Virus record (IMG/VR): IMGVR_UViG_3300035099_000047
Location: 32,001-96,000 of that record
Source: a virus
Length of the DNA: 64,000 nucleotides
Reading direction: 5' to 3' (one strand)
Positions within the stretch are counted from its first letter, which is position 1. Every line of letters starts with the position of its first letter. The position numbers and the translations under genes were made by a program. Below the pieces are notes generated by a model. The model was not told where the DNA came from. It saw only the letters and a list, made by a program, of their open reading frames with translations, and searched no databases. Of the stretch, positions 1 through 64,000 are shown one piece after another.

Positions 1-436
1 GCACACAAGTGAGCACTGCCCGGACTGCTTTGTTGCTGCAGCAGTTCCGAACCACCCCCATTGCATCCCAAAAATTGGTAGGCAAGTCGTTCCACTCACC
101 TGGATTTTCGATCTCTTCAGTAGGCAAGGCAATCTTGGCTTCCATACTGATCACAGCCCGGTCCCCAGGTACCCGAACACCCAAACCCCCCTGTTCCAAA
201 CCAATCTCCACTTCATCCTGGGGCAGCTTGCGCAACAAAGACAACAACTCTTTACCGTGAACAGCCCCCTCAAAATCAACCTTGCATTCCACCCGGCAAG
301 CCACAGTCTCGTTGTATGTAACCACATAACCACCATGGAACACAAAACAGTCGCTTTGGGCCAAATTCGGTATTTTAGCCAAACCAGCAGCCATGGCTTC
401 CAATTTGTTCAACAGATCTTTGCGTTTAACTTGCAT
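1..436 (-). CDS. DNA polymerase sliding clamp (beta-clamp-like), runs off the window
   Basis: Not in the ORF track. Manual translation from ATG at 436: MQVKRKDLLNKLEAMAAGLAKIPNLAQSDCFVF...GAVHGKELLSLLRKLPQDEVEI...CCSNKAVRAVLTCV, which follows the DnaN domain 1-2 pattern. Confidence 0.6.
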   Translation of the reverse strand, partial: MQVKRKDLLNKLEAMAAGLAKIPNLAQSDCFVFHGGYVVTYNETVACRVECKVDFEGAVHGKELLSLLRKLPQDEVEIGLEQGGLGVRVPGDRAVISMEAKIALPTEEIENPGEWNDLPTNFWDAMGVVRNCCSNKAVRAVLTCV

Positions 437-583
437 TATCCGGTTCCTTCAAACTAGAAATGACCTTTCGGCCTGTCAACGCCTCATATGTGAATTGCTT
501 CCCTTTGCTCCTCACAGGTGTAATCGCAAGGGCCCAAACGTTGGTAACTTCCACAATTAGGGCACTGCATTTGCTCACCCTTT

Positions 584-1396
584 TCAACCGTTACTGTACA
601 CCTTAGCAACCTTGATGGGGTTGAGTTTCTTCTTAAACTTTAGCAAACCCTCACTCCCCAGGCTTCCACCATCATTCACCAACTTTTTACGATTTTGAAC
701 CCATTCGCTGGTGTAAAACAAATATCGCAGGTACTCCTGCAAAAACGGATCCCCCCGATCCACACACAAGCGATGGTTGATATACATCCAGTTCTCATCG
801 CAAACGTTTAATCCCACCAACTCACCATTCAAGAACAACCCCCAACGCAGCAAACCCCGGATGGCAAACCGCAACATGACTTCAACATCTTCCAACTCCC
901 TACCTTTTGCCCATTTGTCCAACAAGTTGGCTGCCCCCTTACTACATTCCCTTTCATCCAACCTACGATACCAAATGTTGCCTGTTGTGCGGCTACACCA
1001 TTTGTGTACGTTGCGACGGAATGTCAACCATTTATTACCCACCATGAACAAAAACTGCTTCGGATCATAAATGATTTGATAATCCAAAAATTTCGTCAAC
1101 TCACCATCACCCCAACCCTTGTCAGGTTGGCTAGCCCAACAAGGAACGCTCAAATCAGGGGTATCATTGGTGTCCAAGGGGCAAACAAACCAACCATCCT
1201 CCCCAGGCTCTACAAAACCCCTGTATTCAGCAACTTGATTCCATTCCAAATCCTTCAGAGTCAAGTATTCTGCACTCTGAAAGAAATTAGGCTCCACGCC
1301 CACCTTCATCAGGCAATTCAAATAGTCCAGGATTAGCCTTTCGTTTACCACCACCGCGTTCCTTTTTAGGCAACTCCCCCTTAACCTCTTTTTCAC
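584..1396 (-). CDS. DUF2156/LPG-synthase-C-like GNAT protein (putative aminoacyl-tRNA-dependent transferase)
   Basis: DYQIIYD...GNKWLTFRRNVHKW and the C-terminal VNDGGSLGSEGLLKFKKKLNP match DUF2156 motifs. Confidence 0.65.
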   Translation of the reverse strand: MKKRLRGSCLKRNAVVVNERLILDYLNCLMKVGVEPNFFQSAEYLTLKDLEWNQVAEYRGFVEPGEDGWFVCPLDTNDTPDLSVPCWASQPDKGWGDGELTKFLDYQIIYDPKQFLFMVGNKWLTFRRNVHKWCSRTTGNIWYRRLDERECSKGAANLLDKWAKGRELEDVEVMLRFAIRGLLRWGLFLNGELVGLNVCDENWMYINHRLCVDRGDPFLQEYLRYLFYTSEWVQNRKKLVNDGGSLGSEGLLKFKKKLNPIKVAKVYSNG

Positions 1397-1460
1397 GAAG
1401 CAATCGCTCGATAAGCTTCTTGCTCACCCCTCCTGATTTACGACTCTTGCCGCCCACTTT

Positions 1461-1748
1461 CTAACCCTCCCCCTTTCCAGAACAACTACCAGGCATCGAA
1501 GGGAAACGATGCAGCAGAGACTTCAATGCCTTATCATATTCAGCCTTCTGGAGGAAGTATTCCCTGTCGTCCTCCACAACCATAACAGAAGAAGGTTCCC
1601 CTTTATCACCTATTCCATCAGGCATCTCTAAATCATTACTACCACAACGCGGGCAACAATTGATTGGTGGCCCCCCATCATCTGCTACATAGGTCACTTC
1701 ATATTGCAACTCACAATCAGTACAACGGATCAGGCGCAATTCAGTCAC
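1461..1748 (-). CDS. small zinc-ribbon protein
   Basis: CTDC...CPRCGS. Confidence 0.5.
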   Translation of the reverse strand: MTELRLIRCTDCELQYEVTYVADDGGPPINCCPRCGSNDLEMPDGIGDKGEPSSVMVVEDDREYFLQKAEYDKALKSLLHRFPSMPGSCSGKGEG

Positions 1749-2108
1749 GATTTTCCCCTAAAAAGCAAACACCTGAACCCCATTGCAAAGCACTCTCGCC
1801 CGTACCCCACTTCCTTTGCGCACCAATTCCGTGGCTTGAATAACAGCAGCCTCCAAAGTGTACATGGGAATGATTTGAGGATTCTGACCCTTACAAGTGA
1901 CTTCTATTTCAAACATGTTCGACAGCCTCCCAGCGCAAAAATTTAGCCAGTTGACGGTAGTCAGACCTCCACTCCACCCGCCAAGGTCCCCCTCGCTCAC
2001 CTATCAATTGCACCCGGGTGCCTCCACTCCGTTTAACAGCTAAAACCACCCGATCAGCTGTTTTCTTCAAGTGATACTCTCTGCTACAACTAAACCTATC
2101 AAGCCTCA

Positions 2109-2831
2109 TCACTTGTCCTCTTGCATTTCTCCACCCAGCTCATCATACACACACATACTTACTCTACCACGCATGTCTAGCTTCAAATCGTCAGACTCAA
2201 CATGAACCACGTCTTTCCCACCAAACCAAAACTTAACCTTATCTACAAACGTGTACAAAGCCATAAAATCATCCGTCCGCATACCCAAAGGCCCAAAGTG
2301 ATCAATCTCCACCGGGAACAACGGCATCCCTTTAGGCTTGTGTTCCACTTTAATCATTGTGCCTGTATAGATATTGCGCTGCACTATAGTCAGTTGTCCT
2401 TCGCGAGCACTAAACTCAATGTGACTCAAGCTATCATCCAGTAACTTACACACCTCACGAGGTATTACAGTCATACCGCCTATCGGCGGGCCTAACCTCC
2501 GAAACATATCCATTACCTGTTCCGGTGTATACTTGGGGGTCCTGCAACTCTTGGTGCGAATGTATTCTGGACTCTCCGCCCCATCAGTCAATATGAATTC
2601 CACTCGCCCGTCTTTCTCTACAACCTCTGAACTGTCGTAATCATTGGCTTCAAAGCTCACTGGGTGAGCAAACGGCTTTTCCCCAGTCAGGAACCGAAGC
2701 AACACCGTGCGATCGAAGTTAAGTATGTACACCCTATCATCAATACAATACACCGTGTTGCGAAACCGACCACACTGATGCAAAGCCACTGCATGCGAGA
2801 AAATGTTTTCTACGCGGTCAGATATTTTCAC
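2109..2831 (-). CDS. hypothetical protein
   Basis: 240 aa ORF overlapping its neighbours in the operon; no motif recognised. Confidence 0.6.
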   Translation of the reverse strand: MKISDRVENIFSHAVALHQCGRFRNTVYCIDDRVYILNFDRTVLLRFLTGEKPFAHPVSFEANDYDSSEVVEKDGRVEFILTDGAESPEYIRTKSCRTPKYTPEQVMDMFRRLGPPIGGMTVIPREVCKLLDDSLSHIEFSAREGQLTIVQRNIYTGTMIKVEHKPKGMPLFPVEIDHFGPLGMRTDDFMALYTFVDKVKFWFGGKDVVHVESDDLKLDMRGRVSMCVYDELGGEMQEDK

Positions 2832-4335
2832 AAATCAGGTCCTTTCTAAAATCGGTACCATCCCAAGTCCAAGTCTTACCATCCCGGTCATGCCCCACGG
2901 GTTCCAACCCTCTAGCCCAGCCGTGAGAGTAAGCATCATTACTTCCAGAGACATTCCAAAGCAAGTGGACCTCTTGTTTCAACGATTCACTCAAGAATCC
3001 ACCATGTTCATTTACCCAATTTACAAAATCTTGCCAATTGGTAGCCTGATTGCCCCGGCGTTTGATAAACCGGGCAGCCATCACCGCACAACCATAATTG
3101 AAACCCCCTCGGAACCAATCCCCCACTTCACAGCAAACGTCATCATCGTTGTCTGGCACATTGCCCATATCAAACGTGCTACATCGAATGCCCTTTTCCC
3201 TAAACAACTTCATAAACTCCCCAAGTAACAGACTACCCAACGGCTGACTGTCACACCCTAATAGGACCAAGCGATCCCAATCCAATCCAACATTGCAAAA
3301 TGCTTGATACATACCAGGGTTCTTAGCCGTATAGCTGTAAGTATCAAACGTAATGTGCCCCACCCCTGCATCCTTGAGGTCTGATATGTACCGCTCCACT
3401 TCGTCGGGTGGGTCACTCAAATACACCAAGAACGGTTCAATCCTAGCTACCACCCTCACCCCAGCCGAGGCCAATTGTTTCATAGCCCAAATGCGCCGTT
3501 CGTAACTAGGAGCACCAGGTTCCAACGCCTTGAGCACTTTGTTGTTGCTAGAAATCAACGTAACATGAACCGCCGCCTTGCCCTTGTTCTTGGCTAGGGC
3601 ATCCACGTAGTCATCTTCTCCAATCAAGTCACTCTTGGTGTTAACCATAGTAGGATAGGCCGTGTTAGACAAGTATCGCAGCAAACCGAGGCTAATACCC
3701 AACTTCCTCTCTTTGGGTAAAAAATCCTCGAACCGAATACCTAACCGCATAGGGATTTCCAAGGCAACTGCACGTTTCAAAGCTACCAAGGGGGATCCTG
3801 CATAGGCTTGCCAACCAGACTTACCTCCCCGAGTAGCCATCTTTTCCCCACTAGCAGTAACCCGAGCTATGCGACGCTCAGCCTTTTCATCGGATTCCCC
3901 TGATATGCTGTGGGTATCTTTACCCCGATAAGCCATCAACTTATCAAGCTCTCTGCAACTTTCATCCAAGTTACAATGGCGTAAGCCTACTGAGCGACTG
4001 TTGTCAAAAAAGGCTGTGTACAAAGTTGACTTAAAATTGCAAGCAAAACAGTATTTACATGCGTAAGGACAAAATATTGCATCGTACACATCCAAATTTA
4101 GAGGCATTGGACAAGCAGCTGCTCTGCAACTAACCTCAGCAAACGAGCCAAAATTATCCTCTTGCAACATGCGGGCCCGGCTTTGCCACTCTCTATTGTC
4201 CTGCTTAAACTCACGATACCCTTTTTTGCGCCCCTTTTCCTTTACAGCCTCCACCTTACCCCGGTCATCAACCAAGGGTTTCATGCGAGGGATCATTTGA
4301 CTCACAGCTTTGCGCAGCGCGTAGTAATTACTCAA
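2818..4335 (-). CDS. radical SAM protein (SplB/spore-photoproduct-lyase-like)
   Basis: CPYACKYC motif, TKSDLI, LEPGAPSYERRI, RIEPF. Confidence 0.85.
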   Translation of the reverse strand: MSNYYALRKAVSQMIPRMKPLVDDRGKVEAVKEKGRKKGYREFKQDNREWQSRARMLQEDNFGSFAEVSCRAAACPMPLNLDVYDAIFCPYACKYCFACNFKSTLYTAFFDNSRSVGLRHCNLDESCRELDKLMAYRGKDTHSISGESDEKAERRIARVTASGEKMATRGGKSGWQAYAGSPLVALKRAVALEIPMRLGIRFEDFLPKERKLGISLGLLRYLSNTAYPTMVNTKSDLIGEDDYVDALAKNKGKAAVHVTLISSNNKVLKALEPGAPSYERRIWAMKQLASAGVRVVARIEPFLVYLSDPPDEVERYISDLKDAGVGHITFDTYSYTAKNPGMYQAFCNVGLDWDRLVLLGCDSQPLGSLLLGEFMKLFREKGIRCSTFDMGNVPDNDDDVCCEVGDWFRGGFNYGCAVMAARFIKRRGNQATNWQDFVNWVNEHGGFLSESLKQEVHLLWNVSGSNDAYSHGWARGLEPVGHDRDGKTWTWDGTDFRKDLICENI

Positions 4336-4897
4336 CTTTAATCCCCTTCTCTCCCACGTACTTGTCCTCTTCCCAACCCGGGAACTTCAATTTACCTGAC
4401 TTAAACAAGGGTCGGAATATCTGAACAATTTCCTTTTCCCATCTTTTCATCATTTTTTCGTATGCTTTGAGATTAACAAGGGTCCCTTGACGACAAAGAT
4501 CCCGACAGCGATCCTGATGCTTGCGCCGTTGCAAATTGAGAAAATGTTGAAGTGAACAACAAGGGTCTCCTTCCCCACACAGTTCGTCTCCGAACATGCC
4601 CTCTTCTGCAGCCAGCTTCCAAGTCCCTTTCCGACACATGTCCGTAAACTCTTTACCTGCAGAACCTGACCACAACAACGTCCCCGGTAGCCACTTTTTT
4701 CCCTCAGCCACTAAGTAAATACGACACCTTTCTGCTTTAGCTATACCTTCACCCGGGTAAGGCTCAGCTGGCCGAATCGCCACATCCTTGCTGCCTATAC
4801 CTTCTCCGAAAGGGTGAAAAAGATCTATTGACTCAGCCATTTCCCGCACACCCGCCGCATGACCCACGTTAGACATTTCAAATCTCCCTTCCAACAT
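4328..4897 (-). CDS. hypothetical protein in the modification cluster
   Basis: 189 aa ORF overlapping both neighbours. Confidence 0.55.
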   Translation of the reverse strand: MLEGRFEMSNVGHAAGVREMAESIDLFHPFGEGIGSKDVAIRPAEPYPGEGIAKAERCRIYLVAEGKKWLPGTLLWSGSAGKEFTDMCRKGTWKLAAEEGMFGDELCGEGDPCCSLQHFLNLQRRKHQDRCRDLCRQGTLVNLKAYEKMMKRWEKEIVQIFRPLFKSGKLKFPGWEEDKYVGEKGIKVE

Positions 4898-5753
4898 TCC
4901 AAAACAACACTGGGTCTTTCAACCCTTTTATTCTACACCTCAACCACTCCCAAGCCTTCAAATCATAGTACCTATGACATGGAAATGGACATTCCACGGT
5001 ACTTGCTTGAGTGTATTCCCAACCCGGGTCCTCCAAGACCAGTGGACTACCACCGAGGCCTCCCCCCATTGGGTAGCCCCGAGCCTCGATTGATTCCTTT
5101 TTATGCTCCAAGTCCCCAGTACGCCCCATCACGCCTATTATTATACCATCCCCAGGCTTCCAACCCCGTAACAAACCCGCACAAACCGTTCCACTGCCCA
5201 CCGGTACCACTGTGGTCGCCGGTCGAATCAACTGAGTAACCGTTTTAACCCATTGATCCGCTGTAGCCTCTACAGTTTCACTCAATGGCAAACCCAACTC
5301 AAGCATTTCTGAACCATTCTTGTACCTATCCTTCAACATTTTCTTGCTGGAGTAATAGTTGATCTTGGCCCGTCCAGCCTCAATAGGCACCAACTCAGCC
5401 CCAAATTCCTTCCATTTGGCCCGGTGTTTCAACAACAATTCATTCGGCTGATTGTATTGAGGATCAAATATCACAGCCCTCATACCCAATTGTTGAGCTA
5501 CCCAAGCCACCCCGACCCCAGCCATGCTAATGGATGTCTCTGTGTATCCCACCACTGAGATCCCATTAGCTTTCAAACTACTCATCTTTTCCCACAGTCC
5601 ACGAACCTTGCTGAACGGAGGACCAGGCGCAGGGCAACATTGGTCTTCCCGCTTGACATACACGGTACGGCCCTTTACTTGATACACCTCCACCGGGGTA
5701 AGGGGATTTAGCTGAATCACACTTTCAAGCCCCACCGCAAACGCTTGCGACAC
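4878..5753 (-). CDS. PLP-dependent enzyme, fold type II (PALP; ACC deaminase/D-cysteine desulfhydrase-like)
   Basis: VYVKREDQ...SKVRG (PLP lysine), VPVGSGTV phosphate loop, YDLKAW. Confidence 0.8.
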   Translation of the reverse strand: MSQAFAVGLESVIQLNPLTPVEVYQVKGRTVYVKREDQCCPAPGPPFSKVRGLWEKMSSLKANGISVVGYTETSISMAGVGVAWVAQQLGMRAVIFDPQYNQPNELLLKHRAKWKEFGAELVPIEAGRAKINYYSSKKMLKDRYKNGSEMLELGLPLSETVEATADQWVKTVTQLIRPATTVVPVGSGTVCAGLLRGWKPGDGIIIGVMGRTGDLEHKKESIEARGYPMGGGLGGSPLVLEDPGWEYTQASTVECPFPCHRYYDLKAWEWLRCRIKGLKDPVLFWNVGREI

Positions 5754-6568
5754 AACTCAATTTGGCTCTCCCGTACATCCACACCCACGCTGTTCCTACC
5801 CCACCATTGGGCCACTTCACACGTAGTGCCCGAACCAACAAAAGGGTCCAAGACCCATCCTCCCGGAGGGCAACAACTCAAAATAAAAATCTCTGGCAAC
5901 CCTTCCGGGAAGGGGGCTTCGTTTTCATGAGCCAACTGATCCCCAATGTTACCACCTCCTACCACAAAGTGAAATACATTGCCCGGATTGGCCTTTTCCG
6001 GCGTTGTACGGCAGTTACGTTCCGGCTGCCTACGATGGGTAACCCGAGTGCCATCCTTGTTACGATTGCTCATCGCACCCCCAGTTCCATATTTAGGCTC
6101 GTGTCCACAAGCAGTGTTATCTGACCAGGGCAATTTACCAGGCCGCTTGAGGCATATAATGTACTCCCAATCCGCTCGAAACCAATCGTCCCCGCCACTG
6201 CCGGGAATGCCTACTCTATAATACACACATGGCCGATACATATGACAATCACCACCAGTCTGAAACCATTTAACCATCAAGGCTTCAGCCACTGGATAGT
6301 AATTGCGGTCCCTAGTAGGACAACCCATCACCCAAATCACCGGACCCTTGCAAATACGGGCGGCCTCAGTACTGACCTCCAACATATGGTCCACATATGT
6401 TTCAAAATCATCCCACCACTGCCATTCCTTCGACATCCCGTAGGTGCGAGCAAACAAATATGGCGGACTCCCGAACACCAAATCGAATCGATCGGCTGGT
6501 TGGGCTCTCATCCAAGTCAAGTTATCAGCACAAACCAGCTCGACCTTGATCACAACACAAATCTCCAC
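5717..6568 (-). CDS. DNA methyltransferase, beta class (probably N4-cytosine)
   Basis: N-terminal DLVFGSPPY catalytic motif and C-terminal VLDPFVGSGTT SAM-binding motif. Confidence 0.9.
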   Translation of the reverse strand: MEICVVIKVELVCADNLTWMRAQPADRFDLVFGSPPYLFARTYGMSKEWQWWDDFETYVDHMLEVSTEAARICKGPVIWVMGCPTRDRNYYPVAEALMVKWFQTGGDCHMYRPCVYYRVGIPGSGGDDWFRADWEYIICLKRPGKLPWSDNTACGHEPKYGTGGAMSNRNKDGTRVTHRRQPERNCRTTPEKANPGNVFHFVVGGGNIGDQLAHENEAPFPEGLPEIFILSCCPPGGWVLDPFVGSGTTCEVAQWWGRNSVGVDVRESQIELCRKRLRWGLKV

Positions 6569-7524
6569 GATCTACGTTTATCCAACCCTAGCTTTTGCTT
6601 GAACACATCTATTGTGTCTCCACAAATTATCCTACTCACCCCCAACCCACCAATCCATTCCAATGTCTTGGCAAAACCAAACACAGCAAAGCTATTATCT
6701 CCCAACTGGTGCTTATTAACCGTGATTTGTGCCTTGTCTCCCTTGACCTCAAATCCCACTGTGGCCCAAAGTACCCCATCACTTTTACGTCGGAACGACA
6801 AGAATTGGATATTCCCCACACCAGCGAAATACATGTCCAAATAAGCCAAATAATGACCCTTAAACAACATGAAATGACGATCCTTAGCATCTTCCGTCCA
6901 GGTGTCCCACAATTCTCTCACCTCTTCCTTTGAAAACTCACCTAAACCAACCTCGTACCGTTCTTGAGACAACCTGTAGTCCCGACGCATAACGTAACGA
7001 TGTTTGCCACTGTGGTGTGCTATCCTGTCCTCTAACACAAAAGGCGTGTCCACATAGTATTCATAATCACCTAATGGTTGTCCTTGCGGCCTCTCCCTAA
7101 ATGCAAAAGTCAATGATTTGACTTTACCTTTTATCCCTTGCAACGTTTGCAAGGCTTCCTCTGCACTACCACGAAACGTAATCAATTTGTAGTGGTCTCC
7201 ACGCCTTCGCAACAAGCAATTATCCACAAAACGGGCTTCACTGTTGTTCAAACTCAAACAAAAAGCAGCAGCAGAAGCTGGAAAATCAAAATAATCCAGT
7301 GGAACTTCACCTGCCAACCACTCACTAACCTTACCATAGGTTTCTTCCAACAAACCACCACCAATATCAAAATCAAAACCTTCCAACACGGCTATCCACC
7401 CCAAAACCTTAAAAATCAAATCCTTCCATCTCTCCAACCTGCTCCACCTCAATAGGTATTGGCTCCAAAAACTGAATATCAGTAGGGTCTCCATGGCCCA
7501 ATAGCACCACCGAAGCAAAGCCAA
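6550..7524 (-). CDS. second DUF2156/GNAT-like transferase (true start probably near 7390)
   Basis: DYEYYVD...SGKHRYVMRRDY and terminal FKQKLG parallel the motifs of 584..1396. Confidence 0.45.
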   Translation of the reverse strand: MALLRWCYWAMETLLIFSFWSQYLLRWSRLERWKDLIFKVLGWIAVLEGFDFDIGGGLLEETYGKVSEWLAGEVPLDYFDFPASAAAFCLSLNNSEARFVDNCLLRRRGDHYKLITFRGSAEEALQTLQGIKGKVKSLTFAFRERPQGQPLGDYEYYVDTPFVLEDRIAHHSGKHRYVMRRDYRLSQERYEVGLGEFSKEEVRELWDTWTEDAKDRHFMLFKGHYLAYLDMYFAGVGNIQFLSFRRKSDGVLWATVGFEVKGDKAQITVNKHQLGDNSFAVFGFAKTLEWIGGLGVSRIICGDTIDVFKQKLGLDKRRSWRFVL

Positions 7525-8116
7525 ACATACCCACCATTTCCACTCTCAAGTTCACTCTAGCCAATCCCTTGCTGAGCAACCAATAGTATTCCTCCACAGA
7601 CTGCACCCCATAGCTTTTACTCAAAGTACCAAACTTGAAAGCAAAACAAGCAGTATCCGTAACCATCAATCTATGACAAGCCTTACCAAACCTGCCCAAC
7701 ACCTCCCACCAATTCTCCAACTTACGATAGGTAAAATTATCACAGTCCATGAAGCACAGATCACAATCTGGAGGGTCCCAATTCCTAACATCAAAATTAG
7801 TGATTTCAGAGCAATACCCCCAATTGTCCTTTAGTATACTACAACAGTCTTCACTAAAGTCATTTAGATACATTTTGTCTATATCAAAACAACTGCTGGC
7901 CACAGCGGCACTAAAACCACAACCAGCCATAGCATCCAGGTAACACTGCAAATGTTTATCCGGTATAGAGCAATAAACCGCAGCAATTGCTCCGTACTTG
8001 TTTTTTATGTCCTTCCAGTGCCTTCCAACAAACTCACCCGGGGGCAAAAGCGCCCCATCTGCCCTCCGAACCATATCAGGCAACTTCAAACTCTTCCCCA
8101 TCACATGATAAATCAC
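7409..8116 (-). CDS. SAM-dependent methyltransferase-fold protein
   Basis: YLDAMAGCG motif I-like, LND, DLCFMD. Confidence 0.5.
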   Translation of the reverse strand: MIYHVMGKSLKLPDMVRRADGALLPPGEFVGRHWKDIKNKYGAIAAVYCSIPDKHLQCYLDAMAGCGFSAAVASSCFDIDKMYLNDFSEDCCSILKDNWGYCSEITNFDVRNWDPPDCDLCFMDCDNFTYRKLENWWEVLGRFGKACHRLMVTDTACFAFKFGTLSKSYGVQSVEEYYWLLSKGLARVNLRVEMVGMFGFASVVLLGHGDPTDIQFLEPIPIEVEQVGEMEGFDF

Positions 8117-9171
8117 AGCCCAGCATCCTTTAATGTAAAAAACTCACAACCATCTTCGCCCATCACTATTTGTTTGCCCTTATCATAGTCCCCTACACCT
8201 TCCCAGGTTCCTTCTAACACTTCCACTTTACTCCTACCCTGTTGGATACGGTGCACCCACCAATGAGTGTTAAACTTACTAGGATTAGGCACTGTTACGC
8301 CACAGCAGGTATTGCTCCGCTGCCGCCAACCCGGTTCCACATTAACAAAATCAGGACAACCCAGCACCATACCTTCCTCATCAGCTATTCTACACAATTC
8401 ACGCTGTATAGGTCTCCAATGTTTGTCTTGATTCATCTCCCAAATCCGCTCTATGTCCAACCCAATCTCAACAAACCGTTTAGCCACATGGTCATTCATG
8501 TGTAAATTGTAAGTGTTGTAGCTATGAACCCCAACAGATTTCAACCGTTTCAGCATATCACGGAACTGCTCAACCGTGTGATAGCCAGGTATGAATGGCT
8601 CACCATTAACTCCCACCTTGAATCCCCGTTTGACCCACTGAGCCATCAACTTGAACCGTTCCGGAACAGGTGTGGTCCGCCCTCGCTCTAACACCTCCCA
8701 ATCGCTCTCAGCTCCAGGACTGATGATGGGCATAATGGTCAACCCACCTAGCTTGTCCGCCTGCGCTAGCAAACCCTCTTCCATGTACAGTAACCCAAGA
8801 AACCGGGTTTGGATCACGTAGGACCACTCTAGTTGGATTAAGTGTTGCTGTATTCGATGAGACACCCGGTGTTCCGACTCAGCTAACTGATAAGGATCAG
8901 CCTTGTTGCCCAACCGAATAGTTTTTTTACGCTTGAGGGCCCAAGCCAAGCTGCTCTTGGGATTGGGGTTTTTCAAACCTCGCTCAAGCTGTCGGCGCAC
9001 CTCGTCTGGATCGGCCGGGCGGAGATCTTGACCCCAAGTGCGGTTCAGACGCCGCATATAGCAATGGTGACAGTCGGTCAAGCAATTCCAATAGGAATCA
9101 ATGGAAAGAGGCAAGGGGCAATACAGACAGTCCCCTCGGATGCCAACTGCCGATTGGTAATGTCCGGGCAT
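8113..9171 (-). CDS. radical SAM protein (SplB-like), paralog of 2818..4335
   Basis: CPLPLSIDSYWNCLTDCHHC, ADPYQ, EPFIPG. Confidence 0.85.
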   Translation of the reverse strand: MPGHYQSAVGIRGDCLYCPLPLSIDSYWNCLTDCHHCYMRRLNRTWGQDLRPADPDEVRRQLERGLKNPNPKSSLAWALKRKKTIRLGNKADPYQLAESEHRVSHRIQQHLIQLEWSYVIQTRFLGLLYMEEGLLAQADKLGGLTIMPIISPGAESDWEVLERGRTTPVPERFKLMAQWVKRGFKVGVNGEPFIPGYHTVEQFRDMLKRLKSVGVHSYNTYNLHMNDHVAKRFVEIGLDIERIWEMNQDKHWRPIQRELCRIADEEGMVLGCPDFVNVEPGWRQRSNTCCGVTVPNPSKFNTHWWVHRIQQGRSKVEVLEGTWEGVGDYDKGKQIVMGEDGCEFFTLKDAGL

Positions 9172-9238
9172 CTTGCTCTGACCCTAAAATAGGATCACTT
9201 CCACCATCGAGGCACCTTAACCCCTTCCTACAAAAATC

Positions 9239-9288
9239 AAAAAAGGCGGGGGAACGCAGAGTTTCAACTCAACACGCTCAACCCCGCC
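9239..9288 (-). terminator. putative intrinsic terminator
   Basis: Minus strand GGCGGGG...CCCCGCC followed by T6. Confidence 0.4.
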
Positions 9289-9492
9289 CCGGGGTTTGGT
9301 CCCACCGGGACTGGTAGATCTCATTCAGAAAGAGCTACCAGTCCCATCTTCTTCTGATTCCTGCTTCAACAACCATTGCCTGACTAGTCAGGTCTTACAC
9401 AGTTTCCACAGGCGTTTGCTTGCCTAGGGCAAGCCTGTTCCAGTGGAACTCACCGTACAGCAAAGTCGATCCCCACCAATCCCAACGGAGGC

Positions 9493-10074
9493 TCAATTGG
9501 TGACAGGCGTGACCTTGTCTCCATCCACGGTCAGGGCCCCAAACATCTGTCCAGCCATGGTGGACCACTTGGCTACAACGTAGGACTCTCTGGAGTTGCT
9601 CTTACCACCAGCAGCCACGTAATGCTTATCGATAGCTTCCGTCAGCTGTGCAATGGTGGAAGGACCCTTCAGTGCCACAACCACCTCCAAACCGGCCTTC
9701 ACCCGGCTGAGCTTAGATTGCTTGGGGGGCTTGGGGGCCTTGGCTGTCCCTCGTGGCCTTCCCCGCTTTTTCTCAACCACAGGGGCCGCAGGCTCAGTCG
9801 CCTCAGCAACACCTTCATCACCATTGGCTTCCACCACAGGCTTAGCCTCTTTAACCACCTCAACTTCGCCCTTGGTGCGGATCAACGTCTGAAGCGTTTC
9901 CAACTGCTCATCGGTCAGCTCCGCATCCTCCGGCTTCACCTGTTCAGCAATCTTGGCAACCTGCTCCATGGTCTTTTCCCGGCTCCAAGAACCCGCGTTC
10001 TTGTACCCGAGTGCCACACACAAACTCACAACATCCGACCTTAACAACTGAGTCATCTCCGGTCTCCCTATCAA
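9493..10074 (-). CDS. putative DNA-binding protein with AT-hook
   Basis: KKRGRPRG motif in a low-complexity linker between two helical regions. Confidence 0.45.
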   Translation of the reverse strand: MIGRPEMTQLLRSDVVSLCVALGYKNAGSWSREKTMEQVAKIAEQVKPEDAELTDEQLETLQTLIRTKGEVEVVKEAKPVVEANGDEGVAEATEPAAPVVEKKRGRPRGTAKAPKPPKQSKLSRVKAGLEVVVALKGPSTIAQLTEAIDKHYVAAGGKSNSRESYVVAKWSTMAGQMFGALTVDGDKVTPVTN

Positions 10075-10221
10075 CTAGAAATCGAACCTTTTGTTCAACC
10101 CACCTTGGGTCTCATCATTATCTATTATACACAGAGTTGAGTACAAACACACAGGATTCCAATAAAATTTTCAAAAATAGTTGCTACTCTTGAGTCCCCA
10201 ACTGGTTAGAACTTCAGTTCT

Positions 10222-11661
10222 TCATTTCACTGACAAAATCACAGGACAAGCAATGTCCAAGCAACCAGCTATCAGTACCTCTTGCCTCTCCGTACTATGA
10301 GCAAACCGACGATCCAGCAAATTGACGTGGATAATATCCTTTTCCTTCTCCTCCTCGCTGCTGTATAGCCCCAACATAGCTGTTACATGATCGTGTACCC
10401 TGCGATCATTGTTAAAATTGCGTTTACGCAATTGCATCCCGCTGTAACTCTCTGCATCCGCCTGAGTAGCAGTCACCACACAACAGTTGAAATCCTGACT
10501 CAAGCGGCGCAAATCCATCCAGTTGCGATTGATTTTGTCCCGTCGATCCTCCCTGCCATGGGGCAAAGCCAAAATGTCAGCATAATCTACCAACAACACA
10601 TCCACGTGCCATCCCTCACGGCCCCAACCTTGCAATTTAGATCTGATTTCAGCTACAGCCAAGCTACCAGCGCTATAACAACTCAAACGAAACAGATCTT
10701 TACCTCGACTAATCTTGCGCCAAGCCCGGAATGCTTCCACCCCACTAATACCCTCCAACCGCCTTTCTTCAACAACCGGGGGCAGCCTTTTGTCTTTGAA
10801 CTCTACAGGATACAAAACTGTCTTGGTCTTCAATGGTCGCCTCAACACCCGCTGACCCAGCCGCATCAGCACTTCGTATTTGGTATGATCCCCAGCATCA
10901 AAGTAAGCCAAGTTGCACCGAGCTTTGACAACCCGATAGGCTAGGTCTTGAATGAAAAAGCTCTTCCCCCGTTTAGAGCTTGCTATTAGCACCACCAACG
11001 CATCCCTGCGGAACTCGTTACCTATAAACCTGCCCAGCACCCCAGGGTAAGTAACCAACGGCCGCATGTGATCTTGATCATCAATTGCTTCCATCCACAC
11101 ATCCAAATCCTCAGTCACCTTAATCGTATCATCCCCATCCAAGTTCACAGGCCCCAGAGCACTCAACCGACCCTGAGCCCCGTAGGCGTCATTGCGGTCC
11201 TCGAGGTCAACCTGAGCCTCTTCTATTGCTTTCTTGACTTTAACTCTGGTAAGCAACGTACTACCCAAATCCAGAGCGTAGTCGGTACGATAGTGTTCCT
11301 GATTGTTTAGCCACTCATCGTTCAAACTAGTCAGCAACCGTTCCACCAACTTAACACTGTCTTCACTCCGACCAACAGCCCAATCCTCATACATACCCCG
11401 TATAGCCGGACCCGGGCTGGTGCCATACTTGCGCATGTAATCTATGCACCAACCGGCTACCATGTTTTCTTCATTGGTGCTAAACAAGTCCCCACCATTC
11501 CATATACCAGCTACTCTGGCGCAGACCACAGGGTCCATGATCATGGAACCCAGAAATCGCCGGGCATCCTTGCCTTCGTAACGAACCGATTTCATTAGTT
11601 CACACCCCAGCCTCGGCCATACAATTGTATACCGGATTGATGAAACCAGCCGGCAACCCAA
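10222..11661 (-). CDS. DnaB-like (SF4) replicative helicase; likely start ATG 11595
   Basis: Walker A ASSKRGKS, LLVDYADIL, VVTATQ. Confidence 0.85.
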   Translation of the reverse strand: MGCRLVSSIRYTIVWPRLGCELMKSVRYEGKDARRFLGSMIMDPVVCARVAGIWNGGDLFSTNEENMVAGWCIDYMRKYGTSPGPAIRGMYEDWAVGRSEDSVKLVERLLTSLNDEWLNNQEHYRTDYALDLGSTLLTRVKVKKAIEEAQVDLEDRNDAYGAQGRLSALGPVNLDGDDTIKVTEDLDVWMEAIDDQDHMRPLVTYPGVLGRFIGNEFRRDALVVLIASSKRGKSFFIQDLAYRVVKARCNLAYFDAGDHTKYEVLMRLGQRVLRRPLKTKTVLYPVEFKDKRLPPVVEERRLEGISGVEAFRAWRKISRGKDLFRLSCYSAGSLAVAEIRSKLQGWGREGWHVDVLLVDYADILALPHGREDRRDKINRNWMDLRRLSQDFNCCVVTATQADAESYSGMQLRKRNFNNDRRVHDHVTAMLGLYSSEEEKEKDIIHVNLLDRRFAHSTERQEVLIAGCLDIACPVILSVK

Positions 11662-12832
11662 ACTCCTGCAACACCACGTCTAACTCCTCTTGAGTGGGCC
11701 TGCGTCGAGGGTTTTCAAATGATGCTGGATTGTATCGCTTTTGCCAAGTGTAGCAAATGGCTTTATACAACTTGTCCTCCGGACAGCCCGCATCCACCTT
11801 GTAACGATAGTATTGGGAATCTTGAGCAAGGAGCTTGAACCGCTTAGTGTCTATTGTACCGAACCCGGTCAAAGTCATGTGGCCATTGGTACCTTCTCGT
11901 TGATCCAATTCCCACAATCCCATATCTCTTTGATACTTGCCCCAGTAAGTACACATATCAGTTAATGCCCACAGCCGACGTATGTACTGCCACCAATAGG
12001 CTTTTTTGTACCACTTGATAAACTTCCAAACATCCTCGTTTGTAGCATTTCTTTCCTTCTTTACTCTATCAATTTCTCTCATGCAACCCTCTCTTGTAAC
12101 CGCTCTCCTTTTGGGTCCTGCATGGACTAAATCATCATCTTCATCAACTAACACTCCAAACAGGTAAGCTCCCTGTTCCCTTGTTTCTTGGTCATATTCG
12201 GATCCGCTGGGTTTTCCATGAGGACATTCCTTCATTTTGTGTGTGCGACATTTTTCGTTAGAAAAATGTCCCGCCTTTTTCCTAGTTGCCTTACTCTTAA
12301 TATAGGAGTTGGGGGTTTGACTAGGATCCAATACCGCAGTTTCACGGTAATTGGAGTCATGATTTTCTGGTTCCAAATACCGTGGTTCCCCAGTAGATGG
12401 AGTTCCTTGGTCACTAGTGTTTTGCACTTCTAAATACCCATTATCCAAAAGCCACAAGGTCACTACCCTGTGTATCCATTTAGCATTGATGCGAATGTGT
12501 CGCCTTGGAGGGCAACCGAACCTTGCTACTTCTATAGGAGCTCCATCTGCCTCCGATAGTTGCTTCAGTAGTCGGGCTTGTACCTCGTAGGATAGACCTA
12601 GTTCCTTTTGCATTTCCTCCACTGTGTAGAAAAACCAACCCCTATTCCACTTGTATCCCTTACTCTTCATAACCCTAGCGTGAAAACGCACTAGGGCATG
12701 AAGAAAACAAGCTTTTTCCAACCCTAGTTTTAGCACAATAGCTTGATGTACAGTGAAATGGCCTTTGCTAATCAGATCCCTCTTCATCAACTTCTTGAAT
12801 CCTTCCATCGTGAAATCTGCTGTTACTTTCAT
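11600..12832 (-). CDS. phage replication initiator-like protein (N-terminal wHTH)
   Basis: LGLEKACFLHAL...WFFYTVEEMQKELGLS; lies directly upstream of the helicase; low-complexity linker with internal DNA repeats. Confidence 0.6.
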   Translation of the reverse strand: MKVTADFTMEGFKKLMKRDLISKGHFTVHQAIVLKLGLEKACFLHALVRFHARVMKSKGYKWNRGWFFYTVEEMQKELGLSYEVQARLLKQLSEADGAPIEVARFGCPPRRHIRINAKWIHRVVTLWLLDNGYLEVQNTSDQGTPSTGEPRYLEPENHDSNYRETAVLDPSQTPNSYIKSKATRKKAGHFSNEKCRTHKMKECPHGKPSGSEYDQETREQGAYLFGVLVDEDDDLVHAGPKRRAVTREGCMREIDRVKKERNATNEDVWKFIKWYKKAYWWQYIRRLWALTDMCTYWGKYQRDMGLWELDQREGTNGHMTLTGFGTIDTKRFKLLAQDSQYYRYKVDAGCPEDKLYKAICYTWQKRYNPASFENPRRRPTQEELDVVLQEFGLPAGFINPVYNCMAEAGV

Positions 12833-13271
12833 GTTCGTTCTCTCCCTCTTTGGGGTTGACTGATTTCATTTGATCAACGGCCCATTTAGCAATCATTTCG
12901 TTGACCGATTCCCACTTTATCCGTATATGTCTTTTTGCAGGCAATCCCATCCTTTTAGTTTCTATTACACCCTCCGCCATGAGCCTATTCAGTAATCTAG
13001 TTTGAGCCTCTACAGGTATTTCTAAACCTCGTTCTATCAAACTGGATGGACAACAGAACCACCCCCCTACCCGCATAGCTATTGGCAACTCACTGCAGTA
13101 ATCAATCAGGTAGTGCAGTAATCCAGCGGCCTCCAATCCCAAACGAGAAGCAGTACCTCGATGAACTCGGATGTAGTCGTCTAGTGATAGAGCGCTAAGC
13201 ATAAACGCTTGTTCTGTACAATTGTCATAGTCCATGTTCATTTTCCTATGTTGTGGTTTACAACTTCTCAC
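12768..13271 (-). CDS. wHTH protein paralogous to the initiator N-terminus
   Basis: LGLEAAGLLHYL...GWFC...QTRLLNRL...GLPAKRHIRI aligns with 11600..12832. Confidence 0.6.
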   Translation of the reverse strand: MRSCKPQHRKMNMDYDNCTEQAFMLSALSLDDYIRVHRGTASRLGLEAAGLLHYLIDYCSELPIAMRVGGWFCCPSSLIERGLEIPVEAQTRLLNRLMAEGVIETKRMGLPAKRHIRIKWESVNEMIAKWAVDQMKSVNPKEGENEHESNSRFHDGRIQEVDEEGSD

Positions 13272-13303
13272 TCCAGGCCAGTCTGTGTTTAGGTCTGGAT
13301 GAA

Positions 13304-13672
13304 TTAGAAAGGGGTGTAGTGTTTTTCATCGTGTTCTTCCGGCGTCAGCGCAAGCAGATTTCCTGGTCGGTTGTTGGTATTATTGCTATCTTTGTGATGG
13401 ATGTCATGGTTTTCTGGTACAACTCGTCGATGATAATTCATCCATACCAGACGGGACAGGCTTATGGCAGCTACGGTTCGATGACCCCCACATCTCAATT
13501 CAGCTTGAATGAATAACCTATTTTCCCCGTCAACTTTTGGGGACAGTTTGACATACTTACGACGGGAATTGTGGAACTTCCATACCGATCCATCCCGGTT
13601 GACTAGCAGCCTAGCGCTCCGCAGTAGATCAAAGAAAAATTGGTCATTCTTGGCTTTGTTGTCCCGAGGCAT
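13304..13672 (-). CDS. HNH endonuclease
   Basis: DIHHKDSNNTNNRPGNLLALTPEEH. Confidence 0.85.
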   Translation of the reverse strand: MPRDNKAKNDQFFFDLLRSARLLVNRDGSVWKFHNSRRKYVKLSPKVDGENRLFIQAELRCGGHRTVAAISLSRLVWMNYHRRVVPENHDIHHKDSNNTNNRPGNLLALTPEEHDEKHYTPF

Positions 13673-13705
13673 GTTGGCAGCGCTAGCGTAACATCATCTC
13701 AGTGG

Positions 13706-13754
13706 AAAAAAGTAGAGCCCGTCCGACCCTTGCGGGTTAGCTCCGGACGGGCTC
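13706..13754 (-). terminator. terminator/attenuator hairpin
   Basis: GAGCCCGTCCG...CGGACGGGCTC stem followed by TACTTTTTT on the minus strand. Confidence 0.55.
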
Positions 13755-13809
13755 AAATACGGCTCGATGGGATCGCGGTGGACGGGACCTTACCGCATGC
13801 CGTGTTTCT

Positions 13810-13838
13810 ATTATATTAGGTTGATACATACGGGTCAA
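13810..13838 (-). promoter_or_regulatory. sigma70-type promoter
   Basis: TTGACC-17nt-TATAAT. Confidence 0.7.
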
Positions 13839-14009
13839 GGCCCCGCCAATAAATAACCCACCGAACCACTGGGAGCTAACCAGGGTGGCCAACCATCTGC
13901 ACCTCCGTCACGAGGGACCTTATGTCCATCAGCCTCAAGGCTATAGCCTTAAACGTTTTAGCCTAACTATTATACCACTTGATTGGCGCGGATTTTTAGA
14001 ATCCCAAGG

Positions 14010-14480
14010 TCATTTGGAAGCTTTGACAAATCTACCCCGCTCTCGGGGCTGCTGTTTAGCAGCTTCACTCCACTCCTTGCGGGATCGATCGTCCCAGGGC
14101 AACCCGTTGACATACCTCCAGGGCAATTCGGCCCCCTTGGGAATTAACTGCTCCGTTGCTGGTTCCAGGTCCTGCTCCAACACCTCTACGGGTTGGTTAG
14201 TAACACCCCGAGTCACCAACCAAACCAGCACTGAACTATCAACAGCCAGGTAGGGAGGATCAGATCCACCGTCCGGGTAGCAGGCGTCGTTTGGGTAGCA
14301 GGCGTGAACGTAACGCCCTAAAAACCGCTTGCGGGCTCCCACCACCACACCAACAAAAGGGGTGGTGGTTGTTTCACGGTGGACCCGCTTGTGCTGATCC
14401 TCGTCATAATGGACACTGCAGGTTGCCTTGACCAAAACCCATTGACCAACGTGGAACCGGGGTTTACCTTTTTTGCTCAT
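14010..14480 (-). CDS. hypothetical protein
   Basis: 156 aa ORF in the operon. Confidence 0.55.
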   Translation of the reverse strand: MSKKGKPRFHVGQWVLVKATCSVHYDEDQHKRVHRETTTTPFVGVVVGARKRFLGRYVHACYPNDACYPDGGSDPPYLAVDSSVLVWLVTRGVTNQPVEVLEQDLEPATEQLIPKGAELPWRYVNGLPWDDRSRKEWSEAAKQQPRERGRFVKASK

Positions 14481-14763
14481 TCAATTGTTTCCTCAGTTTT
14501 TCGATATCTTTGATAGTCTGATCCGGCCAGCTACCTGTAGGCCAGACCTTTTCATTGACCTTCATCGCCTCAACTATCAATCCGATAAATCCTTTTTGGA
14601 TCTCAACCTCAGACTTCAGCTCATTTATCTCGTTTTGAGCCTGCCTCAGTTCAGTTTTCAAACGTCTAACCTGAAAAGCAGGATCAACAACAATCATTGC
14701 CATCAGAACCACTCCTGCAATAAAAGTAAGTACCAACAAAACTCGCAGTGAAAGAGTCAACAT
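14464..14763 (-). CDS. membrane-anchored coiled-coil protein
   Basis: N-terminal hydrophobic helix followed by heptad repeats. Confidence 0.55.
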   Translation of the reverse strand: MLTLSLRVLLVLTFIAGVVLMAMIVVDPAFQVRRLKTELRQAQNEINELKSEVEIQKGFIGLIVEAMKVNEKVWPTGSWPDQTIKDIEKLRKQLNEQKR

Positions 14764-15604
14764 GGTTTTTGTCCCTCCAATTTCTCATTGTTCTCAATGT
14801 GGATCACAAACCGTTGACCCCTGACCACCATGAACCGAATGGAGTGATACTGATTGCTTTCGTCCTCCACAACTACTTCAAGATGTTTATCGCAAGGTTG
14901 CAGGTATTTGAGGAACTTGCCAATAGTCATTGTATTCCTCCTATTGGGGACCTTATGCAATTTCCTACCAATAGTAGGTCCCCTTTTTATCCAAATTTCA
15001 ACTTCTTTTGCTGTATTTTACCACAGATAGTGCATCGGCGCTCTTGCCAAATCACTGTTCTAGTTAAAGGTTTCCCAATAGTCACTCCCCCTCGATGATG
15101 TTGGATGCCCCCCAATCTGCCACCTTTTTCTCCCACTGAGTAAATTCCTCACACACATGGACACCCATCAAACGGCCATATAATCGTTTCAATTGTTTCC
15201 ACATTTCCAACCCCTTAGCAATGACCAGACATCAAAGTGGAACCTGCGCAATAAGGAGCAAGAACCATCCTTTTCGTGCACATGGCGTATGAAGTCAATC
15301 TTTGGCTGAAGACCAAAGGAAGGGTCCTCATCGTTCGTTTTCGGCGGCTGCCGACTATCCGAGGGGGGAGTGAACTTCTGTTGATCGGGAATACACGGAA
15401 CTTGCTGTTCGAGTTGTTTTTTCGATCACAAACAACACTCAAACACACTATAACCACACCAACAAACACTATGAAACTAAGGCGGCCCACAGCTTCATCT
15501 ACCACGTAAACAGGTATGGGCTCTGGCATGGTTTTGTCCTAATTCTGCTTTTTGTAAGCAACTGTGTGGATAATCCTTTGAAAGACCCAGATGATAACAT
15601 CCTT

Positions 15605-15949
15605 GTCTAGTCTTGTCGGGTCAGGTCTGGTTTCGTCGAGTCGGGTCGCATCTCGCCTGGTCCGGTCCGGTCTAGTCACGTCCTATCATGTCCAATCCGG
15701 TCTTGCCGTGCCCTGGTCCAGCCTGGTTTGGTTGGGTTTTATTTGGTATAATCTTGTTGCACCCAGCCCTATCTAACCCAATTGTGTCGCGTTGCATCGG
15801 TCTGGTCTAGTCTTGTCTGATCCGGTCTCGTCCCGCCCTGTCTCGCCTGGTCAGGTCCAATCGTGTCATGTTCGATCTGGTTTGGTCTTGTTGGGTCAGG
15901 TCTTGTCAGGTCTAACCTTGTCCTGTCAAGTCTGGTCCAATCTAGTTGT
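15605..15949 (-). repeat. phased pentamer array 1 (about 69 units, RYY-NN on +); candidate guide ncRNA
   Basis: gtcta gtctt gtcgg gtcag gtctg...; a +1 phase slip at 15715 is compensated by a -1 slip at 15799. Confidence 0.9.
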
Positions 15950-15953
15950 GGGG

Positions 15954-16481
15954 TCAAGTATCCTTCATCAGCTCTAACAACTTGCTGGGCTCTATTTGAC
16001 GTAGCCTAGTCCGGCCATCTTGTGAAAGCAAACGCTGTGCCTTATTGTGAAAGCCGCCAGAACTCAGCAATGATTCCATACCCATTTGAGCCGTCCTGAT
16101 ATTCAGTTCCAGTCGTTCCTCTGGGCTCATTTCCGACCGATCAGTCCCAACTGCTATGCGCATCATCCTCTTGGAAAACTTGTGGATGCGCTTGGAACCT
16201 CGATTCAATACCTTTAGTCGGCCCTTTGAATCTAAACACACCCAAGCTTTCTCCTCGGGAAACCACCTCCACGTCACGTTGTAATTGACTTCGGTGTAGT
16301 AAATCGCGTAAGTTACATTGCGGTATCCCGGAGATTTGGAATCGCAGGGCCTACCTACAATTTTGTTCATTTCCTCCAGGGGAATTTTGTCCCCTGGTTT
16401 TCCTTTGCACATGTGTTGAACAGCTGCAGCAGTGTAACTGCTAAGCTCATACATGCGCCTGCCGTCTCCCACGTTACTCAT
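15954..16481 (-). CDS. array-associated basic protein (possible wHTH)
   Basis: 175 aa, good RBS (GAAAGGA), sandwiched between arrays 1 and 2. Confidence 0.7.
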   Translation of the reverse strand: MSNVGDGRRMYELSSYTAAAVQHMCKGKPGDKIPLEEMNKIVGRPCDSKSPGYRNVTYAIYYTEVNYNVTWRWFPEEKAWVCLDSKGRLKVLNRGSKRIHKFSKRMMRIAVGTDRSEMSPEERLELNIRTAQMGMESLLSSGGFHNKAQRLLSQDGRTRLRQIEPSKLLELMKDT

Positions 16482-16499
16482 AAATCGATCCTTTCTTTG

Positions 16500-17064
16500 G
16501 TTAAGTCTCGTCTTGTCTTGTTGTGTCGCGTTCAGTTTTGTCTAGTCTAGTCGGGTCAGGTCACATCGGGTTGGGTCTAGTCTGGTCGGGCCCTGTCATG
16601 CCTTGTCTGGTGTGCTTTGATCGCACCGTGCCCCGTTTAATCTAACCGTGTTGTGCTTGATTAGACCTTGCTTTGTCCAGTCAGGTCATATTGCGTCAAG
16701 TCGGGTCTGGTCCAGTCTCGTCAAGCCTTGTCAGGTCCGGTCTCGTCCAGTCATGTCTAGTCACGTCATGTCCAGTCCAATCCTGTCACGTCATGTCCCG
16801 TCTTGTCATGTCTAGTCAAGTCCGGTCCAGTCGAGTCCTGCCCCGTCCTGTCTAGTCACGTCATGTCCAGTCCAGTCTCGCCCAGTCAGGTTTGGTCTGG
16901 TCCGGCATCGTCCAGCTATATCTAGTCCTGTCTTGTCGCGTCACGTCCAGTCCCGTCACGTCCAGTCGCGTCCAGTCTAGTCCTGTCCCGTCTCGCCTCG
17001 CCTAGTCCAGTCATGTCTCGTCATGTCCTGTCAAGCCGTGTCCTGTCAAGCCTTGTCCTGTCAT
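16500..17064 (-). repeat. phased pentamer array 2 (113 units in unbroken phase); candidate guide ncRNA
   Basis: gttaa gtctc gtctt gtctt gttgt ... gcctt gtcct gtcat. Confidence 0.92.
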
Positions 17065-17076
17065 GACATACTGAGT

Positions 17077-17655
17077 TCATTCGTCGGTTTGGAAGTCCAA
17101 CTTATCAATCCGGAACCGTCCATTGATACCACCGTTTTCCACCCTCATGGCGCCCCAACCAATGAACTGACCAACACACCGCAGATGATCGTGGATCTGA
17201 TCCGGGGTGATTTTGCCGTCAAAGACGTCAAAATCTCCGTGGGCCACCCATTGATGGAACGTTGGGAAAATGCGAGGTACCCGCTTGGTACCTCCATGCT
17301 TACCGTCGGATGGTACCGGAAGGGGGATGGGATCCACGTCTTCGACCGTCATAGGAGATCCATCAGGTTTAAACAATAACACTGATGAACCAGGTGAAAT
17401 ACCCTTGACAAATCGGCTGGCAAAAGTGGTACGACCCTCCACCTTGCGCCCCAACCATTTGGCTGCAGACAGTAGAGAGTTGGTAACGCAGAAGGAATTC
17501 AGGTAACATTGACCTTCTGGGTTGACCCAAAGTTTCTTCTTCCAAATCCTTTCCTCGAACTGTTCATAAGTCTCCCCGTCCTGCTTTTTGTCCAGCAGAT
17601 ACCTGGAAACCATGAGATCAGCCATCCCGATCACTTGAAAAGTAACCTTCAACAT
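17077..17655 (-). CDS. stand-alone Cas7/RAMP-like RNA-binding protein
   Basis: N-terminal strand KVTFQVIG, YLNSFCVTNSLLSAAK (position of the Cas7 IPgssiKG helix), C-terminal glycine-rich loop VGQFIGWGAMRVENGGINGRF. Confidence 0.7.
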   Translation of the reverse strand: MLKVTFQVIGMADLMVSRYLLDKKQDGETYEQFEERIWKKKLWVNPEGQCYLNSFCVTNSLLSAAKWLGRKVEGRTTFASRFVKGISPGSSVLLFKPDGSPMTVEDVDPIPLPVPSDGKHGGTKRVPRIFPTFHQWVAHGDFDVFDGKITPDQIHDHLRCVGQFIGWGAMRVENGGINGRFRIDKLDFQTDE

Positions 17656-17767
17656 ACAAACTTCTCCTTGAAAAGGGCTTCACGACTGATTGGTTCTTGA
17701 GTGTCGGCCCTGTGCCGTACTGCTAACCATGTCTTGCGCTTGCCCTTGATTCACCTAACAAGTTCTT

Positions 17768-18017
17768 GTCTGGTCTAGTTTGGTCTAGTCATATCTCGTC
17801 AGGTCTAGTCTGTTCCCGTCCGGTCCTACCGCGTCTTGTCGGGTCACATCTAGTCACGTCCGATTCCGTCGTGTCTTGTCGGGTCACATCTAGTCACGTC
17901 CGGTCAGGCTTGGTCAGATCATGTCTCGTCATGTCAGGTCGGGCCCAGTCTCGTCAGGTCTAGTCTGGTTTGGTTCGGTCCCGTCTTGTCCCGTCCTGTC
18001 AGATCGGGTCAAGCTAA
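17768..18017 (-). repeat. phased pentamer array 3 (50 units); candidate guide ncRNA
   Basis: gtctg gtcta gtttg gtcta gtcat ... atcgg gtcaa gctaa. Confidence 0.9.
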
Positions 18018-18022
18018 TTACT

Positions 18023-18904
18023 TTATTCTACCAAGAATCGTTTACGCAACTCAGCAATTTCATCGGAATCAGCCTCAGCTGCATCTTTACCAGTTTCCAA
18101 TTTTACTCGATGGGTCTCTCCAGAGTATCTGGCCAACTCGTCAGCCAACCTGTTAGCTCGCCATTGAGCTTGAGTTTCACTGTCAAAACAAACCACCCTG
18201 ACCGGATACTTGATCATTTTGTTCAATTGGGCTGGAGTGTAATTCAATCCCATAGTGGCTACGGCTCCAGGTCCAATGGCCCAAGCATCAGCTGGCCCTT
18301 CCACAATTATTATACACTGTCTGGCCAAATCATTCCCGTAAAGCAACTCTTTTGCAGGAATGGCTTCTTCTGCTACTGGAGCATTACTGTACCGTTTGCC
18401 TTTGTCGCCAATAGAGCGGGTTGTCCAGCTAACTGTTTCACCCCGGTACTGAATAGGTATGAATAGGCTCCAACTGTACCTAGCCGCAATCCCTATGCCT
18501 TGCACACCCCACAACCGAGCTATACGGTCCGGATCAAATCCCCTGCCTTGCAGGTACTTGCGATGAGCCTTGGCCAGCAGTCCTACACCAGGAGGAATTT
18601 TAAGCTTACCTGCTAATCGTTCAGCCCATTTACGATTCCGCTCCCAACCAACACTTTTGAGCAAATCATAGCATTCCAGAACGGACAGATGGGTAGTTTC
18701 AGACAGAGCATCAACTAACCGAATTGACCCACATGACCAGCAATTGGCATAACCTCCGGACACATTGATGCCCAGTCGAAACCGGCCACTGCGGGGACTG
18801 CACCTTGGACAGTCGATTTGCACCCATCCCTCACGAGCGTGCTCATGTTGACCCACCGTGCGAGTCGGTATCCTCAATTCGGCAAGTAATGAATCAATCC
18901 TCAT
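18023..18904 (-). CDS. DNA primase (Zn finger + TOPRIM)
   Basis: CPRC...CWSC, IIVEGPAD, CFDSE, KDAAE. Confidence 0.85.
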   Translation of the reverse strand: MRIDSLLAELRIPTRTVGQHEHAREGWVQIDCPRCSPRSGRFRLGINVSGGYANCWSCGSIRLVDALSETTHLSVLECYDLLKSVGWERNRKWAERLAGKLKIPPGVGLLAKAHRKYLQGRGFDPDRIARLWGVQGIGIAARYSWSLFIPIQYRGETVSWTTRSIGDKGKRYSNAPVAEEAIPAKELLYGNDLARQCIIIVEGPADAWAIGPGAVATMGLNYTPAQLNKMIKYPVRVVCFDSETQAQWRANRLADELARYSGETHRVKLETGKDAAEADSDEIAELRKRFLVE

Positions 18905-19230
18905 GACAACACAGCCTCAGCCCGCTCAACCACAGCCTTGACACGGTTGAAATACTCACGTACAAACTTCATGGCCCGACGCACGGCCTTGTTGGGATCA
19001 GAGTATTGTTTAAGGTTTGGATCGTCCCATATTGACCAACCGCCCCCAGCGTGATCTGGATTGTTTGATACCACGGCCCAATACTCAACCTTGCCATGGA
19101 CTGATATTGGACCATTGTAAGCATAGAACTGCCAGCCGATGTTTTTCCACACCCGTAGCTTCCAGCCCTTACCCTTCAACTTGCGAATCAGAGCCCGACC
19201 TGCTTCAACTGCTTCTCGCTTGGTTTTCAT
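18901..19230 (-). CDS. hypothetical protein
   Basis: ATGA-coupled to the primase; RBS AGGAG. Confidence 0.55.
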   Translation of the reverse strand: MKTKREAVEAGRALIRKLKGKGWKLRVWKNIGWQFYAYNGPISVHGKVEYWAVVSNNPDHAGGGWSIWDDPNLKQYSDPNKAVRRAMKFVREYFNRVKAVVERAEAVLS

Positions 19231-19240
19231 GATTAACTCC

Positions 19241-19453
19241 TTAAGCTGTCCAACGAGGAAACTTGAGCCGCTTAGTTTTCAACACAATCTTGGCCAGTTC
19301 CTCCAACCCAGTGACATCCCACCCCTTGCAGCTTGCCACATGTCGGGCGAACTTCGTATACAGTTCATCCTCCAAGGCATGAGCCTTCTCCGGATCGTAA
19401 TTCTTGGCTTCTTTGATCCTTTCCACCATACATTCCGCCTGCTCAAGAGTCAT
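19241..19453 (-). CDS. hypothetical protein
   Basis: DPEKAHALEDELY; coupled to the helicase stop. Confidence 0.5.
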   Translation of the reverse strand: MTLEQAECMVERIKEAKNYDPEKAHALEDELYTKFARHVASCKGWDVTGLEELAKIVLKTKRLKFPRWTA

Positions 19454-20814
19454 AACCGCATCTCCTTTCCCATTTGAATCAAGAGTTCGTCATACACCCC
19501 CAATTGCTCTCCACGGCCATTGCCATCAATGACCTCATTGAATGTTTCCTGCCTACGTTGTATTATACACAAAACCTTCTCTTCAATTGTATCATGAGCC
19601 ACTAAATAATAGACAGAAACGTCCTTGGTCGTGCCGATTCTCCAACACCTGTCTTCATTCTGGATAGCAGTACCGGGGTTCCAAGGCAATTCCGCAATGG
19701 CTACGTTGTGAGCAGCAGTCAGGTTGGTACCAACTCCAGCGGCCTTATGTTCCCCAAACAGTACCCGCACCCGTGGATCTTGTTGAAACTTGTCCGTTAA
19801 GGCCCCTCGCTTGTTGCTAGGCACGCTTCCGTCAATCGTAACAGACGAGTACCTACAACCCTGTCGAAGTCCATCTAGGAACGCTCGATGGTGAGCAAAA
19901 AACACCATCTTCTCTTCACTCTGGTCTAGCCAATTGTTTAGCCAATCTATTACAGCTGGTAGCTTCTCTTGGGATGCCAATCTCATCAAGTACCCAACCT
20001 TTGAGAACCCCTCAGTCTTCAATGCACGACGAGCCTTGACCGTCCCATACTTTTGGATCCAATTGCGAAAATCGTTTTCTGCCCGTTGATACTCATCAGG
20101 ATCTCGCAACGGTACCGGCATTACACAACGGAATTTGTCTGGCAAGTCCTTGAGCACTTCCCGTTTGTTATGGCGCACTAACACCCTACGTTTCAATTCC
20201 TCATGCAATTCATCTAGGTGGCGGGTGTGATTGAAATTCCAACCCCACGGGGTCAATTTGGGTGGGCAGTAGCGTTCGGCATACCTGGCACGATTACCCC
20301 ACACCTTGGGTTGCAAAATGCTGAGCACGGGCCATAGTTCAATGACTCGGTTCAAAAAAGGGGTACCACTGAGTGCCAATACATGAGGAACGTTGAGGCA
20401 AATGGCTCTGGTGCAAATCGTCCTAACGCTACGCGGCGAACTGAGCATCTGACATTCATCAATTATGATTGTTTCAGCCCCGTACCAATACAACCATTTC
20501 ATCCAGTACTGCAAAATGTCATAATTGATGATGACTATATCTGGCCGTTTGCTTTTGTAAACAATATCCCGTGGGGTGGTGGACTCTGCGATGAAAATGT
20601 TTGGGTTATTTAACACCCGCTTGGCCTCCCGTTCCCAATGGAACTTGACGGAAGCGGGGCAGATCACCAGGGCCGGGAGGGCATCAGGATGATGCTTCAG
20701 ATACAGGTAAGACGTGAAGGTCTTACCAAGACCAGGGTCCATCGCCAAAAGAGGACGGCCGTCGAACCACTCGATTTCTCTGAGAGCTTGGATTTGGTAG
20801 GGGTAGGGTATCAC
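19450..20814 (-). CDS. SNF2-family (HARP-like) helicase
   Basis: MDPGLGKT, IIDECQ, LSGTP, GVGTNL, QNEDRCWRIG. Confidence 0.9.
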   Translation of the reverse strand: MIPYPYQIQALREIEWFDGRPLLAMDPGLGKTFTSYLYLKHHPDALPALVICPASVKFHWEREAKRVLNNPNIFIAESTTPRDIVYKSKRPDIVIINYDILQYWMKWLYWYGAETIIIDECQMLSSPRSVRTICTRAICLNVPHVLALSGTPFLNRVIELWPVLSILQPKVWGNRARYAERYCPPKLTPWGWNFNHTRHLDELHEELKRRVLVRHNKREVLKDLPDKFRCVMPVPLRDPDEYQRAENDFRNWIQKYGTVKARRALKTEGFSKVGYLMRLASQEKLPAVIDWLNNWLDQSEEKMVFFAHHRAFLDGLRQGCRYSSVTIDGSVPSNKRGALTDKFQQDPRVRVLFGEHKAAGVGTNLTAAHNVAIAELPWNPGTAIQNEDRCWRIGTTKDVSVYYLVAHDTIEEKVLCIIQRRQETFNEVIDGNGRGEQLGVYDELLIQMGKEMRL

Positions 20815-21434
20815 TCAATGGTTGCTCCCTGAGCCTTTTTCTTACGGTATTCCCCCAGGGCGTCACATATCTTTCCATAAATCTCGGGCCCGATGCCATT
20901 GGCTCGCTGCAAATTGCAAGCCTCTCTGACTAAATCCCCAATGGTGTATAAACCAGCACAGCAAATAAGCAAGTGATTGACATGTTCGGACATCCCTAAC
21001 TGCTCAATAGGAGTCTTGTCAAATCTCAGGGGATCGCCATAATCATTTGGAGGCTCTGACTCACTGATCAGCTGTAGCAGCTTGCTTATGATCTGTTTGT
21101 GTAGTTGTTGGAGTTTGGCATTTTGTCCCTTGGTTAAGTATTTGCGACTGCCCACCTCACCTTCAAACTCCACCCGGCGCACCGGATCCCTGTAAGGTCT
21201 TTGGATATGACCGGATTGGTCCTGCCGTGCAATTCTAACCTCTCTGATGTACACAGACACCAACCGGCCCATTTTTCCAATCGAAGCCAAATAGGGCAAC
21301 ATTGCATAAGTCCATTTCAGGGCTCCCACCATCGCCTCTCCCTCAGTATCAAATTCTACCAAGGTGGATTCATTGCGATGATCGTATCCCGTCAAACGAC
21401 TACGGTAGTTAATGGTGAATTCCCAATACATCAA
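20811..21434 (-). CDS. protein with C-terminal RNA polymerase alpha-CTD-like domain
   Basis: TPIEQLGMSEHVNHLL...AGLYTIGDLV...NGIGP. Confidence 0.6.
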   Translation of the reverse strand: MMYWEFTINYRSRLTGYDHRNESTLVEFDTEGEAMVGALKWTYAMLPYLASIGKMGRLVSVYIREVRIARQDQSGHIQRPYRDPVRRVEFEGEVGSRKYLTKGQNAKLQQLHKQIISKLLQLISESEPPNDYGDPLRFDKTPIEQLGMSEHVNHLLICCAGLYTIGDLVREACNLQRANGIGPEIYGKICDALGEYRKKKAQGATIE

Positions 21435-21838
21435 TCAACTCGCAGGCAAGACTGAAACCTCTATCAACCAATTTTCCTCATTCAGTTCATCTACCAAACT
21501 CCTGGCTTCCAACTCACTGAGTTCCTTTTTGTTTAGATACCCAGCCACAAATCGCGGTTCCCTTTGCGGCCCGCGATCCAAGGTTAGCAGCACGTTGTAC
21601 TTGCCATTACGGCTTTTAATGAACTTAGCAACCATTTTCATTTGATCTCTTGCCTTTCTTCCTTACTGGGGTCTAAAGTGGCCTCGGCCAAGGGGGCCGT
21701 TCGCTGCCGAGGCCAAACCGACTCAAGGAGGGCCGACCCTACCGAAGTTAGCCCAGCAGGTCGGCGACAGCCATCGTTCACCCGACGGTCCCGGCGCAAG
21801 TGAGCAGGCCGCTCTATGAACCTGGGCTAGCAATTCCA

Positions 21839-22186
21839 TTATTTGACCTTGACCTTTCCTACCGCCTTGCCTGTGTAGTTGTAATAAATGATGTCTTTGC
21901 CCCGCTGTTCGGCGCTGCCTAGCAGCTTACCTTCGCGGTTGTAATACCTGGTTCGGTTCCCCCGTTGGATGGACCGACCTTCGTATTTACCCGTGCGGTC
22001 GTAAAATTTGTTGTAGCCAGTGGGACCAAAGATTTGGTCGTTTTGGACCCCCTTGGAATGTCCTACCGTCCGTTGGTGGGTTTGAACTTGAAGTTGGGTT
22101 GGAACAGTCTGGTTGCATTTGGTCAAACACACCGCTAATACTCCCACCAACATCAGTCCGAAACCAGTCTTCATTGTGCCCTCCAA
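21839..22186 (-). CDS. secreted/lipoprotein-like protein with YxxxGK repeats
   Basis: Signal-like N-terminus; YDRTGK, YNREGK, YNYTGK. Confidence 0.5.
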   Translation of the reverse strand: MEGTMKTGFGLMLVGVLAVCLTKCNQTVPTQLQVQTHQRTVGHSKGVQNDQIFGPTGYNKFYDRTGKYEGRSIQRGNRTRYYNREGKLLGSAEQRGKDIIYYNYTGKAVGKVKVK

Positions 22187-22187
22187 T

Positions 22188-22943
22188 CTATTGGCTTTGG
22201 GGAGTGTTGGTCATAGGGACCGCATACATAGTTATTCTACCATTCACGAGCTTGGCCCAGTGATCACTCCAAACGTGTTTGCCAATAATTTCGTTGTTTG
22301 CAATAGTAGCAGACCGCAACTGCTCCGATGAATTGCGTGCACCGTTTCCCCTTTGGTAAGCCAAAAATACCGGAAGGATTTGGTTCAATCGCCTAAAAAT
22401 TCCAGCCTCATTGCTATCCCCATAACGGCGATAGACCACCAAACCATAATAGGTAGGACCTCCGCAGATTACTAGCCGTACCAGTGCCCTCCACAGGAAC
22501 TTACCAGCCTTATCAGGTACGAACACTATGGCAATGTCTGGGTCCGCTAAGTATCGCAATTGTTGGGCCCCCCGCCATGATGCAAAGCAACTTCTATAGT
22601 GTTCAGTCTCGGCCAACCTAAGCAAATCGTTGTGACGACAAGATAACTTAAAGTTGATGGGTTTGAGAACCTTTCCCAACTCACTAGCCCGCTTGTCGTC
22701 AATTCGTCCCCTGCGCAGCAACCATCGCGTGAACTTCGTTCTGCCCCCCTCAGCGGCCCAAAGGTCGTAGGCATTCAACAAATCGGCCGGTACGAGATCC
22801 CTCTGGAAAGGGGCCTCGTACCAGCCTTCTATTTCTAGCAGCTTTTTATGCCGTGGCCGCACGTCCAAACTGCCAACGATCCCACGGCGTCCACCGTTGA
22901 CTGTCTTTGTTCGCTCCCGTTCAATTCGTTGCTCTAACACCAC
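22188..22943 (-). CDS. hypothetical phage protein
   Basis: 251 aa, YRSCF motif. Confidence 0.55.
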   Translation of the reverse strand: MVLEQRIERERTKTVNGGRRGIVGSLDVRPRHKKLLEIEGWYEAPFQRDLVPADLLNAYDLWAAEGGRTKFTRWLLRRGRIDDKRASELGKVLKPINFKLSCRHNDLLRLAETEHYRSCFASWRGAQQLRYLADPDIAIVFVPDKAGKFLWRALVRLVICGGPTYYGLVVYRRYGDSNEAGIFRRLNQILPVFLAYQRGNGARNSSEQLRSATIANNEIIGKHVWSDHWAKLVNGRITMYAVPMTNTPQSQ

Positions 22944-23082
22944 CTTAGCTCCCTTGTTTCCTCCGGCTAGCGAGTCCCCGAAGGGTACGCCATCAAGTCA
23001 GGTTGCCAAGCCTAACCGCCACGGATTTTAAAGAATCAAAAATCATTTGTCTCTAAAGTCCGCTATCTAACACTCACACCCT

Positions 23083-23625
23083 TCAACCCTCCACCAATGC
23101 CTGTTCAACCTCGCTTAACCCATCTATAACCCGAGCAACTGACCACCCCAACTTGACCATGTATTTGACCACCATATGTTTCATGGTGCTTTGGTTGCGC
23201 TTCAAATGCAATGAAGCTAGTTCCGCTGGCCCTTCTATTATAGCTGTCAGGATTGTACGAGCATCATCACTCAATTCTTGAGTCAAACTATCAAACCAAC
23301 CAATATAGCCCTGCCGGATATAGTCCTGCCGAATTAAACCCTGCCGTTGGTCCAAGACTTCCGGATCAATGTTCCTGATATGCTGGCGACGGTAATCGTG
23401 AACCAGATCTTTCATCGTGTTTTCTAACACCTTGTGCAAGTAGGTGGTAAATCGCACGCTCTTGTCTGGGTCCCAATACTTATAAGCGTAGCAGTAAGCC
23501 AACTGGCCTTCGGCCACACAATCCTCCAATGGAATACCAGTTTTGCGGTGGCACCTCCAAGCCACCTTGTAAATGAGTTGTTTCACGTCTCGAAACGTTT
23601 CTGAGCAAGCATCAGTTGTTACCAT
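23083..23625 (-). CDS. sigma-70-like factor (region 2)
   Basis: LIYKVA...LEDCVAEG...WDPDKSVRFTTYL. Confidence 0.7.
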   Translation of the reverse strand: MVTTDACSETFRDVKQLIYKVAWRCHRKTGIPLEDCVAEGQLAYCYAYKYWDPDKSVRFTTYLHKVLENTMKDLVHDYRRQHIRNIDPEVLDQRQGLIRQDYIRQGYIGWFDSLTQELSDDARTILTAIIEGPAELASLHLKRNQSTMKHMVVKYMVKLGWSVARVIDGLSEVEQALVEG

Positions 23626-23670
23626 GGTAAATCCTTTTCCAAATTGAGCCTTGTCACTGCTGAAAGCCCC

Positions 23671-23699
23671 AGTATACGCGAAACCGTAAACCGGGTCAA
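23671..23699 (-). promoter_or_regulatory. sigma70-type promoter
   Basis: TTGACC-17nt-TATACT. Confidence 0.65.
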
Positions 23700-23707
23700 T
23701 ACCCTTA

Positions 23708-24007
23708 TCAGGGGGTTTTCACTGGATTTTTTTGCCAACACTCGACGATCCGGTAAGCCCATTTAGCCCCATAATCTATGTGACCCATTGCATATCGCTC
23801 AGCCGCTTCAATTTCTTCCAAAGACAACACCCGCAACCCATGTTGCTGGGCGTAATCCCTAGCAGCTGACCAAACTGCTTTCCGCTCACTCAAAATCCAT
23901 TCCTCAACGGGCTTCTCAGGACGCTTTTTAGCCTCGTTCTGGAAAGTGTCATATAGCAATTGAGCCGGTTCTGTTTTAGGTCGAAAGAAACCTTGCATGT
24001 TACTCAT
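23708..24007 (-). CDS. hypothetical protein
   Basis: 99 aa, strong RBS GGAGG. Confidence 0.55.
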   Translation of the reverse strand: MSNMQGFFRPKTEPAQLLYDTFQNEAKKRPEKPVEEWILSERKAVWSAARDYAQQHGLRVLSLEEIEAAERYAMGHIDYGAKWAYRIVECWQKNPVKTP

Positions 24008-24571
24008 TTCACCTCCTCCTTTCTCACTCCGTCGGTTACACAGACAACACGGTGAGGTATCAACCTTTTGATCTCCTTGGCCGCTCTCAAGGCTTCCTCC
24101 CTACTACCGTAGACCTTCTGATTAGCAGGCTGAACACTGGCCGGGATGCCCCGATGCTGCTTGGTGATGTACCATTTCATGCTAGTCCCTCCACACAAAC
24201 ATACCGGACCAGGACGCAAATTGTTTCAGCGACATTTTCTCAATAGCATCCGCCACATTGGGCCGGACTGAACACGGCAAAGGCCCCAAATGCCCAGTCC
24301 GTTTGGCCTCGGCATACCGCTGCTGGGCTCGCTTAACCGCGGCAGCAGAAATCCTTTTCCCAGAACGCAAGAACCACCTGGTCATGTTCGAGCCCTTTCC
24401 CCACCCAGGTATTGATGCCATCTCCCTCACACAGGCTGCCTGTTTGATTCTACCTTTCATGTTCCTGCTCCGTTCGCTGGCTCATTTGAATCTTCCCTCG
24501 GCAACTAACCATTGTGGCATTCCAAGCAGCTTGGGCTACCCCTTGAAAACAGCCGATTAGCTCTCTCATCT

Positions 24572-25261
24572 CTATTGCCCGAGTAATGCATTTGGTTTCA
24601 CCGGTCGGAACATCCACTGTTCGCTTGTAGTAACATGGTTTTTTCGCACAAATTTAGCCACGTATCTCTCGGAATCCGCATAGGGAAAACTTTCAGCTAG
24701 CCGTACCACGTAGCCCTCTGCTCCTGTTGGGGGTCCACCAGGCGATTCAAAGGATGGAAAGATGCTTGTTCCCCTCCAACTCTCGTGGAACTTTGCATCC
24801 CAAATGCCATTGTAAAGTACCGGCACGGTTTGAATGCCTAACAGTTCGCACAACTCTGCGGTTTCTTTCCAAGACAAACATTTGTTCTGTTCGTCATAGA
24901 TGCCAAAAGCAAAGAAATAGGTGGGCAGGTTGGTGTAGAAAATAGAGTGGTATGCATAGAGGTTTTCCCCACAAACCCTGTAACCAGCAGGGATATTATA
25001 GGCCCATTCAGAGGCAAATGCCTTCATCCAGGAACGGGAAGGGTGTGAGCCACTATCTAAGGAGCGGGCGTGAATCCAACCGTCTGGATAGACGGTGGTG
25101 CATTCTCCATCCAGCTTCTCTGTGATGACAACCTCTTTATCTTCAAAAACGGCAACGGCACAGTCGCTCCACCGCAAGTCGTCGCTGGAAATCAACTGCG
25201 ACCATGGCAAATGATGGGTGCGAGGGTATTTAGTCCTTTGCATGGTACACCTCAAACACAT
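24572..25261 (-). CDS. RNA ligase-family nucleotidyltransferase
   Basis: KYPRTHHLPWS, TEKLDG, GENL, EGYVVR, AKFVR. Confidence 0.85.
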   Translation of the reverse strand: MCLRCTMQRTKYPRTHHLPWSQLISSDDLRWSDCAVAVFEDKEVVITEKLDGECTTVYPDGWIHARSLDSGSHPSRSWMKAFASEWAYNIPAGYRVCGENLYAYHSIFYTNLPTYFFAFGIYDEQNKCLSWKETAELCELLGIQTVPVLYNGIWDAKFHESWRGTSIFPSFESPGGPPTGAEGYVVRLAESFPYADSERYVAKFVRKNHVTTSEQWMFRPVKPNALLGQ

Positions 25262-25306
25262 CGAATTTAGCCGTCATTGGTCTTGCTTTTCCCTCACAAC
25301 ACCGTT

Positions 25307-25335
25307 ATTATACGGTTTCTTGCGTTGCAGGTCAA
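25307..25335 (-). promoter_or_regulatory. sigma70-type early promoter
   Basis: TTGACC-17nt-TATAAT. Confidence 0.75.
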
Positions 25336-25774
25336 TAGGAAAACTGAAAAATTCCTCACGAAGTTTGAGAATTTGCCTTGGCCATGATGCGAATGAAGAC
25401 CTTGCGCTGTTTGGGGGTCATGCGATCTATGCCATAGATGGACATCAAAAAATTACGTTCCCAGTCGTTCAACCGGTTACTTTCAATTACAGCCACAATC
25501 CTTGCATCCAAGCTCATCCTCCCTGCCGAACCAGAAGAAGGGCTATTAGGGTTGTCAGTAATTTGAACAGGACCGCCGATACCCTGCCCGTATGGGCCAA
25601 TTTTATACCTCACTGTTGAATCTCCTTTTTTAACAACAATCACAAAATGGGGGCAGCCGCACTGCTTTAGGCCCCTATCCTCCTATTCAACGTCCTGTAT
25701 CCAAAAAGGCAGGGTTGGACTTACTGCATGTCAGGCTAGTAGGGTTGCTGACGGTTGCCAATCCTGACACCATC

Positions 25775-26818
25775 CTACAAAGCCACTTCCAAATTAGCAA
25801 ACTTGCAAGCCATTGCCAAGGCTCGCTTTTTCATATCCCGGCCGGGCCCAAACATCGTCACATTGAAGCGGGCTTCCGCTTTTTGCTGTCGTGTGGCCCC
25901 CCTGCGGGGAAGGTGGTCGATGTGTTCAACCACGGCGTTGTAAGCAGCCCAGCAAGTGTTCTCCATGCCTTCTAGCGTGTTCCGCTCATTGTGATAACAA
26001 CTGGCAATGGCTAACCGTGTGTCGGCCAATCGCTCAGCCCGCAGCTCACTGTAGTCCGGATCTCGGGGGTCCAACTCCGGGCACATCAGGTTCAAGTAAT
26101 CCCGCCACTCCTGAGCAGTCAGCTTACGCTGAGCCAACTGCTTGCCGATTTCAGCGTACTGAGCAAATTGATTGCTAGCCACCCCAAGAATGTTGCGGGC
26201 TTGGGACAATTTGCTCTCAATGTTACCCATATGCCGAACACTCAATTCCTTGACAGTACCACTCCCCACTGCTAATGCATAAGTGTTGGCGCACACAACA
26301 CGGACCGCCGTTGGCCCGAACCGAATCGCCTCTGAACCATCGTGGCTCAAGCTCAACAGAATGTAGGGCAGAATGTGATCGCCTTTGACCACTTCCTGCA
26401 CTCCTGGCATGCGAGCCAACATGCAAACCTTGCGACCACCGTACAAGCTGAAAGCGCTCTCGTACAACATCTCGTGGTTTTCCACAAGCTTGTCCAGGAA
26501 TGCGAAAGCCTCTTGGTTCTGCACCACCTTGTAATTGTTGGTAACCAGGCCCATCAGGGCATTGGTGTCCTGACGCACGTTGGCTTTGAAGCCCTCTTGG
26601 TAGTGCCAAATGGTCTTGACCTCGTCCGGGCTAACCGGCACCTCCTCCCCAACGGCAACAGGCCGTTGGACGATTAACCAATCCAGCCCACCTTCCTTGA
26701 GACACTCCAGACTGGTCATGGGGTGGTCAAACACCTTGCCCAAGCCATGCCATGCCGGCTCCATGGCAAACACTGCCTCAGCAAACCCATCCTCTCGAAT
26801 CGTGATCTCGTGACTCAT
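25775..26818 (-). CDS. DUF932 family protein
   Basis: PAWHGLG, YKVVQNQEAF, SHDGS, RVVCANT, WAAYNAV. Confidence 0.85.
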   Translation of the reverse strand: MSHEITIREDGFAEAVFAMEPAWHGLGKVFDHPMTSLECLKEGGLDWLIVQRPVAVGEEVPVSPDEVKTIWHYQEGFKANVRQDTNALMGLVTNNYKVVQNQEAFAFLDKLVENHEMLYESAFSLYGGRKVCMLARMPGVQEVVKGDHILPYILLSLSHDGSEAIRFGPTAVRVVCANTYALAVGSGTVKELSVRHMGNIESKLSQARNILGVASNQFAQYAEIGKQLAQRKLTAQEWRDYLNLMCPELDPRDPDYSELRAERLADTRLAIASCYHNERNTLEGMENTCWAAYNAVVEHIDHLPRRGATRQQKAEARFNVTMFGPGRDMKKRALAMACKFANLEVAL

Positions 26819-27030
26819 ACTCGGTTCTCCTCATTGTCACTCGCTATAGTGATCTCAACCGCTGGATTGCCAGCCAATACCAAGCCTCGTTGAGGATCAT
26901 CGCCCAATGGATGAACGGAACAGGGATTCATCACCCCCATATCGTGTAACAGGGCCCCAACACCAGAGGCCAACACCTCGCTCTCTAGTTCCAGCCCACT
27001 CGGGTAGACAAATGTCACCTTGAACCTCAT
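26815..27030 (-). CDS. hypothetical protein (start revised to ATG 27030)
   Basis: RBS AAGGAG downstream of the promoter at 27055-27083. Confidence 0.5.
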   Translation of the reverse strand: MRFKVTFVYPSGLELESEVLASGVGALLHDMGVMNPCSVHPLGDDPQRGLVLAGNPAVEITIASDNEENRV

Positions 27031-27054
27031 TGTGTTGCTCCTTACACCACCTTT

Positions 27055-27083
27055 ATTATACGGTTTCTGTGCTTGCAAGTCAA
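27055..27083 (-). promoter_or_regulatory. sigma70-type early promoter
   Basis: TTGACT-17nt-TATAAT. Confidence 0.75.
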
Positions 27084-27420
27084 CAAAAAACTGGTAATTC
27101 CTGAAAATAATTCCAGGATAGGTCAAAAACCCCCTTTCAGGTTTTGGATCAACCTGTTCATTTGACTAATCGCTCATCCGGGGGTATCCGATACCACTCA
27201 GAAGCATATCGCAGAATGAATACTATCCACCTTGCAATATTATCAGGATCCTCTTCTACCGTTCCGTTTCTGCGCCATTTGGCGATCCGCTCATCGAGGT
27301 ATGCAGCAACCTTCTTCATGGCTGCCTTGGTTTTGTCACTCACTTCACCAGCGGGTTCGATGTAAGGCATGAGAAATGGTCCTTGACTACTGTGCCAAAA
27401 TACAACTAAACAACGAGCCA

Positions 27421-27672
27421 TCAAACTTTCGCTGGAACTTGCTTCCATTGCCTTACCATTTCGGGGGTCCACCAACCATGCCCCCTGGGCCTATGGTCCG
27501 GCAACGGGTACGCCTCCCCAACCTCTATCTCCAGGATGACACTCCGTTGAGTCCTTTTGCCCCAATCCGCCGCCGACTGGTAGAATCTCCAAAACCTCAC
27601 AGGGGGTAAAATACAGCCTGTGGAAACATACCTAGCTAACTTCGCGGGGGTGGTCACATGATACCCTACCAT
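27421..27672 (-). CDS. small protein, possible ADP-ribosyltransferase-like fold
   Basis: YHVT...GCILP...VILEIEV pattern; weak. Confidence 0.3.
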   Translation of the reverse strand: MVGYHVTTPAKLARYVSTGCILPPVRFWRFYQSAADWGKRTQRSVILEIEVGEAYPLPDHRPRGHGWWTPEMVRQWKQVPAKV

Positions 27673-27879
27673 TTTCCTCTTCCCTAAAGAATCTGACCAA
27701 TGCCCGCAAAAAAGCGTCTTGCACCTCCTTGGAACATGAATCAACCAACATGTGGTCCAGAAACAGCGGGATAAGATAGTCGCCCCGCCTTTCGATCTTG
27801 GACAGCTTGGACACTTCCCTATCGAACACCAAGCTCAGTACATTCCAATCCATAGCAGTCTCCTTTCATTCACTGCCTT

Positions 27880-28158
27880 TCAACATCGTGCGCGATGCAG
27901 CAGACGACGGAATTGGATTTCTTGTTCGAGAGCGGTGAACACGTCCGCGACCAAGCGAATCATTATGTTGGCGCGTCCATCCAGCAATCGGGTGACGAAC
28001 CCCTTGCTTCTTCCCATCCGCCGGGCAAGCTCCGCGCGGGTGACACCTTCCCTCTCCATGACTTCACAAATCAACTCGGTCAATTCAAGCATCGCCCGCT
28101 CTCGGTTGAATCCCCGCTTTCCCATCTCGGTTGAAACAACCTTTTTAACAAACGTCAT
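27880..28158 (-). CDS. XRE-family HTH protein
   Basis: GVTRAELARRMGRSKGFVTRLLDG. Confidence 0.8.
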   Translation of the reverse strand: MTFVKKVVSTEMGKRGFNRERAMLELTELICEVMEREGVTRAELARRMGRSKGFVTRLLDGRANIMIRLVADVFTALEQEIQFRRLLHRARC

Positions 28159-28439
28159 AATACATCCTCCGTCACGGTCTGATTGGATGCCGCCTTCGCT
28201 TTCAAAACAGCGGCTACGGGATCAAGATCATAAAATACTTGGCCTGGCATCCCGGGGGACTTGTATGCCATAAATACTCCGTTCTTACCCCCAAGGTACC
28301 TTCTGACCACATCAACGGCCCCAGACCGAAGCGACTCCCACGCTTCATGCTTCCGCTCTTGTTCGTCACTCATTATTGTGCTCCTTTACTAATCTTCACC
28401 ATTCCCACCCCTGCCGCAGCAGAGGTGGAGGGGAGGTAG

Positions 28440-28826
28440 TTAGGTCTTCGGGGTCTTTTGTAGGACGACACTCAATTCTGGCTCCGCACCACCAAAGGCG
28501 GTGCGGACCATCTCCGGCTCGCCGTTAATGGCGGCGAGCCTGTCGAGGTCCCCATCAATGGGGACCTCGATGAGGTCTGGCCTGGGCAAGTGCTCTGTCC
28601 CGCGCTTCGCGCCCAGAAACGCGGGGGGAATATCGGACTTTCCGGAGGCCCAGAGTTCGAGGGCCTCGAGGATGCCCGCGGTATAGCGGACATCGCCCCA
28701 ATAGCCCCTGAACTGTTCCGCTCGCTCTACATCGTCGGCGAGCGCCGCCAAGCACAACTTGCGGGCTAGCTTGTAGCCCGGCATGGCCCGACGGCCGCAC
28801 TGGTGTTCGCCCCAGTAGGTCAACAT
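28440..28826 (-). CDS. hypothetical protein (GC-rich island)
   Basis: RBS AAGGAG, 128 aa. Confidence 0.5.
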   Translation of the reverse strand: MLTYWGEHQCGRRAMPGYKLARKLCLAALADDVERAEQFRGYWGDVRYTAGILEALELWASGKSDIPPAFLGAKRGTEHLPRPDLIEVPIDGDLDRLAAINGEPEMVRTAFGGAEPELSVVLQKTPKT

Positions 28827-28920
28827 GTTTTTTCTCCTTGCTTTCCCGGCCTGTTCTCCGGCCAGGTCCGAGTTGCCAGCACCATGCCGGTCCGACTATC
28901 CAAAAAACACCCGAGTAGGC

Positions 28921-29250
28921 TCATGGTGAGGTCCTCCACGTTATCACATACCAGTCAACCCAGGCCTCCCAGCTTCCGAAAGTAGCTCCTTCTGGGAGCC
29001 GCAGGCCCCTATACTGCCCAACCAGGGCTGGGCAATTCGGGGCCAAAGTAACAGAGACCCACCGAGGCTCAACGGGGACCCCGAGCAGGTTGGAGAAGAT
29101 CGCCGCCGTGTCAGCATGGCCGACTGCGGACTCAACACCCTTGCTGCGGCACATGGCCGCAGCCTCGCCAGCGCTGATGACCCGGACTTCTAAATTCCCC
29201 AAGGGGGAATCCGGGAGCATGTTCAGCGAAATCGCATTTAGCAACAACAT
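28921..29250 (-). CDS. acrIII-1: DUF1874/STIV B116-family protein; putative AcrIII-1 cA4 ring nuclease
   Basis: LLNAISLNML, SAVGHADTA (catalytic GH), LLGVPV, RLPEG; likely start ATG 29250. Confidence 0.75.
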   Translation of the reverse strand: MLLLNAISLNMLPDSPLGNLEVRVISAGEAAAMCRSKGVESAVGHADTAAIFSNLLGVPVEPRWVSVTLAPNCPALVGQYRGLRLPEGATFGSWEAWVDWYVITWRTSP

Positions 29251-29270
29251 TTTCGGCTTCTTAAGATGCT

Positions 29271-29319
29271 TGACTGCCACCACCCCGCTTCTCTCGGCGA
29301 GAGGGGCGGGGGGCAGTCA
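29271..29319. repeat. GC-rich stem-loop, one of three related copies
   Basis: TGACTGCC..CCCCGC..GCGGGG..GGCAGTCA; relatives at about 28403-28442 and 29612-29663. Confidence 0.6.
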
Positions 29320-29673
29320 CTACTCCTCCTCCTCAACCGCCCTCATTGGTCACTTGCGGCGCTTTGCGCCGGGAGATTTGGATGATACGCGGTTCGGCGC
29401 CACCGCACAGCACCCAATTGTGCACGTCGAACCACGTCTTCTCTAGCCGGATTCTTTCATGCTCTAGCCTGTCAAATACCGGCTGTGCGATGGCCCTGCG
29501 CGCTAGACAGCGCGCCCGCAGGTCTTCGCCCTTGATGTCGTTGTTGGTCATGGGTTCTCTCCTTTTTTGCTTTTTTGTCCTGTAGACACACGGCTTCAAC
29601 CGCTGGCCTATTGACTGCCCTCACCCCGCCCCTGCTGCAAGAGTGGCGGAGGGGAGGCGGTCACTCACCAACC

Positions 29674-29997
29674 CTACAGCTTGCCATTCTTTGCCACAAC
29701 CCGCACATTGGTTTGTGACTTGGTGGAAGTGTGGGCAGCAACCAGCTGGTAGTTAGGTTCCAGCTTTTCACAGATGGCCTTGTAATCCACCCTAACTGCG
29801 TCAAAGGTGGAAACCGTAGCCCGAAACAACTCCCCCTCCACCGCCTTCTCCCCCGATTCCTTGAGCAACTGTTTGAGGCATTCTTCCCGCTTGGAAAGCT
29901 CCGCCTTTTGGGCCAGCAATAACCCCAACTCGTCCACCACCACCCCCAAATCCACCCCCCGCTCAACTCCCCGATCCAACTCAGCAATCGCAATCAT
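29674..29997 (-). CDS. hypothetical coiled-coil phage protein
   Basis: VDELGLLLAQKAELSKRE; directly downstream of a promoter. Confidence 0.6.
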   Translation of the reverse strand: MIAIAELDRGVERGVDLGVVVDELGLLLAQKAELSKREECLKQLLKESGEKAVEGELFRATVSTFDAVRVDYKAICEKLEPNYQLVAAHTSTKSQTNVRVVAKNGKL

Positions 29998-30029
29998 CTC
30001 ATCCCTCCTTTTTTCCTCACGACACCTTT

Positions 30030-30058
30030 ATTATACGGTTTTCAGTTCATCAGGTCAA
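30030..30058 (-). promoter_or_regulatory. sigma70-type early promoter
   Basis: TTGACC-17nt-TATAAT; 44 nt identical to 33914-33957. Confidence 0.8.
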
Positions 30059-30084
30059 CACCCAAAATGGGTATTTTCTGAAAA

Positions 30085-31536
30085 TTATTTGAAGATTTCT
30101 GGCTGGTTCAACGCCAACCGAACCAACTGGGAACCCAAGTCAGCCAATGCATCGTAATACTTTTGACTCAGGTGATCACTCTCGTAGTGGTGAGCGAACT
30201 CATGAATGAGTAAACTGTTTAACTCATTGCTGATGCCCTGATCGAAAAATCTGTGCCCAAGACGCCCCAGGTTGAATGTCAAATGGCCGTTGCCATAGGT
30301 TGCCCCATAAGGCCAAGCCACCTCAGAGGCTATGTCCACACAAACCTCTTGACCGAGCAACTCGTGGGCAATTCGCTTGGTATAGGCAGCGACCCCTCGC
30401 ATCCCACTAGTCCACCTGTTTTCTGGTAATAGCTTGAGTGGAGTACCATTGGGAGAGTAGGGCTTGGGGCTGGGTGTAACCTTGCCGGCCGGAGGAATTA
30501 GTCCAGCCTGTTTAATGTTTTGCCACTCCGCCCCAGTCAAGCTCCTTCCATACACAACTGGGCGACCTTCAGCCTGGCTGCGCTTGTTGGCTTCAGGGTC
30601 CGTAGGATCAAAAGCAACTGCATTTTCCCCAAATCGCAAAGTCACGGCAGTCTTGAGCGCTTTGGGGTCTACCCGCTTATCCCCACAAGCTTCCCGCACC
30701 CAAGTTTGAGAGGCATCCGAGTCCGTGATCAAATGGTGAGTAGCATTCAACACAGCCACCCTGATAGCTTGCAAATAGCTAGGGGTGACGTTATCACGGT
30801 CCATGTTGAGAGGCACCTTTTGTTGCACATCCACATGGAAACGGTCTCCGGTCTCCACCACTGGAATGCCCATTTCGTACAAAGAGGCTTTCTCACCAAG
30901 CTTTGGTTCATACACATTTACCACGGTCTTGCGAACTGTGGGCTTCATCACCCCATCCCCGCTTGCGACCACAGTAGGCAAAGCAGCCTCAAAGCTGGTC
31001 ACTGCCTTGGGTCGCTCCAGCTGGACCCCGTTGATCGTGGTAGCAATCCTAACCGGAGCGATCAGATGTTGTGCCGATCGAATGATCTCTTCCACTTCCG
31101 ACTTGGTCAGAGGCATTACCACCTCAAACCAGCTGCCTGAAGCTCTGCAACAATTGGAGACCAACCGGGTGCCCTTCTCAGTGAACTCCACCGTACCCTT
31201 GGTGGTTTCCAACCGAGCGGACTTGGCCAACGCCAACACCAGCTTCTCCCCAATGTTGAAGCGGCCTCGCTGTTGAGCATTGGTCTTCTTACGACTCTCT
31301 GCAAACAGCGTGTAAGCGTCCCGTAGGTCATTGAACCCATTGGGATCGTCGTCTTCAATTGCAATCACGGCATGCTTATGGCTACCTGCGACCATTTGTG
31401 CTGTCACGTCCACTTGAGTCACATTCTGATCCCAGGCATTTTGCAACAGTTCGTACAGCACAAATGCCTTGGGGCGGCTGGCTACCAGCTTGGCTAGCCC
31501 TACCTTATCTACTATCAACCAATTGTTCACTCCCAT
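30085..31536 (-). CDS. GHKL (HATPase_c) ATPase fused to a zincin-like metallopeptidase domain
   Basis: ELLQNAWD, EDD, RGRFNIGEK; C-terminal HEFAHH...DH. Confidence 0.7.
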   Translation of the reverse strand: MGVNNWLIVDKVGLAKLVASRPKAFVLYELLQNAWDQNVTQVDVTAQMVAGSHKHAVIAIEDDDPNGFNDLRDAYTLFAESRKKTNAQQRGRFNIGEKLVLALAKSARLETTKGTVEFTEKGTRLVSNCCRASGSWFEVVMPLTKSEVEEIIRSAQHLIAPVRIATTINGVQLERPKAVTSFEAALPTVVASGDGVMKPTVRKTVVNVYEPKLGEKASLYEMGIPVVETGDRFHVDVQQKVPLNMDRDNVTPSYLQAIRVAVLNATHHLITDSDASQTWVREACGDKRVDPKALKTAVTLRFGENAVAFDPTDPEANKRSQAEGRPVVYGRSLTGAEWQNIKQAGLIPPAGKVTPSPKPYSPNGTPLKLLPENRWTSGMRGVAAYTKRIAHELLGQEVCVDIASEVAWPYGATYGNGHLTFNLGRLGHRFFDQGISNELNSLLIHEFAHHYESDHLSQKYYDALADLGSQLVRLALNQPEIFK

Positions 31537-31560
31537 CTCCTTTTGCCTTACAACAACGTT

Positions 31561-31589
31561 ATTATACTATATCGGCTAATTGAGGTCAA
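31561..31589 (-). promoter_or_regulatory. sigma70-type early promoter
   Basis: TTGACC-17nt-TATAAT. Confidence 0.75.
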
Positions 31590-31819
31590 GGGCTTTCCTC
31601 AAAAATCCTGAAAATAATCTCAACTCAACTCATGCCGCCTCAGTGCATCCCGAAGTGCCCACCCCTCCAATTCCATAATCTCCTTCAAAAACGGTTCGGA
31701 TCGCCTCAATCCTCTCAAGTCCTCCTCAGCCTCTCCCCTGGTATCGTAAGGTCCCATGTCAGGATCGGATAGATACTCCACAATCCACCAACCATCCGAT
31801 CGCTTCTCTAGTCTACCGT

Positions 31820-32869
31820 TCATGGTCCTTTTACCTTGTAATGCTTGACCACCTTACCCAAGTTCTCGCTCCCACGCGCGTGCTGGGGAATCCAGAACCT
31901 GCCGTGCAACTTTCCAAATAGTCCCGGCGAATCCTCTCCATACGTGCGAAAGTGACCCCGGCAAATATGAAGTGCTTTTTTAAGACCTTCTTGATCCATT
32001 CTACCCTCACTCCGTAGGATGGTCCGCATGGGTTTCAGTTCCAGCACTTTGTACTGAATTTCGGGCAACCGCTTACGTCGCAACCATCGGTGATCAGTAA
32101 CGGCTTCACCCTTTGTTACTACCACATTCTTGCAGTGCATGAAACTCAATGTGAGCAACGCAATATGGGTGGGACTGAAAAGTACGGCTGGATTGGGCTC
32201 TATTACCCCTTTCCGCACAGAAAAGGTTCCAGGTCCGGCTTGAAACCAGTGAACCGGAGACCCTTGCGAATCCACTCCCACAACTGAAAAAGCCCCAGTC
32301 CAAGCTGGCCGTCCCAAACAAGGTGGTTGAAACAAAGCCACCCAATAAGACATCACCATCACCCATTTGGATCGGTTCACCATGTTATCAAATCTTCGCT
32401 CTAACTCTGGGGACCAACTATCTCTCATATTCGGTCCACCAGCCACGTTCTTCAAGAAACTGATATATTCGTTTTTAGAACCTTCTTCAGGGGCCTTGAA
32501 TGGAATACACACCATACCCGCCTGCCCCGCTGGCTCCTCTAACCATTCCCCCTTAATCAACACCCGCAGGGGGTTGTTCCATTCTATTGTAAACACTGGA
32601 AAAGGTGGTGCAATACAAGGGAATGCTGAGGGCTCGTCCTCATTACCAACGATCCGCCATTCCTCTTGGGGGCTAGCCGCATACATCTCCGCGATCTCAT
32701 CAGCGATGATCACCGGAAAACCCGCAGCCATCTCAGCCTCGGCTTTGCTGCGAACCAAGACATCGTCCATTCGCATCCCCACGTTAGCCCAAGAGGGCTG
32801 ATACTGCTCATGCAGTAAAGGCAAAGACCTCATCCGTTCAATCAACCTAAGTGGTTTTTCACTACTCAC
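31820..32869 (-). CDS. conserved phage hypothetical protein
   Basis: C-terminal HICRGHFR...FWIPQHARG motif. Confidence 0.6.
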   Translation of the reverse strand: MSSEKPLRLIERMRSLPLLHEQYQPSWANVGMRMDDVLVRSKAEAEMAAGFPVIIADEIAEMYAASPQEEWRIVGNEDEPSAFPCIAPPFPVFTIEWNNPLRVLIKGEWLEEPAGQAGMVCIPFKAPEEGSKNEYISFLKNVAGGPNMRDSWSPELERRFDNMVNRSKWVMVMSYWVALFQPPCLGRPAWTGAFSVVGVDSQGSPVHWFQAGPGTFSVRKGVIEPNPAVLFSPTHIALLTLSFMHCKNVVVTKGEAVTDHRWLRRKRLPEIQYKVLELKPMRTILRSEGRMDQEGLKKALHICRGHFRTYGEDSPGLFGKLHGRFWIPQHARGSENLGKVVKHYKVKGP

Positions 32870-33928
32870 AACAACCTCCTACTTTGTGAAACACTTACGG
32901 ATATTGGCCCTTGAGGTCAATAGACCCTTGCAAAGATTCTGAAAAGTTTTCATGGGTCCCCAGCCAAAATGGCTTGGTAATCAGCTTCCAAGGTTACGTC
33001 TTGGACAATCCGATAACTTACCTCTTTGGGGGGTTTGCTGTTCCGTTGTAATTTGCGAATCCAACCAAGACGGATTGCTTTCCTACGCACCTCACATACG
33101 TATCCGGGGGGTACCAACCCCACTTTGAATCCTCCCCATAGCTCTACTGGCCCTATGAACTGCTGAATTGCATAGGGGCTGGCCACCAATCCCAACTGCC
33201 CCAATGCCTTTCGTATTGCCGCAGCTACATAGCCACATCTTACTACCCCTTTTGACCTTACTACCTCTTTGAAAGGGTTCACTTTTTCGTCTCCTCCGTC
33301 TCCTGTTTGACAAAGCTCTGACAGCAGTCGCACTTGCACTCGCGAGGCCCATCATTGATCTGGTTACTCTGGTAGAAGTACACAGGACCATGATATTCAA
33401 CGTCCTGCACAAACCTTCGACCGCTGAAGCATCGGAACAAGCTCTCTCGGACTTCCATCCGTTTGCCATTGAGTTCAATTTCGAGCTTCACGATCGCCTC
33501 CTTTCTTCCCTAAATTCCTTAAATGAGCGTAACATTTCCAACGACAACCTCAATTGAGAAACCACAATGCCACAATCTCCTCTACCTTCCAGGTAAGGAA
33601 TTACCAACTCAAGAGCTTCAATCTGTCTCTCCAGTTGTTCATCATCCCATTGGGACGCCTTGGACAACTTACCGGCGGACTCCATCTGCTTGCTGTTCAT
33701 GGTTTCTTCCCCTCGCTACTCAAGTTGTCGGGACAATAATCTGCCCTTTCATCGGGGGAAGAATACTTGCTGAGGCTCCACCCGTGAGAGTGATACCGCC
33801 TGTAAGTTTGGCAAACCTCACACCATTCTTCCCCATCAAGAACGACATGAAGGTGAGACCCGCAAGTGTGACACCTTCCACAATGAGTTTTTCCCATTTT
33901 CATGCCCTTTTTCCCTCACGACACCTTT

Positions 33929-33957
33929 ATTATACGGTTTTCAGTTCATCAGGTCAA
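33929..33957 (-). promoter_or_regulatory. sigma70-type early promoter
   Basis: TTGACC-17nt-TATAAT. Confidence 0.8.
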
Positions 33958-34075
33958 TAGCCAAAATTGAATTTTCTGGAAAAATTACTGAAAACAGCCT
34001 CCCCCTTTACGACTAACTGTTTGGCTACTATACTAGTATACAGCATACGGTTAAACTTAACCGAGGGCTCACAAC

Positions 34076-34282
34076 ATGAATTTAGGCAGACTCATACGGC
34101 AAAGGCGACGGGAGCTGCGGTTGACCCAACAAGAATTAGCCCAACGGCTGCAGGTGAGCACACCCCGAATCAGTGACCTAGAACGGGGCAAGGTACGCAA
34201 CCCCCGCAGAAACACACTGGTAAACCTGGCTTCAGCCTTGGAAATACCAGTCGGTGATCTTTTTGTTCAAAGCAGTAGTTGA
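34076..34282 (+). CDS. XRE/Cro-like HTH regulator
   Basis: LTQQELAQRLQVSTPRISDLERG; divergent from the early operon. Confidence 0.85.
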   Translation: MNLGRLIRQRRRELRLTQQELAQRLQVSTPRISDLERGKVRNPRRNTLVNLASALEIPVGDLFVQSSS

Positions 34283-34364
34283 CCTGAACGGTTCAGGTTG
34301 TCAAGTGAATGTATAATAGTAGAGGTCGGAATGATCTCAAGTTCAGTTACAGGAAAGCCCAGAC

Positions 34365-34676
34365 ATGACCCAATTGAGTGAATCACAAGATCGGTATCAA
34401 GAGAAGCAGGAAAGCTCGTTGCCAAAGATTGGCTCGTTGTTAGAAACGATGAACCACGAAATCATTAGGCCAGATGACACCCGCAGTGAGAAAGGTTGCA
34501 GCATTCGATGCAATGTTTCCGATCCCGATGAGGGGGATTCCCACTGGTTCATACACCATGAGCATAGTGGGCTGGTGGTGATACTAAAGCCTGAACCAAC
34601 CCAAGACTTTGATACCGTCAAGGTCACGGGTCACGCTAAGAGTGGACGGTGCATTTTTGCCAAGGTGGTCCATTGA
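34365..34676 (+). CDS. hypothetical protein
   Basis: 103 aa ORF downstream of a TATAAT. Confidence 0.45.
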   Translation: MTQLSESQDRYQEKQESSLPKIGSLLETMNHEIIRPDDTRSEKGCSIRCNVSDPDEGDSHWFIHHEHSGLVVILKPEPTQDFDTVKVTGHAKSGRCIFAKVVH

Positions 34677-35243
34677 ACACCCCCCTTCCAGAAAAAGAAG
34701 AATCGGCTCGGGCCAAAGCCAAAAGGTTAGGGAACCGGTTCATATATTGTTGGGACGGAGCTGAGGCTTGGATCTCTTGCGTAACTCCAGAATTTCCCCA
34801 ACAGGAAACCCCCAAATCCCAACATCAGAACCCATCAGTTCATCAGAACCCATCAGTTTCCAAAAAAACTAGCTGATCAACAAAATTGCATCTCGTTAAC
34901 ATGTATAATAAAAAACGGTGAGGCACGAGTCCTATTAGCTGCTCACCAGTTGGGTCAACACAACTGGTTGCTCATGAGAAAGGACTAGCTTCACTATTAC
35001 CAGCCCTCTAAACTAAGGGTCGACAAAAACCCCCGGGGGTGCCCACTTGGGGGAACAAAGCGACTGCTCCGGGCATAGGAGAAGCCGTCCGGCTTTGACT
35101 GGACGGGGGTTGGCTTTTTGAATCATTCCATCTGTAGTGGAGAGCAAAGCTGTGGCTTGCTCACAGGCTGGGATCAGTTACGCTTTCATGTTAAACAACA
35201 AGCTAACAACGGTGGGCCAGAGCTAACTGCAAAGGAGGTCTCA

Positions 35244-35498
35244 ATGAAAACTGTGATCCTAACCCTATTTTTGGTGCTAGCTCTGGCCATCCCAGCAAGT
35301 GCTTACCATCATGGCTACTCTTCTTATTCGAGGTCCCGAGCCCACCCAGGGGCCTATTACCCAAGGGCCTATTACCCAAGAATCTACTACAATGCTCGTC
35401 CATACTACCCACCATTGATCATCAGCTATTGGTATCCAACACCGTGGGGGATCTACATACAATGGATCGGAATCCCTACGGCTCGGGTCATCCGCTAA
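35244..35498 (+). CDS. secreted Tyr/Pro-rich small protein
   Basis: RBS AAGGAGG, signal peptide ending ASA, YYPR repeats. Confidence 0.6.
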   Translation: MKTVILTLFLVLALAIPASAYHHGYSSYSRSRAHPGAYYPRAYYPRIYYNARPYYPPLIISYWYPTPWGIYIQWIGIPTARVIR

Positions 35499-35655
35499 CT
35501 ACTTGAACTCCTACGCACTCTGACTTCATTCACTCCCCACTGGACTTGGTTGTTGCAGCTTGCTCGCAGGTTGGGATCGGTTCACGGTTGCTCAATCCTA
35601 AACCTGGGCAGGTGCAACGGCAGCCCCGGTGGGGTTATTTTTTGGAGGCACTACA

Positions 35656-36393
35656 ATGGCTTCAGACCCCAACCGACATCGAGTAATGCGCACCTACATT
35701 GGAGAACGGGATTTGGGCATTCCTTACTTCCGGCGATGCTACAAATGCCACACTCCAATATCCCGTCACAGCAAAAGTGGAATGTGTCGGCTTTGTGTTC
35801 ATCGCTATAATCCCAAGCCACCCCAAACTACCCCTTGTAGAGCCAAAGCCATTCGGCTGTATTCGTTAGGTATTACTACCGCAGAGATTGCTCGGTCCTG
35901 TGGCATTTCTAAAGAAAGGGTGTGCCAGTTCTTAAGACCCACTGGGCTGATAAGCAAAATTCGGCAAGGGAAGAAAAAAGCCAAAGAACTGCAAAAACGG
36001 GTAGACAAGTTCTACCATAAAGCTCCACGATTGCAACATAAGATCATGCAACGATATGCTGTGGTCAAACTATACAAATCAGGTCTCAGTATAGACAAAA
36101 TAAGAAAATGGTTCCCAGGAGCCCAAGGCATCCTAGACAAGTCGAGAGTTGCAAAGCGCAAAGCGGGGAAGTACGGTCGTATCAAATCAAAAATGAGGCC
36201 AGGACAAAAGCTATGGTGGGAATCAATAGCCGACGGAGAATGGCATTGTATTCAATGGGACAACAAAAAAGGTCCGGGATCAGCTTACAAATACGCAACT
36301 AATCACAATTTCAAATTTACTAGGCGCCAACTATCCAATGGATTTTACCTGGTCAAATTTTACAGACCGCCATTCATTGGGGAAGGGATATGA
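35656..36393 (+). CDS. basic Zn-finger/HTH DNA-binding protein
   Basis: CYKC..CRLC, GITTAEIARSCGISKERVCQ; RBS GGAGG before ATG 35656. Confidence 0.6.
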   Translation: MASDPNRHRVMRTYIGERDLGIPYFRRCYKCHTPISRHSKSGMCRLCVHRYNPKPPQTTPCRAKAIRLYSLGITTAEIARSCGISKERVCQFLRPTGLISKIRQGKKKAKELQKRVDKFYHKAPRLQHKIMQRYAVVKLYKSGLSIDKIRKWFPGAQGILDKSRVAKRKAGKYGRIKSKMRPGQKLWWESIADGEWHCIQWDNKKGPGSAYKYATNHNFKFTRRQLSNGFYLVKFYRPPFIGEGI

Positions 36394-36460
36394 CGCAGTC
36401 AGGTCTAGTACACTGTGGCAACGGTTCCCCTCCTATTGTAGCTTCCTATGTAGCAACAAT

Positions 36461-38155
36461 TTAGAACATGAGTACGTGATTAAACTGGAAAACCCAATCA
36501 CTCGACTTACTCAATGCTCCAAATGTTCTCCTCGCCACCAATGTGTTGTCTCCACACACCAATCCAGCCTCGCTGATAGCGAACCCATTAGCTTCCCCTT
36601 CCAAAATATAAGCAGTGATCAACACACTGGTTGTGCTTGGGAATTCAAACATAGTAATAGGTTTCACTAGCACTACAGTCTCCAATGCTGCATCATTCAC
36701 TGTAGGATTTACAGGTTCGCTAGGATCACCTGGTACATGGCCACCTGTGTTATGCACGAATACCCCAGCTGTCAACGCGAAATTGTGATATTTTTCCACT
36801 TCCAAACAGTACACATCTTCCACATAATCCAAGCGTTTCACTGAAACCACAGTGTGGTTATAAAAAGCTAAAGCTTCACTGGTTGGAGAGGAATGGACCA
36901 TTTTGCCAATTGATTTCAAATACCGAGATCCTTCATCCCATTGAGTGACCGGATCGAACCCATTTTCTATCAGCAGCTTTCTAGCAACAGCAATTTTTCC
37001 CACCATCTGCTTCCGGCGGGAGTCATTGTCTGAATTCACAAACAGAATGGTCTTTTTAGCAGCCATTCTGCTAGCTTTTGATTTACCCCGATTCATGTGG
37101 AAATTGGGATCTTTATTCAGTCTGGTCATCGTCAAAGAGGACCTTTTAGACCGTATCATCCTGGCGTTACGCGCTTGTGGGTTGTCAGAATTGTTAATCC
37201 ACTCGTTGTAATCTGAGATATTTTTAACACTAATTTCTTTCATTTTATCATAGTTTTCACTCCAACTTTTCAAGTTGCGAGCAGTAAGAATGCTGGAGGC
37301 ATTGTTCCTATGGAACGCCCTGTGAAAACACCTAAACAAAACGGTCAAATTCGTAGGATCGTTGTTCCTGTGGTCAAAGTTTTTGTGGTGCACCACAAGT
37401 TTGCAACCTTCACAACCATCGACATGGTTAGAAGTGCATCTAGCTCCCAATTCATGAACCACCATCCAATGAGTAGTCAACCATTTCATGGTTGCGGGAG
37501 ACAAAAAGACTTCGTACCCTTTGTTATCTTCCCTATACAACGGCATGAGACTGTCACCTGGGGACAGTGACTCTGCATTTTTATAAAAACCATCCCTCAT
37601 CATCCACGGGTGGTTTAACGTGCATCGAACCACCTTAATGTTCCCTAGATAATCTCGAATCGTGACTTCCACTAAATTAGCACCCTTTTGAGTTAAAAAA
37701 GGTCTTTTGGCTTTACCAGGCACGACTCTACCTCGTTTTACATCATAGGAATACACCCAAAACTCGTCGCGATAGTTTAGGAGTTCCTCAAAAGACCTCT
37801 CTGTACCATCCAACAATGATACTTTTGTATCTTTGGTAAAGCAACCAAAAGCCATTCGGCTCACGAACTTGGTTGCAGTGCTATCCCCCACAACTAAGTG
37901 ACTCAGTTGCGTCTTGAGCCGAGTCAAGGCCAAGTTGTTGCCTTTGTAAACTCGTTCAATTTTGCCATCTGGCACCTCAACTCGAACCCTCTCCAATTGC
38001 CCGGTTTCAGCATTGATACGAGTGACTTGTTGAGGCCGGTACGATCCTGCCCGTCGCACCAATATGGTTTGTTCACCATGGACTTCACTCACTACGGACT
38101 TGGTAAACATGGGATTGCTCCTTATTACAGATTGGTTAGCTTGTTGTTTGGTCAA
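36461..38155 (-). CDS. baseplate/tail-fibre attachment protein (P2 gpH N-terminal-like) containing an intein
   Basis: Extein motifs RMAFG|TGG and EANGFAISEAGL...LVARRTF. Confidence 0.65.
   Translation of the reverse strand: MTKQQANQSVIRSNPMFTKSVVSEVHGEQTILVRRAGSYRPQQVTRINAETGQLERVRVEVPDGKIERVYKGNNLALTRLKTQLSHLVVGDSTATKFVSRMAFGCFTKDTKVSLLDGTERSFEELLNYRDEFWVYSYDVKRGRVVPGKAKRPFLTQKGANLVEVTIRDYLGNIKVVRCTLNHPWMMRDGFYKNAESLSPGDSLMPLYREDNKGYEVFLSPATMKWLTTHWMVVHELGARCTSNHVDGCEGCKLVVHHKNFDHRNNDPTNLTVLFRCFHRAFHRNNASSILTARNLKSWSENYDKMKEISVKNISDYNEWINNSDNPQARNARMIRSKRSSLTMTRLNKDPNFHMNRGKSKASRMAAKKTILFVNSDNDSRRKQMVGKIAVARKLLIENGFDPVTQWDEGSRYLKSIGKMVHSSPTSEALAFYNHTVVSVKRLDYVEDVYCLEVEKYHNFALTAGVFVHNTGGHVPGDPSEPVNPTVNDAALETVVLVKPITMFEFPSTTSVLITAYILEGEANGFAISEAGLVCGDNTLVARRTFGALSKSSDWVFQFNHVLMF
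36749..37843 (-). mobile_element. intein with HNH homing endonuclease (365 aa)
   Basis: CFTKDTKVSLLDG...CTLNHPW...VHHKNFDHRNNDPTNL...HNFALTAGVFVHN|T. Confidence 0.9.
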
Positions 38156-38164
38156 TATGGTTTG

Positions 38165-40705
38165 TTAAGGCCCAACCGGGGTAGTTGGGCATGGTTGTTT
38201 ACCATCTTCTCTGACTAACGCCGTCACGGGTATGTTCTGAGACCAACGATGTACGGGTACCCCTGCTGGGTCGAGTTTGATTTCCGACCCCGGCAAATAG
38301 CTACACAGTTGGCAATTCTTGCCTCTCTGTTGAGACGGATCCTTGACGTACTTGGCTATGGTCTGCTTGGGCAGTTCGCTGAGGATGTGCAAGGCACTTT
38401 CAATCCAGAGACTTTTCAGCACACACTGAGCCGGATCTGGAGTATGGATGTCTCGACCAGATGCTAAACTGTCCTCGCGGCAATTCCCCACCACCACCCC
38501 AGCAGATAAAACAAAGTTGTGACAAGGATGGTCTATAACCACACAGTACACGTCTTGCTTTTCTTCCAACCATTTAACAGAAATCACTCTGTGGTTTACA
38601 AGGTGTCCATCCTTTCCCTTCTTGCTTTCATAAAAAGGCATCAAGCTATCCCCACACTTCAATTCACAAGATTTGGTCATAGTTCCATCCGACATCATCC
38701 ATTCATGATCTGGAGTACACTTGACTTTTTCACCATTGTCCAACCCCACTTCCATCAAGGGCATGTTCTCCCTAGTTTTTCTAACCTCTCCCTGAGTAAC
38801 TATGAATTCTTTCCACCCTGGATGATAAGAGTAAAACCATTGTTTACCCAAACCTACCAATTCCGCAATTGGGTGGTTTGTCCCATCTACCATTTTGACT
38901 CCAGTATCCCCAGTAAAACAACCAGAACCGCACACCCAACGGACGGGACATTTCATACAATCCTTGCGCTGATAACCACGGTTATCCAACCAAGGAGCTC
39001 TCAATTCCTCATCAATACCAGTAGACAAATCCCCGATTTTGGAATATCCCTCCCGATGGCATGCAAAAATCATACCTTTGCCGTTGACCGAAAGATAACC
39101 TCGACTCGCACCACAATTTCGTACAAACACTCCAGCAGTCAAGGCGAAATTGTGACAATCGTGTTGAATTTGAACGCAATACGTATCGTGGAGCCCTGTT
39201 ACAAATTTGACTGATATCACTTTGTGGTTGGATTGAACCACTTTACAGTATTTGGTATGGGTTACTTGACTCCCTTTGAAACAATCTGTACTCTCCTCAA
39301 GAACTTTCCCATACCATGGCATCAAGCTGTCACCCGGTTGCAATTGATCAGCCCGCTTGTAAGTGCCATCCCTCATCATCCATAGATGATCAGGAGTGCA
39401 CTTGACCCTTTGACCATTGTCCAATTCCACCTCCAACAAAGACCTACCTTCCCCGGTTTTCACTCCAACACCTTTGGTAGATATGATCTCTCCGTTACAA
39501 ACACTGTAAAACCAGTGCTCTTGACCTACAATGGACTCCAAAGTCCTCTCAGTACCATCCAACAAAGACACTTTGGTATCTCCTGAGAAGCACTCACTTG
39601 CACTATGGATACTCCAAAACATGCGTTCAATGCTCTTGTGTACGTTGTGCCAACGTGGAGTCTTATCTGCCTTAGCCCGTTCTATCCACCAATCAGCGGC
39701 ATCGAGGTATTCATCCTCAAATCGGTCCCATGCCTCCTCTTCCTTGATTTCCAATCCCCGGTTTTTCAAAGGACTATCATGGCTCAGGGCCACTGGTTCC
39801 ACGCTTACCCAATTTGCACAACCGTCATCGCACAACTGATTCAAGTAATCAAGCCGCTCCCGGATAGTTTCCACACTGTTAGCTGGAAACGTGCTGCGCA
39901 GGGTGTTGCTGCTAACTAGCCTGGTGCCCTTGAGCAGCTTCAAACCCTTCATTACCTTTTGCCAGCTGCTTCGTCCATTTGCATAGCGGCGCATATGGTC
40001 TTGGCTCTTTTGAGTCCCGTCTATGGAACAGATCAAGCTGTATCCATGATCATTTAGAAAAGCAACTCGTTCGGGAGTGAACAAGGTAGTATTTGTGGTA
40101 ACATGCAGTCCAGGCCTCTGCTTACCCAATCCCAAACAATTTTCACAAACGCTTCCCCCTACCCGACCAGATCCCCCGCAGGACCGACAAACCTGGCCGA
40201 ATTGCTTAGCCAAATGTTCCACATACTCTGTCACTTTGAGTATCAATGGCCAATTGGTCAAGGGCTCCCCCCCAAAGAACCCAACAGTAAAATGCTGGCG
40301 AACGTTTACCAAATCATCAATGGCCCGTTTGGCCATCTCAAAGGTCATTACATCTCCATCGTAGCCCTTATGTGGGTACATGCTCACAAAGCAATACTTG
40401 CACGACAAATTGCACGCATGTGTTGCTTCAAGGACCAAATTGCCCACCTTTGGTTCTGGTGCCCCTCCGGCACGAAACACTGGCTTATAACGTGCCATTA
40501 CATATGGGCTGGGTGGGTGATCCCTGAGTTGCAAGTAATCCTCAAACGAATCCACCTGCAACAATGCCAAACTGTTGCTATCAAATGCAAACTGTTTGTG
40601 TCGCTTTGGAATCTCAATGTAGATAAGCTCCGGTCGTTCATCCTCACGCAAGTCCTGGCAAGGTACACGGGGATTCAACAACCCGTTCAAAATGCGGTAA
40701 GCCAT
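38165..40705 (-). CDS. radical SAM/SPASM peptide-maturase-like enzyme with two inteins
   Basis: CNLSCKYC, FFGGEPL, SIDG; after splicing SPASM motifs CGASRG..FACH..CMKCPVRWVCGSG|C. Confidence 0.9.
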   Translation of the reverse strand: MAYRILNGLLNPRVPCQDLREDERPELIYIEIPKRHKQFAFDSNSLALLQVDSFEDYLQLRDHPPSPYVMARYKPVFRAGGAPEPKVGNLVLEATHACNLSCKYCFVSMYPHKGYDGDVMTFEMAKRAIDDLVNVRQHFTVGFFGGEPLTNWPLILKVTEYVEHLAKQFGQVCRSCGGSGRVGGSVCENCLGLGKQRPGLHVTTNTTLFTPERVAFLNDHGYSLICSIDGTQKSQDHMRRYANGRSSWQKVMKGLKLLKGTRLVSSNTLRSTFPANSVETIRERLDYLNQLCDDGCANWVSVEPVALSHDSPLKNRGLEIKEEEAWDRFEDEYLDAADWWIERAKADKTPRWHNVHKSIERMFWSIHSASECFSGDTKVSLLDGTERTLESIVGQEHWFYSVCNGEIISTKGVGVKTGEGRSLLEVELDNGQRVKCTPDHLWMMRDGTYKRADQLQPGDSLMPWYGKVLEESTDCFKGSQVTHTKYCKVVQSNHKVISVKFVTGLHDTYCVQIQHDCHNFALTAGVFVRNCGASRGYLSVNGKGMIFACHREGYSKIGDLSTGIDEELRAPWLDNRGYQRKDCMKCPVRWVCGSGCFTGDTGVKMVDGTNHPIAELVGLGKQWFYSYHPGWKEFIVTQGEVRKTRENMPLMEVGLDNGEKVKCTPDHEWMMSDGTMTKSCELKCGDSLMPFYESKKGKDGHLVNHRVISVKWLEEKQDVYCVVIDHPCHNFVLSAGVVVGNCREDSLASGRDIHTPDPAQCVLKSLWIESALHILSELPKQTIAKYVKDPSQQRGKNCQLCSYLPGSEIKLDPAGVPVHRWSQNIPVTALVREDGKQPCPTTPVGP
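38483..38920 (-). mobile_element. mini-intein (146 aa)
   Basis: CFTGDTGVKMVDG...CTPDHEW...HNFVLSAGVVVGN|C. Confidence 0.85.
39116..39592 (-). mobile_element. mini-intein (159 aa)
   Basis: CFSGDTKVSLLDG...CTPDHLW...HNFALTAGVFVRN|C. Confidence 0.85.
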
Positions 40706-40709
40706 TTTT

Positions 40710-41060
40710 TCAGTCTCCGGTCAATCCTATAGAAATCTCTTCTAAACGTGTAGCCAACCATCCGATGGCCGACAGGTACAATCCATCGGCCAGGGCATAC
40801 TTCGTAACGGGCAACCAATAGTGCAAGGCCAAACCAACCCAGAACGAACAGCACATCATACAGAAGGACCGAGTGCGTTGAGCTACATACAAACTTATCA
40901 GCTGATCTTTTAATCGGGTCGATTTCCAACTTCCCACCCACAGAACGAGCCTGTCAATCACCCAAAGCACTAAATAGCGGACAGGGAACGCAAGACTTGA
41001 TCGCGAGAGTATGACGACAATCCCCAACCCGACGAGCGTTGAGCTAGTGAGATGATCCAT
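40710..41060 (-). CDS. DUF1360-like membrane protein
   Basis: Hydrophobic; CMMCCSFWVG motif. Confidence 0.5.
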   Translation of the reverse strand: MDHLTSSTLVGLGIVVILSRSSLAFPVRYLVLWVIDRLVLWVGSWKSTRLKDQLISLYVAQRTRSFCMMCCSFWVGLALHYWLPVTKYALADGLYLSAIGWLATRLEEISIGLTGD

Positions 41061-41311
41061 GGTTCTTTATGCTCCAAGGCTTCGGCCTTTTGACAACGCA
41101 GGCAATCATACATTCTAGCGGGTTCATGACCATACCGACTACAAAGAAATACTCGGCCTCCATCAGCCCGACAACAAGGTGATCTAGTGGTTCTACCCGT
41201 GTCAATACGATAGTTGCAATGGAATACCAGTTCCTTCAACCGGTTGCGCAACACTTCGTTTTGAGCAATGTTGAGCCCTGGCAACAGTTCTCGATTACGG
41301 TGAAGTCTCAT
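40970..41311 (-). CDS. small Cys-containing protein
   Basis: ATGA-coupled to the upstream gene; PCC, CLRC. Confidence 0.45.
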   Translation of the reverse strand: MRLHRNRELLPGLNIAQNEVLRNRLKELVFHCNYRIDTGRTTRSPCCRADGGRVFLCSRYGHEPARMYDCLRCQKAEALEHKEPWIISLAQRSSGWGLSSYSRDQVLRSLSAI

Positions 41312-43692
41312 GCCACTATCCCACTAGCGCACCCAACACCTTGACATTGGGATTCGCAAGGCACTGATTCACATACAGTTTCACAAGGTTGTTCCCTTCC
41401 TTCTTCACAACACAACTGGCAACAGAACTCGCAACCTCCCTGCTTATTGGCTACACAACCCGCTTCACAAATGGCCTCACAACCACCTTGGGCTTCGCAG
41501 GCCGCTTGGCACTGAGTTTGACATTTGTCAGTACAGCTAGCGGTGCAACCACTTGTGCAACTGGCTTTGCAAACGCATTCACAACACACTTGACAGCCTC
41601 CCGGTGCACCGGTGCAGCTGGTCTGACAACCAGCAGTGGCTGTGCATTTTATTTGGCACCCAGCCACCATGCAAGGTTCCTGGCAAATAGCCATACACTC
41701 ACTTTGGCACCCTCCAGTGCATCCACTGGTGCAACCTACGATAGCACAAAGCGTTTGACACCCACTGCTTTGACATGGGTTTTGACATATCGTCATGCAA
41801 CCTTCCATGCACTGGCCACCCTGACAACCCACTGTACAATTCTTCTGACAATCGGTTTCGCAGCTTTGACATCCCTCACTCTCGCACTTTGATGCCTCAC
41901 ACCAACTTTCACAATGACCTCCTTCGCAAGATCCCTTCTCGCAAAAATCTTCACAACCCCCTTCACAACTGCCTTTTTCACACCAGCTTTCGCAATAAAT
42001 TGCACATTGAAACTGACAACCACCTACCTCACAATCGTTTTCACAGCTACCAGCTTCACATTGCAGTTCACACCCTGCAGCTTCGCAACCTTCTTCACAC
42101 CCTATCTCGCAACCCTCTTCGCATCCACACACACACGAATCTTGGCAGCATGCTTCGCAATCAGTTTCACAATTGTTTTGGCAAGCACTCTGGCAGTTGA
42201 ACTCACAATCGTTTTGACATCCAGTCGTGCAGAAATCTTCACAATTGCCTTCACAACTGCCTGTACAACCATATTCGCAATCACCTTCACAACCATTTTC
42301 GCAAAATGTTTGACAATTAGCTCCCTCACAAGTATCCTGGCAATAATTCTGACATTTGTTCTCACAACTGCCTGCACACGCTTCTTGGCAGACGAACTCG
42401 CAATCCGTTTGACAGTGAATCTCACACATCAACTCACAATTTGATTCGCAGGAGCCCAAACCTTGACACTTGTCTTCGCAACCCTTCTCACAAAAGCTTT
42501 CACAAGTGACTTGACACCCTTGAGTGCACGTGGTGATGGTTTCCAACCGGTCGCTAGCCCCGGTCAACAACTCCCGAAACCTGCTCCGCATGGAAACGCC
42601 ACTGTAAGAATCCGTTACTTCAATAGCAACTTCTCTCTTGGACATCAACTGCAACTTGCGAACCGGTATCACATGAATGGGTCGCTCGTCGGCCAAGTAC
42701 TGGTCCAACACAGCCATAGCCTCAGCAAAAGGCAAAGCCTCTCCAATACCTGGATACTTTGTTTCAACCTCCTTCAGATAGGAATTGGTTTGGTGGTAAC
42801 AAGTACGAACCCCGGACAACAAAGCATTTGTAGCATGTGCCTTTTCTACTAACACACTCAATAACGAGTTGGTTGAATGATACTGAGTGCTTTCACCCTT
42901 CAAATCAGCATCGGTGCTATGAGAAACCCTTGTAGAATATAACAGGGCATCTGTCGTGTGACTTTCAGTGATTTCACGAGCACTAAGAAAAGCATCTGTT
43001 GTGTGAGATCTGGTTGACTTTTTAAGGTAAGCATCTGTGGTATGTGTTTTGGTTACAGCTAATCCTTTGATATAAGCATCGGTATTATGGCCAATAGTGA
43101 TAACGTCTGGACTGATCACCTCATACTCTATTGCAACCTGGAGGTCATCATATTGTGTTTCCAGTGTTACTTCTGTTGTACCGCTCCACGTCGGATCAGT
43201 TACACAGTTGACCCAATTGCGAATCGAAAGGCCAATGCGATTCCACGCACCACCAGGGATTTCAGAAGGAAGGGGCTTCAGCCCTCCCCCTCCAATGGTC
43301 CACCAACCATATGTTCGGCCATAAATATCTAAACCAACAAGAAGTTGCTGTGCTTCATCTTCCGTATCCTGCCAAAGGTAAACATTTCCTACCCTATAAA
43401 GTTTAGACGAACAAAGTGGGAAGTCGTCAGCAATCGGAGCCCTCACAGCCAACCCAACAACACTGATTGCAGTGACAACACTATTTTTTGGGATACCAAA
43501 CAACTGGCTCCATGTCCCCAATACACGCCACCCTTCGGAGCCAGTTATATTACCCCGACCTTCCAAATCCATGTGCGTGGTAAGGGACCCTTGCGAGAGA
43601 TTACCATTGTACGACCACCCGCCCCTGGCAGTTGGCTCCCAACTCTCAGGGTCGTTTTCCCAACGCCACCATTTGGTTATTCTAATAGCCAC
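41308..43692 (-). CDS. virion-module protein with HxTDA repeats and a C-terminal Cx3C tract of about 400 aa
   Basis: HTTDAYL-type repeats; gpI-like RPIHV motif; CQ/CE units from about 42528 to the end. Confidence 0.8.
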   Translation of the reverse strand: MAIRITKWWRWENDPESWEPTARGGWSYNGNLSQGSLTTHMDLEGRGNITGSEGWRVLGTWSQLFGIPKNSVVTAISVVGLAVRAPIADDFPLCSSKLYRVGNVYLWQDTEDEAQQLLVGLDIYGRTYGWWTIGGGGLKPLPSEIPGGAWNRIGLSIRNWVNCVTDPTWSGTTEVTLETQYDDLQVAIEYEVISPDVITIGHNTDAYIKGLAVTKTHTTDAYLKKSTRSHTTDAFLSAREITESHTTDALLYSTRVSHSTDADLKGESTQYHSTNSLLSVLVEKAHATNALLSGVRTCYHQTNSYLKEVETKYPGIGEALPFAEAMAVLDQYLADERPIHVIPVRKLQLMSKREVAIEVTDSYSGVSMRSRFRELLTGASDRLETITTCTQGCQVTCESFCEKGCEDKCQGLGSCESNCELMCEIHCQTDCEFVCQEACAGSCENKCQNYCQDTCEGANCQTFCENGCEGDCEYGCTGSCEGNCEDFCTTGCQNDCEFNCQSACQNNCETDCEACCQDSCVCGCEEGCEIGCEEGCEAAGCELQCEAGSCENDCEVGGCQFQCAIYCESWCEKGSCEGGCEDFCEKGSCEGGHCESWCEASKCESEGCQSCETDCQKNCTVGCQGGQCMEGCMTICQNPCQSSGCQTLCAIVGCTSGCTGGCQSECMAICQEPCMVAGCQIKCTATAGCQTSCTGAPGGCQVCCECVCKASCTSGCTASCTDKCQTQCQAACEAQGGCEAICEAGCVANKQGGCEFCCQLCCEEGREQPCETVCESVPCESQCQGVGCASGIVA

Positions 43693-43706
43693 TTACACCA
43701 TCCCCA

Positions 43707-45221
43707 CTAAAAATTAGGGAACACAGCCACTCTTGCGGCTTTGTAAGTGTGTGTACCATTTTTATTCAAACTGTAATCCCCCATTTCGTTAGGTTCGTGC
43801 TTGTACAATTCGGAGACTGAATACTTACCATCTGAACGGTACTTCAACTTCTTATTGATCCCAAACACGGTACCATGCATTTTGTGAAAAGCCAAAGCAT
43901 CAGAGGTGAAAAATCGTATCAAATCATCTGTCCATCCATCATAATAGCTACTCCCCAACAGCTGATTGATAAGGGTCAGATATTCTGTATTGGTAGTGAC
44001 TACATTGTACAGGGCCTTCAATCCGGCTATCAACTCCTCGGTTTCCCCAAATTGTTCCTGTAACATACCCACAATCTGTTTCAAAATAGGCCCCCCTGAT
44101 ACATCCCCAGAAGCCTCCGCATCCTTTATGCGAATAATCAAAGGTAACAAATCATACAACTGGACCCGGGGCCAACGGCCTAGATAGGCTGCAGTGCGAT
44201 GGTACCTGCGTACCTCCCCCTTCAAGTCCGCATCGGCGGTATGCTTTTTCAATTGAAACTTTTGCAAAAGGGCGTCAGCACTGTGAACCTTAGTAATACT
44301 CCAAACCAAATAGCTGCTTGAAAAATGATAATTGGTAACTTCGCCCTTCAAAACTGCATTTGTACAGTGTAATTTTCGACCACCTAATATCAAGGCATCA
44401 GTTGTATGCAATAGAGAAATGGTTTCAGTAGGTGATGCCCAACTCAACCGGCGTGGCATTGCCCAAAGATCAAAGCGCGTGGCTGGATTGTAAAGCGTCC
44501 AGATTTCCGCCGCCGAAAGGGCACGCCCGTAAACCCGCACGTCACGCACCAGACCTCGCCAGAACATCTCGTACGAGCCGTAGTTCAAGGCCCCGACGAA
44601 TCCGTAGTTGCTGGACCACGTATCCGTGGGCATTTGCGCGAGCGTCTTTGAGTTTTTCAACCGTCCGTCGACGTACAGCGACCAGGCGGAATTGTCGAGA
44701 ACGGCCGCAACGTGGTGCCAAACCCCGTCGTTATGCGCGCTCGTCGCAACCAGATTAGTGTCCCATACGCTTATGCCGAGAGCGCCCGGCGGCTGCCACC
44801 GGTCGGTGTTGCCAGCACCAATAATGACCGCGTAGTGTTGGGATGTTACCCCGTAAGAAAACGCCCCGCGGATGTACTCCGACGGACATTCCGTGTAGTT
44901 GACCCAGAGCGAAATCGTTCGCGGCGATGCCCCGAGGGGGAGGCGGGTATCGGGAAAGCGGAACTGATAACTGCCGTCGAATTCCGGCACGAAGCCAAAC
45001 GTGGGATCCGCGTGCCATTTTGCCACCTCCGGCACCATGCTTATGTCAACTGCCCTGCCGTGATTGTCATAAACAATCTCCGGCGCGACACTGCCCGTGC
45101 ATGCCGAGAGCGGCCACCAGGCAATAAGACTGCGTGATTGCAGCGATTCTTGCCGGACTTGCGGTATTCTTGGAGACAACAGGTTGGCGCGGGCCATTGG
45201 GCGGTCCGAGATGACTCCCAT
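43707..45221 (-). CDS. LamG/ConA-like domain + HxTDA repeats + baseplate gpI-like domain
   Basis: TISLWV, WHHVAAV, LYVDG, DVRVYGRALSAAEI; LYDLLPLIIRIKD. Confidence 0.75.
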   Translation of the reverse strand: MGVISDRPMARANLLSPRIPQVRQESLQSRSLIAWWPLSACTGSVAPEIVYDNHGRAVDISMVPEVAKWHADPTFGFVPEFDGSYQFRFPDTRLPLGASPRTISLWVNYTECPSEYIRGAFSYGVTSQHYAVIIGAGNTDRWQPPGALGISVWDTNLVATSAHNDGVWHHVAAVLDNSAWSLYVDGRLKNSKTLAQMPTDTWSSNYGFVGALNYGSYEMFWRGLVRDVRVYGRALSAAEIWTLYNPATRFDLWAMPRRLSWASPTETISLLHTTDALILGGRKLHCTNAVLKGEVTNYHFSSSYLVWSITKVHSADALLQKFQLKKHTADADLKGEVRRYHRTAAYLGRWPRVQLYDLLPLIIRIKDAEASGDVSGGPILKQIVGMLQEQFGETEELIAGLKALYNVVTTNTEYLTLINQLLGSSYYDGWTDDLIRFFTSDALAFHKMHGTVFGINKKLKYRSDGKYSVSELYKHEPNEMGDYSLNKNGTHTYKAARVAVFPNF

Positions 45222-45239
45222 CCATTCCTCCTACCAAAT

Positions 45240-45746
45240 TCAAACGACGTCTTCAGCCAGTGGTACCAAGGTAATGCGATGTGAATCGTCATTGCTTACC
45301 AAAGCCTGTCCCGACTTATTGATGACTACAGGGCAACCATAACGGGCAGGGGGACAAAACTCGAAGACCTCGGTTTGGACCACAGTAGCAGCATCTGCTG
45401 TGAGCACCAGGCAGCCAATAAGCAAAAGCTGTTGCTTCCATTCATCTTCTTCCCCAGCCTTGTAAGGGGAATCCACACCGGTGACTCCACCAGGAAAGGT
45501 TGTGTTATCCCACGAGGCTGCCCAATAAATCTCAATCACGTTGCCAGCCACTGGGGCAACAGCCAGGTTCAATTCGACAGTGACCGCCCAGCGCGGGGCG
45601 AACCGCCCGTTGGCATCCGCCAGATCGCCTTTCTGACCCATCCGCCCGGCCCCGTTGGCCAAGCCAGCCAGGGTGATCGCGTAGTCTCCTCCCGTGGCCT
45701 TCCAAACCTTTGCAGTTCCTTGTTTAACCAGTATTTCTGTAGACAT
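45240..45746 (-). CDS. putative virion structural protein
   Basis: Beta-rich 168 aa protein in the tail module. Confidence 0.55.
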   Translation of the reverse strand: MSTEILVKQGTAKVWKATGGDYAITLAGLANGAGRMGQKGDLADANGRFAPRWAVTVELNLAVAPVAGNVIEIYWAASWDNTTFPGGVTGVDSPYKAGEEDEWKQQLLLIGCLVLTADAATVVQTEVFEFCPPARYGCPVVINKSGQALVSNDDSHRITLVPLAEDVV

Positions 45747-45781
45747 AGCTCAAACCCAAGGGTTAAAAGTTGAAAGTTGGT

Positions 45782-46210
45782 TCACAAAGAAAGCTTGATA
45801 ATCCCGCTAGCACTCCACTGCAACACAAAGTTTTGGGCCTTCCGGCTCTTCACCATTCCAAAGCCTATGTGACCTATCAGAGGTGAGTCTGCTGGGGTGG
45901 TAACCAGCCGGTACAATACAGCATGAGCGGGGGACACAGTCACCACTGGCCAAATAACATCATCTGCGTCAAACACGCAAGTACCAGCAACTTTGTCCAA
46001 AGTAAAACTACCATTCCTCAACCGTACCCCTCCCGCTGTATAATTGGTACCTGTCACTTCATCGGTTACTATGTCCGACCAATAAACTTGGTTTTTGTAA
46101 TCTGGTATGTATTTGTCACTGAGCAGTGCACACTTGATTATGTTGTTGACCAGCGATATTTGACCATTGGCCATCGCTTTCAAATAATTCAAGAACAATC
46201 CGCAGGTCAT
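45782..46210 (-). CDS. putative tail/virion structural protein (start revised to ATG 46210)
   Basis: IKCALL, EVTGTNYTAGG, FDADDVIW motifs common in phage tail proteins. Confidence 0.6.
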   Translation of the reverse strand: MTCGLFLNYLKAMANGQISLVNNIIKCALLSDKYIPDYKNQVYWSDIVTDEVTGTNYTAGGVRLRNGSFTLDKVAGTCVFDADDVIWPVVTVSPAHAVLYRLVTTPADSPLIGHIGFGMVKSRKAQNFVLQWSASGIIKLSL

Positions 46211-46221
46211 AGCTTCCCCTT

Positions 46222-47370
46222 TCACACCTGTTGCTGTTGTTGGCATCGACCTTGACAACCATACTCACAGGCATTCTGACATTCGGTCTCACAAGCAGCT
46301 TGGCATCCTATAGCACAAGCTGTAGTGCAAGTGAGTTGTTGACCTGCTTGGCACTTTTGCTCACAGGCGTAAGCACATCCCGGTATTTGATTTCCTGATT
46401 GACATTTTTGTTCACATTTGGTAGTACAACCCCCTGTTTGAGCTCCCGTTTGACATGATTTTTCACATTGATTTTCACACGAAGTTTCACACGAAGCCTC
46501 ACACCCTCGACGAGGGACTTGATAACTAACTTGGCACACCGTGTTGCAACCAGGGGACTGTCGATGGCTTTGACAAGAAACCTGGCAAGATCTTACACAA
46601 CCTGGCACCTGCCCACTGGCCTCGCAATTAGATTGACAAACACTATCACATCCCAAAAATTGAAGCTTGGATTGGCATTTGGTTTCACATTGCCCCTGAC
46701 AACCCCCTTCGCAGTGGGTTTCACACCTAGCCGTGCAGTTACGTGCCTGATTACCTTGTTGACAACTGACTTCACAAATCTGTTGGCAATCGTATTCACA
46801 AGCTACTTGACATTTATCAGTACACCCCGGGGTTTGGTACCCTTGAGTACAACTCAATTCGCAACTTGTACCACAGCCTGCAGTTTGACTCCCTGATTGA
46901 CAAGTCACCTCACAAGTGTCAGAACAACCAGGGGTTTGACTGCCTTTTTGACAGGTGGTTTGACAAGTGTCTGAGCAGCCGACTGATTGACTCCCTGATT
47001 GGCAAGAAACTTGGCAACGGTCTTGGCAACCTGATTGGCAAGTTGTTTCACACTTCGTGGAGCACCCTTGAGCTTGGTGACCTGCTTGGCAATGAAGTTC
47101 ACACAGGGTCTGACACCCAGATTGACACACCAATTGACAATGAGATTCACAACTGCTTTGGCAAGTGACTTCGCAAGTGGTACCACATCCGGCTACCTGG
47201 TTCCCTGCTTGGCATACGTTTTCGCACAGGTTTTGACAATTAGCTTGGCAAGTCTGTTCGCACTTCGTTTGGCACCCCGCTTGACACCTCAATTCACAAG
47301 CTGAAGTGCAACCAGCGGCTTGATACCCAGCTTGGCAACCCACTTGGCAAGTTTCAGTGCAACCTGGCAT
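46222..47370 (-). CDS. Cys/Gln-rich Cx3C repeat protein (SCIFF/ranthipeptide-like)
   Basis: The whole 382 aa is GCxxxCExxCQxGxQ-type repeats; RBS AGGAG. Confidence 0.8.
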   Translation of the reverse strand: MPGCTETCQVGCQAGYQAAGCTSACELRCQAGCQTKCEQTCQANCQNLCENVCQAGNQVAGCGTTCEVTCQSSCESHCQLVCQSGCQTLCELHCQAGHQAQGCSTKCETTCQSGCQDRCQVSCQSGSQSVGCSDTCQTTCQKGSQTPGCSDTCEVTCQSGSQTAGCGTSCELSCTQGYQTPGCTDKCQVACEYDCQQICEVSCQQGNQARNCTARCETHCEGGCQGQCETKCQSKLQFLGCDSVCQSNCEASGQVPGCVRSCQVSCQSHRQSPGCNTVCQVSYQVPRRGCEASCETSCENQCEKSCQTGAQTGGCTTKCEQKCQSGNQIPGCAYACEQKCQAGQQLTCTTACAIGCQAACETECQNACEYGCQGRCQQQQQV

Positions 47371-47386
47371 TTTCAGCTCCTACCTT

Positions 47387-50300
47387 TTAGACAGAAGGCT
47401 GAGCGTAAACCTGACAACCTGCAACTTGACAGTTTAACTGACAACCAGTTGCTTCACAAGCAATCTGACATTGTAGTTGACACACAGCCTCGCAAACTGA
47501 TTGACACCGCTCGGAGCACCCAACCACTTGGGCTATAGGTTCACAACCAGATTGGCAACTGCCTCCCTGGCAAAGCGTAGTACAACCACTTACTTGATTC
47601 CAAGCTTCACAAGCAGTATGGCAATCGGTTTCTCTACGAGTTTCACAAGCTGCAGCTTGACAAGTGAGTTCACAAAGCGCCTGGCAATCATATTGACAGA
47701 CAATTTTACATGGAATGTCGCCAGTTCCACTCTCCAAACCCCCAACTTGACAAGCTACTTGACATTGGCTTATGCAATCCCTAAACTGCTTCCATGTTTC
47801 ACAATAGTTTACACAAGAGAACTGGTTTTGAGTCTGACAAGTCACAACTTGACAAGAACCCTGATAAGAGGTGAGGCAGCCAGTGTAGTCAGTTTGAGAT
47901 TGGCTCTGACAAGTTCCACTTTGACACACGGGTTGGCACCAGGATTGACAAGTTGTTTCACAAGGCTCTCCTGTAGGATATTGTGCAACCCACAAACTCC
48001 CTCCATATTGATAGTACGTTTGACAATGTTTCTGACAAGTTGTTTGGCAGTCCAGTTGACAGCTGCCCATGCACTCACCTACTTGGGCCTCCCCTTGACA
48101 AAACCTTTGACATACATTTTCACATTCATACTGGCAATCAGTCATACAAGTAGTTTCACAACTTGTACTAACACAACTTGAGTATTGGCTCAGGGTCTGG
48201 CAAGGAGCCATTTGGCACTTGGTCTGGCAAGTCCGAGAACATCCCAGTTGGGTTCGAGTTTCACAAGAATTAGCTTGACAATTATATTGACAACTTTGCT
48301 GACAACGTGAACCGCAAGGCGAAACTTGAACATCACCACAACCCAATGCTGCCCAAAGTTCCTGACAATCGGATTCACAATGGGTTTCACAATAAGTGGT
48401 ACACGGACCTTCGTAATGAGTTTGGCAATCATCTTGACAGTGGTATTCACAATGGGAAGCGCAACCCGTTTCGCATTCAGTTTCACACGAGGCTTGGCAT
48501 TTAGTGGTGCACCCCGTGGTTTTGGGGGTTTGATACCGAACTTCTAATGTCAAGTTATTGTATCCTATGCGGGCGTGCCCACCAGTCTGGCTCAAATGGA
48601 ACAAGCTTTGTAGCATAAATTCCACTGAATCGGTAGCTCCCCCTAACCCTTCAGAAATCCCGTGGATGCTTCCGGGATTCATGTAAAGCCAATCATTTTC
48701 TACTCCAAAGACCCTCCTACCCCACCACAAAATTGATGGAATAGCTGTATTACAATTCACTCCGGCTGCCCCATATTGAACAAAATCCTGAACTCCTACG
48801 TTATCCCATATCAAGCATCGAGTATTCATGCCAATAAATCGAACCCCTACCACCGTGGCATTGTCTGGTATACCAAATATCTCCTTCCAAGAGCCTACCA
48901 ATCTCCAGGTAATTGTAGTCTCAAATGGCATGCGGTATGGTTTGTCATCCCTGTACAATTCACTGTAAATGTAGCCAGAGGGGTCCCAACCCCCAATACG
49001 GGTACTCAGTTCCCCAGCGAGATACCATTTCCCGGATCCACTGGTTTCCCTAGGATCAGTTGTAAAATTCCAGGAACGCTCCGCTCGCAATGTAATCTTG
49101 GGTATATCCGCTTGATTAGCTGAGGTACAACCAGTAGTGCAATCAGAATGGCAACCTACCGTACAATCTGTAGTACATCCACCAGTACAACTTAGCTGAC
49201 AAGTACCGCCCTCACAAGTCTGAGTACCTGCTGTGCAACCACCAGTACATCCACCAGTACACCAGCTAGTACACCCACTTGTGCAAGGGTAATCCAAGTG
49301 CTGAATCTGGCAACCAGTAGTGCAAGCTTCCTGACAAATCAATTGGCAAGTGGTCTCGCATATCGTGGGCTCCAACATATGGGTAGTCACTGACCATTGT
49401 TCTGCTATTTGGTCCCCCAACTTCTTGCGGCCTACTCGTTTACTCAACAGCAAATAGAACACCTGACTGCGATGGGGTATTTTCAATGAGTTGTGTGCAT
49501 AGACATACAGATGGGGTACCAACGGGCTCCAACCAATTAGCTGCTCCCCCGTAGGGGCATATCGGTAGTCCCGATCGTACAACATCAAGTGGGTAATCTC
49601 ACCCAAATTCACATCCGGAGCGCTGAATACAATCTGACCGTAATTGCGAAATGCACTAACGATGGTGCCTGGCACGCTGTTCGGATCTATACCTGCTTCA
49701 ACTAAGAAGTCCAGGGCTTCATCCAAACTCACCCGGGCCCAAGCATTATGGGGTTCCCGATGATAACCACTTGCAGTCTTGGGCTCATTTACTGGGAGTT
49801 CTCCATACCAACCGCAAAAGCTGCGACTCATAGCCACAAAGGTACCACTAGTGCTACTGCCTGGATGCCAGCTAGTGGTAAAGTTAACAGTTGGACTGGT
49901 ACCAGAAATGAAATCCACCTCTTGCGATGAAGGACTAAAAGTCAAGGGTGGATAGTCATACCACAAGGGCATCACGGTATAGTGGCCCGGTGGCACAACC
50001 ATATTTGCCAAGCCTTCTCTGTTCGTAACCCCCCAGTAAGCAACAGGATGACCATTGGAATCTTCCCCATAAATCACCACCTCAACATTGGCTACCTGAG
50101 CTCCGGTCATGACCACTGAAGGGGAGGCATGTGGATCAGAGGTACTTGGAGGGGTAGAATGAGGTAACTCCATTGTCAGGTTGCAAGGACCATAAGTCGT
50201 GGTAATCGTTTGGCTGATTGTTTGACAAGTTTCAGCCGTGGTCAGGCACCCCTTGGTCTCATCTGGGTTTGGGCTACCCCACATGCCTTGATAACCAGTT

Positions 50301-51499
50301 GGCGGAGATCCGCATTCTGCTGCACTAGAACAAGTGCCCCCTGGTGGAGTGCAACCAGATAGTTGAGCGGGGGTTTGGCAGGCTAATTCACAAGCGTCCT
50401 GACAAGAGTACTGAATGCTGGTTTGGCAATGGGCTTGACAGTAACCCTTGCAAGTTTCCTCATAACTTTGACAAGTACCTTGACAGTGTTGCTGACACTG
50501 CTGCCGACAGGAACTTTGACAAGAGCTTTGGCAGGTATCCTGACAATAACTTTGACATGGGTCTTCGCAACCCTGTTCACAAGCCTCTTGGCAAAAGAAC
50601 ATGCAAGCGTTTTGACATTTATGTTCACACCGAGCTTGGCATACTGGTTCACAGGAGCTTTTGCAACTTAATTCGCACAAAGCAGCGCATTTGGTCTGAC
50701 AACTTAGCTGACATGCTCCAGTGCAAGTAAGAGTGAGTGATTCATCATCTGCTATGAGATTGGATGGTTCTTCGTCGAACAAAGCAACCATTCTGCTACC
50801 ATCCGCCCCATCGCAGGTTTCCTTAACCCAGTCGGGGTAGTCTTCAGTGCATATCGGTACCGGCGGCAACACCTGAATTGGCACCACCTCTTGCAAATCG
50901 TGAACCAAAGACAATGCATCTGGATAGCTAAGCTGACCAGGCACCAGCCCGGAATGGTTTGTACATCGTAGATCAACAGGACCCTCCCATGGCAACACAG
51001 ACTCTAACACTGCCCCCATACGGAGGCCATATGGAATACTGCTAGTAAACAACACTCGAGCAGCACGGTAAGGGTGGCTTAGGGACTGACTGGCCGAATA
51101 ATCCACCGTTTCATTCAAACTACCTTTGTACAACTCCACTGGGTTGTAATTACCCAGTCCCTTCAACTTCATCATCCTGATCCAGCTTAACACCAATCCC
51201 TTGATCTTGTAGCTGTTCACCAACTCCTTGGCATACTCCCTTTGGTGGAACAGAGGTAGTTCCTGGGGGCTCTCACTACCCAATGCCTTGGTCAACAAGG
51301 CCAATATCAGAGAGCTAGTGGATTCCAAATTGATCAATCCCCGCAGACCTTCGATCAAGCCTGCAGTGGAATCTATTTGTTCTTGGATCGCAGCCAGAAT
51401 CTGCTGCAAGATAGGGCCACCGGGGAGATCGCCAGAGGCATCAGAGTCCTTCTGGCGTAGAACCAGGGGTAGCAGATCATATGCACCGATCTTGGTCAT
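47387..51499 (-). CDS. baseplate gpI-like protein fused to three Cx3C tracts and beta-sandwich domains
   Basis: YDLLPLVLRQKD...YKIKG N-terminus; follows the baseplate J gene. Confidence 0.8.
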   Translation of the reverse strand: MTKIGAYDLLPLVLRQKDSDASGDLPGGPILQQILAAIQEQIDSTAGLIEGLRGLINLESTSSLILALLTKALGSESPQELPLFHQREYAKELVNSYKIKGLVLSWIRMMKLKGLGNYNPVELYKGSLNETVDYSASQSLSHPYRAARVLFTSSIPYGLRMGAVLESVLPWEGPVDLRCTNHSGLVPGQLSYPDALSLVHDLQEVVPIQVLPPVPICTEDYPDWVKETCDGADGSRMVALFDEEPSNLIADDESLTLTCTGACQLSCQTKCAALCELSCKSSCEPVCQARCEHKCQNACMFFCQEACEQGCEDPCQSYCQDTCQSSCQSSCRQQCQQHCQGTCQSYEETCKGYCQAHCQTSIQYSCQDACELACQTPAQLSGCTPPGGTCSSAAECGSPPTGYQGMWGSPNPDETKGCLTTAETCQTISQTITTTYGPCNLTMELPHSTPPSTSDPHASPSVVMTGAQVANVEVVIYGEDSNGHPVAYWGVTNREGLANMVVPPGHYTVMPLWYDYPPLTFSPSSQEVDFISGTSPTVNFTTSWHPGSSTSGTFVAMSRSFCGWYGELPVNEPKTASGYHREPHNAWARVSLDEALDFLVEAGIDPNSVPGTIVSAFRNYGQIVFSAPDVNLGEITHLMLYDRDYRYAPTGEQLIGWSPLVPHLYVYAHNSLKIPHRSQVFYLLLSKRVGRKKLGDQIAEQWSVTTHMLEPTICETTCQLICQEACTTGCQIQHLDYPCTSGCTSWCTGGCTGGCTAGTQTCEGGTCQLSCTGGCTTDCTVGCHSDCTTGCTSANQADIPKITLRAERSWNFTTDPRETSGSGKWYLAGELSTRIGGWDPSGYIYSELYRDDKPYRMPFETTITWRLVGSWKEIFGIPDNATVVGVRFIGMNTRCLIWDNVGVQDFVQYGAAGVNCNTAIPSILWWGRRVFGVENDWLYMNPGSIHGISEGLGGATDSVEFMLQSLFHLSQTGGHARIGYNNLTLEVRYQTPKTTGCTTKCQASCETECETGCASHCEYHCQDDCQTHYEGPCTTYCETHCESDCQELWAALGCGDVQVSPCGSRCQQSCQYNCQANSCETRTQLGCSRTCQTKCQMAPCQTLSQYSSCVSTSCETTCMTDCQYECENVCQRFCQGEAQVGECMGSCQLDCQTTCQKHCQTYYQYGGSLWVAQYPTGEPCETTCQSWCQPVCQSGTCQSQSQTDYTGCLTSYQGSCQVVTCQTQNQFSCVNYCETWKQFRDCISQCQVACQVGGLESGTGDIPCKIVCQYDCQALCELTCQAAACETRRETDCHTACEAWNQVSGCTTLCQGGSCQSGCEPIAQVVGCSERCQSVCEAVCQLQCQIACEATGCQLNCQVAGCQVYAQPSV

Positions 51500-51508
51500 G
51501 ATCTGCTC

Positions 51509-53518
51509 CTAGTCACTAAGCAGATCTACTATAAAAGTCCCCGGTACGACCAACTGGTTCTTTTCTACTGGTATGTCCCCAGCCACCACGCTCAGCAACT
51601 GCGTATAGTTGGTGGCAATGCTAGTTTCAGCACTAGGGGCATTGGTAAACGTAAACTCATAGGCTCCGGTTTCATAATCAATCACAGCCACCTTGGTATC
51701 ATCTTTATTTCCAACCAAACGACCATGACCGTCATCTGTTACCACTTGAACTCCATCAGTAAAAGCCACAGTGTTTTTGATCAACGGAGGGTAAGTGAGT
51801 TTGCCCGTGAAGGTGCGGGTAATGCCATTAGTCGTAGCAATATCAGTTTCATTGCGTAGGTACTGCAATGGGTAGCGGTACTCAATTTTAATCTCAGCAT
51901 TCAGTGGTACCGCTTCTCTCAAGGTGAAATTCAAATCCCCAGTGGCATAATCCACCGTGTTCTCAGCCGTAGGATCCACATCCCCAATCAAACGCCCATC
52001 TCCGTTGTCTGTAATCACCAAAGTGTCAGCCTTAATGGTAATGCTACTAGGGCGGGGCACTTGCTGAGTGGTGTAATCAAACTGAGTAGTATGTCCGTCT
52101 GACAATCCAATCAATTCAGTTTTCTTGTAGGTAGCGGTCACAAGCCGTACCAAACTGTGCTCCACCCCGCTAGAGGCCTGTATAGTGCTGTAAAGCTTGC
52201 TCATGCGTACAGCCGTGCCAGGCTGATTACTTGGGTTGTTTAACAACGCCGTTAGGGCATAGTTGACATTGGTCAAAGTTTCGCTATTGCTTAGAAGGCC
52301 GTTTGGCACCACCCCTACATCCAGATCCAAGTACACTATGTTACCGTCCAACACATCCACATCTACGGTAATGATACGCACTGCTCCAGTGCCGTTGTTG
52401 TTAAAATAGGCAGATACTGCGTTTTTCAAGCCTTCGCTGGGAGGTACTATGTTACCCAATTCATTTCGTGCCCACAAGTATAAGTCTACAAGGTTGCTCT
52501 CTGGTACATTTTGATGAAGTTGTGCCTTGGCGTGAGACGGAGCACCGTAAATGGGATCTTTGAAGGTAGAAGCCAAGGTATCAAAATCAGATTCTGTAAC
52601 TGCGCGGCCGTTGGCCACCACCGATTTCGGGGCCCAAAACTTAGCGTGGTCAATTGTTTCTTTTTCTTCACCACCGCTACCACGTTCATTGTTGTACAGA
52701 GCCACGTCTACTGTTTGAATTGGCATGGTACCACTCAAGTTACCTGGTACCGATACATCAATATCCCCAATAGGCACATTGCCAACCACTCCGCCTCCTA
52801 TACGATAACTACATGAAATGGTAGCATTCTTGGTAGGTATTTGACCGCTGGTGCCGTCCCCAAATTTCACGTATCCATAGTCATCCACATCGGTGCGTAC
52901 ACTGTAACTTTGGTCCACTCCACTGCTGTAAACCAACGATTCTACTTCGTCCCAAGCGAAGCCATCTACAGTTACACTCAAGCTACCATCAATCAACGGA
53001 GTGCTGGAGAGCTTGAACTCTTGAAATGCGGTACCATCGCTAGTGAATTCATCAGTAACAGTTAGCCCTTGGACAAAAGTAAGATCCGCTGTCAAGTGAC
53101 CAGCCGGTATGGTTTGGTCCGTTAGACTTTCAAACTTGACTCCCGTTACACTGCTGATTTCCGTGTGTGCAGGTATCACGGTGTCATAGGTTTGAATAGA
53201 TGGAAGAGTAGCCGTGAGAAGGACTGAGGCGCTAGTAGCTGGCCGAAGGTTATACCCTATGAGCCTGCAGAGCAAAATCACACTTTCTCGATCTTTGGCT
53301 GTAGGGAGGAATTGTTCGTTGCAATAAGTGTCTATCATGAAGGAAAGGGAATCAAACGTAAATGCAACTAGCTCCATTAGGCAGGTCCCAATTGAGCTTT
53401 CAGTAAAGTCTTTCCATGTATTGGGAAACCTGGCCCGAATGTTGGCCTGAAGCGCAGCAAGTATCGTGGAATAGTCTTGATTTGTATAGTCTATTGCAGG
53501 AGTAGTGGTCATCCTCAC
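51509..53518 (-). CDS. baseplate J / T4 gp6-like wedge protein
   Basis: IDYTNQDY, EQFLPTAKDRES, FGDG, RAVTESDF. Confidence 0.9.
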   Translation of the reverse strand: MRMTTTPAIDYTNQDYSTILAALQANIRARFPNTWKDFTESSIGTCLMELVAFTFDSLSFMIDTYCNEQFLPTAKDRESVILLCRLIGYNLRPATSASVLLTATLPSIQTYDTVIPAHTEISSVTGVKFESLTDQTIPAGHLTADLTFVQGLTVTDEFTSDGTAFQEFKLSSTPLIDGSLSVTVDGFAWDEVESLVYSSGVDQSYSVRTDVDDYGYVKFGDGTSGQIPTKNATISCSYRIGGGVVGNVPIGDIDVSVPGNLSGTMPIQTVDVALYNNERGSGGEEKETIDHAKFWAPKSVVANGRAVTESDFDTLASTFKDPIYGAPSHAKAQLHQNVPESNLVDLYLWARNELGNIVPPSEGLKNAVSAYFNNNGTGAVRIITVDVDVLDGNIVYLDLDVGVVPNGLLSNSETLTNVNYALTALLNNPSNQPGTAVRMSKLYSTIQASSGVEHSLVRLVTATYKKTELIGLSDGHTTQFDYTTQQVPRPSSITIKADTLVITDNGDGRLIGDVDPTAENTVDYATGDLNFTLREAVPLNAEIKIEYRYPLQYLRNETDIATTNGITRTFTGKLTYPPLIKNTVAFTDGVQVVTDDGHGRLVGNKDDTKVAVIDYETGAYEFTFTNAPSAETSIATNYTQLLSVVAGDIPVEKNQLVVPGTFIVDLLSD

Positions 53519-53925
53519 GCTCCAACTATGAACGAGGTTGTTTGCGGTTCAGAACGAGGTTGGTAGCGGTCACGATACACAACGCTGACCAACACCTTAC
53601 TACCATTTTCTTCCGGTATGGAAGAGTTGACTGATATGACTTCCAATCGAGGGTCCCACTTGGGCACCACTCGCTGAACAATAGCAGTCAAATCGCCCTG
53701 CACCCGGGCCCCGGCAGGTTCAAACAGTAGTTCCATAATGTTACTACCAAACTCACACAGCATCACCCGCTCACCTAGCATAGTCATGATTATCATTTCC
53801 ACAGAAGAGGCGAGCACATCATGATCATTTTTGATTTCAAAGTAACTCTTAAGATTCGATCCCCATGGCCAAGCCATTCCACCGTAATTGAACGAATTGG
53901 CCAAGGGAGTTGGGAGCGTAGACAT
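53515..53925 (-). CDS. gpW/gp25-like baseplate protein
   Basis: TMLGERVMLCEFGS..LLFEP, WDPRL. Confidence 0.9.
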   Translation of the reverse strand: MSTLPTPLANSFNYGGMAWPWGSNLKSYFEIKNDHDVLASSVEMIIMTMLGERVMLCEFGSNIMELLFEPAGARVQGDLTAIVQRVVPKWDPRLEVISVNSSIPEENGSKVLVSVVYRDRYQPRSEPQTTSFIVGA

Positions 53926-53927
53926 GA

Positions 53928-54842
53928 TTAGCGGTCCTTGAAACCCTTGACGTGCCGGGCATTTGCTTTGATTTCACTTGGGCTCATCACAATACTACTA
54001 CTCACACTGATAGGGGAATACATGTTGGAGCCATCCGGCTGTGGGCTTTCCTGAATGCCGGTTTTGCTTGGCCCTAACCCCAATTGACCCGCCGTTTGGC
54101 CCGTGCTGTCGATGCATCGCAGAGTGAGCTTGCTACCCCTGAAATTACTGAGCACTGGCTGACCGTCCTTGTCATTCCCATCCAGGCCTGCTATTGGATT
54201 GCCCGAGTTATCACATTCCACATTGGCAATCACATCTACATAGACCCCTTTGACCTTGATTTTGTCATCGCTTTGAACTGTGAATGGGTACTTGCTTTTC
54301 ACTGTCATCTTGTGCCGTTTCAAGTCCATTTTGATGTAGGTGTCGTACTCCCCATGTTTACCTGGTGTACGAGTTTCTTCTCCTGTATCAGGATCTCGTT
54401 CTACTGTATCATCTCGACCTGCATAAATCTCCACACTTTCATCACTCACCAAGCGCACCATCTGACCACCTCTGGTGCGCCACATCTTGATGTCTGGATA
54501 GCGGTAGGTATTGGCGTACTTAGCCTTGCCTGGGAATTCACTGTGAGAGAACCAACCGCCCAACCAACAAGGGGCTGCAGGATCACCCCCCTCAAACACC
54601 ACCATTACCAAAGATTGGACTGGGGGTATATCCACAAACCCACAGTTGGAGCCAGAGCTAGGGAACATGGGGAATGCCCATGGGAGTTGATCTGCAGTGG
54701 CATTGTTGCCATGAATCAAGGGCACCCGCACCTTGAGTCGCCCACAATGGGTGTTGCGAGGTTCATCCCGGTCATCTTTGAGAACAACACCTCGGTAGAT
54801 TCCAAGGTATCGTGGACCATCGGGCGTTTGGATGAGGGTCAA
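53928..54842 (-). CDS. baseplate spike (gpV/gp5 OB-fold)
   Basis: YRGVV, GRLKVRVP, PWAFP, VFEGGDP. Confidence 0.85.
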   Translation of the reverse strand: MTLIQTPDGPRYLGIYRGVVLKDDRDEPRNTHCGRLKVRVPLIHGNNATADQLPWAFPMFPSSGSNCGFVDIPPVQSLVMVVFEGGDPAAPCWLGGWFSHSEFPGKAKYANTYRYPDIKMWRTRGGQMVRLVSDESVEIYAGRDDTVERDPDTGEETRTPGKHGEYDTYIKMDLKRHKMTVKSKYPFTVQSDDKIKVKGVYVDVIANVECDNSGNPIAGLDGNDKDGQPVLSNFRGSKLTLRCIDSTGQTAGQLGLGPSKTGIQESPQPDGSNMYSPISVSSSIVMSPSEIKANARHVKGFKDR

Positions 54843-55030
54843 TTTAGTTTCCTATCCACATTAACTTGCCGTTTAACGTGAAAGTGTAACCACTCCCAAA
54901 ATGGCGAGCAAGCCGCAACAATCCGCGTTATCTCACCGTTTAACGTGAATTGTCCGGTGCTTGACTAAAACTACCAACAGCCCTTGCTGCGCTTGTTAGA
55001 CAACAATCTACGTGGCTCTACGGGGCTGTT

Positions 55031-56212
55031 TTAGCCATTCCCCTCCCACCTTTTTTCCAAAACAACATACGCTTTTAATTCCCCTTGGGTGCATATGTTG
55101 CGAACTTTATTCAATTGCCAAATCCCACTACTAGAGTCTGGATCATCCCACTCTTGACAAACTACTCTCACCTTGTCCCCTGGCGTCAATCCCACAGAAA
55201 ACGGCACCTCACTTACCATTTTATACAAGCCACGAGCATTGCGAGCCCAGCGGGACTCAGCCTCGTGTTTCAACTGTTCTGTAGTCGTTTTGCCCCAAAG
55301 ATTGCGGTTCTCAGCAAAATGAGAGAATGATTGTGTTGCCGTACCCCATTCTCGATCGAAAGGTCTGCCACGAGCTAAGTAGTTAAAATCCGCATTGCTT
55401 TCGTAGGTTTCATGCCATTGATAACGATTACTCATGGGGTCATGACCATTCACTCGCATACGACCAGACCCGTCCCAAACCTGTTGGGCTACAGTCTTGA
55501 TTGCTTCCGGCCCCGCCATTATTATGATATTAGGATCGTCCTGAACCCAGTCACTAAACTTTAACCGAGGAGATTCTGTACTATTGGAAGGGCGAAATAC
55601 AACTGTGTCACCATCCCGAACCCAAAACCTCCAATCCTTGCGACCACTGCGACTGTAGGCCAAAGGTAACAAATAGTTCTTGATGAATGATCCTGAACTG
55701 CACTTGCCATTGCTGATAGTATATTGACCTACAGTTTCCTCCACATCAGCATCTAGTCCAGCATCCTCGGCCAACTCGGTCACAATATCGCTGACACGAG
55801 CTCGCTCCCAGTTGCGGTCTATGGGGTGGCACCGATTCAGTGCGTTACCATGGCACAACCCTTTGAAATTGAAAACAGTTAAGTCCCCCCAAGTTCGTTT
55901 ACGGCCTTGCAACAGCTCTAGTGTTTTCCAGTTAGTTAGCTTCTTGAGGTAAGGAGTAATGGGAAAATTAACTGGATTCTGAGGATTTATTCCATCTACT
56001 CCAAAACGAAAGCGGAATGTAAACCCAGTGCCTCCATCCAACGCCAAAAAATCGTTGAATCGGTCGCTGACTTTATCCACTAGGTTCATTGCCCATTTAG
56101 CGCAACCATCCAGACTTTCCTCATATAAAAAACTGACTAACATACCATTATTTAACAAAACGGGGTCGTCAAACCCTGGGGCATCCACATCAATCCAAGG
56201 AGTGATAGGCAT
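55031..56212 (-). CDS. baseplate hub (gpD/gp27-like)
   Basis: SDIVTELAEDAGL, SGIWQLNKV; gene position. Confidence 0.7.
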   Translation of the reverse strand: MPITPWIDVDAPGFDDPVLLNNGMLVSFLYEESLDGCAKWAMNLVDKVSDRFNDFLALDGGTGFTFRFRFGVDGINPQNPVNFPITPYLKKLTNWKTLELLQGRKRTWGDLTVFNFKGLCHGNALNRCHPIDRNWERARVSDIVTELAEDAGLDADVEETVGQYTISNGKCSSGSFIKNYLLPLAYSRSGRKDWRFWVRDGDTVVFRPSNSTESPRLKFSDWVQDDPNIIIMAGPEAIKTVAQQVWDGSGRMRVNGHDPMSNRYQWHETYESNADFNYLARGRPFDREWGTATQSFSHFAENRNLWGKTTTEQLKHEAESRWARNARGLYKMVSEVPFSVGLTPGDKVRVVCQEWDDPDSSSGIWQLNKVRNICTQGELKAYVVLEKRWEGNG

Positions 56213-56214
56213 GG

Positions 56215-56586
56215 TTAATCAAACAACGCTTTGTTACCCTCGGTAAGGGCTCTTTCCACTGCTGATTCTAACGGTATTTTAAGAGCCATACCAGGATACA
56301 TCTCAGCCAATGGGTCCTTGATGTTGTTAACACTAGCTATTGCCCACCACAAGTCTTCACGTTTGTAAAAGGCATAGCTGATCTTATCCAACCGGCCCAC
56401 ATCGGCTACTTGAACCTCATAATTGTAATAGTTGGTCATGTCGATTTTAGGACGGTTCCATACGCCCCAACGCAACCCGTACTTGCCTCGAATGGTATCG
56501 CCATGCAAACGGGTAAGCTGGAACCGGCTACCAGAAGGCAGCTGAGACGCTTTGGAACGCAACAGGTCATCCACGACTGAAGACAT
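56215..56586 (-). CDS. LysM/gp53-like baseplate protein
   Basis: RLDKISYAFY..LWWAIASVNNIKDP..GMALKIP. Confidence 0.85.
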   Translation of the reverse strand: MSSVVDDLLRSKASQLPSGSRFQLTRLHGDTIRGKYGLRWGVWNRPKIDMTNYYNYEVQVADVGRLDKISYAFYKREDLWWAIASVNNIKDPLAEMYPGMALKIPLESAVERALTEGNKALFD

Positions 56587-57190
56587 AGCTAGTACACGTC
56601 ACCCTTTCTGATAAGAACTTAATATCAGCCAATCCAGATTCTCCATATTCCCCAAAATGGCGACGGAACCCTAAGTTGACGTCTACTACAGTAGGTAAGC
56701 CGTATTGGTCTCCGCAACCCCCCCTAAAAGTTACCGTTGAACTAACAAAATACCCCCAAGCACTCCACCAGTATCCTACAACAGGTCCTTTCAATCCCAC
56801 AGCACATAGAGGGGAAGAGCTGAAACGGCTACTAAGCCAACGAGGTTTAGCTAAATTTGACAACCCTTCAGCCACGCTCTTAATGGCTGCTCCATCCTCC
56901 AACGTATATCCATTAAAATAGCAACCACAAAACAGCGTGATGGGAAACTCATAATCATCGAATTGACCACTCTTAAAATTGAAACCCCGAGGGTGGGGGT
57001 TTAACTCGGTGGTACCTGCCATGGCCTCCAATTCCAACTTATACGTTTCTGCAAACTCTTCAGCCAACTTTCCAGACACCACCAAGTCAAAATAACGGTA
57101 GCCTGGGCTCAATGCAGGCATGCTGGCATCCAACATAATAATCAAGTGGCTAGCCTTTGCAGGGATGTCAGTCTTATAATCGGCCATCAA
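56567..57190 (-). CDS. tail-tube initiator-like protein
   Basis: Position after the tape measure; GLPTVVDVNLGF. Confidence 0.5.
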   Translation of the reverse strand: MMADYKTDIPAKASHLIIMLDASMPALSPGYRYFDLVVSGKLAEEFAETYKLELEAMAGTTELNPHPRGFNFKSGQFDDYEFPITLFCGCYFNGYTLEDGAAIKSVAEGLSNLAKPRWLSSRFSSSPLCAVGLKGPVVGYWWSAWGYFVSSTVTFRGGCGDQYGLPTVVDVNLGFRRHFGEYGESGLADIKFLSERVTCTSYVFSRG

Positions 57191-60100
57191 ATGGTTCCAA
57201 ATTGGCTGAGTTTTTCCAGATCACTAACATCCAAGTCCTTAGCTTGCTTAAATGTCCGATCAGCGAAGTCAATCAAGGCTGCAGTTTGATTGGTAATGGC
57301 ATCTACAATGGGTTGAGCAAATTTGGTAGACTTCATAATGGTATCCAAATCGACATCTACTGTTACATCAGGCAATTCCGGGGCCAACAGACTTCGGATA
57401 GGTTGAGGGATCAACGGCATTAAGGGAACAAACATCTGCTGGATGCATTCAGCCAAATAGTCCTTCTGTCCAAAAATACCCTCGCTGAATGCACTTACAA
57501 AATTAACACCGGCTTCTGCCAGTTGACTTAATGGGCCCTTCAAGGCATCCGAATGAGGCAAATAATCATCTGCCGTTTGGGCTATTGTTTCTGTTGCTTT
57601 AGCTACTTGATCTTGTTGATTGATTTCGCCTTCAGCAAACGCACTAACTACGGCCTCCCCGCTCTTTTTACCCTCTTGTACAACCTCATCCTCAACATTG
57701 ATACCCAATATCCACCTTATTGGCTTGGGTATCTTGTGAATCAAACGCTTCACCCATTCCCATACAGCCCCCAAACTATTCTTGAAACCTTCCCACAAAG
57801 CATAAAAGGCGTTCCCTATAGCTTCAATGCCAGCCAAGAATGATTTTTTGAGTTCTTCCCAATGCTGAACCACATATTTGATGGCCAGTATCGCCCAACC
57901 CAATGGACCCATTGCTATTAGTAGCGCAGTCTTGATCTTGCTGGAACCACTCCAAATCCAAGTAAACAACTTCGTAAAAAACCAGATCAGGCCCTTGATC
58001 ATTAGCACCGGCCAAGTCAAAGGCGCAAACATGAATTTGATTGCCTTGCCTATGAAAGAGCTACCTTCCGACATCCAACTCTTCAATCTTTCCCAGACCT
58101 TCTTCAAACTTTGAACCGCTAGTATCGCCCAACCCAATGGACCCATAGCTATTAACAATGCCGTTCTAACTTTGCCGGAACCACTCCAAATCCAATTCCA
58201 CAAGAACACTATGCCTCTCCACAGCAACTTGACCCCCTCTATAACCAAGAATATTGGGGCAAGGGCTATTTTGAAAACAAATATGAAAACCTTTCCCAAC
58301 CATAGCAGCGCTGGAATGACTCCGGGACTACCCCCCACAATGGCTTTGATCAAACGGTAAATACCATATGTCAAGGCCACAACAGCTATGACTATCCAAG
58401 TTATCGGGTTCGCCCACAGTGCAGCGTTAAAAGCCCATGACGCTCCAGTCAAAATCCATTCCCATATAGCAGCCCCCTTGATATTTGTGGTTAAAAGGGG
58501 TAGCACTATGGACCCCATAAACATCAATATAGTAGCAACCTTGTCAAGTATTCCAGATTGATCACCAAATACAGCGCTGAGTCCCAGTGCCACAGAGCCT
58601 ACGAGGGACATAGCTTTGCTCAGCCTACCAGCTGCCATGGTATCTGCTATTTTAGCTCCTGTACTTGCAGCTATTGCAGAAGCTTCATGCCTCTTTTGCC
58701 TCTCAAGCAACTTGCTAGAAGACCAGTGTCTCAACTGGGCAAAATGGTTCTTGATCCACTCCCATTTTTCCAACACCAACATTTCCCACACCCGTTTCAG
58801 TGACCGCACTAAATCGTTGTGTATAAACGAGGCAAACCCTTTCCTGATTCTCAAATTTTTGATATAAAGCCACGTACTTTGCCTTATCATATTGTTATCA
58901 TGAGCCCATTTAGCAGCGGAAACTATCAACCCTCGTATTAGCTGCCATTGGGTTTGAATGAGATGAGCTAAAGCTCCATAAGCCTTCACTCCCAAATGCC
59001 ATGTATACCGTATTAACAAAGGCAACAACAATACTCCTAACACCCAACCCAAAACTTTCAAAACTACATTCAACCAACTCAACCTTTTACCTATTATTGA
59101 TAACACTTGACCCAGCTTACCAGACCCTGGTATGAAACTTCCCGTCAAGATATTGGCTATCCCCTCGAATAAACCACTAACCGGAGCCAAAACGAACTCT
59201 ACCGATTCTATGGCTTTGGCCAAAAGGTTTACCACGGGAAGCAGAGCGGTTAAAACCACCTTGAATAAAGGGACTAATAACAACACTATCCTACCTATCA
59301 CTGCTGCCATATCCATCAAGGCTGGCTGAACTGATGCAAACAAAGTCAAAAAGGCTTGTTGAATAGGCCAAATGGCTACCTTGATAAAATAATGCAACAT
59401 CTGCAAAAGGGGCTCAAAAATTTGAGTAATAGCCGAAGTGACTATTTTAACTGTGTCTCCAAGGGCATCACCTATTGCAATGACAAGCGCATCCAACGCT
59501 CTTTCCCCCATGCCACCCCCTTTGCCAAAAATCCTGCTGAACATACCACTGGTTGCCTTGCCCTGCTTTTCTAATTCCTTAGCCAACTCAGGCAAGAAAC
59601 CTTTTTTAGCAGCATTGATCATAAGGTCACTGAGTGCCTTCTTAAATTCAGGGGTACCGGGAGCAACCTTGTTTAGGCTTTTACTATACTCCTTCAACCA
59701 GAACTTCAAGAACTTCGGATTAGTTAGGTTCTTGAAAAAAGACAAGGGTAATGATGGGTCTTTAGAGAAAGCAACAAACACTTTCTGCAGCGACTTTTCA
59801 ATCTCTCCAAGATTAGGTTCCTTTTCCAAGTGTTTCCAAACCTTGCGCAAGATGGGGATACTAGAATGCTCAAACGCTATTGCAAAATCCTTCCCTGTTT
59901 TACCCATCAAATCCGTAAAGGCTTTGGCCCGTTTAGCTTCCTCTGCCAACCTTGCAAACTCAAATATAGGTTGGATGTCCACCTTGCCTGCATAAGACAA
60001 AGTACCAAATAATTCTTTATGAAACTTCTGAATGAATTTTGGATCGAAATTTTCGGTTAGCTTCTTTATGGCATCGGATGCTCCAGGGATAGCAGCTTCC

Positions 60101-60306
60101 GCTGCCCCAGCCATTTCGATCATAGCATCAGAGTAGTCCTTTGATTGAATTGTACCCTGCTGAAATTTAGTGCCAAGCTCATCAACTACATCTTGAATTG
60201 CTTTTTGATACCGTACAAAAGCGGTCTGGTCCTGAGCAAACTTCTCAGCCAGATCAGACTCCAAACCTATTTGCCAACTGATTATTCGATCAGTGGGGGT
60301 GGGCAT
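57187..60306 (-). CDS. tape measure protein
   Basis: 1039 aa helical/hydrophobic; ANPITWIV; repeated WIWSGS..TALLIAMGPLGWAILA; PHSDALKGPLS. Confidence 0.85.
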   Translation of the reverse strand: MPTPTDRIISWQIGLESDLAEKFAQDQTAFVRYQKAIQDVVDELGTKFQQGTIQSKDYSDAMIEMAGAAEAAIPGASDAIKKLTENFDPKFIQKFHKELFGTLSYAGKVDIQPIFEFARLAEEAKRAKAFTDLMGKTGKDFAIAFEHSSIPILRKVWKHLEKEPNLGEIEKSLQKVFVAFSKDPSLPLSFFKNLTNPKFLKFWLKEYSKSLNKVAPGTPEFKKALSDLMINAAKKGFLPELAKELEKQGKATSGMFSRIFGKGGGMGERALDALVIAIGDALGDTVKIVTSAITQIFEPLLQMLHYFIKVAIWPIQQAFLTLFASVQPALMDMAAVIGRIVLLLVPLFKVVLTALLPVVNLLAKAIESVEFVLAPVSGLFEGIANILTGSFIPGSGKLGQVLSIIGKRLSWLNVVLKVLGWVLGVLLLPLLIRYTWHLGVKAYGALAHLIQTQWQLIRGLIVSAAKWAHDNNMIRQSTWLYIKNLRIRKGFASFIHNDLVRSLKRVWEMLVLEKWEWIKNHFAQLRHWSSSKLLERQKRHEASAIAASTGAKIADTMAAGRLSKAMSLVGSVALGLSAVFGDQSGILDKVATILMFMGSIVLPLLTTNIKGAAIWEWILTGASWAFNAALWANPITWIVIAVVALTYGIYRLIKAIVGGSPGVIPALLWLGKVFIFVFKIALAPIFLVIEGVKLLWRGIVFLWNWIWSGSGKVRTALLIAMGPLGWAILAVQSLKKVWERLKSWMSEGSSFIGKAIKFMFAPLTWPVLMIKGLIWFFTKLFTWIWSGSSKIKTALLIAMGPLGWAILAIKYVVQHWEELKKSFLAGIEAIGNAFYALWEGFKNSLGAVWEWVKRLIHKIPKPIRWILGINVEDEVVQEGKKSGEAVVSAFAEGEINQQDQVAKATETIAQTADDYLPHSDALKGPLSQLAEAGVNFVSAFSEGIFGQKDYLAECIQQMFVPLMPLIPQPIRSLLAPELPDVTVDVDLDTIMKSTKFAQPIVDAITNQTAALIDFADRTFKQAKDLDVSDLEKLSQFGTI

Positions 60307-60389
60307 AGCTGTCTTTGCTTAGAAACTTTGTTAGGTTGCTTACCACTTCTTGTTTTCCGATGCTTTTTACGGTTTCTTTTAGCAAGCCA

Positions 60390-60569
60390 TTATGCCCGTT
60401 CTTTTTGCCGTTTCATTTCTTCTTTGAGCTCCGATTTCTCTTGGTGTGCTTCCAACAAGATGGCAGGCAAAAATATGGGCCATGTAAATATCAACCCTAG
60501 ACAGATCAAATACTTCTCTCCTAGACTATACTCTCCTGGTTCTCGATCGTGGTGACAAAACAGCGACAT
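60390..60569 (-). CDS. small single-pass membrane protein (59 aa, not in the ORF track)
   Basis: MSLFCHHD...YLICLGLIFTWPIFLPAILL...; RBS GGAGG. Confidence 0.45.
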   Translation of the reverse strand: MSLFCHHDREPGEYSLGEKYLICLGLIFTWPIFLPAILLEAHQEKSELKEEMKRQKERA

Positions 60570-60584
60570 TGTTCATCCTCCCTT

Positions 60585-60890
60585 CTAATCATCTTTCGCA
60601 GCACGAAACAAACCCCACAACAACAACGGTATCCCAACTATTGGGCAACCTCCTATGGTGAACACCAACCCACTAACAGTTTGCCAAGTGCCTTCTGATG
60701 AACAACTAGCCGGTTCACCTGTCATCATCCTACGGTTATGAGCCTCCACTGAACCTATATTCCAAGGGTGTGGTGTCCTTAAACCTAGAGCCCTGAATTC
60801 ATCGTCGGTCAACTCCTTGAGTTCAAGATTACCTCGCTTGTACTGCTCTCTCAAATAATCCAATCTCTCCTGTGACACATAGCCCATCAT
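60585..60890 (-). CDS. small membrane protein
   Basis: C-terminal hydrophobic segment. Confidence 0.5.
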   Translation of the reverse strand: MMGYVSQERLDYLREQYKRGNLELKELTDDEFRALGLRTPHPWNIGSVEAHNRRMMTGEPASCSSEGTWQTVSGLVFTIGGCPIVGIPLLLWGLFRAAKDD

Positions 60891-61301
60891 TTTTCCCTTT
60901 CATAGTAGAGCTTTGGAAATTCACCGTATCTATTCTACACATGAAAGGCCATCACCATAAAAATCACACACTGAATTTTCTAGCCCATAGTAACCAAGAA
61001 ACTCCAATTACCGGGAAACCACGGTATTTGATTCTAGCCAGACCTCCAACTCCTATGCATGAAAGGACCTCACCATGAAAATCCCAATGCAATAGGTGGC
61101 GTTAAAGTTTTTCTAGCTTGCAACCACTCCATCCCTGCCGTTACCCCATAATTCCTACATCCTTCTAATGGTCAACCCCCTACCATTTAACCCTACAAAA
61201 CCCTTACCTAACTACCTACCTTTTTCAACATACCATCCAACCAGTTATACACAATCATATGAACAACATTCAGTACCACATCACCCGATTCATTCAGCCT
61301 A

Positions 61302-62000
61302 TCAACTACAGGTTCCACGTCTACACCTGCCATTCAACCAGTTATACACCGTAACATGGGTAACATTCAATAGCATACCTTCCAACTCATTCAAACGACC
61401 AGCAATCTGCCTATAGGATAATCCAGACTCTCTCAGAGCTTTAGCTTTGCCTATAAATTTCATCCTTCTCTTTTTCCACTCCCTCCTAACTGGTCTACCC
61501 CCTTTGCTATGTTTAGCCACCTGTCCTCTATGCTGTTGATAGAACCTTACTTCACGGGGCAAAGCATCAGGATGCAAATCAGTTACCAACACTACCCCTT
61601 CAGTCCATTTCTTCAAGTCTTCCAAATCAACGTTACGAGCCTGAGCATTTGGGTTGCTATTACTGTGATAATCGGGATGACGTATGAACCTATCCGTTGT
61701 TTCTGCCAGTAGTTTAGCCCCAACCAGTCTAGCCTTATCAACCACCTTTGCTAACCAATATGGATCAATCCCACTACCTACATAGTTCACTTTGTTTATC
61801 ACAATTGCTCCAAGCTTAGCCGCCCTTTCAACCAAGTTCAATTCTTGATCTTTCAAGTTTGTTAAACGGTCATGACTAGCCTCTGAAACCCTGCAACACA
61901 AAATGACTTTATCACCTGGACACAACACTTCAGGAGACCACTTGATGTAGTTGCTAGCCTGCCCTCGTTCAAGACGAAGGTCCTTGGTGCGCTTAAACAT
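61302..62000 (-). CDS. serine recombinase (resolvase/invertase-like) with C-terminal HTH
   Basis: CRVS catalytic serine, GSG, DRFIR, GGRP, GLSYRQIA. Confidence 0.8.
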   Translation of the reverse strand: MFKRTKDLRLERGQASNYIKWSPEVLCPGDKVILCCRVSEASHDRLTNLKDQELNLVERAAKLGAIVINKVNYVGSGIDPYWLAKVVDKARLVGAKLLAETTDRFIRHPDYHSNSNPNAQARNVDLEDLKKWTEGVVLVTDLHPDALPREVRFYQQHRGQVAKHSKGGRPVRREWKKRRMKFIGKAKALRESGLSYRQIAGRLNELEGMLLNVTHVTVYNWLNGRCRRGTCS

Positions 62001-62259
62001 GAGAATCTAATCCTTTTCACGAAGGGTCTCACAGAGAATCTTACAGCTGTAGTCATCACACCAACAGCTGTAAGCCTAAACACTTTTGTTAAGCCTACAA
62101 GACAAGACAAAACAAAAAATCCCAGGCGGTGCAAACGGTTGTGATGGACCTCCCGCCTGGGACGAGGACCACCGAAAGGATTAGCGAACAGCAGTCCTCT
62201 AACCAACGACCCTGCTGTGAGGGCAGGGTTGAACCGTTGGCTTGAGCTTATTATACCCT

Positions 62260-62544
62260 TCATCGCTTGCCAAAAGCCCCATGAACTATTTTTGCTATGC
62301 ACTTCAAAAAAGACTCATCCCGCTTCGCTTTGTGTTTAGCTTCTTCACTCAACATTTCGTTCAACTTTTTGGTCATCATTGCCCGCTCTTGATGGGTCAA
62401 ACACCAGTATTCACTGGGGCTTACATTGCCATATTTAGCAAAAGCCGTTAAGCTTTCCACTACTTCACGGAGTTCTGGGCTTGGCACGCTGGACACGAAA
62501 AAAGTTTGCATCAAATGGAAGTATTTCCTCCCCCGCAAACCCAC
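62260..62544 (-). CDS. tail assembly chaperone extension (gp51/gpT-like), possible frameshift product
   Basis: Overlaps the end of the gp26-like gene in the +1 frame at TTT TTT C. Confidence 0.5.
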   Translation of the reverse strand: MGLRGRKYFHLMQTFFVSSVPSPELREVVESLTAFAKYGNVSPSEYWCLTHQERAMMTKKLNEMLSEEAKHKAKRDESFLKCIAKIVHGAFGKR

Positions 62545-63298
62545 AAGCCGGGCATTCCGAGTTCAAAATCAGATCAGCACCAAAATCCCTGGCTTTGATT
62601 TCCTCCTTTAACTGGCTCACATCAGCGGCTATCAAGTTTTCAACATATCGTAACTTCTGAACTGCATCCCGTTTCTCGCCATTGATGGTTTCAATATGGG
62701 TAGCCAAACGAATGCAATACGCCGGATCACCCTCTTCTACCGATTGTTGGTAGCGGGATTTAGCATACCGTCGTATGCTAATCTCATCCCGGTTGCGCAA
62801 CAAGCGGAACGTGAGCTTGTCCCCATTCATAGGCAATTCGCAGGGATATGGCTCACAATCATCTTCCTCACTAAGGCGAGTAACCCTCATGTCCTCTGGT
62901 ACCTTGACATCTTTGTGGTACTTAACCCCGCATTGAGGACATTGAAGCTGAAACTGGTATAAGCTGCCGTAAGACACATTGCGTAAACACATGAGGATGT
63001 AGAAAGTGTCACTCACTAGCAAATCCTCATAAGGTACAGCGCATTCCACCAGATTCCTACGGCAAAGGGTGTCAATGATGCTAACTTTGTCTGACTTTTG
63101 AGAGCCCAGGAGACTCTCATCCGCTGCCACCATCGGCGAGATAAAAACCTCACCACCCGGGAGCCGACCATCGTACAAGAACCCATTACTTGGCAAACTA
63201 ATGCGATACACATAGGGTCGCTTGAAACGCTCGTCGGTCACTCGGGTGATGTTGGTAGTGTGCAAACTGCGCTCCGGTTCCATTCTAGACCCTTTCAA
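62465..63298 (-). CDS. T4 gp26-like baseplate hub/tail assembly chaperone
   Basis: LPSNG, LRNVSYG, CPQC, CPAC...ANFF. Confidence 0.75.
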   Translation of the reverse strand: MKGSRMEPERSLHTTNITRVTDERFKRPYVYRISLPSNGFLYDGRLPGGEVFISPMVAADESLLGSQKSDKVSIIDTLCRRNLVECAVPYEDLLVSDTFYILMCLRNVSYGSLYQFQLQCPQCGVKYHKDVKVPEDMRVTRLSEEDDCEPYPCELPMNGDKLTFRLLRNRDEISIRRYAKSRYQQSVEEGDPAYCIRLATHIETINGEKRDAVQKLRYVENLIAADVSQLKEEIKARDFGADLILNSECPACGFAGEEILPFDANFFRVQRAKPRTP

Positions 63299-63304
63299 AA
63301 GTGA

Positions 63305-63871
63305 TTAACCCGTTGTTGCTGACGTTTCGATTTTGGGCAAGTCAATCTTGTCAATCACGAAGTCTACTGTCACCTGTACTTGGTCGTTGCCCGCCTGGTC
63401 CAAATCGTTGGCGGTGACCTTGCTAGGCCATATACCGTGGACCATGATACTTCGTACCGGTGACAAATCTGGACCCATGTTAATCAATGTGCCCGTGGAC
63501 TTATAATCCTTGGCGTAGCCAATTGCCCCCGTTTCAGGGTCAAACACCAGCTGATGCCAAGCTTTTAGCGTATCATACACCGAACGGTTCACCCAATCGT
63601 TGAACACCACAGTGATATTATCTCGGGTAACGCGACCCGCCACCTTGCGGTTCTCGTTGGCATAGGGGATTTCTATGAGCTCAACTGTATCAGCCGGGAA
63701 TCCACACGTGCGCAAGCTTACCCGCAATATATCATCTCTCAGTCCCCCCATTGTCACCCCTGCGCTCACTCGGGCTAAAGGGGGGATAGCGAGTTCCAAA
63801 CTCCAGTTGTTTGTTCTCAGGGGCTCATATGTCCCCGTACTGTCAGCAATTAGGTCAGCTATGTAAGGCAT
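63305..63871 (-). CDS. tail tube protein (T4 gp19-like)
   Basis: EPLRTNNW, KVAGR, WHQLVFDPETG...YK, GIWPS. Confidence 0.85.
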   Translation of the reverse strand: MPYIADLIADSTGTYEPLRTNNWSLELAIPPLARVSAGVTMGGLRDDILRVSLRTCGFPADTVELIEIPYANENRKVAGRVTRDNITVVFNDWVNRSVYDTLKAWHQLVFDPETGAIGYAKDYKSTGTLINMGPDLSPVRSIMVHGIWPSKVTANDLDQAGNDQVQVTVDFVIDKIDLPKIETSATTG

Positions 63872-63910
63872 AATCCAATCCTCCTATCAAAAGTTGTTCT
63901 TTTAGTTTCG

Positions 63911-64000
63911 TCAGACAACGTACTCAGTGAAGTTGGCTCCCTGCGGAGTCAACACAAACGTTAGCTGAATGATGCGGTCAGGCTTAATAGGCTTGAGCAC
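63911..64000 (-). CDS. tail sheath protein, C-terminal end only
   Basis: VLKPIKPDRIIQLTFVLTPQGANFTEYVV*, directly upstream of the tube gene. Confidence 0.75.
   Translation of the reverse strand: MLKPIKPDRIIQLTFVLTPQGANFTEYVV

Follow-up and report, generated by a model that had tools for sequence, protein, structure and literature searches.

A gene cluster carried by an uncultured large phage on the minus strand, between positions 584 and 9171 of the window (the whole 64,000-nucleotide stretch of DNA that was analysed), probably encodes a putative new type of post-replicative DNA base hypermodification that is derived from an amino acid. This module most likely bypasses all known starting enzymes to make a new modified base. 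Its core consists of two radical-SAM enzymes (rSAM2 and rSAM1), a PCNA-like clamp, and a DUF2156-like protein. The module is spread widely, yet it has not been described before. All genes between 584 and 9171 lie on the minus strand, and neighbors are packed close together or overlap by 4–37 nt. These genes and their flanks are as follows.

2..436, minus strand: replicative sliding clamp of 338 aa, C-terminal portion (flank); phrog_947, E 7e-28 at full length
584..1396, minus strand: DUF2156/Fem-type tandem-GNAT protein, 270 aa, core; by fold, and by PF09924 in relatives
1461..2112, minus strand: three short ORFs of 95, 80, and 67 aa that separate the clamp gene from the DUF2156-like gene; doubtful genes
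2109..2831, minus strand: PCNA/gp45-type two-domain clamp subunit, 240 aa, core; by AF2 and Foldseek fold
2818..4335, minus strand: rSAM1, the long radical-SAM paralog, 505 aa, core; PF04055, motif CPYACKYC
4328..4897, minus strand: ORFan within the operon, 189 aa; no relatives
4878..5753, minus strand: PLP enzyme of fold type II, homolog of the gp52 decarboxylase; PF00291, phrog_7093, M6 gp52
5717..6568, minus strand: beta-class N6/N4 DNA methyltransferase with SPPY motif IV and FxGxG motif I, accessory; PF01555
6550..7437 (ORF to 7524), minus strand: GNAT324, a probable Fem/DUF2156-like acyltransferase, ∼295 aa, accessory; weak signals
7409..8116, minus strand: MT235, class-I SAM methyltransferase fold, 235 aa, accessory tailoring gene; Atlas features and structure
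8113..9171, minus strand: rSAM2, the short radical-SAM paralog, 352 aa, core; family matches, motif CLTDCHHC
9493..11661, minus strand: conserved 193-aa protein (cluster c13) and DnaB-like helicase (flank); upstream boundary of the slot

Relatives were not found for the 95-, 80-, and 67-aa ORFs, and the 189-aa ORFan has none among 5.8 billion proteins or in 83 related loci. A DnaB-like helicase lies upstream of the module, and the clamp, UDG-exo, PolA, and clamp loader genes lie downstream, which agrees with an earlier sequence-only reading that placed the cluster among replication genes.

The 83 related loci were read 10 kb to either side. Their genes follow the order DnaB, rSAM2, a variable slot, rSAM1, PCNA-like clamp, DUF2156-like protein, and replicative clamp. 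The rSAM1 gene is present in all 83 loci, rSAM2 in 80, the PCNA-like clamp in 79, the DUF2156-like gene in 72, and the PLP gene in 42. The slot between the radical-SAM genes holds either the PLP gene or an aldo-keto reductase accompanied by a FAD oxidase or a methyltransferase, and PLP and aldo-keto reductase genes co-occur in none of the 83 loci. Among the alternatives to PLP are a DAO-type FAD oxidase and an aldo-keto reductase, two kinds of enzyme that work in amino-acid and amine chemistry. The sequence-only reading did not recognise the two methylases and the second GNAT as accessory, and it missed the limited spread of the PLP enzyme. The absence of this enzyme from half of the loci is a counterpoint to reading the module as one for DNA base hypermodification.

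Sister loci (n = 80), from phages that share these replication genes, were chosen via the neighboring UDG-exo protein. In 79 of them all four core genes are missing, including that for the 240-aa clamp, and all 79 retain the 338-aa clamp, whose gene runs on past the start of the window. Genes for DpdA-like, FolE, QueE, and QueD proteins occur in 26–30 of these 79 core-free loci, QueC in 13, and QueF in seven; wherever the interval is readable, they sit between DnaB and the clamp. Neither the 83 module loci nor the present genome has any of these 7-deazaguanine genes. At least 11 changes of the module label are needed to fit the UDG-exo tree, and well-supported branches force six of them. For example, a module locus (L008) and a deazaguanine locus (L099) are sisters with 99% support, and their flanking genes are 64%–91% identical, whereas their slot contents are unrelated. 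The module and the 7-deazaguanine cassette are mutually exclusive and are exchanged between close relatives. A slot shared with a DNA-modification cassette hints at the same function but does not prove it. The module fills the same DnaB-to-clamp slot as the phage cassette (DpdA, FolE, QueD, QueE, QueC, QueF), but its enzymes are unrelated, and its chemistry would differ from that of a transglycosylase that exchanges the guanine base.

The 240-aa protein yields an AF2 model with a pLDDT of 88.5, and its Foldseek matches are PCNA, 9-1-1, and T4-type clamps. Judged by this modelled fold, it is the module's own PCNA/gp45-type clamp, distinct from the 338-aa replicative clamp. The sequence-only reading overlooked the clamp; it had proposed HHpred for this gene and for 4328..4897, of which the first gained its fold from AF2 and Foldseek and the second is the ORFan. 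A model of the complex between rSAM1 and the clamp scores 0.62 (best of three controls, 0.10), passing a mark at which 58 of 80 solved complexes, but just 2 of 110 mismatched pairs, also pass, although this pass may partly reflect PCNA-peptide likeness because PCNA-peptide complexes have already been solved. Three model runs show at least 82% contact agreement, with partner pLDDT values of at least 79. In the modelled interface, N-terminal peptide residues 8–24 of rSAM1 lie on the C-terminal strand of the clamp (residues 223–237) in a PIP-type manner. The N-terminal extension of rSAM1 (residues 1–70) is conserved. We predict that the clamp binds the N-terminal peptide of rSAM1.

The PLP enzyme matches PF00291 with 42 bits (cut-off 35) and phrog_7093 with an E value of 2e-51, consistent with its initial assignment to fold type II. 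It is 35% identical to M6 gp52 over 93% of its length, and relatives reach 47%. Residue K49 aligns with the Schiff-base lysine of gp52 (K36) and is invariant in 42 sequences. The M6 enzyme decarboxylates an amino-acid-thymine adduct that is part of DNA, and enzymes of the gp52 family are known only from DNA hypermodification (PMC8989533).

For the DUF2156-like protein, AF2 gives a model with a pLDDT of 91.7 that matches 2hqy, MprF synthase domains, Sbb17/Sba18, and FemX in Foldseek (E 3e-10 to 2e-5, TM 0.5–0.7). PF09924 is matched by 18 of 37 relatives, and the window's own protein is under the Pfam cut-off (12.6 vs. 27.5 bits). The fold makes this protein a candidate aminoacyl-tRNA-dependent transferase. 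It shares its fold with the MprF synthase domain (DUF2156), FemX, Sbb17/Sba18, and the uncharacterised 2hqy. Unlike MprF, FemX, and Sbb17/Sba18, it is phage-borne and fixed in a replication-gene module, and its proposed acceptor is a DNA-borne group. To our knowledge, all characterised DUF2156/Fem enzymes work on lipids, peptides, or small molecules, and none works on DNA. The signals for GNAT324 are Atlas features (0.93) and Acetyltransf_6 in 6 of 46 relatives (E ≥ 0.026), and its family aligns to the first GNAT family with a probability of 8% by hhalign. Its relatives form 77 representative clusters. All three contexts checked fall in the module, behind an rSAM2-sized gene, and the single one with annotated downstream genes runs on through PLP, rSAM1, clamp-sized, and DUF2156-sized genes. 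Of the two DUF2156/GNAT-like proteins originally named, then, 584..1396 stands by its fold and the second is weakly backed.

The module could instead be a small-molecule or peptidyl-nucleoside biosynthetic cluster whose radical-SAM, PLP, reductase, methyltransferase, and tRNA-dependent enzymes make a soluble metabolite (such as an analogue of a nucleotide, a signal, or an inhibitor) and do not modify DNA. Among the characterised proteins nearest in structure to the 270-aa protein are MprF and the tRNA-dependent peptide synthases Sbb17/Sba18 of an antibiotic pathway. Natural-product clusters typically combine genes for radical-SAM enzymes, PLP enzymes, aldo-keto reductases, FAD oxidases, and methyltransferases, and a base-level entry enzyme was not found in the 172-kb record. 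However, a dedicated PCNA-like clamp, predicted to sit on rSAM1, is gained and lost together with the enzymes, the module is swapped with a DNA cassette at one position, and the PLP enzyme belongs to a family that acts on DNA-bound adducts (PMC8989533). These observations make a soluble product unlikely.

The SPPY methylase matches PF01555 with 89.6 bits and carries the motifs GSPPY and DPFVGSGTT, and MT235 is a class-I methyltransferase according to ESM Atlas features and structure (TM 0.60–0.67 to tRNA/amino methyltransferases), with a conserved motif I (D..AG.GF). Thus, the SPPY DNA methylase and the second MTase-fold protein of the sequence-only reading are both confirmed. The former occurs in 7–16 of the 83 loci at no constant place, and the latter in 15, partnered by PLP or aldo-keto reductase. 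The structural neighbors of MT235 are tRNA and protein amino-methyltransferases, which would fit modification of RNA or protein, the target being host or phage tRNA or rRNA, or else a protein of the replication machinery, for instance the clamp itself; the clamp-like protein would then serve as substrate or scaffold and not as a tether to DNA. Many radical-SAM enzymes and class-I methyltransferases target tRNA or rRNA, DUF2156/Fem enzymes bind tRNA, and the predicted rSAM1-clamp contact fits an enzyme-substrate pair equally. This explanation nevertheless appears quite improbable given the joint gain and loss of clamp and enzymes, the exclusion by and exchange with the 7-deazaguanine cassette, the confinement of the gp52 family to DNA hypermodification (PMC8989533), and the lack of a consistent association between phage tRNA genes and the module.

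The description of rSAM1 and rSAM2 as SplB-like radical-SAM paralogs is borne out by a PF04055 match for rSAM1 (32.2 bits, cut-off 29.5), by phrog_13321 matches for both, and by partial matches of both to the PA0069/Rv2578c "SplB-like" NCBIfam models (∼50 bits vs. cut-offs of 360–430). The two are 20% identical. Conserved cysteines are C75, C89-x3-C93-x2-C96, and C401-C402 in rSAM1, and, for rSAM2 with 70 relatives compared, C18, C30-x3-C34-x2-C37, C272, and C289-C290. The additional conserved cysteines, one N-terminal and a CC pair near the C terminus, point to an auxiliary cluster. Kinship with M6 gp53, the sole known case of a radical-SAM enzyme that installs a modification in DNA (PMC8989533), is distant (22%–26% identity over the core); rSAM2 finds it by BLAST with an E value of 3e-7, and rSAM1 by hhalign with a probability of 77% (E 2e-5, 211 columns). 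The pair resembles SPL and the SplB-like families PA0069 and Rv2578c in its radical-SAM core, CxxxCxxC motif, and DNA-associated lineage, but it scores far under the family cut-offs and has the extra cysteines, and rSAM1 bears a predicted clamp-binding extension. Repair, in which this SPL-like pair on its clamp reverses spore-photoproduct-type UV lesions in packaged phage DNA after injection, would fit the source annotation of homologs as "DNA repair photolyase" and the clamp tethering, but it is very improbable, as it accounts neither for the obligatory tandem GNAT nor for the gp52-like decarboxylase, the oxidase, reductase, and methyltransferase genes that replace one another, or the mutual exclusion with a base-modification cassette, and a PDB profile search returned no spore photoproduct lyase at E ≤ 1.

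Hypermodification of DNA thus remains our preferred reading. No ADDT, 5-HMUDK, HMUDK_hel, TS, ThyX, dUTPase, TGT, or TET/JBP was found in the 172-kb record (78% complete), and M6 gp51, 54, 55, 56, and 58 have zero BLAST matches in the 83 loci. The rest of the genome might still carry an entry enzyme. The sequence-only reading recognised no 5-hmU kinase or amino acid:DNA transferase in the window and suggested a genome-wide search for hydroxymethylase, kinase, and aGPT genes; the absence extends to the whole record. The starting base would therefore be canonical, or at least not made by the M6 route. The idea of a new base modification is strongly backed by context: the slot shared with the 7-deazaguanine cassette, the clamp predicted to bind rSAM1, and the M6 gp52 homolog. 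Its tRNA-dependent part is a suggestion from the fold of the 270-aa protein, with Mom as a tRNA-to-DNA precedent (PMC13219725).

In the proposed mechanism, the clamp would ring newly made phage DNA and tether rSAM1 there through its N-terminal peptide. The radical-SAM pair might then form or rearrange a carbon-linked, amino-acid-type side chain on a canonical base, which would bypass 5-hmdU, the kinase, and the amino acid:DNA transferase. Using a charged host tRNA, the DUF2156-like enzyme could either supply the amino acid or aminoacylate the new side chain at its amine. The genes between the radical-SAM genes would tailor this chain: the gp52-like PLP enzyme may decarboxylate it, the methyltransferase and the second GNAT may decorate it in the present phage, and a FAD oxidase and aldo-keto reductase may replace PLP-type tailoring in others. 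The order of steps and the role of the GNAT are guesses, because tRNA acyl transfer uses up the carboxyl that a gp52-like decarboxylase needs. The modification presumably shields phage DNA from host nucleases, as would the 7-deazaguanine cassette it replaces.

The 5-NedU pathway of M6 comprises an amino acid:DNA transferase (gp51), a PLP decarboxylase (gp52), a radical-SAM glycinyl-thymine isomerase (gp53), a 5-hmdU DNA kinase (gp54/55), and a dUMP hydroxymethylase (gp58) (PMC8989533, PMC5889632). The module resembles it in its PLP enzyme, which is clearly homologous to gp52 and has the same lysine, in the gp53 core of its radical-SAM pair, with the upstream Cys and CxxxCxxC, in its location in the replication region, and in its combinatorial tailoring. 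Unlike in M6, a hydroxymethylase, a kinase with its helical partner, Nmad5, and an amino acid:DNA transferase are missing from both the 172-kb record and the 83 loci, and the module has two radical-SAM enzymes instead of one, plus its own PCNA-like clamp and a DUF2156-type GNAT. Mom of phage Mu is a GNAT that takes glycine from Gly-tRNA and places it on adenine N6 of dsDNA (PMC13219725), and it provides a precedent for a GNAT-superfamily enzyme that hypermodifies DNA after replication via a charged tRNA, with no pre-replicative step. However, Mom is a single-domain GNAT that acts alone, whereas the candidate in the module is a tandem-GNAT protein of the DUF2156/Fem fold that is always accompanied by two radical-SAM enzymes and a clamp.

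The window covers bases 32001-96000 of a 172-kb record estimated to be 78% complete. The phage is of the myovirus type: Baseplate genes lie at 51-63 kb, and the window opens with a replication block. Between 584 and 9171, every gene lies on the minus strand, and the genes are packed closely or overlap. The module and its upstream flank are as follows.

Genes of the module and its upstream flank, in transcription order
10222-11661, minus strand, DnaB-like helicase, upstream flank of the module
8113-9171, minus strand, rSAM2, the short radical-SAM paralog, 352 aa, first in transcription order
7409-8116, minus strand, MT235, class-I methyltransferase fold by ESM Atlas features and structure
6550-7437, minus strand, GNAT324, a probable GNAT, weakly supported
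5717-6568, minus strand, SPPY N6/N4 DNA methylase, PF01555, GSPPY and FxGxG motifs
4878-5753, minus strand, PLP enzyme, PF00291, phrog_7093
4328-4897, minus strand, ORFan of 189 aa, no relatives or family match
2818-4335, minus strand, rSAM1, the long radical-SAM paralog, 505 aa, PF04055
2109-2831, minus strand, PCNA-like protein, 240 aa, by predicted fold
1461-2112, minus strand, three small ORFs, no relatives or family match
584-1396, minus strand, DUF2156-like protein, 270 aa, by predicted fold, last in transcription order

Downstream of the module, and extending beyond the window start, lie genes for a 338-aa sliding clamp (matching phrog_947 over its full length, E 7e-28), a UDG-exonuclease, PolA, an RFC-like clamp loader, a gp32-like SSB, and RecA. 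The sequence-only reading had placed the module among replication genes, and the neighbors on both sides bear this out. That reading had also singled out the gene at 4328-4897 for analysis; searches for relatives and family matches returned nothing for it or for the three small ORFs. Promoter and terminator scans found sites no more common than in shuffled sequence.

Several other features of the region were recorded. GC skew on the plus strand is strongly negative (-0.28 to -0.34) over window positions 1-12000, which hold the module and replication genes; in the rest of the window it is mostly -0.03 to -0.23, and thus weaker for the most part. A tRNA-Ile(TAT) gene, flanked by the UDG-exonuclease and PolA genes, lies outside the window, ∼2.3 kb ahead of its start (genome 29619-29692; 15619-15692 of this phage's own locus, L093), and is placed identically in the closest relative (L003:15993-16067). 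Upstream of the window, two IS605-type TnpB/OrfB genes (L093:8692-10314 and L093:4782-5957), encoding proteins of 540 and 391 aa with a Cas12f-like TNB domain, have inserted among the genes for SSB, RecA, and the 5'-3' exonuclease of the replication module. An 846-aa radical-SAM protein (phrog_1802), unrelated to the module, adjoins very large baseplate/tail proteins (window 38165-40705 and 41308-51499).

The module is real and widespread. By BLAST and clustering, we analyzed 83 loci that carry it, gathered with an alignment-based pattern, and these share the order DnaB, rSAM2, a variable slot, rSAM1, PCNA-like, DUF2156-like, replicative clamp. Four genes form the core (rSAM1 in 83 loci, rSAM2 in 80, PCNA-like in 79, and DUF2156-like in 72), and the minimal module consists of these alone. 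The other genes are accessory: The PLP enzyme occurs in 42 loci, MT235 in 15, the N6/N4 methylase in 7-16, and GNAT324 in 3. The slot between the two radical-SAM genes is swappable. It can be empty, or it can hold the PLP gene, DUF362, a D12-like methylase, or an aldo-keto reductase paired with either MT235 or a DAO-type FAD oxidase. The PLP enzyme and the aldo-keto reductase never occur together in the 83 loci. With its extra PLP, MT235, GNAT324, and methylase genes, the window therefore holds one of the richest versions of the module.

The module is common among uncultured phages, with more than 500 relatives of rSAM1 and 123 contigs in IMG/VR. A metagenome search yielded 538 rSAM1 relatives at E ≤ 0.001, and the best 120 of these 538 are all at least 51% identical. 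The 8.6-kb block has no megablast match among INPHARED phages, where tblastn with rSAM1 gave one weak partial match and no cultured phage with the module. Across the 185,579 species genomes of GTDB, rSAM1 appears in five MAG contigs only and in no isolate. Our literature searches found no published description of the module.

A second set of 80 sister loci was fetched by the neighboring UDG-exonuclease protein rather than by a module gene. Their exonucleases are 41%-57% identical to that of this phage, the same range as in module-bearing relatives, and profile searches place the 338-aa clamp next to the exonuclease in nearly all 80 loci. One of the 80 (L172) has all four core genes and the other 79 have none of them, which indicates that the four are gained and lost together. 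Instead, many sister loci carry 7-deazaguanine genes (DpdA-like 30, FolE 27, QueE 27, QueD 26, QueC 13, QueF 7). Where the interval can be read, these genes sit in the same slot, bounded by the DnaB-like helicase and the 338-aa clamp. The DpdA-like protein matches the annotated DpdA of phage Iggy and its relatives. Neither this genome nor any of the 83 module loci has a deazaguanine gene.

The two cassettes have changed places repeatedly. On a quick, unrooted FastTree of 140 exonuclease rows, the module label changes at least 11 times, with six changes forced by well-supported branches. This phage falls in a supported group of 12 rows with five deazaguanine and three module phages. One pair, L008 and L099, comes from the same metagenome and forms sisters at 99% support, with flanking genes 64%-91% identical. 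In the slot, L008 has rSAM2-PLP-rSAM1-PCNA-DUF2156 and L099 has QueD-QueE-FolE-GT-DpdA. This pair, the tree, and the mutual exclusion of the two gene sets indicate that the slot is a place of interchangeable DNA-modification cassettes in this clade, an observation that can serve as a practical guide in the search for more such systems there.

Some sister loci also hold glycosyltransferases in the slot, including TAGT. A GT1-like glycosyltransferase (∼370 aa) lies beside DpdA inside the 7-deazaguanine cassette in L099 (5609-6712) and seven other sister loci, and a TET-associated glycosyltransferase is found in three module-bearing loci (L031, L037, L070). Either enzyme may be a pointer to further decorated bases.

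The gene at 2109-2831, left unnamed by the sequence-only reading, has neither a PHROG nor a Pfam match, and a PDB sequence search with its profile gave a chance match only. Its AF2 model (pLDDT 88.5) has the two-domain fold of a sliding-clamp subunit. Structure matches in the PDB number 500 at E ≤ 0.001, and the first 50 listed, which start at E 2e-9, are PCNA or 9-1-1 chains; viral structure matches include T4-type clamps with TM up to 0.70. We considered whether this protein is the replicative clamp and rejected the idea, because sister phages keep the 338-aa phrog_947 clamp without the 240-aa protein. An RFC-like clamp loader is encoded by the phage genome.

When rSAM1 was modeled in complex with the PCNA-like clamp, the pair scored 0.62, compared with 0.10 for the best of three controls. 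Of 80 solved complexes, 58 attain this mark, as do 2 of 110 mismatched pairs. The runs share at least 82% of their contacts, and the pLDDT of the partner is at least 79. In the predicted contact, rSAM1 residues 8-24 run along the C-terminal strand of the clamp (223-237). These residues belong to a family-conserved N-terminal extension that is missing from rSAM2 and in which P16 is invariant and Y4, R8, and R17 are almost so. The modeled arrangement resembles PIP-type peptide binding, and for that reason likeness to solved PCNA complexes may account for part of the score. With this proviso, the model supports binding of rSAM1 by the clamp.

Both radical-SAM proteins match phrog_13321 and carry the CxxxCxxC motif, as expected from the earlier description of two SplB-like radical SAM paralogs, though matches to the SplB-like NCBIfam models (NF033668, NF038135) are partial (28-51 bits against cut-offs of 360-430). 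rSAM1 exceeds the PF04055 cut-off (32.2 vs. 29.5 bits), with C89, C93, and C96 invariant in 24 sequences. In rSAM2 the motif is invariant in 70 sequences, and the PF04055 score of 17.3 bits is under the cut-off. The two are distant paralogs with 20% identity. They share further conserved cysteines, one ahead of the cluster motif and a C-terminal CC pair, and this set would fit an auxiliary cluster of the kind described for M6 gp53 (PMC8989533). Both proteins are distantly related to gp53, as seen by BLAST (E 3e-7 for rSAM2 and 1e-3 for rSAM1) and by hhalign (probability 77% over 211 columns). A PDB search with the rSAM1 family profile matched no chain at E ≤ 1, solved SPL included. From these comparisons, any relationship to SPL appears only distant, at the superfamily level and through gp53.

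The radical-SAM families show other variations. Inteins with Hint/PT-HINT domains, which are usual in important phage replication-type genes, interrupt several rSAM1 homologs (P0004, P0033, P0070; L081:9953-10537). An insertion of ∼40 residues, rich in charged residues, is present at about residues 139-185 of rSAM1 from this phage, and most family members are without it (505 vs. ∼467 aa). Four loci (L027, L050, L051, L081) encode a third radical-SAM paralog on the downstream side of the DUF2156-like gene; two small conserved genes (clusters c21 and c36) precede it, and the replicative clamp comes next.

The assignments made for the PLP enzyme and both methyltransferases stand. The fold-II PLP enzyme scores above the PF00291 cut-off and has a phrog_7093 match (E 2e-51). 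It is 35% identical to M6 gp52 over 93% of its length (relatives reach 47%), and its invariant K49 aligns with K36, the Schiff-base lysine of gp52. By this alignment it is a gp52-type enzyme, a putative decarboxylase. In M6, the radical-SAM isomerase gp53 makes a C-linked glycine-thymine adduct in DNA that gp52 decarboxylates (PMC8989533). PDB sequence searches gave no match for the PLP enzyme or the 338-aa clamp. The SPPY methylase passes PF01555 (89.6 bits vs. a cut-off of 26.7), with GSPPY and DPFVGSGTT in beta-class order, and the other methyltransferase-fold protein is MT235. The N6/N4 methylase was set aside as a maker of the radical-SAM substrate because only 7-16 of the 83 loci have it and its position varies among them.

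Two DUF2156/GNAT-like proteins had been proposed, and the 270-aa protein holds up by fold. It scores 12.6 bits with PF09924 (DUF2156/LPG_synthase_C; cut-off 27.5), a family matched by 18 of 37 relatives at E ≤ 1 (best 6.4e-6). Foldseek with its AF2 model (pLDDT 91.7) retrieved 2hqy (E 3e-10), MprF synthase domains (8e-8), Sbb17 (2e-6), and FemX (2e-5), as well as Sba18; Sbb17 and Sba18 are peptide synthases that depend on tRNA. Judged by its model, the protein is a DUF2156/Fem-type tandem GNAT. The second protein, GNAT324, is less secure: hhalign against the DUF2156-like family gave probabilities of 0.5% (single sequence) and 8% (profile to profile), and we do not tie it to that family. Its profile has no match in a PDB sequence search. 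The GNAT324 family comprises 77 representative clusters and lies inside the module in all three contexts checked. Phage tRNAs were rejected as a pointer to a donor amino acid, since tRNA-Ile(TAT) is the only one in this 172-kb record and assorted tRNAs of varied identity occur in six of the 83 module loci.

The sequence-only reading recognized no 5-hmU kinase or amino acid:DNA transferase in the window and proposed searching the whole genome for these and a hydroxymethylase. The absence extends across the 172-kb record (78% complete), which has no PF00303 match at E ≤ 1 for a thymidylate-synthase-like dUMP hydroxymethylase and no match for the 5-hmdU DNA kinase (PF18748), its helical partner (PF18723), or the amino acid:DNA transferases (aGPT-Pplase, PF18724; ADDT). 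ThyX, dUTPase, TGT, and TET/JBP are also absent from this record. M6 gp51, gp54, gp55, gp56, and gp58 have no BLAST match in any of the 83 loci, and gp58 has none in the genome.

We consider it probable that the module hypermodifies DNA and enters this chemistry by a new route. A cluster for a soluble metabolite is improbable, and a system that modifies RNA or protein somewhat more so; neither accounts at once for the dedicated clamp, the tailoring enzymes, and the swapping with the deazaguanine cassette. An SPL-type repair system, which fails on the same grounds, is the least probable of the three.

If the module does modify DNA, then the clamp would hold rSAM1 on newly replicated DNA, and the radical-SAM pair would act on a canonical base, where it would build or rearrange a carbon-linked side chain of the amino-acid type. 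We know of no tRNA-dependent DNA modifier other than Mom. This enzyme provides a precedent for tRNA-to-DNA transfer (PMC13219725), by which the DUF2156-like enzyme would deliver or extend the side chain from a charged tRNA. The slot enzymes would trim this chain, by decarboxylation here and by oxidation and reduction elsewhere. A weakness of this scheme is that a gp52-type decarboxylase needs a free carboxylate, and none is left once the acyl group has been transferred from tRNA. The GNAT may therefore act after an amine-bearing side chain exists; FemX and Sbb17 act on amines. A tentative version, which we hold to be possible but doubtful, is that clamp-riding radical-SAM enzymes functionalize a C-H of a canonical base in duplex DNA and couple an amino acid from a charged tRNA. 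A candidate site, by analogy with SPL-type chemistry, would be, for example, the thymine methyl group. If this is true, amino-acid-derived bases would arise in DNA entirely after replication, with neither a hydroxymethyl nor a kinase step, and the system would be the first DNA modifier to have a sliding clamp of its own.

Modification of DNA by this module, in whatever form, would represent a new biosynthetic entry into base hypermodification and a second use of radical-SAM chemistry on DNA. It would also be the first known instance of a modification enzyme that has a private sliding clamp, and this clamp would explain genome-wide modification after replication. Such a system would also supply new enzymes for DNA labeling and new targets or evasions for restriction and defense systems.

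To our knowledge, all amino-acid-derived hypermodifications of thymidine described so far begin with 5-hmdU together with a DNA kinase and an amino acid:DNA transferase. In contrast to the 5-hmdU pathway of the M6/ViI/SP10 type, the module has a gp52-type PLP enzyme without the hydroxymethylase, kinase, helical partner, or transferase. Genetically, it behaves as an alternative to the 7-deazaguanine system.

What the first reader, a model, noticed from the sequence alone, without database searches (positions are those of the whole stretch)
15605..18017. Stand-alone Cas7/RAMP-like gene flanked by three phased 'constant triplet + variable dinucleotide' arrays: candidate RNA-guided system with a gapped guide code
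Seen: the coding-strand order is primase - array 3 (50 units) - 192 aa RAMP-like gene - array 2 (113 units) - 175 aa gene - array 1 (about 69 units). Each array starts 5-13 nt after a stop codon. Each 5-nt unit has a conserved triplet (+ strand GTC, variants ATC/GCC/GTT/ACC; RRY, mostly GAC, on the mRNA strand) and a free dinucleotide. All 16 dinucleotides occur, and phase holds for 565 nt. Triplet variation is almost all transitions while NN is unconstrained, unlike a decaying microsatellite. No cas1/2/5/6 or repeat-spacer array is in the window. Known: Cas7 RAMPs polymerise on guide RNA with fixed periodicity. Inference: one subunit binds each pentamer by its triplet, and the NN positions together spell a non-contiguous target, for example in a competing phage or the host. 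From memory, phage systems of this design with GGY-NN units were recently reported under the name VIPR; I cannot verify that here. This locus would be a GAC-type variant with unusually long arrays.
Basis: partly seen in the sequence, partly recalled or inferred. Interest (0 to 1): 0.95.

Follow-up and report, generated by a model that had tools for sequence, protein, structure and literature searches.

The report
Phage VIPR locus with GAC-NN guides
A 172-kb phage carries a VIPR system, a recently described CRISPR relative made of a small Cas7-like protein, a helper gene and guide-RNA arrays of five-base units; it uses the already reported GAC-NN unit and has unusually long arrays without visible separators, so it is a clean further example and not a new kind.

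Summary
On the strand that carries the genes, three non-coding arrays of 49, 113 and 69 five-base units (RRY-NN, mostly GAC-NN) alternate with a 192-aa gene and a 175-aa gene downstream of a primase.

The 192-aa protein belongs to the Vipr family. A profile of its relatives matches the Vipr of Escherichia phage SUSP1 (hhalign 98.4%, E 5e-15; the PDB chain named "SUSP1 Vipr protein", E 2e-12). Its model matches Cas7/Csm3 (Z 12).

In 26 of 30 related loci, RRY-NN arrays lie beside the gene on its sense strand, whatever the neighbouring genes. The 175-aa partner is found in 22 loci and has a winged-helix N-terminus.

VIPR was published in April 2026, and GAC/NN units were reported in October 2026 (bioRxiv 10.64898/2026.10.21.760802). 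This scan had already found GAC-type VIPR loci on other DNA.

Three things stand out here:
- the array length, 565 nt in perfect register;
- no repeated tail, although most relatives have one;
- residues at SUSP1's GGY contacts that differ with the triplet type.

No natural target was found. Transcription and binding are untested.

The parts
18023..18904 (-). DNA primase (Toprim), the gene upstream of the cassette; context only
   Evidence: Pfam Toprim_2 E 9.5e-6; phrog_47 DNA primase E 3e-32
17766..18015 (-). Array 3 (5'-most): 49 RRY-NN units, 36 of them GAC; holds a 30-nt exact in-register duplication 8 units apart
17656..17765 (-). 110-nt spacer between array 3 and vipr; ends in the ribosome-binding site AAGGAG; moderately structured
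   Evidence: sequence; fold z -1.7
17077..17655 (-). vipr: 192-aa minimal RAMP with a C-terminal glycine-rich loop (ENGGINGRF)
   Evidence: AF2 pLDDT 90.9; Foldseek top hits all Cas7-type subunits (Csm3, Cmr, Cas7), E 9e-6; VIA-align Z 12.1 to Csm3; hhalign to SUSP1 Vipr 98.4%, E 5.4e-15; profile hit to PDB 36pp_D 'SUSP1 Vipr protein' E 2e-12
16503..17067 (-). Array 2: 113 units in unbroken 5-nt phase, 79 GAC; a degenerate but still RRY block at units 80-96; a 26-nt exact duplication 19 units apart; runs straight into the ribosome-binding site of the next gene
15954..16481 (-). 175-aa accessory gene (vap-like): winged-helix N-terminal domain plus helical C-terminal part
   Evidence: conserved beside vipr in 22 loci; AF2 pLDDT 91.7; residues 14-83 match winged-helix domains, Z 7.5 rmsd 2.3 over 66 residues to PurR N-domain and Z 7.2 to NaeI; weak MarR-family Foldseek rows
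15603..15947 (-). Array 1 (3'-most): 69 units, 34 GAC; two one-base register slips around a degenerate middle block
15530..15602 (-). Sequence 3' of array 1 with a hairpin that pairs with the last two units; possible 3' end structure
   Evidence: fold -18.4 kcal/mol, z -2.6, 2 of 200 shuffles fold as well

Best explanation
This is a VIPR (Viral Interference Programmable Repeat) system of a large lytic-type phage.

Shown here:
- The 192-aa gene encodes a Vipr-family minimal RAMP.
- It sits with a conserved winged-helix partner gene.
- Three non-coding arrays of GAC-NN (more loosely RRY-NN) pentamers lie on the same strand.
- The same arrangement recurs in dozens of unrelated viral contigs.

Inferred from the SUSP1 work:
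- The arrays are transcribed with the genes.
- One Vipr protomer binds each pentamer and sequesters the fixed triplet.
- The exposed NN pairs read double-stranded DNA in a gapped register, one base skipped per unit in SUSP1.
- This silences genes of a competing mobile element.

The fixed triplet is GAC and not GGY. The residues that hold G1 and G2 in SUSP1 (R138, D177, W178) are F130, A169 and M170 here. R179, which contacts the pyrimidine, is kept as R171.

This locus, like its closest relative with context (L027), has no repeated tail inside its arrays, unlike most relatives. How the 250- to 565-nt repeat tracts are cut into guides, or whether they are cut at all, is open.
For: Protein:
- hhalign of a 127-sequence family profile against SUSP1 Vipr gives 98.4%, E 5.4e-15, over 169 columns.
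- hmmsearch of the same profile against PDB sequences hits 'SUSP1 Vipr protein' at E 2e-12.
- The AF2 model (pLDDT 90.9) matches Csm3/Cmr4/Cas7 at Z 12.1 to 9 and Foldseek E 9e-6.

Arrays:
- 231 units, 224 of them RRY; NN is near maximum entropy; transitions to transversions 94:8 in the triplet.

Linkage:
- 26 of 30 homolog loci have runs of 8 or more RRY-NN units on the sense strand within 1.6 kb of the gene. Three short runs (8-9 units) lie farther off or on the other strand, two of them inside the arrays' span. Neighbouring genes differ between loci: portal, DNA polymerase A, integrase, terminase, primase.
- Most relatives show the published vrRNA layout of about 10-33 units plus a conserved tail of about 25-30 nt.

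Partner: present in 22 loci, with a winged-helix N-terminus. Published vap genes of types II, VI and VII are likewise predicted DNA binders.

Pocket residues: they differ with the triplet type. GGY has R/D/W/R, GAC has F/(A,S)/M/R, CRC has F/R/F/R. In SUSP1, changing GGY to GAY abolished silencing, so a clade-specific pocket is expected.

Print: VIPR mechanism; GAC/NN units next to Vipr-like folds.
Against: There are no expression or binding data for this locus.

No natural target was found. NN composition does not resemble codon positions 1-2 of this phage's genes, which is what the wobble-skip targets of SUSP1 would suggest.

About 35% of units depart from GAC, and there are long degenerate blocks, so part of the arrays may be inert.

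There is no repeated tail and no Rfam ribozyme inside the arrays, unlike the published 9-16-unit vrRNAs.

The partner shows no detectable sequence relation to SUSP1 vap1 (hhalign 3%).
Confidence: 0.85

Rival explanations
1. The locus is a VIPR system, but most of the long arrays are inert. They would have been expanded by in-register duplication and slippage and would be decaying by mutation, with only short stretches, for instance the 3' ends, still serving as guides.
For: Exact in-register duplications of 30 nt and 26 nt. Degenerate blocks in arrays 1 and 2. 35% of units are not GAC. No targets for eight seeds. NN composition is close to the genome background. All three arrays end in GACAA GAC-type units like the conserved last units of relatives' guides.
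Against: Departures from GAC are 94 transitions to 8 transversions, and 224 of 231 units stay RRY, even inside the degenerate blocks. That points to continued selection on the triplet. Array 2 has no indel in 565 nt.
Confidence: 0.08
2. The arrays act mainly as decoys or sponges. Long tail-less GAC-NN transcripts would soak up the Vipr proteins of rival GAC-type phages, or redirect them, as satellite solo vrRNAs redirect SUSP1 VIPR.
For: Solo and decoy vrRNAs are documented for the SUSP1 satellites (abstract). The arrays here are far longer than any single guide and have no tails.
Against: The phage encodes its own intact vipr and partner with good ribosome-binding sites between the arrays. 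That is the standard effector layout found in relatives.
Confidence: 0.04
3. The repeats work as DNA and not as RNA: either a field of 5'-GTC-3' primase recognition sites beside the primase gene, or iterons for the winged-helix protein.
For: The plus strand reads GTC every 5 nt next to a Toprim primase. T7-type primases recognise GTC (textbook knowledge, not tested here). The partner has a winged-helix domain.
Against: In the other loci the arrays follow the vipr gene and not a primase. Neighbours there are portal, polymerase, integrase and terminase genes, and the arrays are always on the vipr sense strand. One relative uses GAA and two use CRC. The protein's homolog binds such repeats as RNA.
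Confidence: 0.03

Closest known systems
Type II VIPR of Escherichia phage SUSP1 (Vipr, vap1, four vrRNAs); bioRxiv 10.64898/2026.04.26.720920, 10.64898/2026.04.26.720927, 10.64898/2026.10.15.759431
   Same: Homologous Vipr protein of the same size (192 against 195 aa). A two-gene cassette with arrays upstream and downstream on the sense strand. Pentamer units with a fixed triplet and a free dinucleotide. Phage-borne, with no cas1/cas2 and no CRISPR array. I re-read the SUSP1 locus itself in KT454805 at 27500-29520.
   Different: The triplet is GAC (RRY) and not GGY. The G1 and G2 contact residues differ. Arrays have 49-113 units and not 9-16. There is no repeated pseudoknot tail. The partner is 175 aa with no detectable sequence similarity to vap1. 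No target is known.
Non-canonical VIPR arrays (GAC/NN, CAC/NN and others) found by entropy periodicity; bioRxiv 10.64898/2026.10.21.760802, section 2.3
   Same: The same unit type (GAC/NN) next to a Vipr-like fold. The CRC-NN arrays I saw beside distant homologs (L024, L026) fit their CAC/NN class.
   Different: As far as its text was read here (search hits), that report is a cluster-level survey; those passages give no pocket residues, partner gene or array architecture. I could not check whether this locus or its clade is among their 21 clusters.
CRISPR-Cas class 1 backbone subunits (Cas7, Csm3, Cmr4)
   Same: RRM core, glycine-rich loop and thumb hairpin; best structural matches at Z 12 to 9.
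   Different: About 10% sequence identity. No Cas5, Cas6, large subunit or adaptation genes were noticed, and there is no repeat-spacer array. The period is 5 nt and not 6.

Membership tests
VIPR system | Vipr protein: a minimal single-RRM RAMP with glycine-rich loop and thumb, homologous to described Vipr proteins | tested here: met
   hhalign 98.4%, E 5.4e-15 to SUSP1 Vipr; PDB sequence hit 36pp_D E 2e-12; RAMP fold Z 12.1
VIPR system | Tandem pentanucleotide arrays with a fixed triplet and hypervariable NN, beside vipr on its strand | tested here: met
   231 units, triplet 1.3-1.4 bits per position, NN 0.01-0.08 bits; the same in 26 of 30 homolog loci
VIPR system | Canonical GGY triplet | tested here: not met
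   GAC in 149 units and GGY in only 25 of 231. Not disqualifying: GAC/NN is a reported non-canonical unit
VIPR system | vrRNA of about 9-16 repeats followed by a conserved structured 3' tail | tested here: not met
   No repeated tail in the three arrays. The degenerate blocks do not fold better than shuffles (z -1.0 and +0.2). Only a hairpin after array 1 (z -2.6). Relatives L006, L009, L018, L028, L031 and L032 do have tails. Published staggered arrays of overlapping vrRNAs may be tail-less too; that figure could not be seen
VIPR system | Accessory vap gene next to vipr | tested here: inconclusive
   A conserved partner is present in 22 loci and has a winged-helix domain, but it has no sequence link to SUSP1 vap1. 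The other published vap families were not available for comparison
VIPR system | Arrays transcribed and the RNA bound by Vipr | not testable with these tools
   Needs small-RNA sequencing or pull-down. Consensus scans gave promoter- and terminator-like sites at or below the shuffled expectation, none a strong terminator on the gene strand between the cassette genes; this is weak
VIPR system | NN code matches natural DNA targets under the one-base-skip rule | tested here: inconclusive
   No match above shuffled controls in the phage's own genome or in 269 kb of related loci. Seed scans of public collections gave chance-level hits only
CRISPR-Cas class 1 effector | Repeat-spacer array and further cas genes (Cas5, Cas6, large subunit, Cas1-Cas2) | tested here: not met
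   No CRISPR-like repeat in the window. The neighbours are primase, helicase and small unknown genes. Cas profiles were not run over the whole window

The most novel reading that the evidence does not exclude
Tail-less arrays of 50-113 units are handled differently from the published 9-16-unit vrRNAs. Either very long Vipr filaments form on the whole tract, or any run of consecutive units serves as a guide, giving a sliding library of overlapping guides. Alternatively the tracts serve as sponges against rival GAC-type Vipr proteins.
Probability: 0.15. Interest if true: 0.6.

Novelty: new member of a known kind. Interest (0 to 1): 0.3.

Why it matters
It adds a well-resolved GAC-type VIPR locus from a large uncultured phage. 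It also shows that the whole clade (686 clusters at 50% identity with E up to 0.001 in the protein search) carries such arrays on the sense strand.

The comparison of pocket residues with triplet type (GGY, GAC, CRC) gives a testable hypothesis for how Vipr proteins choose their fixed triplet. That would be useful if orthogonal Vipr and guide pairs are wanted for multiplexed gene silencing.

The long unpunctuated arrays raise a concrete question about guide biogenesis. None of this changes the picture already drawn by the 2026 preprints.

Tried and rejected
1. Targets in the phage's own genome. I slid 10-unit windows with skips of 0, 1, 2 and 3 bases over the 172-kb genome with the arrays masked. 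The best matches were 16-18 of 20 bases, the same as with shuffled NN order.

2. Targets in related loci, including relatives' vipr and partner genes. With 12-unit windows over 269 kb, nothing exceeded the shuffles.

3. Exact seed scans under the one-base-skip rule:
- five 9-unit seeds from this window in viral contigs;
- one 10-unit seed in metagenome contigs and one in genome contigs;
- two seeds from delimited guides of relatives L009 and L018.
Each gave 0-2 hits, as chance predicts. None extended beyond one further unit. Exact seeds at unknown guide boundaries are a weak test, so this says little.

4. Host. There are no tRNA genes in the window, and the best isolate matches to the SNF2 helicase are only 29-33% identical and come from many phyla. 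No host taxon could be chosen for a targeted scan.

5. tblastn of the 192-aa protein against 50,697 isolate phage records found nothing. The link to SUSP1 needs profiles.

6. Rfam over 15000-19000 gave nothing relevant, so there are no hammerhead-type separators.

7. The two degenerate blocks align at 69% identity, but much of that comes from the shared period. They do not fold better than shuffles. I do not call them tails.

8. The word-based homolog search for the 175-aa protein found only the protein itself. Its relatives were recovered from the neighbourhoods of vipr homologs instead.

9. A repeat-protein reading is rejected, because no ORF inside an array exceeds about 65 aa.

Full report
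**What is in the sequence.** All genes between 15,200 and 21,400 lie on the minus strand. Read 5' to 3' on that strand, the order is:
- a Toprim primase, 18904-18023 (Pfam Toprim_2, phrog_47);
- array 3, 18015-17766;
- a 192-aa gene, 17655-17077;
- array 2, 17067-16503;
- a 175-aa gene, 16481-15954;
- array 1, 15947-15603.

A register-aware parse gives 51, 113 and 69 units. Of the 231 five-base units, 149 begin with GAC and 224 fit RRY. Departures from GAC are 94 transitions and 8 transversions. The triplet positions carry 1.29-1.39 bits and the two N positions 0.01 and 0.08 bits. All 16 dinucleotides occur.

Array 2 holds its phase for 565 nt, and array 1 has two one-base slips. The arrays start 5-13 nt after the stop codons. 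They are the only 5-nt-periodic tracts in the window and in the whole 172,227-base virus record. No ORF inside them exceeds about 65 aa.

**The 192-aa protein.** Pfam gives nothing and PHROGs only a weak family of unknown function. The word-index search found 28 relatives. The exhaustive search found 686 clusters at E up to 0.001.

With the 28-sequence alignment, AlphaFold2 gives a confident model (pLDDT 90.9). Its best Foldseek matches are all Cas7-type subunits (Csm3, Cmr, Cas7; E 9e-6). An independent all-against-representatives alignment puts Csm3 at Z 12.1 (rmsd 3.9 over 156 residues), followed by about 25 more RAMP chains before the first unrelated fold. A conserved C-terminal glycine-rich loop (ENGGINGRF) is visible in the alignment.

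**What is in print.** VIPR systems were described in April 2026. The published account has these parts:
- a minimal RAMP, Vipr;
- an accessory vap gene;
- vrRNAs of 9-16 YNNGG repeats followed by a structured tail;
- one protomer bound per repeat;
- the NN pairs reading double-stranded DNA with one base skipped per unit;
- transcriptional silencing of competing phages and satellites.

I fetched the SUSP1 genome (KT454805). Its locus is at about 27,500-29,520, and the GGT-NN repeats are readable there.

A 127-sequence profile of the present family aligns to SUSP1 Vipr over its full length at 98.4% probability, E 5.4e-15. The same profile hits the PDB chain named "SUSP1 Vipr protein" at E 2e-12. 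Membership in the Vipr family is therefore shown by sequence as well as by fold.

**Linkage to arrays.** I collected 30 loci that encode relatives. In 26 of them, runs of at least 8 RRY-NN units lie within 1.6 kb of the gene on its sense strand. One 9-unit run lies farther away on that strand, and two 8-unit runs lie on the opposite strand, both within the arrays' span. The four exceptions are one locus with GAA-NN, two with CRC-NN and one with arrays too short for the threshold.

The neighbouring genes differ from locus to locus: portal, DNA polymerase A, integrase with a repressor, terminase. So the arrays travel with vipr and not with the primase. This removes the otherwise tempting reading of the plus-strand GTC as a field of primase recognition sites.

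**The partner gene.** The 175-aa protein has recognisable relatives beside vipr in 22 loci. Its model (pLDDT 91.7) has the helix-strand-helix-helix-strand-strand order of a winged helix at residues 14-83. That region matches the PurR N-domain (Z 7.5, rmsd 2.3, 66 residues) and NaeI (Z 7.2). A helical C-terminal half follows. Foldseek gives only weak MarR-type rows.

These scores are in the range where a shared common fold is all that can be claimed. Published vap genes of types II, VI and VII are also predicted DNA binders. I found no sequence link to SUSP1 vap1 (hhalign 3%).

**How this locus differs from its relatives.** Most relatives have the published layout. Modules of about 10-33 GAC-NN units end in conserved units (GACAA GAC..) and a 25-30-nt tail that is repeated within the locus and often forms a hairpin.

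Here, and in the closest relative with context (L027, 60% identity), no such tail recurs. The arrays are continuous, apart from a degenerate but still RRY block in arrays 1 and 2. These blocks do not fold better than shuffles (z -1.0 and +0.2). Rfam finds no ribozyme.

All three arrays end in GACAA GAC-type units, as relatives' guides do. A hairpin follows array 1 (z -2.6). Exact in-register duplications of 30 and 26 nt show that the arrays grow by segmental duplication.

**Triplet choice.** In SUSP1, G1 is read by H17 and D177, and G2 by R138 and W178. The pyrimidine is held partly by R179. A GGY-to-GAY change abolished silencing.

In the alignments, R138, D177, W178 and R179 correspond to F130, A169 (Ser in many relatives), M170 and R171 in the GAC clade. 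In the two CRC-type proteins they correspond to F, R, F and R. The pyrimidine contact is kept, and the purine contacts change with the triplet. This is an inference from alignments and not a structure.

**Targets.** Nothing above shuffled controls was found in the phage's own genome or in the related loci, for skips of 0-3 bases. Nine exact seed scans of the public collections gave only chance-level hits that did not extend. NN composition looks like genome background and not like codon positions 1-2. The host is unknown. The targeting step therefore rests on homology alone.

**Novelty.** The system is published. The GAC/NN unit was reported on 22 Oct 2026 as one of several non-canonical units next to Vipr-like folds, together with CAC/NN. 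Earlier follow-ups in this scan had already described GAC-type VIPR loci on other DNA; one of those notes led me to that preprint.

What this locus adds is a clean example with unusually long, tail-less arrays, a conserved winged-helix partner for the clade, and the pocket comparison. I rate it a new member of a known kind, with interest 0.3.

Noticed in passing
L026:3520-3840 and 4495-5010; L024:465-960: Distant Vipr homologs (34% identity) are flanked on their sense strand by about 60-100 units of NN-CRC pentamers (CGC or CAC fixed), also without obvious tails. This fits the CAC/NN class of the October 2026 preprint. Their proteins have F/R/F/R at the SUSP1 triplet-contact positions.
   Followed up: partly
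L003:4916-5000 and 5581-5655: A homolog on a 647-kb metagenome contig uses GAA-NN units, a purine at the third position, in two short arrays of 11-13 units that end in GAGGA GA.. and a run of T.
   Followed up: no
L001:9036-9105: A solo array of 11 GAC-NN units with the same TTTTC ending sits between the DNA polymerase A and clamp-loader-like genes, 3.4 kb from the vipr cassette of that phage.
   Followed up: no
L030:5838-6017: In one relative, the gene right after the downstream array is a CsrA homolog (an RNA-binding regulator) and not the usual partner. The partner there lies upstream of vipr.
   Followed up: no
window 17766-18015 and 16503-17067: There are exact in-register duplications inside the arrays: 30 nt repeated 40 nt apart in array 3, and 26 nt repeated 95 nt apart in array 2. 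They suggest growth by segmental duplication.
   Followed up: yes
window 14464-14763: A 99-aa protein with a LapA-like membrane domain and a weak Rz-like spanin match lies just downstream of the cassette, in a run of small unknown genes.
   Followed up: no

Follow-up and report, generated by a model that had tools for sequence, protein, structure and literature searches.

Cysteine tracts in phage baseplate proteins are candidate substrates of a CteB-like radical SAM enzyme encoded in the same tail operon

Why would one phage tail operon encode three proteins with a total of 303 cysteines, all from the minus strand, together with a radical SAM/SPASM enzyme? The question arises from a viral sequence of 64,000 nucleotides (IMGVR_UViG_3300035099_000047:32001-96000), the whole stretch that was analyzed and hereafter the window. 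The original prediction was that the phage installs many thioether bridges in its structural proteins, so that its fibres would be rigid or withstand proteases, or would form a surface shield. Our comparison of the window with related loci suggests that the phage probably does cross-link its own tail proteins.

A tail operon with three cysteine-tract genes

The best explanation is that this is a late operon for tail genes in a large, uncultured phage of the myovirus type. The genes that concern us here, from upstream to downstream, are:

51509..53518, minus strand: baseplate J/wedge protein (phrog_219, E 3.8e-40)
47387..51499, minus strand: P0004, 1370 aa; gpI-like N-terminal domain, then three C-[E/Q]-x-x tract regions; 126 Cys
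46222..47370, minus strand: P0003, 382 aa; tract throughout and nothing else; 75 Cys
45782..46258, minus strand: 158-aa protein with no assigned function, inside the operon (phrog_644, E 2.5e-22)
45240..45746, minus strand: 168-aa protein inside the operon, with no family match in Pfam/PHROG-type profile comparison
43707..45221, minus strand: P0005, 504 aa; LamG/ConA-like lectin domain (Laminin_G_3, E 2.5e-21), HTTDA-type repeats and a gpI-like N-subdomain at the C-terminus; no tract
41308..43692, minus strand: P0002, 794 aa; N-terminal domain, HTTDA-type repeats, gpI-like C-subdomain, then one tract; 102 Cys
40970..41311, minus strand: small Cys-containing protein, 113 aa
40710..41060, minus strand: small hydrophobic protein
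38165..40705, minus strand: P0001, CteB-like radical SAM/SPASM enzyme, 846 aa encoded, 541 aa without its two mini-inteins
36461..38155, minus strand: P0096, 564 aa, a phrog_5417-type protein split by an HNH-bearing intein

The three Cx3C-rich ORFs are present where the original prediction placed them, and the CxxxC unit that it quoted corresponds to residues 20-58 of P0003. Cysteine spacing is mostly in strict C-x-x-x-C register in all three proteins, and Glu or Gln directly follows Cys in 70% of their tract units. Consecutive cysteines exactly 4 residues apart number 64 in P0002, 59 in P0003 and 82 in P0004, far above the maximum of 18-20 such pairs obtained from 2000 shuffles of each protein. 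Recent DNA tandem repeats are not the basis of the tracts, as only 12-nt arrays of 2-4 copies are present. In P0004 the tract regions span residues 259-374, 714-791 and 997-1362 (nt 50378-50725, 49127-49360 and 47414-48511). The single tract of P0002 extends over 400 residues (389-788; nt 41329-42528) and holds 99 of the 102 cysteines. P0003 is divided into blocks with 5-11 Cys each (9-11 in the longest unbroken runs), mostly separated by 8-residue linkers of the Q-x-G-x-Q-x-x-G type, and its sequence matches tracts in L012, L014, L020, L023 and L025.

As originally described, the tract genes start directly downstream of the baseplate J gene, which is 41-51% identical to the gene preceding the tract genes in L007, L020, L023 and L025. 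P0004, the first of them, thus occupies the gpI position. Its N-terminus matches both the C-terminus of P0005 (39% identity, E 2e-33) and an L007 gene that has PF09684 on record (E 2e-23), and it is matched by the gpI-tract proteins of L007, L023 and L025. When compared with PF09684 (Tail_P2_I) itself, P0005 gives a weak score of 17.8 bits (E 0.0033), which is under the cut-off of 20.6 bits, and P0004 gives no direct match. The claim that two tract genes are fused to gpI-like sequence stands in full for P0004, which carries a complete gpI-like N-terminus. In P0002, gpI-like sequence is limited to the C-terminal part of the domain, around an RPIHV motif and preceding the tract; the matching N-terminal part ends the upstream gene, P0005. 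Domain homology and synteny indicate that P0002, P0003 and P0004 are probably virion tail/baseplate-fibre proteins.

Between the last tract gene and the enzyme gene lie two small ORFs. The 113-aa protein has no family match in profile comparisons; it is 41-43% identical to ORFs of L012 and L025, has a homologue in L090, is conserved just upstream of the enzyme gene in the closest relatives, and is possibly a helper. The hydrophobic protein has homologues in L012 and L025, and because only the C-terminal ~50 residues are conserved, its true start is probably internal. By eye, and unaligned, it resembles a 51-aa gene at the equivalent position in L090. The L090 orthologue of P0096 is an intein-free protein of 185 aa encoded directly 3' of the enzyme gene.

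Conservation of tract residues

Aligning P0002 with its L090 orthologue showed that 95 of 99 cysteines (96%) are kept, as opposed to 94 of 218 other residues (43%). At the Glu/Gln sites, 76 of 90 (84%) remain Glu or Gln, 15 of them via an E/Q swap. Across nearly all tracts associated with the enzyme family, Glu or Gln follows Cys in 54-100% of units; in tracts beside other phage radical SAM lineages the figure is 0%. Conservation of Glu/Gln beside each Cys is what a role as side-chain acceptor would predict.

The radical SAM/SPASM enzyme and its inteins

The operon does encode the radical SAM/SPASM enzyme that had been proposed, with Radical_SAM and SPASM scores of 58.9 and 29.7 bits, respectively, for P0001. 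Both the CX3CX2C radical SAM motif and a 7-Cys SPASM domain are readable, and the three radical SAM cysteines and seven SPASM cysteines do not vary across the family alignment. Two mini-inteins (nt 39116-39592 and 38483-38920) are inserted at SPASM cysteines. They match the intein profile PF14890 in two stretches (91.1 bits; cut-off 35.8), and each starts with CF[ST]GDT and ends in a terminal N followed by C (+1 Cys), motifs by which both inserts are inteins predicted to be splicing-competent. After splicing in silico, P0001 aligned end to end with the family profile (593 bits), gapless at both junctions. A DnaJ-type CxxCxGxG zinc-finger insert (approximately nt 40121-40186) is a feature of the window's subclade.

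Relationship to thioether-forming maturases

When clustered at 50% identity, the enzyme family yields a minimum of about 125 clusters. For the window enzyme and eight intein-free relatives, the top NCBIfam matches were always the SCIFF maturase, nif11-type, QhpD, PapB and ScfB-related models, all of which describe thioether formers. Among solved structures, the family profile matched CteB (5wgg) best (E 1.2e-80), with the next chain at about 3e-35. Structures were compared using an AlphaFold model of P0006, an intein-free orthologue 71% identical to the window enzyme (pLDDT 88.6). This model aligned with CteB over 400 residues (Z 34.4, rmsd 2.6 A), whereas the next fold reached Z 27.5. Model residues 24-472 superpose on CteB 1-450, including the recognition domain at CteB 1-86, and the next-best folds align only from model residue 80 onward. 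The predicted model thus supports an N-terminal peptide-recognition (RRE-like) domain in the family, in agreement with the earlier remark that the enzyme's N-terminus recalls the recognition element of SCIFF maturases. In a phylogenetic tree, the phage enzymes form one clade (support 0.999), sister to SCIFF maturases plus a SCIFF-like clade. The HMM and phylogeny check that had been proposed therefore places the enzyme among the thioether maturases of SCIFF, ranthipeptide and QhpD type and apart from unrelated SPASM families.

The window enzyme and its eight intein-free relatives reach no curated NCBIfam cut-off. With the SCIFF maturase model TIGR03974 (cut-off 425), the window N-extein scored 107.7 bits and the relatives 133-208 bits, as compared with 576 bits for a true member, L120. 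Membership in three other families was considered and rejected: TIGR04115, the CXXX-repeat maturase (57 bits for the window enzyme and 102 for P0013, cut-off 350; a separate clade), QhpD TIGR03906 (97-179 bits, cut-off 453) and PapB NF047865 (101-195 bits, cut-off 340). The positive control for TIGR04115, L240, scored 485.6 bits and adjoins a C-E-x-x tract. Because no curated cut-off is reached and identity between the window-enzyme family and CteB is about 27%, transfer of CteB function is an extrapolation.

Co-occurrence of tracts and enzyme in related loci

The original prediction had proposed asking whether Cx3C tracts and SPASM genes occur together. They do: each of the 34 related loci whose DNA extends far enough encodes a C-[E/Q]-x-x tract protein on the same strand, upstream of the enzyme. 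In 29 of these 34 distinct loci, the upstream ORF contains eight or more C-[E/Q/T]-x-x-C units; 4 have short tracts of 5-11 Cys, and the last, L034, has two tract proteins ~10 kb upstream of the enzyme. Co-occurrence spans myovirus- and siphovirus-type tails, and wherever DNA extent allowed checking, we found no real tract without a radical SAM neighbour. Approximately 75 loci with cellular homologues (<330 bits) have only SCIFF-like small peptides and no tract, the exception being L098, a MAG gene in which a SCIFF-like radical SAM/SPASM enzyme is fused to a 30-Cys tract. Of 36 distinct loci, 27 have a GT9 heptosyltransferase-like gene just downstream of the enzyme gene, and GT9-enzyme fusions occur in L030 and L036; because GT9 follows or fuses with the enzyme, modification in these relatives may be more complex.

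Discussion

Taken together, these data make it likely that the CteB-like enzyme acts on the C-[E/Q]-x-x tracts: the enzyme-substrate link is well supported, because the two co-occur in 34 of 34 loci and the Cys and Glu/Gln residues are selectively conserved. As to the product, analogy with related enzymes points, somewhat less firmly, to a non-alpha thioether. We therefore lean towards an explanation in which the tracts of the baseplate-attached fibre proteins P0004 and P0002, and of the stand-alone P0003, would be substrates of the phage's own CteB-like enzyme and would become thioether-stapled.

Stapling of this kind could proceed as follows. Both inteins would splice out, restoring the first and seventh-motif SPASM cysteines so that the auxiliary Fe-S clusters can form. 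The N-terminal recognition domain would engage the substrate protein near its tract, and a tract Cys would coordinate auxiliary cluster I at its open iron; in CteB, cluster I has an open site that binds the substrate Cys (PMC8326336). The 5'-deoxyadenosyl radical would then attack a nearby Glu, Gln or Thr, removing hydrogen from one of its side-chain carbons, and a thioether would form between the Cys sulfur and that carbon. In the ranthipeptide acceptors Asn, Thr and Asp, the linked carbon is adjacent to the functional group (PMC8326336), and Glu/Gln in the tracts likewise offer a candidate carbon beside one. Repetition of the cycle along the tract would produce a chain of small covalent rings and thereby give the tail fibre a rod or knot whose cross-links resist reduction; both this arrangement of rings and its mechanical role are what we infer for the modified tracts. 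To our knowledge, processive modification of ~100 Cys is without precedent. In vitro, CteB and Tte1186 formed only one thioether despite six Cys (PMC8326336).

The closest known system, by sequence profile, predicted fold and its sister position in the tree, is SCIFF with its maturases CteB and Tte1186 (TIGR03974; PDB 5wgg, 5why), which share with the window enzyme an N-terminal recognition domain, a radical SAM barrel and a 7-Cys SPASM domain. The SCIFF core also resembles the tracts, with a C-x-x-x-C run and Gln, Lys or Thr after Cys (L120 precursor). However, SCIFF substrates have ~45 residues, six Cys and a leader, whereas the window candidates have 382-1370 aa, 75-126 Cys and no N-terminal leader peptide; moreover, the window enzyme is phage-encoded, intein-split, equipped with the subclade's zinc-finger insert, and distant from SCIFF maturases in score (108-208 bits versus 425). 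QhpD introduces several Cys-to-Asp/Glu side-chain thioethers into a folded protein, the quinohemoprotein amine dehydrogenase gamma subunit QhpC (PMC8326336). QhpD ranks among the best HMM matches, and its target, as in the window, is a protein with Cys beside acidic or amide residues, but it makes three bonds in a small, non-viral enzyme subunit rather than possibly hundreds in fibre proteins. The CXXX-repeat system (TIGR04115 maturase, TIGR0411x targets), known from annotation only, likewise pairs Cys at every fourth residue with a radical SAM/SPASM enzyme, but its small partner proteins differ and its enzyme belongs to a separate clade. PapB moves along a peptide with repeated Cys-x3-Asp motifs to make the six small thioether rings of freyrasin. 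It is the nearest precedent for iterative rings on a periodic motif, although its acceptor Asp lies at +4, where the window tracts have the next Cys, their Glu/Gln being at +1.

Three other explanations deserve consideration. The enzyme might act on the tracts by other chemistry, forming alpha-carbon (sactionine) thioethers, oxidising Cys, in the manner of anSME-type enzymes, to formylglycine or dehydroalanine, or carrying out Cys-linked steps that prepare sites for GT9 glycosylation. Co-occurrence and the L098 fusion speak to the link and not to the reaction, the family passes no equivalog cut-off, and anSME, which acts on full-length proteins, ranks third in structural similarity (Z about 27, after CteB and ChlB). 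We nevertheless regard this as unlikely: anSME and sactisynthase models score far under the ranthipeptide/QhpD group, the Glu/Gln conserved by each Cys plays no part in making formylglycine or a sactionine, and the GT9 version, suggested by the frequent 3' or fused GT9 genes, must contend with a window that has no GT9 gene.

Less likely still, the tracts could be structural modules held by disulfides or by bound metal or Fe-S, the metal-binding form having been raised in the original prediction, with the enzyme's substrate elsewhere (a small peptide, a GT9 glycan step or host material). Very abundant, regularly spaced Cys with adjacent carboxylates could bind metals, free thiols would oxidise on extracellular virions, and a low-confidence single-sequence model of P0003 has helices with Cys in line. 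Yet this leaves unexplained both the L098 fusion and a co-occurrence that holds in 34 of 34 loci across two tail types; the frequent Glu-to-Gln swaps argue against carboxylate ligands; and in the window operon no small Cys-rich or SCIFF-like precursor was noticed among ORFs of >=60 aa, unlike the loci of cellular homologues. It seems very improbable that the tract proteins, P0003 above all, are multi-core precursors that are modified, cut into many SCIFF-like peptides and set free when the cell lyses, acting as signals or toxins and taking no part in the virion. The blocks of P0003, several of them the size of a SCIFF core, with their mostly regular linkers would suit such a role, cellular sister clades use small leader-plus-core peptides, and SCIFF-derived peptides have been tied to quorum sensing (PMC8326336). 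However, family profile comparisons of the operon genes revealed no protease or exporter gene, most tracts belong, in frame, to one polypeptide with a gpI-like baseplate domain, a tail-tip protein or a collagen-like fibre, and the tract genes are flanked by baseplate J on one side and the tail module's end on the other.

Thioether stapling of tail fibres by the phage's own enzyme, the explanation that we prefer, may extend beyond this phage. Tentatively, and with slightly more doubt than confidence, we propose that several tail types carry a baseplate-fibre polymer of tens to nearly 200 consecutive four-residue units, each closed by a Cys-to-Glu/Gln thioether from a dedicated CteB-like enzyme, and that at least three radical SAM lineages (CteB-like, PapB-like and TIGR04115) were apparently recruited independently. 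In the HK97 capsid, autocatalytic Lys-Asn isopeptide bonds form a chainmail. Those bonds, like the proposed tail stapling, are covalent cross-links that harden the virion particle, but stapling would use a dedicated radical enzyme, act on tail/baseplate proteins and proceed via cysteine. As the original prediction had supposed, we found no published description of radical SAM enzymes cross-linking phage tail tracts in the literature searched. If our explanation is correct, the tract proteins would be by far the largest RiPP-type substrates and the first virion structural proteins to be covalently stapled by an enzyme.

Cysteine tracts in the tail operon

The tail module lies within a 172-kb IMG/VR virus record (estimated completeness 78%), of which the window covers bases 32001-96000. 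It is of the contractile type and consists of the genes from 63871 to 36461 on the minus strand: those for the tube, a hub-like protein and the tape measure are followed by a gpW/gp25-like gene and baseplate J (51509-53518), and then by the tract and enzyme genes. Intergenic gaps are 9-35 nt, or replaced by small overlaps; thus, the module reads as one late operon. The tracts, runs of C-[E/Q]-x-x units with a Cys at every fourth residue, occur in three proteins, which are encoded upstream of the enzyme.

Tract proteins and enzyme of the window
47387-51499, minus strand: P0004, tract protein, 1370 aa, 126 Cys, 82 Cys pairs exactly 4 apart
46222-47370, minus strand: P0003, tract protein, 382 aa, 75 Cys, 59 Cys pairs exactly 4 apart
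41308-43692, minus strand: P0002, tract protein, 794 aa, 102 Cys, 64 Cys pairs exactly 4 apart
38165-40705, minus strand: P0001, radical SAM core and SPASM domain with two mini-inteins

When the three tract proteins were shuffled (2000 times each), at most 20 Cys pairs fell 4 apart. Across the 212 C-x-x-x-C units of the window proteins, Cys is followed by Gln in 37%, Glu in 33% and Thr in 13%, and the remaining two positions are variable, mainly with small residues. No young tandem repeat was found in the tract DNA of the window. Searches of the tracts against Pfam and NCBIfam gave no usable match even at E 10, with the SCIFF model reaching 6.6 bits; PF27846 appears only as a 'faint' precomputed match to the giant protein of locus L012. 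A single-sequence AlphaFold model of P0003 was all helical, with segments coinciding with the Cys blocks, and was set aside as too uncertain for use (mean pLDDT 54).

The N-terminus of P0004 is a gpI-like domain, homologous to a gene of locus L007 with PF09684 on record and 39% identical (E 2e-33) to the C-terminus of P0005. P0005 is encoded upstream of P0002; its C-terminus gives a weak Tail_P2_I match, and it carries a LamG lectin domain as well. The original prediction described ORFs with Cys tracts, two of them fused to gpI-like sequence. The ORFs and tracts are as it stated, but the fusion in P0002 is only partial: the last part of the gpI-like domain precedes the tract, and the first part forms the end of P0005.

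A phage enzyme family related to SCIFF maturases

The two mini-inteins of P0001 occupy residues 372-530 and 596-741 (window 39116-39592 and 38483-38920), and their +1 residues are both Cys, one the first of the SPASM domain and the other the last of the CX2CX5CX3C motif. Both lack the penultimate His, ending in R-N and G-N. Removal of both in silico leaves a protein of 541 aa whose alignment to the profile of the intein-free relatives is collinear and runs unbroken across both junctions (593 bits). With the inteins on Fe-S ligand cysteines, the enzyme would have a built-in need for splicing before it can work. Inteins recur in the family at differing SPASM cysteines (L034:9704-12346, where the intein precedes the Cys of an ACHRE motif; L029:9878-12313; and L025:9998-14461, an enzyme frame of 1488 aa), and cluster representatives reach 1443 aa. 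The gene that follows the enzyme in the window (36461-38155, phrog_5417-type) carries a third intein, with an HNH nuclease, related to those of P0001; L090 has an intein-free orthologue of 185 aa at the same position.

The radical SAM core also contains a CxxCxGxG-x(n)-CxxCxGxG insert, a DnaJ-type zinc finger (window 40121-40186, P0001 residues ~174-195), common only to the window enzyme and its four closest relatives, P0006-P0009. Immediately before the enzyme, loci of this zinc-finger subclade (window, L012, L025 and L090) share two small genes, whose conserved products are a Cys-containing protein of 113 aa and a ~50-aa hydrophobic protein.

The best-scoring NCBIfam models, for the window enzyme as for eight intein-free relatives, were always SCIFF maturase, nif11-type, QhpD, PapB and ScfB-related, none of them at cut-off; TIGR04115, the CXXX-repeat family, scored 57-102 bits against a cut-off of 350. 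Against solved structures, the family profile matched CteB (5wgg) with E 1.2e-80 and the next chain with 3e-35. The AlphaFold model of P0006 (pLDDT 88.6), an intein-free orthologue with 71% identity to the window enzyme, can be superposed on CteB over 400 residues (Z 34.4, rmsd 2.6 Å). Since this alignment begins at CteB residue 1, it includes the peptide-recognition domain; ChlB and anSME, the next matches (Z ~27), align only from residue 80 of the P0006 model.

A FastTree phylogeny of 130 sequences places the 35 members of the phage family in a single clade (support 0.999). SCIFF maturases form a separate one (support 1.0), which includes the enzyme of L120, above the TIGR03974 cut-off and adjoining a textbook SCIFF precursor. 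A SCIFF-like deltaproteobacterial/planctomycete clade, whose precursors have 5-13 Cys, groups with the SCIFF maturases (0.95), and the three clades fall together with support of 0.78. Beside the cellular sister-clade maturases, on deltaproteobacterial and planctomycete MAGs, lie leader-plus-core peptides with 5-13 Cys in a C-x-x-x-C register (L102:765-1022, L111:202-513, L096:2-223), which are intermediate between the 6-Cys SCIFF peptides and the phage tracts.

When 1.84 billion representatives were searched, at least about 125 family clusters at 50% identity scored >=375 bits, many of them intein-bearing or fused. Scans of viral contigs with the enzyme's N-extein alone or P0003 alone gave no match; the family alignment was needed. 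Among GenBank phages, radical SAM matches were distant (~29% identity), tract matches were absent, and no cultured relative was found.

Co-occurrence of enzyme and tract

The enzyme family was recovered at 36 distinct loci from metagenome contigs, IMG/VR and MAGs, of which 34 are informative and two end too near the enzyme to be judged. Those from MAGs suggest hosts among the Acidobacteriota and Planctomycetota. At least one upstream same-strand ORF with 8 to 162 C-[E/Q/T]-x-x-C units is present at 29 of the 34. In four others (L030, L033, L035 and L036) the tracts are short, at 5-11 Cys, and show the same signature, and in L034 two tract proteins lie ~10 kb farther upstream on the same strand. 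In L030:2324-4150 and L035:117-1574, C-E-x-x tracts of 5-8 Cys stand immediately before collagen-like Gly-X-Y repeats, which suggests that a tract can serve as a cross-linked knot where a trimeric fibre starts. Tracts are carried by gpI-like proteins after baseplate J in L007, L023, L025 and the window, and in L010 by a large protein encoded two genes past the tape measure in a differently organised tail module, probably siphovirus-type. Thus, the association of enzyme and tract crosses tail types.

Comparison loci with a radical SAM gene scoring 148-330 bits (about 75) encode cellular SCIFF-like or PapB-like maturases. With the exception of L098, these loci lack a tract and have small Cys-rich peptides instead. 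In L098:40-2172, on an Acetofilamentum sp. MAG contig (DYON01000369.1), a single frame of 711 codons from stop to stop (~691 aa from the first Met) encodes three parts: a radical SAM/SPASM enzyme of SCIFF-like type (TIGR03974, 322 bits), a C-[E/Q/D]-x-x tract with ~30 Cys and, at the C-terminus, a hydrophobic segment. Such a fusion in nature argues strongly that enzyme and tract are functionally linked.

A reverse scan used a degenerate pattern to look for DNA that could encode six C-[E/Q]-x-x units in a row. Most matches were rejected as perfect 12-nt tandem repeats in an arbitrary frame or as giant-virus contigs. About a dozen were real tracts, nine of them with an adjoining radical SAM gene (CteB-like, PapB-like or, in L240, a true TIGR04115 member); at a tenth (L293) the radical SAM gene is truncated by the contig end. 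The remaining real tracts run off the end of the locus or contig, and the sample is too small for a formal reverse test. The pairing of tract and radical SAM enzyme is a recurrent, polyphyletic theme, in which the window enzyme is a separate family with its own tract signature. On other phage contigs, radical SAM/SPASM enzymes adjoin a different Cys repeat (L075:8763-9914, L078:14027-14713, L048:6742-7275, L087:7822-8436), in which a globular protein ends in 10-20 copies of a C-T-C-D-C-N-Y or C-P-C-N-C-N-F unit; PapB is the best model for the L075 and L087 enzymes.

At 27 of the 36 distinct loci the next gene after the enzyme is of the GT9 kind (LPS heptosyltransferase-like); in L030 and L036 the two are fused.

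GT9 genes
L007:11463-12503
L008:11550-12515
L009:6884-7681
L010:11359-12531
L011:8443-9408
about 22 further loci

The tract proteins of these phages may also be glycosylated. The zinc-finger subclade is without GT9, and none was found in the genome of the window virus (78% complete). Just upstream of the enzyme in L009, ORF 4042-5175 has a SPASM domain (TIGR04085, 38.7 bits) with no radical SAM domain detected, and may be a SPASM-only paralogue. L008:8820-9998 and L011:5936-6982 are similarly placed. By eye, ORFs ending just before the enzyme in L008, L009 and L011, in a frame other than that of the called upstream genes, share the same SPASM-like C-terminal Cys motif.

Conservation of the tract unit

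The P0002 tract was aligned position by position with its L090 orthologue. Cys is kept at 95 of 99 positions, Glu/Gln positions remain Glu or Gln at 76 of 90 (15 of these by E/Q exchange), and other residues are kept at 94 of 218. In nearly every tract of the enzyme family, Glu or Gln follows Cys in 54-100% of units, the exceptions being L028 (mostly Thr) and short fragments from L024 and L032 (33-50%). The frequency is 0% in Cys repeats (C-T-C-D-C-N-Y type and others) beside other phage radical SAM lineages. The interchangeability of Glu and Gln is compatible with a need for a side-chain methylene beside a carbonyl rather than for charge. The carbons linked in QhpD (Glu, Asp), PapB (Asp), NxxcB (Asn) and CteB (Thr) are of this same kind (PMC8326336).

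About a third of 42 tract starts have a strand-like alternating motif, D-x-L-x-[V/I]-x-[V/I]-T, directly before the first tract Cys.

Pre-tract strand motif
P0004 residues 254-261
P0002 residues 381-388
L007, L016, L023, L025, L029, L038, L295

At that frequency, D-x-L-x-[V/I]-x-[V/I]-T-C was not upheld as an equivalent of a leader and is retained as a lead; it could be a docking strand for the enzyme's recognition domain. A complex prediction of P0006 with a fragment of its own substrate (L090 residues 323-399), three 4Fe-4S clusters and SAM scored 0.00 and is evidence neither way.

Discussion

The tract is likely to be the enzyme's substrate, and it is somewhat more probable than not that the product is a non-alpha thioether. 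In the proposed sequence of events, both inteins would splice first, the enzyme would then install side-chain thioethers along the tracts, and the tracts would become covalently ringed rods or knots within baseplate fibres. In vitro, CteB forms a single thioether bond (PMC8326336). Literature searches on phages with radical SAM, ranthipeptide, CXXX repeat or TIGR04115 found no paper on such a system.

If this reading holds, radical SAM peptide chemistry would extend beyond small secreted peptides and one dehydrogenase subunit, and viruses would employ it as a construction tool, with a new virion post-translational modification and a new enzyme family of at least about 125 clusters (50% identity). 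The (Cys-Glu/Gln-x-x)n motif is simple, genetically encodable and unlimited in length, and would therefore be attractive for redox-stable cross-linked protein rods. The poorly understood SCIFF family would gain a tractable relative, one whose sequence already indicates the substrate and the likely acceptor residue.
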